Both the position numbers and the translations under genes were made by a program. From the NCBI GenBank assembly GCA_032718475.1, contig JAUCBJ010005798.1:1-52749 (forward strand): a stretch of DNA of 52,749 nt. Direction: 5' to 3'. The first letter of the stretch is position 1, and each line of letters begins with the position of its first letter. Positions 1-52,749 of this stretch are shown one piece after another. Below the pieces are notes generated by a model, which made no database searches, was not told the DNA's origin, and saw nothing but the letters and a program-made list of their open reading frames with translations. The DNA comes from Nemertoderma westbladi. Its lineage: Eukaryota > Animalia > Xenacoelomorpha.

Positions 1-77
1 GTATCATTCGTTGGGCTTTGGGCTTTATACTATACAATAATATTAGGCACACAGCTTGGCAAAACACAAAATACGAT

Positions 78-328
78 GGGATCGAACTGGGAACCCCCGG
101 GTTGGAAATTTGAAGCCATCTCGGCGAATTAATATTCCTCAATGTTAAATTATCAATTTAGGGAAAGGAGCAGGTTACAGATGAACGTTATTCTAACCAA
201 AAAATGAACTTTAAGTCAAAGGTTACAGTTTTATTTTTGGGTGTAATCAGCTGTTATTTGAGGCGATTTTCCCCAGGAGAGGGATTAATTTTGTCCCCCC
301 ATCTGAAGATTTGACGCTCTAACCATTC
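78..328 (-). mobile_element. Degenerate tRNA-derived SINE head, split by a ~180-bp dispersed repeat
   Basis: GGGATCGAACTGG (78-90) is the reverse complement of the B box, and TGACGCTCTAACCATTC (312-328) of the A-box region, of the SINE head at 561-626. Confidence 0.4.
128..298. repeat. Dispersed repeat family; other copies near 17590-17670, 29677-29853, 52611-52740
   Basis: 128-298 matches the reverse complement of 29677-29853 (AAAATTAATCCCTCTCC..GGGGAAA..CAAATAACAGCTGATT..AAAAATAAAACTGTAACC). Similar blocks recur at the other positions. Confidence 0.65.
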
Positions 329-560
329 TTTAGTACTAACTGTAGTATGACTGTTAGAGTGTATAATTAATCATTGTGGCCGTGATGGTTAATATGACTA
401 GACTACCCTTTCAGTGTAGCGAGTTGTTAAAGACGGCCAAGTACTGTAGGGTTGAGCACAGTGGCAGCATGATGGTATTAAAAGATTGGTTGCCATGAGG
501 AGGTAAATTGCGGAGATACAAGGTATCGGATAGTATTTCCAGGTCTATCTTTTTACCTGA

Positions 561-626
561 GCCGCTAGCTGAATGGTTAGAGCGTCAGACTTCCATCTTG
601 GAGGTCACCAGTTCGATCCCACCCGG
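561..626 (+). mobile_element. tRNA-derived SINE head or tRNA pseudogene
   Basis: Pol III A box TAGCTGAATGG and B box GTTCGATCCC with tRNA-like spacing. The acceptor stem does not close properly, and a related reversed copy lies at 78-328. Confidence 0.55.
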
Positions 627-949
627 AATTACAAAGCTGTGTCCAAAGAAAGTTATAATAAAATATGAAATGAAACAATAACTCATTCCCCAAAGCACCA
701 ATATTTAATCCAATAATAAATTATAAAAATATTAGGGCCTTCTAAACAACAGGCCTTAAGGCTACTGGTAACTGTGTAGGGATGGAGGATAATTAGAGCA
801 CGAATTAATCACCAAGATTTAAAAATATGTGATTTTTTACTTTGCCAAAAGAGTCAAATTTGATTCTACCGGTGCAGTACGTTATTCTAAAGATTCCAAT
901 TCAAGATGCGAAAGCCGGGATAGATTATTTTCGGGTAGATTGCAACGCT

Positions 950-2188
950 TAATGTAAACACTGTCAATAGTTTTCTGGGCGTCGACCATTTTAAACAAGT
1001 CACTAGTGCATTCGGAAAGTTGCGCGAATATCTATCTGTTCTTAATCTTGATTCTTAATTCTTATCCATGTTAACTTTTAGATATAAATTTGTGTTAATT
1101 TGTTTGTAAAACTTTGCAAGAAATACATGTGAAAGGAACTGGTCGTAAACAATAGGGGTCATTGGTGTTGCCTTTCTTAAATATAGGTACTATGAATGCT
1201 GAGTGCCAAATAGTCGGCGATAAGTGCGTCAAAAAAGAAACATTAAAAATAATAAACAATAGAAAGAGGGCCCTGCTAACTCACACGAAAGTTTGTGAAG
1301 AAGAACAGTCCGGTGTGCTGCTAGATGTGGGTTTCAGCTTACGCAACATGGCCAAAACGGCAGCGGGATTTAAATTCACTGAACTGATAGAAGAACCATT
1401 AAAGAGTGGAATATTCGGTAAAATTTGATATCCATTGTAAATCTTTAAGAGCAATCCGTGAAAAATATCATTTTATGTTTTGTCGAATATAATCATCTCA
1501 CCATCATGTTAAAGGCCGCGAATCCAAGCCCTACATACGCCTATAGAATTAACATTTATTTGAATACATAGTGTGTTATGATTTACAAGAGTTAAGAATC
1601 TTACTTTCGGCATGAAAAGTTCTTTCGGCTCCCCTGTGTGCCGCTTTCTTTGGAGGCCAACTTAGCGCCAAGTTTGTATTTGTTGATACGGCTATGGGTG
1701 GGTCTGCGCCGCCACAGCCGCTTTTTCATGTTCTGTAAATTACGTACAGGGTGCAACTTCACAAATTTCCTAGTATATCATTGACACAGTATATATTATA
1801 TATTGATAAACAATAAAAAATTCGCTGTGAAATATAAAATTATTTAAATAAATAGAAAAACCAACATTATCGGAATTTTTAAAACCAATATACAAATCTG
1901 AATAGGGTGGATCCGTACCATTTTGACAGACATCACTAACGTAGACAGAACTACAGTATGGTCGCTTTTGGAGAACGGTTGGTAAGTAAAAATATCAGCA
2001 ACAATAGGGCCTAATTGATTCAAAAATACTTGGACTAACACATTACCTAAATAGGTGGGCATGAGTTGTAATTGAGAAAGGCCATTTTCCAAAAAACAAT
2101 TAGAAAAAGTATTATAACAAACAAAGAGAGTCTGGGTGGGAAATTATATAATCAGGCAGGTTGCTATCCCATGTAATAAAACAGACCT
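950..2188 (-). mobile_element. Old CR1-type LINE ORF2 relic, 3' part (endonuclease end and start of RT)
   Basis: Minus-strand translation gives LLFIIFNVSFLTHLSPTIWHSAFIVPIFKKGNTNDPYCLRPVPFTCISCKVL (about 1110-1265), QLSECTSDLFKMVDAQKTIDSVYI (about 950-1025) and the APE-end motif PTYLGNVL..PFSKSDHTVV (ORF 1844-2092). Many stops and frameshifts. Confidence 0.75.
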
Positions 2189-3358
2189 TGTTCGCGCTTT
2201 TAGACCTTTAGCAGTTTAACCTGCCAAATTTAGGTGTCTTCTAGGTTATAAATCGACTTTAGCCTATAACAAGTATTTGATACACATAAAGCTACATTAG
2301 CCGAAGCCAGCCTATGCGCGATCATTCACCCACGGTTTAGGGAGACTGGATTCGGATGCTCTGACCTTATTGCGGTGTAGGCTTATTGTACTATTAGATT
2401 GATCGTTAATATATAATCTCTGACAAATATTATTCACTTTCGGGAAATATTAACAGTTCCTTTAGGACGTGGCGCTCTAAGTATGTAAACAGAGTTATGA
2501 CTTACACTAAACACAACGGGATGGCTAATGATTTACGTATAAAGCGCATTCTTTAGGAAATGCTTTGTTATCTATCACACTCATGCACACTACCGCACAC
2601 TGCTGCACACTGATCTGCCGACCTTCACTAATTTTAATCATATATAAGGAGAACAGCAACTGACACATGTAGGGCCTATGAAATAGCATTCAATTCACTC
2701 CAAAACCACTATAATGTAAGTCGCAATTGCTATATGTAACCGGTCTCTCTAACCTTCAGTATATCAAGAAGATCGGGGTTTTATGATTATTTATCGATAT
2801 TCTCCAAATATAACAGCATTCCATCAACTAATAACAATTAATAACCGACAGTAAATAGCAGTAAAATAATGTGGTGAAAGGTATGTATAGTATGATATGG
2901 GCTGATAACAGTTATACGTTTCTATGATCAAAGCCGTTCTAATGTTTGGCTAAAGTCTGAAACACAGAATAATTCCACAGCCGATGTTCTAGGCTCAGGA
3001 AAAAAGGTAAACAAAGACCATAATGCATTGCGCGATTTCCCGGAGGCTTCTGTGCAAATAAAATGAAAATCGCTCTGATTGGTCGAGTGAGTGAGCCTGA
3101 ACAAAGAAAGCCAAAAGCTCCACGTCGACATATCAGCTGATAGATGTCGTCATCAGAACTACACTGTATTAAGAGTATTTTGGCGTATTGCGGCATAAAA
3201 TGGCTTGTTATGTCCGCTAAAGTACACATACAGAAAAATGGCTTTTTATGTCCACTAAAACACCTACACAGTAAGAAAACGGCTTTTTATGTCCGCTAAA
3301 ACACCTACAGAGTACTTTGCAGGGAAAATGACTAGCTAGATCCGCAAAAGCCTTTACA
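2189..3358 (-). repeat. 3' LTR of the BEL/Pao element
   Basis: Colinear with 15134-16303 at offset 12945; about 15 substitutions counted by eye (~1.3%). Contains three TTATGTCC(G/A)CTAAA repeats and a minus-strand CCAAT box in the putative U3. Confidence 0.95.
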
Positions 3359-3366
3359 CCGCTCCC
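3359..3366 (-). promoter_or_regulatory. Polypurine tract (plus-strand primer site)
   Basis: Minus strand reads GGGAGCGG immediately before the TGTAAAGG start of the 3' LTR. Confidence 0.6.
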
Positions 3367-4844
3367 AGAAAATGGGATTTAATTCTATAAAATATAAAAA
3401 ATCACAGTTTCTAAAATATAAAAATACTCTAAACAGTTAGTCTTTCTTGCGCGGACGGCGTTTACGCAGTTTTTTGAGGCTAACAAGAGTCCTTTTTTCT
3501 TTGGGGCGAGCCACTTTACTAGGAGGGCTATAACTCCTGGGTGAAGGGTGCAATACAATTGCATCAGAAGGTTTAGGATTACGGTCGGTGTATCCGCCGG
3601 TCGAGGTACCTGGTTGATCGATATCAACCTCAGTGGAGCGAGGTCGAACGGCCTTTAGAGCGCGTTTCAGGATAGCAGCTCTTACTGGTCCCTGACGAGT
3701 CGTTTGCACGAGAGCGGTAGGTGGACCGTGTGTAGTGAGAAATTTCCTCGGTTTGATGATTCTTTCCAACTCGCATTCTCGGGCTCTATCGGGATCGATA
3801 TGCTTCTCCTCGAGCTGATTTTCCTCCGCTTGTCATTGAAAGCATTCGTCCATACTCTTGCAGAAAGTAGGGTCGTCCAAGTTCGATATCTTCTTAGAGA
3901 TTCCGGATTTCCTGATCGAACTGAAATAAAGCTAATTCGTTTACTGCTTGGACTTGCTGCTGCAATTTACGTTTCTCTAAACAATTGAAGGTTCCTTTTC
4001 TGATCTTTTGACGAATAGTGTCCGATGCGTTTCGTACAACTCTCTCCTCCACCTCGGTGACAGGTTGTATCGGGTTAAACCGCGACGATGATACGGTTGA
4101 ATGGCGATATTAGATGTCCGCGTCCCAATCCGACTAGGTAAGATGGGTGAATATTTAGGGAGCCCACAACCGGAGTACCACCGACTAATTGTTTGGGTAA
4201 CACTAGATCTTTGAACAGTGAGTACAGTTCGGGAGGATCCGTGATACTATTAGGATCAAGAGTCTGAGGTCTCACCAGGGAGTGAGGAGGTCTGACCGAG
4301 CATTCCGAAACTCCCATAAGTATAGCGAGTAAAACTGTGTTTAGCACAACGTCTCCGCGGATGTTTATGTCTTTCCGTTTGTTGGTTGGGTCTTGGGCAT
4401 TCATCGCAATAATACCAAAGACGCAGGTCTTGTAGGGGAAACGCGGGTGATCTTTCTTTAGTTTTACAATGTTTCTCTCAAGAATTCCAAATATACATTG
4501 GAGTCACTGCGTTTATCCGGTTCTTTAACGTCTTCTCTTTCAAGTCGATTTCGAATAGAATTTTCGCAATCGATTCTCAGTTTATCGTTCTGACTCCGCT
4601 GGGTATGATATTTAAATAGGACTATTTCCCTTTCGGTGTCGACATCGTCCGTATCGTGTAAATCGATAGGATGACCAGTAGTTAAGAAGTCCATATGCGT
4701 ACCATTACGATGCGTATAGCGAGCAGTGAATTTTCTATAGTCCAATTCACGCGTAAGTTGCTCCTGGGACATCGGCGGTTCGATATAACGACCACCGTCC
4801 TCCGTAGTAGTTGGACTAGCGTCGCCGCGTATTAAGCTATCAAC

Positions 4845-5847
4845 GGTATTACTACACCTTGGGTCACACCTGACAAATTTAATTATAAGCATGTTTTATA
4901 GTGTTTTAAGCGTACTGTAACAATAGTAATTGAATTCTAGAATGTTTTATATTTATTATAACCACTTGCACAAAGTGCATAACTTAGTCTTAGTCTATGA
5001 CTAAGATAGTGGATTGGCAAAATTACATTAGAGAGCTGTTCGCAAAAGACAAAGATAATGCTGAGCTAATGGGGGGAGTTGGGGAAACAGTACAAATCGA
5101 TGAATCATTGTTTCGTGGAAGAAGAAAATATAAACGTGGGCGAAGACTTCTAGGAGATGTACCTTTCAAAAAGCGTAATCGAAAGATAAAACATAAGGTT
5201 GTAGGAACTAGATCTAACAATTATGGTACTATGGTTGTTGGACCCTGGATTTTTGGCATAGCTTGGAAGCGACCGGATCGAGAAGTAGATGTTAGAATGT
5301 TCATAGTTAAAAGAAGGAACATGAGAACCTTGCGTCCGATTCTAGAGAGCAATGTCAAAGGTGGTACAACGATATTTAGCGACGAATGGGCTGCATACTG
5401 CGGCAAAACTGTTGGGATAACTAGCAAACGTTTTCCATGGAAAGCCTGTGACGGTAGCGGTAAATACTTCCACAAACATGTAAACCACAGTAAGAAGGGG
5501 CGTGGTAGATTCGTAGACCAGATCACCGGAGCGAACACGCAACTTATAGAAGGATTATGGGGACATGCCAAACTTATGATAATGAAGCAACGGAAAGGCA
5601 CTAGATTGAATTTACTTCAAAGTCACCTAGATGAGTATCTGTGGAGGATGCTTCACAAACGTTCACCGTTTAACGACCTTATTGAATTAGTAAAGCAAGA
5701 GTATCCAATTAACTAACTCTTAATATACATTCTAGAACAATTATCTATTTATTAATATACATTGTAGAACAATATTAGTATTCTTAAATAACCTATTTAT
5801 GTATTAAAAAAAAAATTCGTAGGTGTGACCCAAGGTGTAGTAATACC
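4845..5847 (+). mobile_element. Merlin (IS1595/ISXO2-related) DNA transposon
   Basis: Perfect 27-bp TIRs GGTATTACTACACCTTGGGTCACACCT (4845-4871, 5821-5847) and 8-bp TSD CTATCAAC (4837-4844, 5848-5855). Confidence 0.93.
4997..5716 (+). CDS. ISXO2-like/Merlin DDE transposase catalytic domain, N-terminally short
   Basis: Motifs TVQIDES, WIFG, TIFSDEWAAY, HVNHS, NTQLIEGLW, LQSHLDEYLWR. No N-terminal Zn-ribbon region visible. Confidence 0.9.
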   Translation: MTKIVDWQNYIRELFAKDKDNAELMGGVGETVQIDESLFRGRRKYKRGRRLLGDVPFKKRNRKIKHKVVGTRSNNYGTMVVGPWIFGIAWKRPDREVDVRMFIVKRRNMRTLRPILESNVKGGTTIFSDEWAAYCGKTVGITSKRFPWKACDGSGKYFHKHVNHSKKGRGRFVDQITGANTQLIEGLWGHAKLMIMKQRKGTRLNLLQSHLDEYLWRMLHKRSPFNDLIELVKQEYPIN

Positions 5848-6743
5848 CTATCAACAAACGCTTGCAACGGTAGAGTATATCGCTCCCTGATACCAAGATC
5901 ATCTTATATCAACTCAGTCATAGCTGCTATATGAGTTTATCAATATTATAATTAGTTATAATTAGGCTAGCGGGCGTCGCTGCCTACCCCTCACGGCCCC
6001 CGGACAGCGCAAGATCCTCAGCGCTGATGTACTGTCGCCGCTGTGCCTATCGCCAACATAGTAGCTGCACAACGACAATAACAACCAGTGCGAGTCACTC
6101 CACTGTCCGTCCCAAGGGCTAAGATTTACTTCAGGTTCTTACTGCAGAGTTAGGGCTACTTTCACAATTGCGACTCGCTACTGTAAACACACTATAGTAG
6201 TAACATTCACCTATAAACGCACAAATTCCACACAACTGTCACAAACCACACACATTCGGGCCATTTGTCCGTTAGTCAAGTGCCTTCCAGAATGCCACGT
6301 TATTATTGGGTATCCTTGGATACTAGCAGTGTGCCATTTATTCCTTATGCTATTCAATGGGGCAAGCCTTTATTGTTCTTTTAACTCACTTCTAATTCTA
6401 GCGTGGTTGTTGCCATGGTGACATTATGGAAAGCTAGCAGTAGAATTAGGGTAATTCTCATGCATACAGATCTGGGATGCTATTTAATAGTAATTCTTTA
6501 ATTGTCAATATTCCTCTTTATACATGATTTTATGAATTTTATCGGCGATTGACTATATATTGGAGATTCTCACACACTAATATACTTAATAGGGTGAATC
6601 TCCGCTCCCATGATCTATTAATTAATGGAATTTTGGGAATGTTATAAATTGTATAGAAATGACAATTTATCAAATTCATTAAAAGAGATGAATTTAAATT
6701 TATTCCCGTAAATTTTATTATTTAATATTAAAATAGACACAAT

Positions 6744-7072
6744 TTTATTCCAGAACATGTCTGGGGACTGGGATCCTGAATTCTAGGAAATTTGTCCTTT
6801 TAAGAGTATCGGTAAGTGCTACGATATCTTAATCGACTAGAATTTTAAAGGATCTAAATTTTAACAGATTTTGATTTATAGATTTTCTAGAGTTAACTTG
6901 TAAGTATTTACACTATTGTATTTGTTTGACAGATTTTATAAATATTAATAGTTTATATTTAAGATGGGCACCGGTTTATTCCAGAACTTGTCTGGGGACG
7001 TTAACCACTGATTCTAGAATTTGTCTTTCAAGTATATCGGTGGGTGCCGCGATATCTTAATCGACTAGAATT
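6744..7072. repeat. Two diverged ~100-bp direct repeats with hairpin potential (6744-6844, 6975-7072)
   Basis: Shared TTTATTCCAGAAC.TGTCTGGGGAC...ATTCTAG...TATCGGT..GTGC..CGATATCTTAATCGACTAGAATT. Confidence 0.75.
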
Positions 7073-7628
7073 ACAGATGGTCAAAGGGTTTAACATTTTT
7101 ATTTTGCGTTTTACGCTACTGTTAAAGGGACATCATGCTACTATATGTATTATTTAATATACGGTATGAGAGCAATATCGCAAGAAGCAATGTCAGTGAG
7201 AAGAGGCAAGTCGTTTCCAAGGTCTACCCAGAGCTTGGTTTAGCCGAGACACGAGGATCTGAACTTTGCATTCCTAATACTCTACTTACCAATAATACTT
7301 GAATATAGTAGGAGCTTTATTGTACTTTAATAAGTACGGACATTTCATCTTACTGTAGTCACGTATTTATAATATGATACGGACAGTAAGGAAAGAGAAA
7401 AGAATTATTTCTCGCCATCGCACTAAATATATAATATAATATAAGTAAGTAATAAGACTAATATATATTGCACTAATCTACCAAATAATCGCTAAAATAA
7501 CATTCTACTAAATAAAATTAAAGAAAACGATTATAATAAAATTACATAATAATACATACATAAATATAAAATAATAAAAACAAATATAAAATAATATAGT
7601 CGCACACCCACTCCCACTCCAGACGCTG

Positions 7629-10600
7629 TTACGTTGGGGAGTCCCTAGATGTTTGTTGGATTAGGGAGGTTGTCGTGGGAAGAGTATCTTGCCTTCCATA
7701 GTTTCCGGAGAGTTCTCTATCTCTTTCCAGTAAACATAAACGACCAGCTGGGCGATTGAGTTGTTGTGTTTCGAATACAATTCCAGGTTTCCTCTTCGTC
7801 CTGGAATAGTGACGATAGAAACATCGCTTCAAATACACGACGGCCTTACAAAGCCGATTCCAGGATCTATAGTGGTCCATCGCTCCCGGCAGGAGAGGTG
7901 AGAGTCCCTGCGAGACGTCTGGTGTTCCAGATCTCCAGTCTCTCTCTCTGATCTCCACAACAGATCTGTTCGCGGTGGGGGAGTTTAGATCCACAGCGTC
8001 GTCCCTGGCAATGTGTAGTACAGACAGATCTATCACGGGTTTAAATAACCTTGATTTACTCGTCCGGGTTTTAGGTTTGACATTCTCCGCTCCCTTGGCT
8101 TGTCTAATCTCAGCCATGGTAAGATGGGGAGGCCATTCATCTTCTTTACTTAGGAAGTCGGGTCCACCTAACCAGTCTGGAGTATCTGTCAGTTCTTGAG
8201 GAGTTGCTCCTCTGGAAGCGATGTCGGCTAGATTAATCGTCTCGGGGCAATGTCTCCATTGATCTACATTAGAGTTAATATCGTCATTATCTGAGGAGTA
8301 TGGGGTTCCCTCAGGTGGGTCGTCTCCCTCACTGGTCTCATCTTCCCATTCACTCACCTGGTAGACTCTTTCTTTGGGTAGCCTTTCCATGAGAGTTCTA
8401 CGGGAAGGTCCAGTAAAGTACCAACCTACTCTAGTTCTTCTCGCATAGGTTTGTAGTGGTTGCGGTTGAGCAGGCCATTTCTCCAATGTCTCAAGCGCCT
8501 CATGCACATTTTGGCCGATGAGTATTTGTACTCCAGGGTAGTCTGTGTTGAATCTAGGTATCTTATGCTGTTGGGTGAAATTGTCCTCATCCCAGTTATA
8601 AAGTTCCGCTTGGCTGGTGGTAGCGAAGTTCTTTATCGCCACCATTTTTACTGACCTTATACTGTGATTTCCTAGTTCATCCTGGGGGGTGGACAACGCA
8701 CCTACATAATAGTCTGTAGTTACTGTAGATTTCCAAACCTGCATAATTCCTGACATGTTCAACTTAGTTCGGAACTTTGGTTGTCCAGCAAAGATGTCTT
8801 CGGCTAGTTCTTTGTCGATGAATGTTCCTGTGCTGCCGGAGTCAAGGAGGGCGTTCACTATATAGCTCTTTGCTGGCCCGTGGAATCTCAACTGCACTAC
8901 GGGAAATTCTCGGATTCCTACGTTGGAAGTTGGTGCTTTCCAAGATTGTTGTCTGTCAGGAGTAGTTAGGGGGAGCTCACTCTCGGTTTCCTTCTCATAC
9001 GTAAGTGCTCAATACACTGCGGTATTTATTAGGTAACAGGATTCGTTTTCGTCGGAGAATTCATCCGTATAGAATCCTTCCATCTCAGAACTTTGGTCAG
9101 TGTCGTTCACATCACTGAATTGGACATGTAGTTTGGACTCACTTACCTGACTCGGACTGTTTCTTTCGAATTCAGTGTGCAACAAGATATGATGTTTCGC
9201 GCCGCACTTAGCACACCTTGTGTCGGAGTAACAGGTTCGCCGTTGGTGTCCCTGTCTGAGGCAATTATAACACAACCGCTTATCCCACATGACTTCACGT
9301 CTATCTTTTAGAGATTTCTTTAAAAATTAACCACACACACTTAAACGGTGGGGCCCGTCGCACAGCGCACACTTTGGTTTGATGTTACTTACTTTACCTG
9401 GGGCAACGTTGTGCACTCTCGTTCTTTCCTCGGGCTTTCTTCCGTGAACTCTCTTAGGAGACGTAGGAGGAGTTTTTGTTACCTGTTCTCTCCTGTCATT
9501 GGTTCGAGACTTAAATTTACTTACGTCTTTAGGCTCTTTGTTGACATAGTAAGATCTTTCAGTGTCTTTCCCGCTGTCCTCCTCTTGAGAAGCCTGGCTT
9601 TCGCCGTCGTCGGTATAACACACTGGTGTTACCTTTCTCCTAGAAACGGGTTTCTCACTTACCTTATTTTCCGGTGTCTTCTCTCTGGACTGCTTTAGGA
9701 GCTGTAATTTTACCTCTCCATCTAGGAATGACATGAGATCAGCCATGGTAGGGTCTCTTCGTTGTTGTTCCATCATATATAACACTTTCTTATCCCAGCG
9801 TGTACCTACTCCACCCTTTGGTAAAGTAGATGCTACGGCTCCAATAACCATAGAACTCTGATATTCATGAGACTTACCTAGCCAATCTAATTGTCTACAG
9901 ATCTCCTGAATCTCATCGGAAAACTCTATAATCCCGCTGCTAATGAACTTTCGGGGCGCTACCAATTTCGCATACAAATACCTAGCTATGTTATTCCTAT
10001 TACCATACCTGATGTTTAGTGTATTCCAAACTTGTCTTAATCCATCTGGATGTCCAATAAACTTTAACGCCATTAACTTGGGAGATCCTTCCAAGCACTC
10101 GATGAGGAATCTAAGTTTCTCTCCGTTAGATAGCACAGAGTTCTGTATGTTATCTTTATAATATTCATTAAAAGGTAACCATTTCATCTCATCTCCATTG
10201 AACTTGACGATCTCTCCCACCTTTACCGCTTGACGGGCTTCGGTTCTAGCCTACTTTCCCTTACTGTTCCCTTGAACTGTTGAACAGTCTCCTGCATCTG
10301 CCCGAGCAGGAGATTCATCCCCCGCCGCCCCTCATCCACCCACTCGACTGCCGAAGCGGGAGCCGCCAACATAGTAGCGGGTAGATGAGGGACAACGGGC
10401 GACAAATCGTTGATATCTCGCTCGGAGTCCAGGACAGGAACTGTCTCAGGGGCTGTTCTGCTGGGCACAGGTAGTTTAGTGCTGTGCAAAGGGAATTTAG
10501 AGTTGGGTTCTGGGAGTACAGGTGTCTCTATCACCGAAGGGGTGGCTTCGAGAACAGGCCTAATTATTTCAGGCTCATCTACTATAGTAGGGAGTCTTTC

Positions 10601-12175
10601 TATTCTAATAATTTGGTCTGTGGGTTCTGTACTACCTAAGTCTGTGCTAGCTAGTTGCCTTCTCACAGCTGGGGGCAGATTAGGCAATTTCTGATGGTGA
10701 GGCATTCTTCTACGTCAGTTGGAACAAGATCTATTTCCTCCGCCTTCAGGATCGGTGGTATCGCCTTCATCAGATGATGTAAATCCCTGTCTTTTGGGAG
10801 TAGATCGACTTATCAACTGCATCTGACTAGCTGTTAGCTGTTTATCTATGTAGTCTTGCTTCTCTTGCAGATTTTCCAACTCTAGTTGGGTGGTCTCTTC
10901 AGATGCTCTCCGTTCTGCTTCTGCCACTGCTATCTTTCTTTCCGCTTCTGCCGCTTTTCTTTCCGCTTCTGCCGCTGCCACTGCCGCTGCTGCTGTCTTT
11001 CTGTCTTCTATACGTTTTTTCTTTACTTGTTCTTCTTGGACCCTAGCGATGCGGAGGCGTTCATCAAATTTAGCTTGGTTCGCAGCTAACATTTCCGCAT
11101 CTATTGCGTCCAACACAAACTTGGCTCCTTCACTATTAGGACGAAGTCCAGCCAGCCTTCTCCTCAACTCTTCATCACCTAGAAATCGTTGATAGTCTGA
11201 CAGATAGATGTCAATAGCGTCCTTCTTCTGCAGTTTCTCTGCTGTCGCTTCGCTTTCCACTTGAGAAAAGGTAGCGTCTGTTGATACTCCATGGGTTGAG
11301 CGCTCAGCCAGCTGCGATTTCCACTGGGCCGTTCCTTGAACCTTGAGACCCACCCGCTGGAACCAAGTCTTTACGGCAACTTGCAACGACGTGTCTTGTC
11401 TTCTTTTCGAAGCTTCCTCAAAGGCCGATAGGATTAGTCTGATTCTTAGAATTCTTTCTCGAACTTGATAAAGCAGCTCTCCCTGCTCTTGAGGTCCTTG
11501 GGGTTGTTGAAACAGTTGTTCCTCTAATCGCTCCAAAGAGCTGAAGAATCCCTGTACATATCCTGCTGCCGACCACTTCCACACAGCTGGATCACTAGTG
11601 TCTTTTGTCACTCCCATCCTATGTAAGTCTTCCCAGGCAGCTTCCGATAAGTTAAACGGGAGTCCGGGTCCGGGGAAGTTCCATTGCGACTCGACAATAG
11701 ACTTCAGTTCCTCCCTTGTGTATCCCGCATAACTGTCCTTGGTCGATCGCTTACTTCTCGCCCAATCAATTTGGTGTTCCTCCACCGCAATCAATACCCT
11801 AGTGAGTACGGCTGCAGGAAGAATGAGAAGGGGATCCGAATAAACCGCATCTGCCATCTTTGCTCCGCGCTCGGGTGTCAGCTCTACAGTATCCGAACTA
11901 CTGGAGCTATCGGGCCGCTGAGAAATAAGTTCTCGGCTCGAGTGTTGCTGCTGTTTAACAGCTGCTTCTTGGTCCCGCTTGACTTGAGCCCGAGTGCCTA
12001 TGATAGACCTATGGTGTTTGACTAGCCTAGGGTCTGATACTACTACTGGAGGGGTGATCTTTCTTACAGTAGGAGGTGAGTTGAACTTCAGTCTCAAACG
12101 TTCCACACTCCTATCTGGATCACAGATGGTTGTATCTAGGAGACTGTCTAACAGGTTTTGCTTTGTGTCAGACAT
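7629..12175 (-). pseudogene. BEL/Pao gag-protease polyprotein, disabled; RT, RNase H core and integrase absent
   Basis: Five ORF-track pieces join through in-frame stops (10715-10717, 9327-9329, 9009-9011) and one frameshift near 10222. Motifs KFNGD..W..F, EKLRFLIECLEG, CALCDGPH, CYNCLRQGH..C, CAKCGAKHH, ALLDSGS, RTRVGWYFTGP, then QWRHCP..NLADIASRG and WLGGPDFL. Confidence 0.9.
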
Positions 12176-12309
12176 GTTTGTTTGTACAGTTGAATGCCTA
12201 CTGCTATAATTACAGTTAAAGCAAGTCTAATAATTCAGTATCACTGTTAGCCTAGTAATTAATTACCGATATCGTTACTCTATGTAACGTGATATATATA
12301 CAAAATATT

Positions 12310-12560
12310 AGAATACCGGTATACACTTATAGTATATATAAGTATTATTACGGATTAGGTTTGTCACAGAATACCAGTATATAATTTCAGCACAAATATA
12401 TAGAAATATATAATAAGCCTATCGTGAATACCGGTATACAACTTACACTTATAGTATATAAGTATAATTATAGACTAGAATTAATTACAGAATACCGGTA
12501 TATAATTTCAGCTCAAATTTATAGAAATAAATATAATAAGCCTATCGCAAATACCGGTAT
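12310..12560. repeat. Imperfect tandem duplication (~120-bp period) in the BEL leader
   Basis: AATACCGGTATA recurs about five times, with the duplicated ACACTTATAGTATATA and ATAATAAGCCTATCG blocks. Confidence 0.65.
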
Positions 12561-12738
12561 GTCAATTATTTTAGAATAATTGAATTTCTGAATTCTAGGG
12601 TTACTTAGTTACTTTACTTTACTTTATTACCGTTATTTAAGCATTAGTCCAACTGATATTAAGACCTAATTGTTGTATGACAGGCCTACTATTTTATAAA
12701 TCGGTTTGAGTTGATTTATAATATATATACCCGTTTAA

Positions 12739-13699
12739 CCCTTTCGGTACCTAACTGGAAATTATTCAAACCCCCAAGTGCCCAACTCTAATTCATGAAT
12801 TTCTGAAGTCTGTCAGTCTTTCTGTCAGTTTGTCTGTCAAGACTTTAGCAAGAATAAAATCTACTAACATTCTCGCTATGGGGGTTTTCCTTGTCAAGGA
12901 TTTCATTTCCGCTGTCAGTTTTCAATTTTGACCCACTCCAGACTGTCTGTCGGTCTGTCTGTCGGTCTGTCAGTCTGTCTGTCAAAAGTATAAGGAATCA
13001 CATTAGCTAATTAAAATTCTCGCTATGGGGGTTTTCCTGGTCAAGGATTTCATTTCCGCTGTCACTTTTCACTTTTGACCCAATACAGACTGTCTGTCGG
13101 TCTGTCTGTCTGTCAGTCTGTCCGTCGAAAATATAAGGAATCACATTAGCTAATTAAAATTCTCTCTATGGGGGTTTTCCTGATCAAGGATTTCATTTCC
13201 GCTGTCAGTTTTCACTTTTGACTCTATCCACACTGCCTGTCGGTCTGTCTGTCGGTCTGTCTGTTGGTCTGTCTTTCCGTCAAAAATATAAGGAATCACA
13301 TTAACTAATTAAAATTATCTCTATGCGGGTTTTCCTGGTCAAGGAATTCATTTCTGCTGTCAGTTTTCACTTTTGACCCTATCCAGACTGTCTGTCGGTC
13401 AGTCTGTGCAGGCTTTTTTGTTTAGGCTGTTTAGTCAGTTTAGGCCTACCTTACTGCAGTACTGCCTTATTCTGTTATAGCAAAAGCCTGGCAGTCTGTA
13501 AGCAGGTCTGCAGTAGGCCTACCGGTAGTTAAATTACAGTAGATACAAGCAGAAATGCGTCGCTAACTTATAGAAGCATGTACTTAATAGTCCAGCAAAA
13601 TTTTCCCTTCTTAGAAATCGAATAAATGTCATGGAACAGACGTGTGTGTCATGGCGCAATACCCATGGAACAGACGTATGTGCCATGGTACCGAAAGGG
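12739..13699. mobile_element. piggyBac-type non-autonomous element (MITE) in the BEL leader
   Basis: 13-bp TIR CCCTTTCGGTACC / GGTACCGAAAGGG flanked by TTAA at 12735-12738 and 13700-13703; no transposase ORF. Confidence 0.88.
12810..13405. repeat. Four tandem ~145-150-bp units with CTGT microsatellite cores inside the MITE
   Basis: Repeated ATTCTCGCTATGGGGGTTTTCCTGGTCAAGGATTTCATTTCCGCTGTCAGTTTTCACTTTTGACCC. Confidence 0.85.
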
Positions 13700-15114
13700 T
13701 TAATGGGTTTTGTTACAATATTTGAAATAAATGTTATTATTTCTGGGAAGGAGTCACTACACAGAAGCTGTACGCTCTCAGTGAAGTGCTACTTGTTGGA
13801 CACTAAAACAAATAATTATACTTGCCTAAGTTACTTATTACTACAAATTACGTACAATTGCGGGGTGAGATTACAATCTCTAAATAAACACAAAAATTAC
13901 ACGTACGAATTTTTAGGGTTAATTTTACAAGAAATCTACAAACCAGCCTAACAAGGGGTTAGAATTTCTGGTTATTACAAACGGACAAGATACTACGGTA
14001 TTTGAAAATAATAAAGCAGTAGTAAATATATTGCGTTGTCTAGATAGGAAAAATACCACCATCTGACGACTTATAGCCGTAGTGCTATAAGTACTACATT
14101 ATGTACCCGGAGTGTTCCTACCTAGAAGTTAATTACCGCAGCCTACTATAGCTAACGTTCCTATTAACCACTTTACAACACAAATATACTGCCTACACAC
14201 TAATTACCTTTGGAAAGCACTGTACACTAAACCCTAAATTAGGTACAAGTACTTATACAACAAATAACCAGCAGTTAAAAATACTTGTACAGCTAAAAGA
14301 ACCACGGTATCTGCCGGAGTGACCAGGGCATAAAATCACCTGTCTTTACCTACGCCAAACAGCCCTGATGTAGTACCGGGGTTAATTTAACTATAACGGT
14401 ATGTATAACAAGCACAATTACTGTAGGAATAAACTTGGGGGTATGTATGTTGCGAATAATCGCATAAACTCTGAATAATAAATATTACGCTACCCGTACA
14501 GACTACATAAACAAAATACAAACCAAACGCTGGCAGACTACTATCAAGCCTAAATAAACTACAGTATATGCAGACTCCGAAATGGTTAGTTAGTATGCGT
14601 TCTAACCGAGTAGTACGACTTATTCTTTCGGGGGGGGGGGGGGGGGATTTACCTTACAGCACTGGATGCCCCCACATTCCTAACTAGTACTTTCTGACTT
14701 TATCGGACATACACTCTACACACACTGCAATCTCTTCAGACTTAACAACAGCCAGACAACAATCCAGCCTACAAATTATTTATACAATCTGGGCAGGCTT
14801 ACACGTCTTCTGCTCAATATTAACTTACAAATAAATAAAACTGACAGAAATAAGTAAAATCCCAATAAAAAACCAGGGTGGCTGTCCCTGATTAAATATC
14901 AAGACCTACCGGTATATAATTATCAAAATCGAATAATACTGCTGTACCTGTACTGCTGTAAGTACCGGTTCGGATGGTTAAGCAGTCAGGCCTACTGGTT
15001 ACCGGTCGACCGGTACTTTTCGACTTTATTGCCTACGTTGCAATAAAGAAATTATAACTGTTATTGTTCTTACCAGAACAATAGACAACTATATTTATTG
15101 CCTATACTGCAATC

Positions 15115-15133
15115 AGAAATGTATAACTGTTAT
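15115..15133 (-). promoter_or_regulatory. Non-tRNA primer-binding-site position, complementary to LTR 15850-15868
   Basis: Minus strand directly after the 5' LTR reads ATAACAGTTATACATTTCT with no TGG start. It is 18/19 complementary to minus-strand LTR sequence AGAAACGTATAACTGTTAT. Confidence 0.6.
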
Positions 15134-16303
15134 TGTTCGCGCTTTTAGACCTTTACCAGTTTAACCTGCCAAATTTAGGTGTCTTCTAGGTTATAAATCG
15201 ACTTTAGCCTATAACAAGTATTTGATACACATAAAGCTACATTAGCCGAAGCCAGCCTATGCGCGATTATTCACCCACGGTTAAGGGAGACTGGATTCGG
15301 ATGCTCTGGCCTTATTGCGGTGTAGACTTATTGTACTATTCGATTGATCGTTAATATATAATCTCTGACAAATATTATTCACTTTCGGGAAATATTAACA
15401 GTTCCTTTAGGACGTGGCGCTCTAAGTATGTAAACAAAGTTATGACTTACACTAAACACAACGGGATGGCTAATGATTTACATATAAAGCGCATTCTTTA
15501 GGAAATGCTTTGTTATCTATCACACTCATGCACACTACCGCACACTGCTGCACACTGATCTGCCGACCTTCACTAATTTTAATCATATATAAGGAGAACA
15601 GCAACTGACACATGTAGGGCCTATGAAATAGCATTCAATTCACTCCAAAACCACTATAATGAAAGTCGCAATTGCTATATGTAACCGGTCTCTCTAACCT
15701 TCAGTATATCAAGAAGATCGGGGTTTTATGATTATTTATCGATATTCTCCAAATATAACAGCATTCCATCAACTAATAACAATTAATAACCGACAGTAAA
15801 TAGCAGTAAAATAATGCGGTGAAAGGTATGTATAGTATGATATGGGCTGATAACAGTTATACGTTTCTATGATCAAAGCCGTTCTAATGTTTGGCTAAAG
15901 TCTGAAACACAGAATAATTCCACAGACGATGTTCTAGGCTCAGGAAAAAAGGTAAACAAAGACCATAATGCATTGCGCGATTTCCCGGAGGCTTCTGTGC
16001 AAATAAAATGAAAATCGCTCTGATTGGTCGAGTGAGTGAGCCTGAACAAAGAAAGCCAAAAGCTCCACATCGACATATCAGCTGATAAATGTCGTCATCT
16101 GAACTACACTGTATTAAGAGTATTTTGGCGTATTGCGGCATAAAATGGCTTGTTATGTCCGCTAAAGTACACATACAGAAAAATGGCTTTTTATGTCCAC
16201 TAAAACACCTACACAGTAAGAAAACGGCTTTTTATGTCCGCTAAAACACCTACAGAGTACTTTGCGGGGAAAATGACTAGCTAGATCCGCAAAAGCCTTT
16301 ACA
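15134..16303 (-). repeat. 5' LTR of the BEL/Pao element
   Basis: Direct repeat of 2189-3358 with TG..CA ends, followed by TSD GACCT. Confidence 0.95.
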
Positions 16304-16308
16304 GACCT

Positions 16309-16730
16309 ATCATACCGACAGAGACCTGAAAGTTTATATATGAAACATAATTGAGTAACCTTATTTTCAGGAGATGATGAGGAGCAAGAAGAGGGCGGCC
16401 CGGTGGTCGCTACAGGGGAAAAATTCCTCCCGGAGAGGCACCATCAATGTCGACTGCAACCACCTCAACATCAGTAAAAATAGCGCCAACAGTCTGAATA
16501 GGACTAACCATGTAATACTAAATATAGTATTACTGGACTAACTCATAAACACTTCCTCTAAAGTAACTAAAATTAAGACAAATCTTAGGTTGGTGCCCTT
16601 AGATTTGCGGTCACACCTACATATATGTTAAAATTACTGCCAATGGAATGGTTAAAAAGCAACACGGATTCGGAAACAACGGTCTCCGTAAACTGGTCCG
16701 AATTTCTCCCGTTGATATTGCGGATGCTTG
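16309..16730 (-). mobile_element. CR1-type LINE relic, 5' part of the endonuclease domain, continuing 950-2188 across the BEL insertion
   Basis: Degenerate minus-strand APE motifs FTETVV, FNIY/RCDRKSKG and DVEVVAVDIDG. Across the empty site it reads LSGLCRYDRSVLLHG/DSNLPD, resembling the GDFNLPD motif. Confidence 0.6.
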
Positions 16731-17894
16731 AATTCATTATACATTCACCCTTTTATTTGATCTTGTTGATAATTAATCTACAGTACAGGTATAACAATAA
16801 CTATTTATAACATTGTGTGAAATGAAAATTTGAGTGGATTTGTGAACCGAGCGAGCGCTGCGAGGGAGGTATACATAAATACACAAGGTTCATAAAAGCT
16901 GAATAGTGCCCCGTATAAGAAAACTGCATGTTTTTACTTCCGCTGCAGGCTATTTATTATATTTAATTAATGCACTATATTCTATAATATTGTGTTTATG
17001 TATGAATTATAATTATTTATGAATATAATATTAGCCTCATAAGTATGAAACCAAAAAATTAGTATATATAATTAAAATTATCTAATATAATTTAATACGT
17101 TTAATAATCACAAACAATTCTCAATCATTTGTGATACCTTTTTGATGCATTTTATAATATATTACTTTATTAATTCATAATTCATTACGATATTACTATA
17201 GTGACTTGCCTTCATGTACAATTATATAAATATTTCTGTTGTAATTAATTTATGACAACTCTCAATCGTGATACTGTACAGTTAATTTTCAATCATTAAT
17301 TTGCAAGAATTTTTTAAGACGCTCACCTCGCTCACCCCAGACCTGTCGCAAAAACCGATAAATCTCAATGGTATTCTAACACCCCGTATAAACATAAAAA
17401 GTTCGCTCTGAGAAGCACAAACTGTAACCCTAGCCCCAAAGCCCTTTGATCACCTGTATGCCACAGTCGCATCAGTGTCACTGAATTAACGGGAAATGTG
17501 AATCTTGCTGGCCAAGCAAAATGGGTCCGCAGAGCAAACTTTACTCACGAGAGTGTTCATTTACGCGTCCAATCGCCGTCCGAAAAATGAAACTGTAACC
17601 AGTTAATGACTGCTTTTATGGTAGAATACCCTGCCAATGTAACCTGTTCCTTTCCTTAAATTGATAATTAATCATCTTAATTTACCAATATGAGATTTGC
17701 GTCAATATTCCCCCATGTTTCCGATGTCAATACTAGTTGTGTAAAGTAATGTTTAATTTTGGAATAAAATAATAAGCCAATGACGAATGACATACAAAAC
17801 AAAATGCGGCTGGCTTACAACAGATTTTAATTTTACTACTACTGTACAGTACAACATGCAGTAGGCCTAGAGATGTTTACAAAGTTATAGAGGG

Positions 17895-18083
17895 TTAGGC
17901 TTCCCATATGGGCTTTTCGTCCTCTGTTCTTTGGCTATTGGGAACCCAGTATTGGCTATATATCAGTCTCCACGCCCACGCATCCTGCTGACACGGCGGT
18001 CGAAGGCCCCCCAAATCAGCCGGTAAATTCTCTCGCGGTAGGAGTTTATGCAGACTGGAGAGGTTGTTCGAATGTTTGTGAAT
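17895..18083 (-). CDS. Clavesin/CRALBP-like CRAL-TRIO gene, last coding exon (6)
   Basis: tttgttttag acceptor then IHKHSNNLSSLHKLLPRENLPADLGGLRPP..WAWRL..WEA* (189 nt, phase 0). Resembles clavesin [26 protein letters not shown]. Confidence 0.9.
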   Translation of the reverse strand: MHKHSNNLSSLHKLLPRENLPADLGGLRPPCQQDAWAWRLIYSQYWVPNSQRTEDEKPIWEA

Positions 18084-18897
18084 CTAAAACAAATAGGAGT
18101 TTATGCAGACTGGAGAGGTTGTTCGAATGTTTGTGAATCTAAAACAAATAGGAGTTTATGCAGACTGGAGAGGTTGTTCGAATGTTTGTGAATCTAAAAC
18201 AAATAGGAGTTTATGCAGACTGGAGAGGTTGTTCGAATGTTTGTGAATCTAAAACAAATAGGAGTTTATGCAGACTGGAGAGGTTGTTCGAATGTTTGTG
18301 AATCTAAAACAAATAGGAGTTTATGCAGACTGGAGAGGTTGTTCGAATGTTTGTGAATCTAAAACAAATAGGAGTTTATTCAGACTGGAGAGGTTGTTCG
18401 AATGTTTGTGAATCTAAAACAAATAGGAGTTTATGCAAACTGGAGAGGTTGTTCGAATGTTTGTGAATCTAAAACAAATAGGAGTTTATGCAGACTGGAG
18501 AGGTTGTTCGAATGTTTGTGAATCTAAAACAAATAGGAGTTTATGCAAACTGGAGAGGTTGTTCGAATGTTTGTGAATCTAAAACAAATAGGAGTTTATG
18601 CGGACTGGAGAGGTTGTTCGAATGTTTGTGAATCTAAAACAAATAGGAGTTTATGCAGACTGGAGAGGTTGTTCGAATGTTTGTGAATCTAAAACAAATA
18701 GGAGTTTATGCAGACTGGAGAGGTTGTTCGAATGTTTGTGAATCTAAAACAAATAGGAGTTTATGCAGACTGGAGAGGTTGTTCGAATGTTTGTGAATCT
18801 AAAACAAATAGGAGTTTATGCAGACTGGAGAGGTTGTTCGAATGTTTGTGAATCTAAAACAAATATGAGTTTATGCAGACTGGAGAGGTTGTTCGAA
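18039..18897 (-). repeat. 55-bp tandem array (~15.6 units) = acceptor plus first 45 nt of exon 6
   Basis: Period 55 (GGAGTTTATG at 18041, 18096, ...). Minus-strand unit tttgttttag|ATTCACAAACATTCGAACAACCTCTCCAGTCTGCATAAACTCCTA. Confidence 0.97.
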
Positions 18898-19083
18898 AAC
18901 TTGAGGCAAAATAGTTAGTTTAAATGCATTCTATGTGCATTATATTGTGCAATTAGGCATAATGTGCCGATGGGCATTCGGTATGGTACCACTGCAAACG
19001 CCGAATAGTGAGCGAATAGCGGTAAACTACACCAACTCCGTGGCAAACTTTATGGAATTGTGGTGTACCACCAGAATTCTAAC

Positions 19084-19245
19084 CTTTTCTTTGGATCTGG
19101 TGTTTAGAAATGGCCTAATCATAGCCAACGCCGCCTGCATAAACCACGGCGGGTTTATTAGATGAACTTCATCTATAACTATTGGTAGACTATCTTCAAG
19201 GGCGTCTACAGTTAGTTTCAGTTCCCGCACTGTTAGTTCTTTAGC
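19084..19245 (-). CDS. Clavesin-like gene, coding exon 5
   Basis: ttattttag|AKELTVRELKLTVDALEDSLPIVIDEVHLINPPWFMQAALAMIRPFLNTRSKEK|gttaga; 162 nt, phase 0-0; CRAL-TRIO VHxxNxPW..IxPFL motif. Confidence 0.92.
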
Positions 19246-19700
19246 CTAAAATAATTAAAACGAAATGAAAGATAGGAAAAATATATTGGCCTACGAAATT
19301 AAAAAGTAGAAAAATATTGATAAATATAATAATAATTCAGCTAAATTAATATAATACCGAATTATTGATCGTGATAAATTCTAAAACGTAATAATTATTT
19401 CTTATGATATATTTCTTACATTAGATTTGTAAATTGTACTTTTACATGTCTTTGAAGGCCTATATCTTTTGTATAAATTGTCAATATTACTTGACATTAT
19501 AGGCAACAAGTGTAGCGTTTAGCGCATTATATTCCAATATGGCACATTACAAATAATTTAAAACACCCCGCGTACTGTAATATTATAAAAATTGCGTTAC
19601 TTCATCTTCATAGGGCCTTATAACTTTTGGCCTACCGATATACTGCAATATTTAAAATTATAATTCAATGCGACAATCACCCACTAGATGGCGTAATCAC

Positions 19701-19830
19701 CTGATCGAATGTAAAAGAAACGAAATCGACGATGAACACGACTTTGTATGGCAACAAACAATTTACCGAATCGTCGGAAATCTTCTCAAGGGAGAGTAGC
19801 AGAGCCCGCAATACGTGGCGATATGGATAC
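19701..19830 (-). CDS. Clavesin-like gene, coding exon 4
   Basis: actttag|G-YPYRHVLRALLLSLEKISDDSVNCLLPYKVVFIVDFVSFTFDQ|gtgatt; 130 nt, phase 2-0, matching both neighbouring exons. Resembles clavesin ILRAILLSLE..FILIIDWSNFSFKQ. Confidence 0.9.
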
Positions 19831-22800
19831 CTAAAGTATATGGGGAATATTATACTGTCGGCCTACAGTAGGTACTAATAGGGAGAGTAGCAGAGCCCGC
19901 AATACCTGGCGATATGGATACCTAAAGTATATGGGGAATATTATACTGTCGGCCTACAGTAGGTACTAATAATGAGAGTAGCAGAGCCCGCAATACCTGG
20001 CGATATGGATACCTAAAGTATATGGGGAATATTATACTGTCGGCCTACAGTAGGTACTAATAAGGAGAGTAGCAGAGCCCGCAATACCTGGCGATATGGA
20101 TACCTAAAGTATATGAGTAATATTATACTGTCGGCCTACAGTAGGTACTAATAAGGAGAGTAGCAGAGCCCGCAATACCTGGCGATATGGATACCTAAAG
20201 TATATGAGTAATATTATACTGTCGCCCTACAGTAGGTACTAATAATGAGAGTAGCAGAGCCCGCAATACCTGGCGATATGGATACCTAAAGTATATGAGT
20301 AATATTATAGTGTCGGCCTACAGTAGGTACTAATAAGGAGAGTAGCAGAGCCCGCAATACCTGGCGATATGGATACCTAAAGTATATGAGTAATATTATA
20401 CTGTCGGCCTACAGTAGGTACTAATAAGGAGAGTAGCAGAGCCCGCAATACCTGGCGATATGGATACCTAAAGTATATGAGTAATATTATACTGTCGGCC
20501 TACAGTAGGTACTAATAAGGAGAGTAGCAGAGCCCGCAATACCTGGCGATATGGATACCTAAAGTATATGAGTAATATTATACTGTCGGCCTACAGTAGG
20601 TACTAATAAGGAGAGTAGCAGAGCCCGCAATACCTGGCGATATGGATACCTAAAGTATATGAGTAATATTATACTGTCGCCCTACAGTAGGTACTAATAA
20701 TGAGAGTAGCAGAGCCCGCAATACCTGGCGATATGGATACCTAAAGTATATGAGTAATATTATAGTGTCGGCCTACAGTAGGTACTAATAAGGAGAGTAG
20801 CAGAGCCCGCAATACCTGGCGATATGGATACCTAAAGTATATGAGTAATATTATACTGTCGGCCTACAGTAGGTACTAATAAGGAGAGTAGCAGAGCCCG
20901 CAATACCTGGCGATATGGATACCTAAAGTATATGAGTAATATTATAGTGTCGGCCTACAGTAGGTACTAATAAGGAGAGTAGCAGAGCCCGCAATACCTG
21001 GCGATATGGATACCTAAAGTATATGAGTAATATTATACTGTCGGCCTACAGTAGGTACTAATAAGGAGAGTAGCAGAGCCCGCAATACCTGGCGATATGG
21101 ATACCTAAAGTATATGAGTAATATTATACTGTCGGCCTACAGTAGGTACTAATAAGGAGAGTAGCAGAGCCCGCAATACGTGGCGATATGGATACCTAAA
21201 GTATATGAGTAATATTATACTGTCGGCCTACAGTAGGTACTAATAATGAGAGTAGCAGAGCCCGCAATACCTGGCGATATGGATACCTAAAGTATATGAG
21301 TAATATTATACTGTCGGCCTACAGTAGGTACTAATAAGGAGAGTAGCAGAGCCCGCAATACGTGGCGATATGGATACCTAAAGTATATGAGTAATATTAT
21401 ACTGTCGGCCTACAGTAGGTACTAATAAGGAGAGTAGCAGAGCCCGCAATACCTGGCGATATGGACACCTAAAGTATATGGGGAATATTATACTGTCGGC
21501 CTACAGTAGGTACTAATAAGGAGAGTAGCAGAGCCCGCAATACCTGGCGATATGGATACCTAAAGTATATGAGTAATATTATACTGACGGCCTATAGTAG
21601 GTACTAATAAGGAGAGTAGCAGAGCCCGCAATACCTGGCGATATGGACACCTAAAGTATATGGGGAATATTATACTGTCGGCCTACAGTAGGTACTAATA
21701 AGGAGAGTAGCAGAGCCCGCAATACCTGGCGATATGGATACCTAAAGTATATGAGTAATATTATACTGTCGGCCTACAGTAGGTACTAATAATGAGAGTA
21801 GCAGAGCCCGCAATACCTGGCGATATGGACACCTAAAGTATATGGGGAATATTATACTGTCGGCCTACAGTAGGTACTAATAAGGAGAGTAGCAGAGCCC
21901 GCAATACCTGGCGATATGGATACCTAAAGTATATGGGGAATATTATACTGTCGGCCTACAGTAGGTACTAATAAGGAGAGTAGCAGAGCCCGCAATACCT
22001 GGCGATATGGATACCTAAAGTATATGGGGAATATTATACTGTCGGCCTACAGTAGGTACTAATAATGAGAGTAGCAGAGCCCGCAATACCTGGCGATATG
22101 GACACCTAAAGTATATGGGGAATATTATACTGTCGGCCTACAGTAGGTACTAATAAGGAGAGTAGCAGAGCCCGCAATACCTGGCGATATGGATACCTAA
22201 AGTATATGAGTAATATTATACTGTCGGCCTACAGTAGGTACTAATAAGGAGAGTAGCAGAGCCCGCAATACCTGGCGATATGGACACCTAAAGTATATGG
22301 GGAATATTATACTGTCGGCCTACAGTAGGTACTAATAAGGAGAGTAGCAGAGCCCGCAATACCTGGCGATATGGATACCTAAAGTATATGAGTAATATTA
22401 TACTGTCGGCCTACAGTAGGTACTAATAATGAGAGTAGCAGAGCCCGCAATACCTGGCGATATGGACACCTAAAGTATATGGGGAATATTATACTGTCGG
22501 CCTACAGTAGGTACTAATAAGGAGAGTAGCAGAGCCCGCAATACCTGGCGATATGGATACCTAAAGTATATGAGTAATATTATACTGTCGGCCTACAGTA
22601 GGTACTAATAAGGAGAGTAGCAGAGCCCGCAATACCTGGCGATATGGACACCTAAAGTATATGGGGAATATTATACTGTCGGCCTACAGTAGGTACTAAT
22701 AAGGAGAGTAGCAGAGCCCGCAATACCTGGCGATATGGATACCTAAAGTATATGAGTAATATTATACTGTCGGCCTACAGTAGGTACTAATAAGGAGAGT

Positions 22801-25800
22801 AGCAGAGCCCGCAATACCTGGCGATATGGACACCTAAAGTATATGGGGAATATTATACTGTCGGCCTACAGTAGGTACTAATAAGGAGAGTAGCAGAGCC
22901 CGCAATACCTGGCGATATGGATACCTAAAGTATATGGGGAATATTATACTGTCGGCCTACAGTAGGTACTAATAGGGAGAGTAGCAGAGCCCGCAATACC
23001 TGGCGATATGGATACCTAAAGTATATGGGGAATATTATACTGTCGGCCTACAGTAGGTACTAATAGGGAGAGTAGCAGAGCCCGCAATACCTGGCGATAT
23101 GGATACCTAAAGTATATGAGTAATATTATACTGTCGGCCTACAGTAGGTACTAATAGGGAGAGTAGCAGAGCCCGCAATACCTGGCGATATGGATACCTA
23201 AAGTATATGGGGAATATTATACTGTCGGCCTACAGTAGGTACTAATAAGGAGAGTAGCAGAGCCCGCAATACCTGGCGATATGGATACCTAAAGTATATG
23301 GGGAATATTATACTGTCGGCCTACAGTAGGTACTAATAGGGAGAGTAGCAGAGCCCGCAATACCTGGCGATATGGATACCTAAAGTATATGAGTAATATT
23401 ATACTGTCGGCCTACAGTAGGTACTAATAAGGAGAGTAGCAGAGCCCGCAATACCTGGCGATATGGATACCTAAAGTATATGGGGAATATTATACTGTCG
23501 GCCTACAGTAGGTACTAATAAGGAGAGTAGCAGAGCCCGCAATACCTGGCGATATGGATACCTAAAGTATATGAGTAATATTATAGTGTCGGCCTACAGT
23601 AGGTACTAATAGGGAGAGTAGCAGAGCCCGCAATACCTGGCGATATGGATACCTAAAGTATATGAGTAATATTATACTGTCGGCCTACAGTAGGTACTAA
23701 TAAGGAGAGTAGCAGAGCCCGCAATACCTGGCGATATGGATACCTAAAGTATATGGGGAATATTATACTGTCGGCCTACAGTAGGTACTAATAAGGAGAG
23801 TAGCAGAGCCCGCAATACCTGGCGATATGGATACCTAAAGTATATGGGGAATATTATACTGTCGGCCTACAGTAGGTACTAATAAGGAGAGTAGCAGAGC
23901 CCGCAATACCTGGCGATATGGATACCTAAAGTATATGGGGAATATTATACTGTCGGCCTACAGTAGGTACTAATAAGGAGAGTAGCAGAGCCCGCAATAC
24001 CTGGCGATATGGATACCTAAAGTATATGAGTAATATTATACTGTCGGCCTACAGTAGGTACTAATAAGGAGAGTAGCAGAGCCCGCAATACCTGGCGATA
24101 TGGATACCTAAAGTATATGGGGAATATTATACTGTCGGCCTACAGTAGGTACTAATAAGGAGAGTAGCAGAGCCCGCAATACCTGGCGATATGGATACCT
24201 AAAGTATATGGGGAATATTATACTGTCGGCCTACAGTAGGTACTAATAAGGAGAGTAGCAGAGCCCGCAATACCTGGCGATATGGATACCTAAAGTATAT
24301 GGGGAATATTATACTGTCGGCCTACAGTAGGTACTAATAAGGAGAGTAGCAGAGCCCGCAATACCTGGCGATATGGATACCTAAAGTATATGGAGTAATA
24401 TTATACTGTCGGCCTACAGTAGGTACTAATAAGGAGAGTAGCAGAGCCCGCAATACCTGGCGATATGGATACCTAAAGTATATGGGGAATATTATACTGT
24501 CGGCCTACAGTAGGTACTAATAAGGAGAGTAGCAGAGCCCGCAATACCTGGCGATATGGATACCTAAAGTATATGGGGAATATTATACTGTCGGCCTACA
24601 GTAGGTACTAATAAGGAGAGTAGCAGAGCCCGCAATACCTGGCGATATGGATACCTAAAGTATATGGGGAATATTATACTGTCGGCCTACAGTAGGTACT
24701 AATAAGGAGAGTAGCAGAGCCCGCAATACCGGGCGATATGGATACCTAAAGTATATGGGGAATATTATACTGTCGGCCTACAGTAGGTACTAATAATGAG
24801 AGTAGCAGAGCCCGCAATACCTGGCGATATGGATACCTAAAGTATATGAGTAATATTATACTGTCGGCCTACAGTAGGTACTAATAAGGAGAGTAGCAGA
24901 GCCCGCAATACCTGGCGATATGGATACCTAAAGTATATGAGTAATATTATACTGTCGGCCTACAGTAGGTACTAATAAGGAGAGTAGCAGAGCCCGCAGT
25001 ACCTGGCGATATGGATACCTAAAGTACATGAGTAATATTATACTGTCGGCCTACAGTAGGTACAGTACTAATAAGGAGAGTAGCAGAGCCCGCAATACCT
25101 GGCGATATGGATACCTAAAGTATATGAGTAATATTATAGTGTCGGCCTACAGTAGGTACTAATAGGGAGAGTATCAGAGCCCGCAATACCTGGCGATATG
25201 GATACCTAAAGTATATGAGTAATATTATACTGTCGGCCTACAGTAGGTACTAATAAGGAGAGTAGCAGAGCCCGCAATACGTGGCGATATGGATACCTAA
25301 AGTATATGAGTAATATTATAGTGTCGGCCTACAGTAGGTACAGTACTAATAAGGAGAGTAGCAGAGCCCGCAATACCTGGCGATATGGATACCTAAAGTA
25401 TATGAGTAATATTATAGTGTCGGCCTACAGTAGGTACTAATAGGGAGAGTAGCAGAGCCCGCAATACCTGGCGATATGGATACCTAAAGTATATGAGTAA
25501 TATTATAGTGTCGGCCTACAGTAGGTACAGTACTAATAAGGAGAGTAGCAGAGCCCGCAATACCTGGCGATATGGATACCTAAAGTATATGAGTAATATT
25601 ATACTGTCGGCCTACAGTAGGTATAATAAGGAGAGTAGCAGAGCCCGCAATACCTGGCGATATGGATACCTAAAGTATATGAGTAATATTATACTGACGG
25701 CCTACAGTAGGTACTAATAAGGAGAGTAGCAGAGCCCGCAATACCTGGCGATATGGATACCTAAAGTATATGAGTAATATTATAGTGTCGGCCTACAGTA

Positions 25801-26048
25801 GGTACAGTACTAATAAGGAGAGTAGCAGAGCCCGCAATACCTGGCGATATGGATACCTAAAGTATATGAGTAATATTATACTGTCGGCCTACAGTAGGTA
25901 CTAATAAGGAGAGTAGCAGAGCCCGCAATACCTGGCGATATGGATACCTAAAGTATATGAGTAATATTATACTGTCGGCCTACAGTAGGTACTAATAAGG
26001 AGAGTAGCAGAGTCCGCAATACCTGGCGGTATGGATACCTAAAGTATA
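19791..26048 (-). repeat. 91-bp tandem array (~69 units) = intron 3' end plus first 40 nt of exon 4
   Basis: Period 91 (19791, 19882, 19973, ...). Highly homogeneous, with a few variants (ATGAGTAA/ATGGGGAA, GGATAC/GGACAC, +6-nt insertions near 25060-25810). Confidence 0.97.
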
Positions 26049-26407
26049 CAATGACCCGTAATATAGTGTCACTTTCTGATGACACGGACCCCCCCCCCCC
26101 CCCCCCCCCCCCACAAATTTTTCTACAAATCTTTATCATTTTGCTTGAAATTTGAAGCACAACTAGTTCAACTCACCGTGGTTGTTACCATGAAGCCGGA
26201 ATTTTCGATTTCGCCTTTAAATTTTATTTATAAGCGTTTTAATAAAGTGTCTTTTGCGAAATCGCACCCTCTGTATCATTGCCATTCTTCACTTTAGTCG
26301 TAATTTTTTCACATCAATAGAAAGCTTCGTTGCAAGGATTCCAAATATGTAGCAATATCTGAATTTCGTTGAGAAACAGCTGAGAAATAGTTGTTCAAGT
26401 TCATAGT

Positions 26408-26874
26408 TATTCTGGTACATGGACACCCCACCCCCCCCCCCCAAAATTTTTTACAAATCTTAATGAGATTGCATGAAATTTGAAACAGAGTTAGTTTCAC
26501 CTCCCTCCTCCTTACTGGGTGAGCAGGAATTTTTAATTTCACTTTCGTTCTTTAGCTACAAACGTTTAAAAAAAGTGTCTCCGTCGATATTGCACCAGTT
26601 ACACCGCAGTTATTCTTCAAACTTTTAGTGATGTTTTGGTACTATTGGAAAGCTGACCGTGCAAGGATTCCAAATAATAACTATGGTGTAACTGGTGCAA
26701 TATCGACTGAGAAACTTTTTTAAAACGTTTGTAGCTAAAGAACGAAAGCGAAAATAAAAATTCTGGCTCACCCAGCAAGGAGGAGGGAGGTGAAACTATA
26801 TCTGTTTCAAATTTCATGCAATCTCATTAAGATTTGTAAAAAAAATTTGGAGGGGGGGGGGAGGGTCCATGTAC
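26408..26874. repeat. Foldback/MITE-like inverted pair (~205-bp arms); older direct copy at about 26083-26350
   Basis: About 26408-26613 is the reverse complement of about 26676-26874. The right arm resumes (CAGAA) at 28511 after the LINE insertion. Confidence 0.8.
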
Positions 26875-28499
26875 TACTAGTATCGGCATGCTGCATTGCA
26901 GCTGCATTTTTAAGAATGCTGTGCCGGCTTGTCGACAAAATTGCGCCGCCACAACTCCCTATCACCCATGACATTTGCTAGATCATCTGCATCTTCAAGG
27001 CCAGTGTCCTTTAAGATGCGTCTCAAGAAAGTCATGGGCTGTCCACCATGCTTATTCACTCCATGAGGCTGCAAAAGTACAAGATTATGCACTGGCTGGT
27101 CCTCACGGCGAAAGCAATGTCCTGCAAAGCGGAGGTGATTTTGTTCTAGTGTCAAGCTTGGGGGAACCAAGGAGACACCTCCAATGTTATATAGTGTCTG
27201 GTTGGAGATGTGTGCATTGTACTTGACACAATGAAACCGGCGTAGCATTCTTGTGAATGTGTCATCCAGAGATTTGGTGTCCTCAGCAGTTAGAGCCCAG
27301 CATGGACTCCCATAGAGGAGTACTGGAACTACTGCTGCTCTAAATAATCGCACCTTAAGTTTCCGATTAATTCTCGGTGACTTACCAAATCCTGGAAAGC
27401 CTATTCAAGGCTGCCCATATTCGAAGGTCCTCACCTGACTTCCGGATCCATGATCCAACGTAACAGAAGTCGTCCACATGCTCAAGCATACCATCCTTTG
27501 AGCTTATGCTCATCCGATCAGAGACATGCTGAGAACTTTCAAAGTTAACTGTCAAAATTGTGGTCTTTCTGGAGTTAATAAAAATACCAATGCTAGAAGC
27601 AGCATGTTCTAATGAGCTGAGGAGCCGTTGGGCTCCCTCTAGTGATTCTGAGAGTACTCCTAAGTCATCAGCAAAGTCTAGATCAGTTAGGTACTTGGCA
27701 GGATTTCCTCGACTTCTGGAGCCATTAGGTGGAGATATCATCACCCCCATCATCATTATGATGATCTAAGGACATGCGTAGAACATAGTCAACCACAATT
27801 AAGAACAAGAATGGTGCAAGTGTGTCTCCCTGGAGGACGCCCCATAACACTTAAAATTGTTCTGTGACACCGTCAACAGTAGACACAAATGTTGTCGAAC
27901 CATCGTATACTGATCTGATTGCTGCAATAATTTCATCAGGAATCCCATATAATGAAAGTATGCTGAACATACGTGAGCGGGAGACTGAATCAAAGGCCTT
28001 GAAGAAGTCAACAAAGATAACAGCCAGATGCCTGTCTTTCTTTTTTGATAACTCTTCAATTATCCTCCTAAGTGCCAAAATGGGTTCCATGGTCCCACGA
28101 CCTTTACGGAACCCATTCTGATTGCCACGGAGCAGTCTCTCAATGGGATCCCTGATGCGATTTAATAGAATTCTATTGTATAGCTTTGTAGCAATCGAGA
28201 TCAATGAGATTCCCCGAAAAGAACCATAGAGTGTTAGGTTGCCCTTCTTGGGAACTGGCACCAACTTAATTGTTTTCATTTCTTGTGGGACTCTTGTTGT
28301 TCGGTACATGTCTACTATGATGGGATAGATGAGCTTTAAACACTCAAGTATTTTAAAGACCTCAGGGGGAACACCATCTACTCCACTGGCACGATTGGTC
28401 TTAATGCTCTTTGCAGCAGCCTTCACTTCTGCAAAGGAGATATCGCCAATGGGAATATCTGGGAGTACAGACTCTGACACTTTTAATCCTGGTTTTACT
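26875..28499 (-). mobile_element. 5'-truncated, disabled RTE-clade LINE (reverse transcriptase region)
   Basis: Motifs ASGVDGVPPE, VPVPKKGNL..FRGISL, QNGFRKGR, FVDFFKAFDSV, GVLQGDTLAPFLF, DLDFADD, LLYGSPCWALT. 11-bp TSD GGTCCATGTAC at 26864-26874 and 28500-28510. Confidence 0.9.
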
Positions 28500-29633
28500 G
28501 GTCCATGTACCAGAACAACGACACTATATTCCAGGACATGGTGTATTTACGTGTTACCTTTTGAGTTCCATTTTAACCCTGTAGTTAACATCTGCCTTTA
28601 ACCCTGTTTTGGCCGGCCTTTGATAATTTTATTGTAATTCTTCTGTATCTTAGAAACAGACTTGTTACGTATAAACCGATATTTTGTGACTTTTCCCAAA
28701 ATTTGATGGATATCTAAAGCAATTACATTAGCAATTAGCAATTTCGTAAGCTCTGTTAGTTTTCGTGTTGTAAGCCCATCCTGGCACCCATCGCCAAACG
28801 CCAATGTTTTTCGTGTTGCTATTTTGAGAAGTATTTTTGGCCGGCTCACGCTTATGGAACGGAAATACAGTAAGACCTACTAGACAATTTCTGGTATTTT
28901 GGTATGTGTGAAATTTGTGGCACTCAATACCGAAAAAGACGTACAAATAGCATAACATTTGCATAATGGTTAAGCATTAAAATAATAGACCAAGTTTGAC
29001 CAAGTTTTTTTTTAATAATAATAATATTATCAAGCTTGGTATCTTCAAATGAATTGGTGAAAATATAATAATTTTGATCCTAACTCATGTTATTGGCTTC
29101 GAAATGTGAAAATGCTAATTTTTTGAAAAAAATATAAAAATAATTAATTAATTTGGTAAAAAAATAGGAAATAATCAATATCAAAAAATTTTCACCAAAA
29201 ACTTTTATTTAACACTATATCCTAATCACATATACGAAATAACTAGATATATAACTAATTTTTGTTCGAAGAGTAATATTTTTAGTAATAGTAATAATTT
29301 TATGCTACTAAATAGCACTAAATTATTATAACTATATTACAAAAAAAATTACCAAAATACAGTATACCAAAAATTATTCATTTTGGACAAAGCCTTGCCC
29401 AGTTACCATTGGTTTTCATTGACTGTGTTAAAATAACGCTAACCCACCCCCCCCCCCCCCCCCCCCTAATACCTCCTGCTATTTTGCCAGTTTATAGCTA
29501 TTCCGAAAACACATGTAGATTTTAGTACCTATATTTTTAGTATATTTTTCCGGAAATTTTCTTTAAAAAACTTATTTCCTGAAAAATCACATCCCTCATT
29601 TTAAAATGTAATATCATCTCGAAATTACAGATA

Positions 29634-29666
<33 letters not shown>

Positions 29667-29927
29667 GGACGCAATAAAAATTAATCCCTCTCCAGGGGAA
29701 ATTCGACGCAAATAACAGCTGATTATTCTCAAAAATAAAACTGTAACCTGTTCTATTGTGCTTAGTTTATTGTTTTGGTTAAAATAACGTGCCACAACTG
29801 TAACCTGCTCCTTTCCCCAAATTGAGAATTTAACATTGAGGCGGGATATTAATTCACAAGGCGGGTTTTGCGTCCAGTTTCCCCCCCTGTCTCCGAAATT
29901 ATTAATTATGACGACTTTCCAACTTAC

Positions 29928-30074
29928 TTCTGATGTGCCCAATTACCGGCGTCGATAAGAAAGAACTTTCTGTTCTGTTCGTCTCGCCAATCAGGAACCA
30001 CAGGGAATCCGTCCAATAAGGCGAGTTTCAAACCCACGTCCTCCACGTGGTAGTTACTGAATAACTCGCGGTTC
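29928..30074 (-). CDS. Clavesin-like gene, coding exon 3
   Basis: tatcttag|G-NRELFSNYHVEDVGLKLALLDGFPVVPDWRDEQNRKFFLIDAGNWAHQ-AA|gtaagt; 147 nt, phase 2-2. Resembles clavesin [32 protein letters not shown]. Confidence 0.92.
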
Positions 30075-30089
30075 CTAAGATACAAAGGT

Positions 30090-30339
30090 AAATAAAGGAC
30101 TATTATTCGATAAAAAAAAGTAAGCGGAAAACACCGCTTTTTTTCACTCATTTCAATTTAGCGAAATTCAACTATTCTGTCCGAGTGGTTTCTAGCACAA
30201 GCGAAGCGAGTGTTACAATGCAAACGAGTGAAAAATCAACACACGAGGGCAGAATATCTGAATTTCGCTAAAGAAAATGAGTGGAAAATAGTGTTTTCCG
30301 TTACCGGTACGTTTTTATATCGAATATATTGTTTTATTT
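30090..30339. mobile_element. Palindromic MITE-like element
   Basis: Arms TATTCGATA..CGGAAAACAC..CACTCATTT..TTTAGCGAAATTCA and TGAATTTCGCTAAA..AAATGAGTG..GTGTTTTCCG..TATCGAATA. Confidence 0.7.
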
Positions 30340-30554
30340 GAAAAAAAATATCACCAGCATTATCAATGTTTACGACGTATAATATTACTATAATTTTAAT
30401 ACGGAATCTCAAATAAATACATAAACTGTACAGTTAAGCTACCCGATAAGCCTCCGTCTACATTATATAATCATTATGTACCAGGAACTTACTCAATTAT
30501 ATGAAAGCATGTATCAAATTGATTATATTGTGTAGTAAATAGTTCAAATAAAAA

Positions 30555-30660
30555 ATTATACAAAAATTAGTTAAAAAAGTAAAAAATTAGTTAAAAAAAG
30601 TGAAAATTAGTTAAAGAAAAGTAAAAATTAGTTAAAAAGTAAAAAACTAATTAAAAACAT
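30555..30660. repeat. Short AT-rich minisatellite AAAAATTAGTTAAAAAAGT, about 5 copies
   Basis: Directly visible tandem copies. Confidence 0.7.
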
Positions 30661-32363
30661 ACTTTTTTCAACTAATTTTCTGGAAATTAGTGAAAAACGT
30701 TAACTTAATTTTAAAAATATTAGTGAGAAAAAGATACTTTTTCAAATAAACATTAAGGCCCGGTTTCTCAAACTAGGTGCCCACTTATCCTAAAATGGCC
30801 ACTTAATAATTGTAAATGCCCACTTTGTTAAATGGACACTTAGTTTAAGTTAAGTGTTTGTTTCTTATATAAAGATAACGAGCACTTATCTAAGTGGCCA
30901 CTTTAATAATCTAAGGTTAAATTTATCCTAAACTGAAAGTTTAGTTCAGTAGACTGGACCGGTAGCTAACACGTTCGTGGGGCCATCACGCAGGACGATG
31001 GTCAGTTACTAGAAACAGATTAAAATTGAGCAATTCTATCCCAAAAGGGGTACTTAAGAAATTTAAATAAATAATTAAGAAAATATAACCACACTTTTAC
31101 TTTTAAAAAAACTTTCGCATTGGCAGCTTGGCATCGATGTCATCGACAGTCAAATTACTCAAAAAATTCAATGCATTCTTCAGTCCTCGGGTTTCGCTCA
31201 TCGGTTATTCCAGTTTGGCCGTAGCGCTAGCGCAGTAGCAATACCAAAAGTCGAGGTCGCCAACGACACTGCGACAGACAGAAGCGGTGGCCTTGATGGC
31301 GAGTTTTTTTGAGTTTCGGTACAATTCCAAGACGTTGCTTGTTATTGCAGTATTGGGCTGTTGGGGTACCTAGTGCAGTAGTGGATACCGGAACATGGAA
31401 TTAAGGTCAGCTGGTACAACCTGACAATATTTCCGTCTGTCTTAAGTCCGCATAATTTCAAAACTTCCATGGCTGCATGGTTGCCGTTGCCGAGCATGAT
31501 TGGCGGGTGGCGACAACGACCTGAAGATGGTACCGGTAACTCTGTACCACTGTAACAGTACCGGTACCGTACTAAAACATATGTTTAATAAGATTAATGT
31601 ACCGTACCGTACCGGTAGATGATATGGCTGAATAGTCGCGATATCGCAATTCAGACATCACTCAGGCAATTGCAGGACTCCACGGTGAAATAGGCCTACC
31701 ACACTTCCCATGGCCACAATATTGCTGAGTTGTACCGGCATTGCTGAATTTCAAACCCACTTGATATATCCTACAGTCTCCTAGCAACCAGCTGATGCCA
31801 AGCCTGATGCTGCACGAAGACCCCACGCAAAATCAACTTGGAAAATTTCTAAACTTTTGCCAGACTACACATGTCCAAGTTTGGATATATTTTATCGAGA
31901 TTTGGCTGAGTTATTAACGTTTAAAATTGGACACAACAGAAGAATAACAGATCAACAGAGCAACAGACACACCGATTGAGTTAGTGGTTGGTACCTGTAT
32001 GCTAAGCTCGCTTACTTTCGTCGCTCGCCCCACAGTTCATTCAGTTAAATATGTTCATATGTGAATGGGAGACTTGAAATACAAGCGCGCAAAGTTTGAA
32101 CTTTGCACCCGGTTAACTTGGCAACTACAGGATAAAAATTCCAGAAAGACATTTAAATACATTTCTACGTACCCTAGTCATCATATTATCCACCTAACAA
32201 AAGTAGCACATAAGAAGTCTCTAAGGAAATATTATGTAAAAGTGCCGTAAGGGAAACGATCGGCCTCCGCTAATTTCAGCAATCCGCTCACTGCATGACC
32301 TGTTATTTAGTATACCTTGATTGATCTCCAGTAATGGGATCTTGTCGCCCTACAATTCTATAT

Positions 32364-34520
32364 GGTCAATTCCATGGTGTCGGACGTTGGGGCAAACCCA
32401 AATTTTCGGTTGTTTTTTACTATTTGTAGGAAGTTGTTAATTCAAGGTCAATCAGAGTAATGCTTATACTACCCCAAATTCGAAGCTCTATATGAGAACA
32501 CATAATGAGTCCACTGAAAACTACTAGAGTTCTAGAAATTCGAGTTTAAAAAGTGGGTGTCGGACGTTTGAGTTTTGGGACAGTAATTTTTGGCTAAAAA
32601 TTAAAACATTCGTGTAACAGTGCCGATGAGAGCTTTTGCAAATTTTGGCTAACCACAGTGATCAGCAACTATTTGGCTACCTATTATTAATCCAACCTTT
32701 GTAATATCCTAAATCTAACATACAGTTTTTGTAGTTTGATTGGAATTGAAATGGTGTCGGACGTTTGGTGTCGGACGTTTGGATTTGCCCACTAATCCAG
32801 GTTCTTTTATTTGTACTTTGTTGGTAATGAATGCGAGGGTTCATATTCGCTTTGTCTTAAACAACATCTCTGCTTTACGGGGGTAGAAAAATAAAATAAT
32901 TTCGTTCACAACTTTTCAAACTATGGCATGTTTATCGAACTGTACATTTTTTTATCACTTATTTCTCGAAAACTTTTTATGTGGTGCTAAATGGTTAAAT
33001 TATGGTTAACCACAATAATCTGCAACTATGTGTTTAACTAATATATATCAAACTTTTGTAATATCATCAATCTAACGCACAGTTTTTGCAGTTTGATTGT
33101 AAATTAAATGGTGTCGGACGTTTTGTGTCGGAATTATGGTGTCGGACGTTCCAATTATAACAGACTTATCCAGATTCTTATATTTGTACTAATGTGGATA
33201 AATCAATGGAAGTATCGTCCCGTGCTGTTACCCCCCTCCCACCGTCGCACTTAGCGATTCCCCCCCCCCCCCCCCCCCCCCCCCCCCACCCCCATTCCTG
33301 TTACCCCCCACCCACCAAACACATACAATATTTCAAAATGTTTCAATCTAGATTACTGATAAGCAAAAACATACTATTATTTTTCTCTCCAAAACAATAA
33401 ACAGATGTTACCAATTTGGGGAAAAGAGCAAGTTATGGAGACGGTAAAAATAAGCAATGATGTTATCAAATGAGGGAAATGAGTAATAATACAATTATAT
33501 ACATGGGCTAACAGGAATGTGGGGGGGGGGGGTAACATTACTTGAGTCTTGAGCGCGACAACATTTATAACAATGACCCATCTTGAAAGTCAAATCATTG
33601 GCCTAACGAAACAGGTAACAGGTAGCAACAGTCAAATAGTAATAGTGATGGTAATACCAACGACTATTCGACATGCTTATCGAATTATAATTAAATTGTT
33701 GTTCATTGCCGTTACCCTATGGATTCAGTTTGATAGATCTTCATTCCAAAAGTGGGAATCTCGAAACGGTATGTAGGCCTACTAAGGACTCTGGCTTTTC
33801 CCCCAGTTTTATGTGACATGTGTCGGACGTTAAAGTATCACAATATTTCTTAACACCTGTTAAACTCCGAATACAAAAGCGACACCTATTTTGACGCGTA
33901 AAATCCGGTTAAAGCTAAAATAATGTTTTACATCAATCACATTTACAGTTACTGTAGATATAATTTCTGGTGTTGGACGTTTGTCAAACAAAAGGTGCAT
34001 ACTTGGGCTTCTGTACAAGCCTGTTGCCAAGAGCAACAACCAATAACAGAGGTTTTTAGTTCGGCACTGCAATAACTTCCGCATAATCAGCTCTATTTAA
34101 TTGGCCGGGTAAATAGAAAGAAAATTGTGAAAAAAATGTGTCGAACTTTTGTGAAATTTACTCGAGTTTATTGAACACCAAATCTTCGTAAAAAGCAAGT
34201 ATGGACTACAACTTGGTAATAGCTTAATTGATGCAGTAATAGATGGCCTTTTTATTGTTACCGAAGATATCAATTTACACCAAGTAGGCCTACTTCAGAA
34301 ATTATGACGGATCATAAATCGACTTATTTTTGAGGATTTATCTCAAAAAAAGAGATAGTCTCATTCATTTTGCAAAATCTGTAAAAACGGCCCTAGTGAT
34401 GACTTTTTAAATATAATACAGTATTCATAATCTATGATATAAATGGGACCAGAAAGTCTATTCAGTGACAAGAAATTATGAATTTTATTTTTTAACTTTC
34501 CCTTTCTTATGGAATTGACC
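32364..34520. mobile_element. Non-autonomous DNA transposon, superfamily unassigned
   Basis: 12-bp TIR GGTCAATTCCAT / ATGGAATTGACC flanked by ATAT on both sides; at least 7 internal TGTCGGACGTT motifs; internal direct repeat at about 32650-32810 and 33005-33190. Confidence 0.7.
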
Positions 34521-34988
34521 ATATCCGAATCGGGGTTAGCCATAATAACTACTCACACGGTGCGGGAGTACTCAACTCATTACGCAAACAAGGTTAATCC
34601 GACTTCTGGGGGAAGAGCCACACTTTTCCTTAAATTGATAATTAACATTGTGAATTCGTCGAGAAGATTATATTACAGTAATTCACCGAAATGGGGGATT
34701 TGTCTCAATACCCCCCCCCCCCCCCCCCCACCCCCCCCCCCCACCCCCCCCCCAACCCCCCCCCCCCAACCACCCCCCCCCCCCCCACACACACTCACCA
34801 GTTGTGGGGTTCTTCAAAGTTGAGAGATCTAGTTAGATTTTTACAAAACAATTAAAAAACAGTTTGTTGCATGACTGAAATAACACAACTAAGAATTGAA
34901 CGCATTGAAACATGTTGACTCAATAAAAATATTGACCAATAGTAAATTAAGTTTATAAATATAAAATAAGATATTAATTGTCACTCAC

Positions 34989-35147
34989 TTGTCACGAAAC
35001 CTTAAATATCTGGAGAGACAATTAGTGGCAGCGTTAATGGAATAGTTGTGAGCTTTAAGAAATTTGGCTATTTCCTTGTCATTTATCGAGTAGCTAATAC
35101 TCGGGGGGAAAACTTTGTCTGATGGTTTGCCTCACTCGATACACAGA
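34989..35147 (-). CDS. Clavesin-like gene, coding exon 2 (CRAL-TRIO N domain); apparent +1 frameshift in a C6 run
   Basis: cgtttcag|SVYRVRQTIRQSFP/PSISYSINDKEIAKFLKAHNYSINAATNCLSRYLRFRD-AA|gtgagt. Resembles DDAFILRFLRARKF..LAQYFQYR. The exon is 159 nt where flanking phases require 158. Confidence 0.8.
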
Positions 35148-35413
35148 CTGAAACGTAAGCCGATCGATCCACAATTAATTAATTATAGAGTAATTGCTAA
35201 CTACATAACATAAACTGGTATAAAGATATTATAAAATTTTAATTAACTACAAGATTAACTATCGCAAAACCTGCCAAACTGGAGTTCGGAAGCCACCCAC
35301 ATCTGGTGTTTCCCTATATTGGAAACTTTTGTTTCACTTTCGACATAATTACATAATTGTTACAAAATTATACATGCTATTCCATCATTCTGACAGACTA
35401 CCTGTTTGTATTC

Positions 35414-38400
35414 ACGCTACATTGTTTACAGTACTGTGCAGTAGAGAACTCTGAGACGCTGCAATGTTACAGTACTGTGTTGTCTCGCACTCTGAGACGC
35501 TTCATTGTTACAGTACTGTGCAGTAGAGAACTCTGAGACGCTGCAATGTTACAGTACTGTGTCGTCTCGCACTCTGAGACGCTACATTGTTACAGTACTG
35601 TGCATTAGAGAACTTTGAGACGCTGCAATGTTACAGTACTGTGCCGTCTCGCACTCTGAGACGCTATATTGTTACAGTACTGTGCAGTAGAGAACTCTGA
35701 GACGCTGCAATGTTACAGTACTGTGTCGTCTCGCACTCTGAGACGCTACATTGTTACAGTACTGTGCATTAGAGAACTTTGAGACGCTGCAATGTTACAG
35801 TACTGTGCCGTCTCGCACTCTGAAACGCTACATTGTTACAGTACTGTGCCGTCTCGTACATTGAGACCTGCAGGGTAACAGTACTGTGCCGTATCGTACT
35901 CTGAGACGCTACATTGTTACAGTACTGTGCATTAGAGAACTTTGAGACGCTGCAATGTTACAGTACTGTGCCGTCTCGCACTCTGAGACGCTATATTGTT
36001 ACAGTACTGTGCAGTAGAGAACTCTGAGACGCTGCAATGTTACAGTACTGTGCCGTCTCGCACTCTGAAACGCTACATTGTTACAGTACTGTGCCGTCTC
36101 GTACATTGAGACCTGCAGGGTAACAGTACTGTGCCGTATCGTACTCTGAGACGCTACATGGTTACAGTACTGTGCAGTAGATAACTCTGAGACGCTGCAA
36201 TGTTACAGTACTGTGTCGTCTCGCACTCTGAGACGCTACATTGTTACAGTACTGTGTAGTAGAGAACTTTGAGACGCTGCAATGTTACAGTACTGTGCCG
36301 TCTCGCACTCTGAGACGCTACATTGTTACAGTACTGTGCCGTAACGTACTGAGAGACGCTGCATCGTTACAGTACTGTGCCGTCTCGTACTCTGTGACGC
36401 TACATTGTTACAGTACTGTGCCATCTCGTACTCGGATACCTGCAGGGTAACAGTACTGTGCCGTCTCGTACTCTGAGACACTACATTGTTACAGTACTGT
36501 GTAGTAGAGAACTCTGAGACGCTGCAATGTTACAGTACTGTGCCGCCTCGCACTCACTCTGAGACGCTACATTGTTACAGTACTGTGCCGTAACGTACTG
36601 AGAGACGCTGCATCGTTACAGTACTGTGCCGTCTCGTACTCTGTGACGCTACATTGTTACAGTACTGTGCCATCTCGTACTCGGATACCTGCAGGGTAAC
36701 AGTACTGTGCCGTCTCGTACTCTGAGACACTACATTGTTACAGTACTGTGTAGTAGAGAACTTTGAGACGCTGCAATGTAACAGTACTGTGCCGCCTCGC
36801 ACTCTGAGACGCTACATTGTAACAGTACTGTGCAGAAGAGAACTCTGAGACGCTGCAATGTTACAGTACTGTGCCGTCTCGCACTCTGAGACGCTACATT
36901 GTTACAGTACTGTGCCGTAACGTACTGAGAGACGCTGCATCGTTACAGTACTGTGCCGTCTCGTACTCTGTGACGCTACATTGTTACAGTACTGTGCCAT
37001 CTCGTACTCGGATACCTGCAGGGTAACAGTACTGTGCCGTCTCGTACTCTGAGACGCTACATGGTTACAATACTGTGCCGTCTCGCACTGAGAGACGCTG
37101 CAGGGTTACAGTAATGTGCCGTATCGCACTGAGAGATGCTATTTTGCACTGTTACAGTACGGTGCAGTATCGAACTCTGAGATGCTACAATGTTACAGTA
37201 CTGTGTAGTAGAGAACTCTGAGACGCTGCAATGTTACAGTACTGTGCCGCCTCGCACTCTGAGACGCTACATTGTTACAGTACTGTGCCGTAACGTACTG
37301 AGAGACGCTGCATCGTTACAGTACTGTGCCGTCTCGTACTCTGAGACGCTACATTGTTATAGTACTGTGCAGTAGAGAACTTTGAGACGCTGCAATGTTA
37401 CAGTACTGTGCCGTCTCGCACTCTGAGACGCTACATTGTTACAGCACTGTGCCGTAACGTACTGAGAGACGCTGCATCGTCACAGTACTGTGCCGTCTCG
37501 TACTCTGTGACGCTACATTGTTACAGTACTGTGCCATCTCGTACTCGGATACCTGCAGGGTAACAATACTGTGCCGTCTCGTACTCTGAGACACTACATT
37601 GTTACAGTACTGTGTAGTAGAGAACTCTGAGACGCTGCAATGTTACAGTACTGTGCCGCCTCGCACTCTGAGACGCTACATTGTTACAGTACTGTGCCGT
37701 AACGTACTATGAGACGCTGCATCGTTACAGTACTGTGCCGTCTCGTACTCTGTGACGCTACATTGTTACAGTACTGTGCCATCTCGTACTCGGATACCTG
37801 CAGGGTAGCAGTACTGTGCCGTCTCGTACTCTGAGACACTACATTGTTACAGTACTGTGTAGTAGAGAACTTTGAGACGCTGCAATGTTACAGTACTGTG
37901 CCGCCTCGCACTCTGAGACGCTACATTGTTACAGTACTGTGCAGAAGAGAACTCTGAGACGCTGCAATGTTACATTACTGTGCCGTCTCGCACTCTGAGA
38001 CGCTACATTGTTACAGTACTGTGCCGTAACGTACTGAGAGACGCTGCATCGTTACAGTACTGTGCCGTCTCGTACTCTGTGACGCTACATTGTTACAGTA
38101 CTGTGCCATCTCGTACTCGGATACCTGCAGGGTAACAGTACTGTGCCGTCTCGTACTCTGAGACGCTACATGGTTACAATACTGTGCCGTCTCGCACTGA
38201 GAGACGCTGCAGGGTTACAGTACTGTGCCGTATCGCACTGAGAGATGCTATTTTGCACTGTTACAGTACGGTGCAGTATCGAACTCTGAGACGCTACAAT
38301 GTTACAGTACTGTGTAGTAGAGAACTCTGAGACGCTGCAATGTTACAGTACTGTGCCGCCTCGCACTCTGAGACGCTACATTGTTACAGTACTGTGCCGT

Positions 38401-41400
38401 AACGTACTGAGAGACGCTGCATCGTTACAGTACTGTGCCGTCTCGTACTCTGAGACGCTACATTATTACAGTACTGTGTAGTAGAGAACTTTGAGACGCT
38501 GCAATGTTACAGTACTGTGCCGTCTCGCACTCTGAGACGCTACATTGTTACAGAAATGTGCCGTAACGTACTGAGAGACGCTGCATCGTTACAGTACTGT
38601 GCCGTCTCGTACTCTGTGACGCTACATTGTTACAGTACTGTGCCATCTCGTACTCGGATACCTGCAGGGTATCAGTACTGTGCCGTCTCGTACTCTGAGA
38701 CACTACATTGTTACAGTACTGTGTAGTAGAGAACTCTGAGACGCTGCAATGTTACAGTACTGTGCCGCCTCGCACTCTGAGACGCTACATTGTTACAGTA
38801 CTGTGCCGTAACGTACTGAGAGACGCTGCATCGTTACAGTACTGTGCCGTCTCGTACTCTGTGACGCTACATTGTTACAGTACTGTGCCATCTCGTACTC
38901 GGATACCTGCAGGGTAACAGTACTGTGCCGTCTCGCACTCTGAGACGCTACATTGTTACAGCACTGTGCCGTAACGTACTGAGAGACGCTGCATCGTCAC
39001 AGTACTGTGCCGTCTCGTACTCTGTGACGCTACATTGTTACAGTACTGTGCCATCTCGTACTCGGATACCTGCAGGGTAACAATACTGTGCCGTCTCGTA
39101 CTCTGAGACACTACATTGTTACAGTACTGTGTAGTAGAGAACTCTGAGACGCTGCAATGTTACAGTACTGTGCCGCCTCGCACTCTGAGACGCTACATTG
39201 TTACAGTACTGTGCCGTAACGTACTATGAGACGCTGCATCGTTACAGTACTGTGCCGTCTCGTACTCTGTGACGCTACATTGTTACAGTACTGTGCCATC
39301 TCGTACTCGGATACCTGCAGGGTAACAGTACTGTGCCGTCTCGTACTCTGAGACACTACATTGTTACAGTACTGTGTAGTAGAGAACTCTGAGACGCTGC
39401 AATGTTACAGTACTGTGCCGCCTCGCACTCTGAGACGCTACATTGTTACAGTACTGTGCCGTAACGTACTATGAGACGCTGCATCGTTACAGTACTGTGC
39501 CGTCTCGTACTCTGTGACGCTACATTGTTACAGTACTGTGCCATCTCGTACTCGGATACCTGCAGGGTAACAGTACTGTGCCGTCTCGTACTCTGAGACG
39601 CTACATGGTTACAATACTGTGCCGTCTCGCACTGAGAGACGCTGCAGGGTTACAGTACTGTGCCGTATCGCACTGAGAGATGCTATTTTGCACTGTTACA
39701 GTACGGTGCAGTATCGAACTCTGAGACGCTACAATGTTACAGTACTGTGTAGTAGAGAACTCTGAGACGCTGCAATGTTACAGTACTGTGCCGCCTCGCA
39801 CTCTGAGACGCTACATTGTTACAGTACTGTGCCGTAACGTACTGAGAGACGCTGCATCGTTACAGTACTGTGCCGTCTCGTACTCTGAGACGCTACATTA
39901 TTACAGTACTGTGTAGTAGAGAACTTTGAGACGCTGCAATGTTACAGTACTGTGCCGTCTCGCACTCTGAGACGCTACATTGTTACAGAAATGTGCCGTA
40001 ACGTACTGAGAGACGCTGCATCGTTACAGTACTGTGCCGTCTCGTACTCTGTGACGCTACATTGTTACAGTACTGTGCCATCTCGTACTCGGATACCTGC
40101 AGGGTATCAGTACTGTGCCGTCTCGTACTCTGAGACACTACATTGTTACAGTACTGTGTAGTAGAGAACTCTGAGACGCTGCAATGTTACAGTACTGTGC
40201 CGCCTCGCACTCTGAGACGCTACATTGTTACAGTACTGTGCCGTAACGTACTGAGAGACGCTGCATCGTTACAGTACTGTGCCGTCTCGTACTCTGTGAC
40301 GCTACATTGTTACAGTACTGTGCCATCTCGTACTCGGATACCTGCAGGGTAACAGTACTGTGCCGTCTCGCACTCTGAGACGCTACATTGTTACAGCACT
40401 GTGCCGTAACGTACTGAGAGACGCTGCATCGTCACAGTACTGTGCCGTCTCGTACTCTGTGACGCTACATTGTTACAGTACTGTGCCATCTCGTACTCGG
40501 ATACCTGCAGGGTAACAATACTGTGCCGTCTCGTACTCTGAGACACTACATTGTTACAGTACTGTGTAGTAGAGAACTCTGAGACGCTGCAATGTTACAG
40601 TACTGTGCCGCCTCGCACTCTGAGACGCTACATTGTTACAGTACTGTGCCGTAACGTACTATGAGACGCTGCATCGTTACAGTACTGTGCCGTCTCGTAC
40701 TCTGTGACGCTACATTGTTACAGTACTGTGCCATCTCGTACTCGGATACCTGCAGGGTAACAGTACTGTGCCGTCTCGTACTCTGAGACACTACATTGTT
40801 ACAGTACTGTGTAGTAGAGAACTTTGAGACGCTGCAATGTTACAGTACTGTGCCGCCTCGCACTCTGAGACGCTACATTGTTACAGTACTGTGCAGAAGA
40901 GAACTCTGAGACGCTGCAATGTTACATTACTGTGCCGTCTCGCACTCTGAGACGCTACATTGTTACAGTACTGTGCCGTAACGTACTGAGAGACGCTGCA
41001 TCGTTACAGTACTGTGCCGTCTCGTACTCTGTGACGCTACATTGTTACAGTACTGTGCCATCTCGTACTCGGATACCTGCAGGGTAACAGTACTGTGCCG
41101 TCTCGTACTCTGAGACGCTACATGGTTACAATACTGTGCCGTCTCGCACTGAGAGACGCTGCAGGGTTACAGTACTGTGCCGTATCGCACTGAGAGATGC
41201 TATTTTGCACTGTTACAGTACGGTGCAGTATCGAACTCTGAGACGCTACAATGTTACAGTACTGTGTAGTAGAGAACTCTGAGACGCTGCAATGTTACAG
41301 TACTGTGCCGCCTTGCACTCTGAGACGCTACATTGTTACAGTACTGTGCCGTAACGTACTGAGAGACGCTGCATCGTTACAGTACTGTGCCGTCTCGTAC

Positions 41401-44400
41401 TCTGAGACGCTACATTATTACAGTACTGTGTAGTAGAGAACTTTGAGACGCTGCAATGTTACAGTACTGTGCCGTCTCGCACTCTGAGACGCTACATTGT
41501 TACAGTACTGTGCCGTAACGTACTGAGAGACGCTGCATCGTTACAGTACTGTGCCGTCTCGTACTCTGTGACGCTACATTGTTACAGTACTGTGCCATCT
41601 CGTACTCGGATACCTGCAGGGTAACAGTACTGTGCCGTCTCGTACTCTGAGACACTACATTGTTACAGTACTGTGTAGTAGAGAACTCTGAGACGCTGCA
41701 ATGTTACAGTACTGTGCCGCCTCGCACTCTGAGACGCTACATTGTTACAGTACTGTGCCGTAACGTACTGAGAGACGCTGCATCGTTACAGTACTGTGCC
41801 GTCTCGTACTCTGTGACGCTACATTGTTACAGTACTGTGCCATCTCGTACTCGGATACCTGCAGGGTAACAGTACTGTGCCGTCTCGTACTCTGAGACAC
41901 TACATTGTTACAGTACTGTGTAGTAGAGAACTCTGAGACGCTGCAATGTTACAGTACTGTGCCGCCTCGCACTCTGAGACGCTACATTGTTACAGTACTG
42001 TGCCGTAACGTACTGAGAGACGCTGCATCGTTACAGTACTGTGCCGTCTCGTACTCTGTGACGCTACATTGTTACAGTACTGTGCCATCTCGTACTCGGA
42101 TACTTGCAGGGTAACAGTACTGTGCCGTCTCGTACTCTGAGACGCTACATGGTTACAATACTGTGCCGTCTCGCACTGAGAGACGCTGCAGGGTTACAGT
42201 ACTGTGCCGTATCGCACTGAGAGATGCTATTTTACACTGTTACAGTACGGTGCAGTATCGAACTCTGAGACGCTACAATGTTACAGTACTGTGCCGTTTC
42301 GTACTCTGAGACGCTACATTGTTACAGTACTGTGCCGTAACGTACTGAGAGACGCTGCATCGTTACAGTACTGTGCCGTCTCGTACTCTGTGACGCTACA
42401 TTGTTACCGTACTGTGCCGTCTCGTACTCTGACTCTGAGACGCTGCATCGATACAGTACTGTGCCGTAACGTACTGAGAGAAGCTGCATCGTTACAGTAC
42501 TGTGCCGTCTCGTACTCTGTGACGCTACATTGTTACATTACTGTTCCGCATCGTACTGAGAGATGCTATTTTGCATTGTTACAGTACTGCGCAGTATCGA
42601 ACTCTGAGACGCTACATTGTTACAGTACTGTACCGTAACGTACTGAGAGACGCTGCATCGTTACAGTACTGTGCCGTCTCGTACTCTGAGACGCTACATT
42701 GTTACAGTACTGTGCCGTAACGTACTGAGAGACGCTGCATCGTTACAGTACTATGCCGTCTCGTACTCTGAGACCTGCAGGGTAACAGTACTGTGCCGTT
42801 TCGTACTCTGAGACGCTACATTGTTACATTACTGTGCCGTAGCGTGCTGAGAGACGCTGCATCGTTACAGTACTGTGCCGTCTCGTACTTCGATACGTAC
42901 ATGGTTACAGTACTGTGCCGTCTCGTACTTCGATACGTACATGGTTACAGTACTGTGCCGTCTCGTACTTCGATACGTACATGGTTACAGTACTGTGCCG
43001 TCTCGTACTTCGATACGTACATGGTTACAGTACTGTGCCGTCTCGTACTACGATACGTACATGGTTACAGTAATGGTTACAGTACTGTGCCGTCTCGTAC
43101 TCTGAGACGCTGCAGGATAACAGTACTGTGCCGTCTCGTACTCTGAGACGGTACAATGTTACAGTAGTGTGCCGTAGCGTACTGAGAGACGCTGCATCGT
43201 TACAGTGCTGTGCCGTAGCGTACTGAGAGACGCTGCATCGTTACAGTACTGTGCTGTAGCGTACTGAGAGACGCTGGTAGGGTTACAGTACTGTGCCGTC
43301 TCGTACTCTGCGACGCTACATTGTTACAGTACTGTGCCGTCTCGTACTGAGATACGCTGTATCGTTACATTACTATGCCGTCTCGTACTCTGAGACCTGC
43401 AGGGTAACAGTACTGTGCCGTCTCGTACTCTGAGACGCTACATTGTTACAGTACTGTGCCGTCTCGTACTGAGAGATGCTGCAGGGTAACAGTACTGTGC
43501 CGTCTCGTACTCTGCGACGCTACATTGTTACAATACTGTGCTGTCTCGTACTGAGAGACGCTGCATCGTTACATTACTATGCCGTCTCGTACTCTGAGAC
43601 CTGCAGGGTAACAGTACTGTGCCGTCTCGTACTCATAGACGTTGGAGGGTAACAGTACTGTGCCGTCTCGTACTCTGCGACGCTACATTGTAACAGTACT
43701 GTGCCGTCTCGTACTGAGAGACGCTGCATCGTTACATTACTATGCCTTCTCGTACTCTGAGACCTGCAGGGTAGCAGTTCTGTGCCGTCTCGTACTCATA
43801 GACGCTGCAGGGTAACAGTACTATGCCGTCTCGTACTCTGCGACGCTACATTGTTACAGTACTGTGCCGTCTTGTACTGAGAGACGCTGCATCGTTACAT
43901 TACTATGCCGTCTCGTACTCTGAGACGCTGCAGGGTAACAGTACTGTGCCGTCTCGTACTCTGACACGCTACATTGTTACAGTACTGTGCCGTCTCGTAC
44001 TGAGAGACGCTGCAGGGTAACAGTACTGTGCCGTCTCGTAATCTGCGACGCCTCATTGTTACAGTACTGTGCTGTCTCGTACTGAGAGATGCTGCATCGT
44101 TACATTACTATGCCGTCTCGTACTCTGAGATCTGCAGGGTAACAGTACTGTGCCGTCTCGTACTCATAGACGTTGGAGGGTAACAGTACTATGCCGTCTC
44201 GTACTCTGCGACGCTACATTGTAACAGTACTGTGCCGTCTCGTACTGAGAGACGCTGTATCATTACATTACTATGCCGTCTCGTACTCTGAGATCTGCAG
44301 GGTAACAGTACTGTGCCGTCTCGTACTCATAGACGTTGGAGGGTAACAGTACTATGCCGTCTCGTACTCTGCGACGCTACATTGTTACAGTACTGTGCAG

Positions 44401-47400
44401 TAGAGAACTCTGAGACGCTGGTAGGGTTACAGTACTGTGCCGTTTCGTACTCTGTGACGCTACATTGTTACAGTACTGTGCCGTTTCGCACTGAGAGACG
44501 CTACATTGTTACAGTACTGTGCTGTAGCGTACTGAGAGACGCTGGTAGGGTTACAGTACTGTGCCGTCTCGTACTCTGTGACGCTACATTGTTACAGTAC
44601 TGTGCCATCTCGTACTCGGATACCTGCAGGGTAACAGTACTGTGCCGTCTCGTACTCTGAGACGCTACATGGTTACAATACTGTGCCGTCTCGCACTGAG
44701 AGACGCTGCAGGGTTACAGTACTGTGCCGTATCGCACTGAGAGATGCTATTTTGCACTGTTACAGTACGGTGCAGTATCGAACTCTGAGACGCTACAATG
44801 TTACAGTACTGTGCCGTTTCGTACTCTAAGACGCTACATTGTTACAGTACTGTGCCGTAACGTACTGAGAGACGCTGCATCGTTACAGTACTGTGCCGTC
44901 TCGTACTCTGTGACGCTACATTGTTACCGTACTGTGCCGTCTCGTACTCTGACTCTGAGACGCTGCATCGATACAGTACTGTGCCGTAACGTACTGAGAG
45001 AAGCTGCATCGTTACAGTACTGTGCCGTCTCGTACTCTGTGACGCTACATTGTTACATTACTGTTCCGCATCGTACTGAGAGATGCTATTTTGCATTGTT
45101 ACAGTACTGCGCAGTATCGAACTCCGAGACGCTACAATGTTACAGTACTGTGCCGTCTCGTACTCTGAGACGCTACATTGTTACAGTACTGTACCGTAAC
45201 GTACTGAGAGACGCTGCATCGTTACAGTACTGCGCCGTCTCGTACTCTGAGACGCTACATTGTTACAGCACTGTGCCGTAACGTACTGAGAGACGCTGCA
45301 TCGTTACAGTACTATGCCGTCTCGTACTCTGAGACCTGCAGGGTAACAGTACTGTGCCGTTTCGTACTCTGAGACGCTACATTGTTACATTACTGTGCCG
45401 TAGCGTGCTGAGAGACGCTGCATCGTTACAGTACTGTGCCGTCTCGTACTTCGATACGTACATGGTTACAGTACTGTGCCGTCTCGTACTTCGATACGTA
45501 CATGGTTACAGTACTGTGCCGTCTCGTACTTCGATACGTACATGGTTACAGTACTGTGCCGTCTCGTACTTCGATACGTACATGGTTACAGTACTGTGCC
45601 GTCTCGTACTACGATACGTACATGGTTACAGTAATGGTTACAGTACTGTGCCGTCTCGTACTCTGAGACGCTGCAGGATAACAGTACTGTGCCGTCTCGT
45701 ACTCTGAGACGGTACAATGTTACAGTAGTGAGCCGTAGCGTACTGAGAGACGCTGCATCGTTACAGTGCTGTGCCGTAGCGTACTGAGAGACGCTACATT
45801 GTTACAGAACTGTGCCGTCTCGTACTGAGAGACGCTGCAGGGTAACAGTACTGTGCCGTCTCGTACTCTGCGACGCTACATTGTTACAATACTGTGCTGT
45901 CTCGTACTGAGAGACGCTGCATCGTTACATTACTATGCCGTCTCGTACCCTGAGACCTGCAGGGTAACAGTACTGTGCCGTCTCGTACTCATAGATGCAG
46001 CAGGGTAACAGTACTGTGCCGAGTCGTACTCTGCGACGCTACATTGTAACAGTACTGTGCCGTCTCGTACTGAGAGACGCTGCATCGTTACATTACTATG
46101 CCGTCTCGTACTCTGAGACCTGCAGGGTAACAGTACTGTGCCGTCTCGTACTCATAGATGCAGCAGGGTAACAGTACTGTGCCGAGTCGTACTCTGCGAC
46201 GCTACATTGTAACAGTACTGTGCCGTCTCGTACTGAGAGACGCTGCATAGTTACATTACTATGCCTTCTCGTACTCTGAGACCTGCAGGGTAGCAGTTCT
46301 GTGCCGTCTCGTACTCATAGACGCTGCAGGGTAACAGTACTATGCCGTCTCGTACTCTGCGACGCTACATTGTTACAGTACTGTGCCGTCTTGTACTGAG
46401 AGACGCTGCATCGTTACATTACTATGCCGTCTCGTACTCTGAGACGCTGCAGGGTAACAGTACTGTGCCGTCTCGTACTCTGACACGCTATATTGTTACA
46501 GTACTGTGCCGTCTCGTACTGAGAGACGCTGCAGGGTAACAGTACTGTGCCGTCTCGTACTCTGACACGCTATATTGTTACAGTACTGTGCCGTCTCGTA
46601 CTGATAGACGCTGCAGGGTAACAGTACTGTGCCGTCTCGTACTCTGCGACGCTACATTGTTACAGTACTGTGCTGTCTCGTACTGAGAGACGCTGCATCG
46701 TTACATTACTATGCCGTCTCGTACTCTGAGATCTGCAGGGTAACAGTACTGTGCCGTCTCGTACTGAGAGACGCTGCAGGGTAACAGTACTGTGCCGTCT
46801 CGTACTCTGACACGCTATATTGTTACAGTACTGTGCCGTCTCGTACTGATAGACGCTGCAGGGTAACAGTACTGTGCCGTCTCGTACTCTGCGACGCTAC
46901 ATTGTTACAGTACTGTGCCGTCTCGTACTGAGAGACGCTGCATCGTTACATTACTATGCCGTCTCGTACTCTGAGACCTGCAGGCTAACATTACTGTGCC
47001 GTCTCGTACTCATAGACGCTGCAGGGTAACAGTACTATGCCGTCTCGTACTCTGCGACGCTACATTGTTACAGTACTGTGCCGTTTCGCACTGAGAGACG
47101 CTGCATCGTTACATTACAATGCCGTCTCGTACTCTGAGACCAGCAGGGTAGCAGTACTGTGCCGTCTCGTACTCTGAGACGCTGCAGGGTAACAGTAACT
47201 CTGAGATGCTACATTGTTACAGTACTGTGCAGTAGAGAACTCTGAGACGCTGCAATGTTACAGTATTGTGCCGTCTCGTTACAGTACTGTGCCGTAACGT
47301 ACTGAGAGACGATGCATCGTTACAGTACTGTGCCGTCTCGCACTGAGAGACGATACATCGTTACAGTACTGTGCCGTCTCGCACACCGAGACGCTGCAAG

Positions 47401-50093
47401 ATTACATTAATGTGCCGTCTCGCACTCTGAGACGCTGCTGAGTTACATTACTGTGCCTTCTCGAATTCGGAGACGCTGCAGGGTTACAGTACTGTGCCGT
47501 CTCACACACCGAGACGCTGCAAGATTACATTATTGTGCCGTCTCAAATTCGGAAACGCTACAGGTATACAGTACTGTGCCGTCTCGCACACCGAGACGCT
47601 GCAAGATTACATTACTGTGCTGTCTCGAATTCGGAGACGCTACAGGGTTACAGTACTGTGCCGTCTCGCACTCTGAGACGCTGCTGGTTTACAGTACTGT
47701 GTCGTTTCGAATTCGGAGACACTACAGGGTTACAGTACTGTGCCGTCTCGCACTCTGAGACGCTGCTGGGTTACATTACTGTGCCGTCTCGCACTCTGAG
47801 ACGTTGCTGGATTACATTACTGTACCGTCATGTACTGAGAGACGTTGTAGGGTTACAGTACTGTGACGTCTCGCACACCGAGACGCCGCCAAGATTACAT
47901 TACTGTGCCGTCTCGCACTCTGAGACGCTGCTGGGTTACATTACTGTGCCGTCTCGAATTCGGAGACCCTGCAAGGTTACAGTACTGTGCCGTCTCGCAC
48001 ACCGAGACACTGCAAGATTACATTACTGTGCCGTCTCGAATTCGGAGACGCTGCAGGGTTACAGTACTGTGCCGTCTCGCACTCTGAGACGCTGCTGGGT
48101 TACAATACTGTGCCGTCTCGCACTCTGAGACGCTGCTGGGTTACATTACTGTGCCGTCTCGCACTCTGAGACGCTGTAGGGTTACAGTACAGTGTCGTTT
48201 CGAATTCGGAGACGCTGCAAGATTACATTACTGTGCCGCCTCGAATTCGGAGACGCTACAGGGTTACAGTACTGTGCCGTCTCGCACTCTGAGACGCTGC
48301 TGGGTTATAGTACTGTGTCGTTTCGAATTCGGAGACGCTACAGGGTTACAGTACTGTACCGTCTTGCACTCTGAGACGCTGCAGGGTTACAGTACTGTGT
48401 CGTTTCGAATTCGGAGACGCTACAGGTTTACAGTACTGTGCCGTCTCGCACACCGAGACCCTGAAAGATGACATTACTGTGCCGTCTCGAATTCGGAGAC
48501 GCTACAGTGTTATATTACTGTGCCGTCTCGCACTCTGAGACGCTTGTGGGTTACAGTACTGTGTCGTTTCGAATTCGGAGACGCTACAGGATTACAGTAC
48601 TGTGCCGTCTCGCACACCGAGACGCTGCAAGATTACATTACTGTGCCGTCTCGCACACCGAGACGCTGCAAGATTACATTACTGTGCGGGCTCGATTTCG
48701 GAGACGCTGCAGGGTTACAGCACTGTGCCGTCTCGAATTCGGAGACGCTGCAGAGTTAAAGTACTGTGCCGTCTCGCACTCTGAGACGCTGCTGGGTTAC
48801 ATTACTGTGCCGTTTCGAATTCGGAGACGCTACAGGGTTACAGTACTGTGCCGTCTCGCACTCTGAGACGCTGCTGGGTTACAATACTGTGCCGTCTCGC
48901 ACTCTGAGACGCTGCTGGGTTACATTACTGTGCCGTCTCGCACTCTGAGACGCTGCTGGGTTACATTATTGTGCCGTCATGTACTGAGAGACGCTGTAGG
49001 GTTACAGTACTGTGCCGTCTCGCACACCGAGACGCTGCAATATTACATTACTGTGCCGTCTCGCATTCTGAGACGCTGCTGGGTTACATTACTGTTCCGT
49101 CTCGCACTCTGAGACGTTGCTGGGTTACATTACTGTGCCGTCATGTACTGAGAGACGCTGTAGGGTTACAGTACTGTGCCGTCTCGCACACCGAGACGCT
49201 GCAAGATTACATTACTGTGCCGTCTCGCACTCTGAGACGCTGCTGGGTTACATTACTGTGCCGTCTCGCACTCTGAGACGCTGCTGGGTTACATTACTGT
49301 GCCGTCATGTACTGAGAGACGCTGTAGGGTTACAGTACTGTGCCGTCTCGCACACCGAGACGCTGCAAGATTACATTACTGTGCCGTCTCGCACTCTGAG
49401 ACGCTGCTGGGTTACATTACTGTGCCGTCATGTACTGAGAGACGCTGTAGGGTTACAGTACTGTGCCGTCTCGCACACCGAGACGCTGCAAGATTACATT
49501 ACTGTGCCGTCTCGCATTCTGAGACGCTGCTGGGTTACATTACTGTGCCATCTCGCACTCTGAGACGTTGCTGGGTTACATTACTGTGCCGTCATGTACT
49601 GAGAGACGCTGTAGGGTTACAGTACTGTGCCGTCTCGCACACCGAGACGCTGCAAGATTACATTACTGTGCCGTCTCGCATTCTGAGACGCTGCTGGGTT
49701 ACATTACTGTGCCATCTCGCACTCTGAGACGTTGCTGGGTTACATTACTGTGCCGTCATGTACTGAGAGACGCTGTAGGGTTAAAGTACTGTGCCGTCTC
49801 GCACAACGAGACGCTGCAAGATTACATTACTGTGCCGTCTCGCACTCTGAGACGCTGCTGGGTTACATTACTGTGCCGTCTCGCACTCTGAAACGCTGCT
49901 GGGTTACATTACTGTGCCGTCATGTACTGAGAGACGCTGTAGGGTTACAGTACTGTGCCGTCTCGCACACCGAGACGCTGCAAGATTACATTACTGTGCC
50001 GTCTCGCACTCTGAGACGCTGCTGGGTTACATTACTGTGCCGTCATGTACTGAGAGACGCTGTAGGGTTACAGTACTGTGCCGTGCCGTCTCG
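35414..50093. repeat. 41-bp satellite (~360 units, 14.7 kb) with higher-order structure, filling the intron between coding exons 1 and 2
   Basis: Consensus GTTACAGTACTGTGCCGTCTCGTACTCTGAGACGCTACATT, with 40-bp variants. Identical or near-identical ORF-track peptides recur at offsets 245, 1435, 2952 and about 2520. Confidence 0.97.
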
Positions 50094-50138
50094 ATCTCCA
50101 GTCTTTTCTATTTATAAATTTGATAAATTATAACTAAC

Positions 50139-50534
50139 CCTTCCAATATTAGGGGCGTCTTTCTTCCAGTCATCATCTTTTTCTAAAGTGTTTCTGTTGA
50201 AGACATCGAGATCTCCGTCATCGTCGTCACTGTTTCTGGTGAGTTCTCCGGAACCGGAAGCAGATAGTCTGTAGTCAGTGCTGCTAGACGACGCTAGGTA
50301 GTCGGTACCGGTCGTCCTAGATGTTCCGGTATTCTTTGACGAATAGTTTGTTTCGGAAGACGCCGATGAGTAACCAGCGGACAACGAGTGTCGAGTGATT
50401 GGGGAGTATTTGGGGATGTCGTAGTGGGAATTAGTTTCCCAAATATCCGGTTGAGTTAGTCGGCGGAATCTCGCGGATATAGCGGAGGTTAACGTAGATG
50501 CCGACCGACGTAACTGCGGTCTATCAGTTGTCAT
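50139..50534 (-). CDS. Clavesin-like gene, first coding exon (Ser/Thr-rich extension plus start of CRAL-TRIO N)
   Basis: ccatatag|ACGGGTCACC-ATG (acceptor at 50545-50546, good Kozak context); open for 132 codons to donor AGG|gttagt (phase 0). The end NTLEK..P..GR joined to SVYRVRQTI aligns by eye to clavesin ETIEK..P..DIQQVRDMI. Confidence 0.75.
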
Positions 50535-52046
50535 GGTGACCCGTCTATATGGAAATGGCTATAAACAGGCTAAAATATAATTATCAGTTATGTTTCAGTT
50601 GATCGGTTTGATCCAACAAGAAATCGAATTTTAAATTACATGTAAATTAATATTAGGCCTATATATTGGAGTTTAACAGGGATCAGACTTCTGGGGATTT
50701 CGGGATCGCATAGGATTGCGATTTCAGTGATGAAAATTATGTTTGTATGTTTTGGGCAACTTCACTGGTCACTCCTGAAATGTTTGAAAGATTAAATGGA
50801 TATTAAAATTAATTAATAACTTTCTTGTATTCTTGTATTAATTTTACGGTTTATAGCAATTGATAAAAAACCAAGGAGAACTCATAGAGCACACCTATAT
50901 AAAATGTTAAAGAACATACAAACAAAGATAAATTAAAAACATAAACAAAAAATAAACGAAACGATGAATTAGAAACAAGTTTACAAAAAAAAAAGCACAA
51001 TGAATGAAGGATAATATGATTAGTTATGGGACTTAAACAGTCTAAGAATAAATTTTAATGCAATAATGAAATTAATTAGTTTACATGATGGTAACTAGAG
51101 AGCAACGAGCAGTCATGTGATTTAAAACAGTCTAAAAATAATTACTATACATGATGAATAATAAAAAAAAAAGCAGAACGAGCAGTCAATGAGCAGTCGT
51201 GTTATTAAACTGTCTAAAAAAAATAAATAAATAAAAATCATATGTCAATAATAGAAATAGTTAACAGGATGAAGGTAATAATAAAAAGCACGATTCAATT
51301 ATGATATGGTACAACGTAAGCAATCCGGTGATTTAATTATCACTAGAGTTTTAATATTTAAGATAAGAATAGGATAAGCATAAAAATTGTATATTGATTA
51401 TATTATTATATAATATATATTATTATATAACTTATTACTGGATGCTTTTGTGACATATAATTTAATAATTTAATATAGTCAATCAACTTTATAGTACCAA
51501 CAGTGGGATTATTAAACAAGCTTTACTTCTCTAGTTCCAGAAAGTCGGTATCGGGATTACTTTCCTATTCCTAGCCATGATTTGGAATTATCGGGATGCA
51601 ACCGGTACATATTGGTATAGATTGAGAAAATAATGTATATTTGGTTATGAAACTGAAAGTAAGTATTTATAATACCGTTTAGATAAAGGCTAGAAGAAAG
51701 TCCAACCAGAATAATTCTAAAAATTTAAAATAAATCACTTCTACAGACTGAGGGACGACAGCGCTGTCCTACTTTTAACATCTGAGTAGCTCCAATCGAA
51801 ACATTTCATTAAATTTTGACTTATCAGATCTCAAGCAGTGGCTTTATACTGTTATTTAAACTGTCCAAACATGTACAATTACATTTGAAGATGTTCCTCC
51901 TATATAGGCCTACACTTTAACAGGATGTTATAGAATTACATTTGTGATTAGTGTATTAGGCTAGACAGAAATGGATTACTTCAAAGTATTTAGTCCTATT
52001 TATTTATGTGCTGCATATTTAGACCTATATATCGTAAAAATATACA

Positions 52047-52210
52047 ACTCACCAATGACAAGCAGTGTAAAAAAGATTCACACGGAATAATAACAAATAA
52101 TGTGTTTTTAATTTTTTTTAAGCTACTGTGGTAAGAGTAATTTACAGCTCTGTACGCCAACTCAACTCAATATGAATGAAACTGCGGCGACATAAATATT
52201 TATGAGCTAA
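52047..52210 (-). other. Possible non-coding 5' exon and core promoter of the clavesin-like gene
   Basis: Consensus donor TTG|GTGAGT at 52052-52047. A weak TATA-like CATAAATA near 52197-52204 is followed about 25 nt later by an Inr-like TCATTC. Motif evidence only. Confidence 0.25.
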
Positions 52211-52749
52211 AAAACCCATTTGGGTTATGTTGGGTGACGACAGGGGCTATCAGATAAATGGCATATCTGTCTGACACGCGAAGAATTTGATTCCAAAACT
52301 AAACTACAGTAGTCCTGATTGAGTCTCAATACCACAGTTGTTGTACTTCTATTACTATTACTGATGTTCATTCGTATTTCTACACAGATAAAACTTGAAC
52401 AGTTAAGATAATAATATCACTGTAGGGATGATGAGGGGGGTGGGGGGGGGGGCTAATAAAAAAGTTTATAAAAAGGGGAACAATTGGTTACGAAACGAAT
52501 GATAAAACTACCATAGGGGGGATCATACAGTTTATGCAAAAATTAAAAAGTTCTTAAAATACGTTCAAATTCACAGATACTGTAGGTGAGGGGGTACTGA
52601 GACCAAATAAAAATCGACGCAAATAACAAACAGCTGAATACGATCAAAAACTAAACTGCTACCTGAGCTATTGACTTTTGTTTATTGTTTTGGTTATAAT
52701 AACATGCCACGGTAACCTGATCATTTCCCATAATAGATAAAATAAAATT

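Follow-up and report, generated by a model that had tools for sequence, protein, structure and literature searches.

Two mirage-type minisatellites at 3′ splice junctions of one CRAL-TRIO gene in Nemertoderma westbladi

The window, which is the whole 52,749 nucleotides of contig JAUCBJ010005798.1 (assembly GCA_032718475.1) from Nemertoderma westbladi, carries on its minus strand a CRAL-TRIO gene with six exons, in which every intron is GT-AG. Six runs are listed, five of which contain the stretch, and short-read contigs were taken from four: X1 and X2 are from sample S1, X3 is from S2, and X4 is from S3. In the order of transcription, the exons and the tandem arrays of the gene are as follows.

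50139..50534, minus strand: coding part of exon 1, from a presumed ATG to a phase-0 donor; no Pfam match
35414..50084, no strand assigned: 41-bp satellite in intron 1; 14.7 kb, about 357 copies, 79 % matches
34989..35147, minus strand: exon 2; window length 159 nt, against 158 nt in both the X4 transcript contig and the X1 DNA contig
29928..30074, minus strand: exon 3; 147 nt, phase 2 to 2; X4 shows it spliced to exons 2 and 4
19791..26048, minus strand: 91-bp mirage array, intron 3; 68.5 copies and 97 % matches by TRF, 69 acceptors
19701..19830, minus strand: exon 4; 130 nt, phase 2 to 0
19084..19245, minus strand: exon 5; 162 nt, CRAL_TRIO (PF00650), E 4.1e-09
18039..18897, minus strand: 55-bp mirage array, intron 5; 15.6 copies and 98 % matches by TRF, 15 acceptors
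17895..18083, minus strand: coding part of exon 6, the last exon, ending at the stop codon

Family membership is clear from exon 5, which alone scores 36.9 bits against a curated cut-off of 22.6 for Pfam PF00650. Exon 6 has a weak CRAL_TRIO match (E 0.29) and exon 2 only a sub-threshold CUE match, while the other three of the six exon pieces searched against Pfam have no match. Matches in the PDB are to retinaldehyde-binding protein 1 (RLBP1/CRALBP) and alpha-tocopherol transfer protein (TTPA), and the best of 26 HMMER hits, named clavesin-2-like, is 47 % identical over exon 5; when homologues of exon 5 were sought among longer proteins, none of the eight candidates scored. Exon 2 has a weak tblastn match to two of six homologues. 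From these similarities the product is predicted to be a lipid-binding protein of the TTPA, RLBP1, or clavesin kind. It shares with other CRAL-TRIO lipid-binding proteins the PF00650 domain and, by alignment with clavesin-like homologues, the colinearity of exons 2–6. It differs from them in its divergence (31–47 % identity over exon 5) and in a 132-residue first exon, rich in Ser, Thr, and Asp, that belongs to no known family.

Exons 3–6 comprise 209 codons with no internal stop, in agreement with an earlier reading, made from the sequence only, in which the frame was described as intact and phase-consistent. In the window, exon 2 carries one surplus base within a G6 run (35103–35108), which shifts the frame. 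The surplus base is absent from the X1 DNA contig and from the spliced X4 contig; in X3 both contigs, of depth 2, break at the run, and X2 has no contig there. It is likely to be a homopolymer error of the assembly; with the base removed the frame is 1182 nt long and encodes 393 residues. There were no Rfam matches to structured RNA in positions 17000–36000.

One unbroken contig of 1279 nt from X4 runs over exons 1–6, and each exon start occurs in it once. It covers about 381 nt of exon 1, whose 3′ end is spliced to exon 2, and it joins exon 2 to exon 3 and exon 3 to position 19830, the last acceptor of the 91-bp array. It then omits intron 4 and passes from exon 5 into one copy of the exon 6 start and on into unique exon 6. 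No listed run is recorded as RNA; contig set X4 is labelled ‘DNA?’ and is read here as RNA because it has exons only, with introns skipped at GT-AG. A processed retrocopy was considered as its source and rejected, due to the absence of intron cover in X4 (13 of 30 bins covered). The gene is therefore spliced, and its terminal acceptors are used, in one transcript contig from a sample whose own arrays were not seen and in contigs that drop rare forms. This answers the question, raised by the sequence-only reading, of whether the gene is transcribed, and bears out its claim that the transcript-downstream unit of each array is the true exon start.

In X1, X2, and X3 alike, one contig of about 950 nt lies between the two arrays and ends just inside both, and high-depth contigs loop back on themselves with periods of 55 and 91. 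Both arrays and both inner junctions thus exist in the DNA of two samples from two studies, one of which could be the source of the window; all three sets differ from the window at 19506. The depth ratio of unit to single-copy sequence is about 5–17 for the 55-bp array and 17–25 for the 91-bp array, well above single-copy. Contig depth was tried as a measure of copy number and dropped, since X1 and X2 disagree though they come from one sample. Since none of the listed contigs reaches across a whole array, exact lengths are those given by the assembly. The high-depth 91-bp unit in X1–X3 lacks a variant that is carried by 28 of the 69 window units, which hints at turnover of the array between individuals, given that contigs drop variants. 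The upstream array ends in the S1 contigs also differ from the window, and it is probable that the arrays vary between individuals.

In transcript orientation (minus strand), the 55-bp unit consists of the last 10 nt of the intron, including its AG, and the first 45 nt of exon 6. The 91-bp unit consists of 51 nt of intron end and the first 40 nt of exon 4. Fifteen AG junctions are intact in the 55-bp array and 69 in the 91-bp array; the last unit of each is the real start of exon 6 or exon 4, so that 14 and 68 acceptors, respectively, are decoys. Searched across the window, neither unit has a match beyond its own array. TRF and these searches confirm the two unrelated units and their periods as first described, each an intron 3′ end with AG plus 40–45 nt of the next exon, and the decoy counts of about 14 and about 68 given earlier prove to be exact. 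The unit ends, at −10/+45 and −51/+40, lie off the splice sites and differ between the arrays. At its upstream edge the 55-bp array begins within an exon-derived fragment, with an outermost copy that lacks an acceptor, and the outermost 91-bp unit retains just 10 nt of its intron part. With 10 nt of intron per unit and the outermost acceptor lost, the branch region of the working exon 6 acceptor would now have to be exon-derived.

The X4 contig has no branch at either array acceptor. Its word length is 31 letters, less than the 45 and 40 nt of exon that the units contain, and frequent use of decoys would therefore be expected to break the contig. Use of any of the 68 decoys of the 91-bp array brings an in-frame stop ahead of the exon 4 donor; exon 4 is 130 nt long from the last acceptor and 221 and 312 nt from the next two upstream. 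Likewise, all 14 decoys of the 55-bp array lead to a stop after 30 codons instead of 62. Since every decoy (82) gives an early stop, decoys cannot add modules to the protein.

Among the 68 complete 91-bp units, 23 sequence types can be distinguished, arranged in ordered patterns. Identical types recur at lags of two and four units, with 17 identical pairs each (shuffle p 0.0002 for lag 2; reached in 0 of 5000 shuffles for lag 4), the pattern that repeated slippage or unequal exchange would leave. The inner units show concerted evolution, with about 2.0–2.6 differences per unit pair, and the outermost are altered. The RNA-sense strand is C-rich in both arrays (skew −0.50 and −0.18). Recursive splice sites read AG|GT, from which splicing re-creates a functional donor, and they leave intermediates in nascent RNA. 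In the 91-bp array every one of the 69 acceptors reads AG|GT, in a poor donor context, and in the 55-bp array none does; recursive splicing would therefore not be common to both, and no sign of recursive steps was found.

Several further observations concern the 91-bp array. In most of its decoys a donor-like site lies 16 nt inside the exon part (63 counts), corresponding to position 19815 in the window; it is absent from the true exon 4 in the window and in X4 (a His instead of a Gln codon). Contig ends in X1–X3 hint at a differing terminal unit near 19815, a difference that conversion between the array and the exon could account for. At its upstream end the array adjoins a short sequence resembling a transposon end (26049–26085), joined at TATA inside the unit. 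Contigs of X1 and X2, with loose ends at 19836 and 19864, have a similar transposon-like end in inverted orientation, attached to the remainder of the unit, and in an X2 contig of depth 8.8 the intron part of the unit continues into unique DNA that is absent from the window. The upstream boundary of the array may differ between alleles.

Elsewhere in intron 3, upstream of this array, there is an imperfect, MITE-like palindrome of 460 bp (26415–26874) and a broken reverse-transcriptase fragment (26910–28546), which we take to be LINE-like. Outside the gene, a direct repeat of 1171 bp, 98.7 % identical between its copies at 2188–3358 and 15133–16303, encloses broken ORFs at 7629–12226 on the minus strand, presumably related to BEL/Pao gag-protease, and an ORF at 4994–5716 that we assume to be transposase-like. 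TRF also finds tandem repeats at 12322–12560 and 12808–13407, with periods of about 121 and 143–155.

Of the 32640 bp of the gene, 21703 (66 %) are tandem array. The 41-bp satellite of intron 1, its largest array, spans no junction, lying 54 nt from the donor and 266 nt from the acceptor, and serves as an internal control. Junction copies are present at two of the five acceptors and at none of the five donors of the gene, and a search for older, decayed mirages at the remaining eight of the ten junctions found none. When three arrays were seeded uniformly on an 11-kb collapsed gene, with exon-internal seeds excluded, the probability of at least two spanning an acceptor was 0.0025, and that of at least two spanning any junction 0.01; these values are post hoc, as the window was picked for the feature. 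The first value is suggestive of non-random seeding, with the same post hoc reserve and in a gene rich in tandem array.

Taken together, the two arrays are head-to-tail copies of splice junctions in a spliced CRAL-TRIO gene, and they probably began as ordinary duplications, grew by slippage, and are tolerated through choice of the last acceptor. The seed would have been a short local head-to-tail duplication of DNA across the junction of intron end and exon start, with subsequent expansion and turnover by slippage or unequal crossover. At exon 4 the last acceptor would be chosen by pairing with the exon 4 donor, defining an exon of 130 nt, and at exon 6 through pairing with 3′-end processing. 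Upstream copies would be removed as intron, and the arrays thereby tolerated. Rare decoy products of the 91-bp array would be cleared by nonsense-mediated decay via their early stops, and rare decoy use at the 55-bp array, which precedes the last exon, would give a truncated protein. The C-rich sense strand, the unit ends away from splice sites, and the block-wise turnover fit ordinary minisatellite slippage. The explanation has its weak side: edge microhomology, or a remnant of an ancestral acceptor, at the upstream array edges does not exceed background (shuffle p 0.12 and 0.33; scores as good in 100 of 1811 and 501 of 1809 intron windows), nor does either unit fold better than its shuffles (z 0.77 and 0.31), as hairpin-driven slippage would predict. 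These negative results for the seed event count against ordinary duplication, as do the uniform-seed probability of 0.0025 and the split of two acceptors in five against no donors in five.

An artefact of assembly, or a dead gene with nothing to bypass, is barely credible as an alternative. The surplus base in exon 2 and the reliance of array lengths on the assembly alone speak in its favour, but X1 and X4 lack the surplus base, both periods and inner junctions recur in short-read DNA contigs of S1 (X1 and X2) and S2 (X3) at well above single-copy depth, and the 23 ordered unit types would not be expected of an artefact. For the existence of the arrays this explanation, which the sequence-only reading had itself named as a possible refutation, is largely refuted. 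It is also very improbable that copy number is a selected dial, in which more decoys bring more non-productive splicing and so lower output; the sequence-only reading had suggested a tolerated dial. The early stop from every decoy and the probable variation between individuals, with the 28-unit variant missing in X1–X3 and other upstream ends in S1, speak for such a dial. Against it, the sole transcript contig is unbranched at both acceptors, and lancelet mirages leave splicing undisturbed in the available text of PMC3902484 and PMC3087553; no evidence for a dial was found.

A more substantial competitor, still unlikely, is that seeds are preferentially born at 3′ splice sites, through a bias from transcription, from pausing coupled to splicing, or from a step in chromatin or base composition at intron ends, with growth and tolerance as under ordinary duplication. 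The uniform-seed probability and the excess at acceptors over donors favour such a bias, as do the repeated lancelet cases, the mechanism of which their authors call unclear in the available part of PMC3087553. There are only two events here, however, chosen post hoc, and the largest array of the gene avoids junctions. In addition, the available texts describe donor-side cases, in F7 IVS7 (PMC1557585) and in BflGb9 (PMC3087553). The shared architecture of the two arrays, formerly thought to point to a special mechanism at 3′ splice junctions, does not support one, since any tandem copying across an acceptor must, by its geometry, extend upstream only and end in the true exon. As the unit ends match neither the splice sites nor each other, the unit corresponds to neither a lariat nor an mRNA, and this, with the block-wise turnover of 91-bp units, argues against a splicing product or rolling-circle origin. 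R-loops favour G-rich RNA, and the C-rich sense strand is the wrong way round for a sense R-loop. A literature search found no report of acceptor-biased birth of minisatellites among the matches listed, which cover few subscription journals. It is doubtful that a splice-linked mutational bias gives birth to minisatellites at 3′ splice sites and that, in combination with it, a last-site rule skips up to 68 near-identical acceptors, also at a terminal exon with an exon-derived branch region.

Under the preferred explanation of ordinary duplication and slippage, the arrays are likely to be harmless. They offer a test bed for 3′ splice-site choice, as one transcript has 68 near-identical decoys ahead of an internal exon and 14 ahead of its last, and such arrays trip assemblers and gene predictors. 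If preferential birth at acceptors held genome-wide, it would bear on the origin of mirages, called unclear in the available text of PMC3087553, and on a proposed route to intron gain.

Both arrays belong to a repeat type already published, the ‘mirage’ minisatellites of amphioxus, which are described in the accessible text of Ebner et al. (PMC3087553) as intron/exon boundaries copied in tandem, in genes that are still regularly spliced, with unstable length and divergent boundary units. In the present arrays the head-to-tail unit likewise spans an intron/exon boundary, as confirmed by the X4 contig, the extra units keep their splice signals, and the outer units are divergent. Regular splicing is preserved in the one spliced contig, from a sample whose array genotype was not seen and with rare forms dropped. 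As to haplotype differences, the major unit and the upstream ends differ between the window and X1–X3, with contig depth giving no copy number. In the portions available of PMC3087553 and PMC3902484, amphioxus mirages are named in the globins BflGb6 and BflGb9, Adh3, troponin C, and PGBD5, and somatic instability is reported for Adh3 only; the available part of PMC7490669 has nothing further on splicing. The closest likeness in position is to BflGb6, an acceptor-side mirage of three and six units in a normally spliced gene, each unit made up of an intron 3′ end and the beginning of the exon after it (PMC3087553, as available), and PGBD5 of the lancelet, with two such repeats, also has more than one array per gene (PMC3902484, as available). 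The present case differs from the amphioxus mirages in scale, with 69 copies at the 91-bp array against three to seven in the available texts (PMC3087553; PMC3902484), and in that both arrays are on the acceptor side, one of them ahead of the last exon.

Human parallels are found in the available parts of three further sources. The 37-bp VNTR of F7 IVS7 also has an end unit across an exon–intron boundary and identical splice sites that stay silent, unlike the present arrays in being on the donor side, where the first site is chosen by an experimentally tested scanning rule (PMC1557585). The CBS c.844_845ins68 allele duplicates a junction that is an intron end, though the source text says ‘donor’, and unlike the present arrays has two copies only, with no expanded array (PMC2630376). 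Internal tandem repeats at exon–intron boundaries are also described in human duplicated genes (PMC2812944). Beside these systems, the Nemertoderma arrays are a large and well-supported example of a known repeat type, present twice in one working gene.
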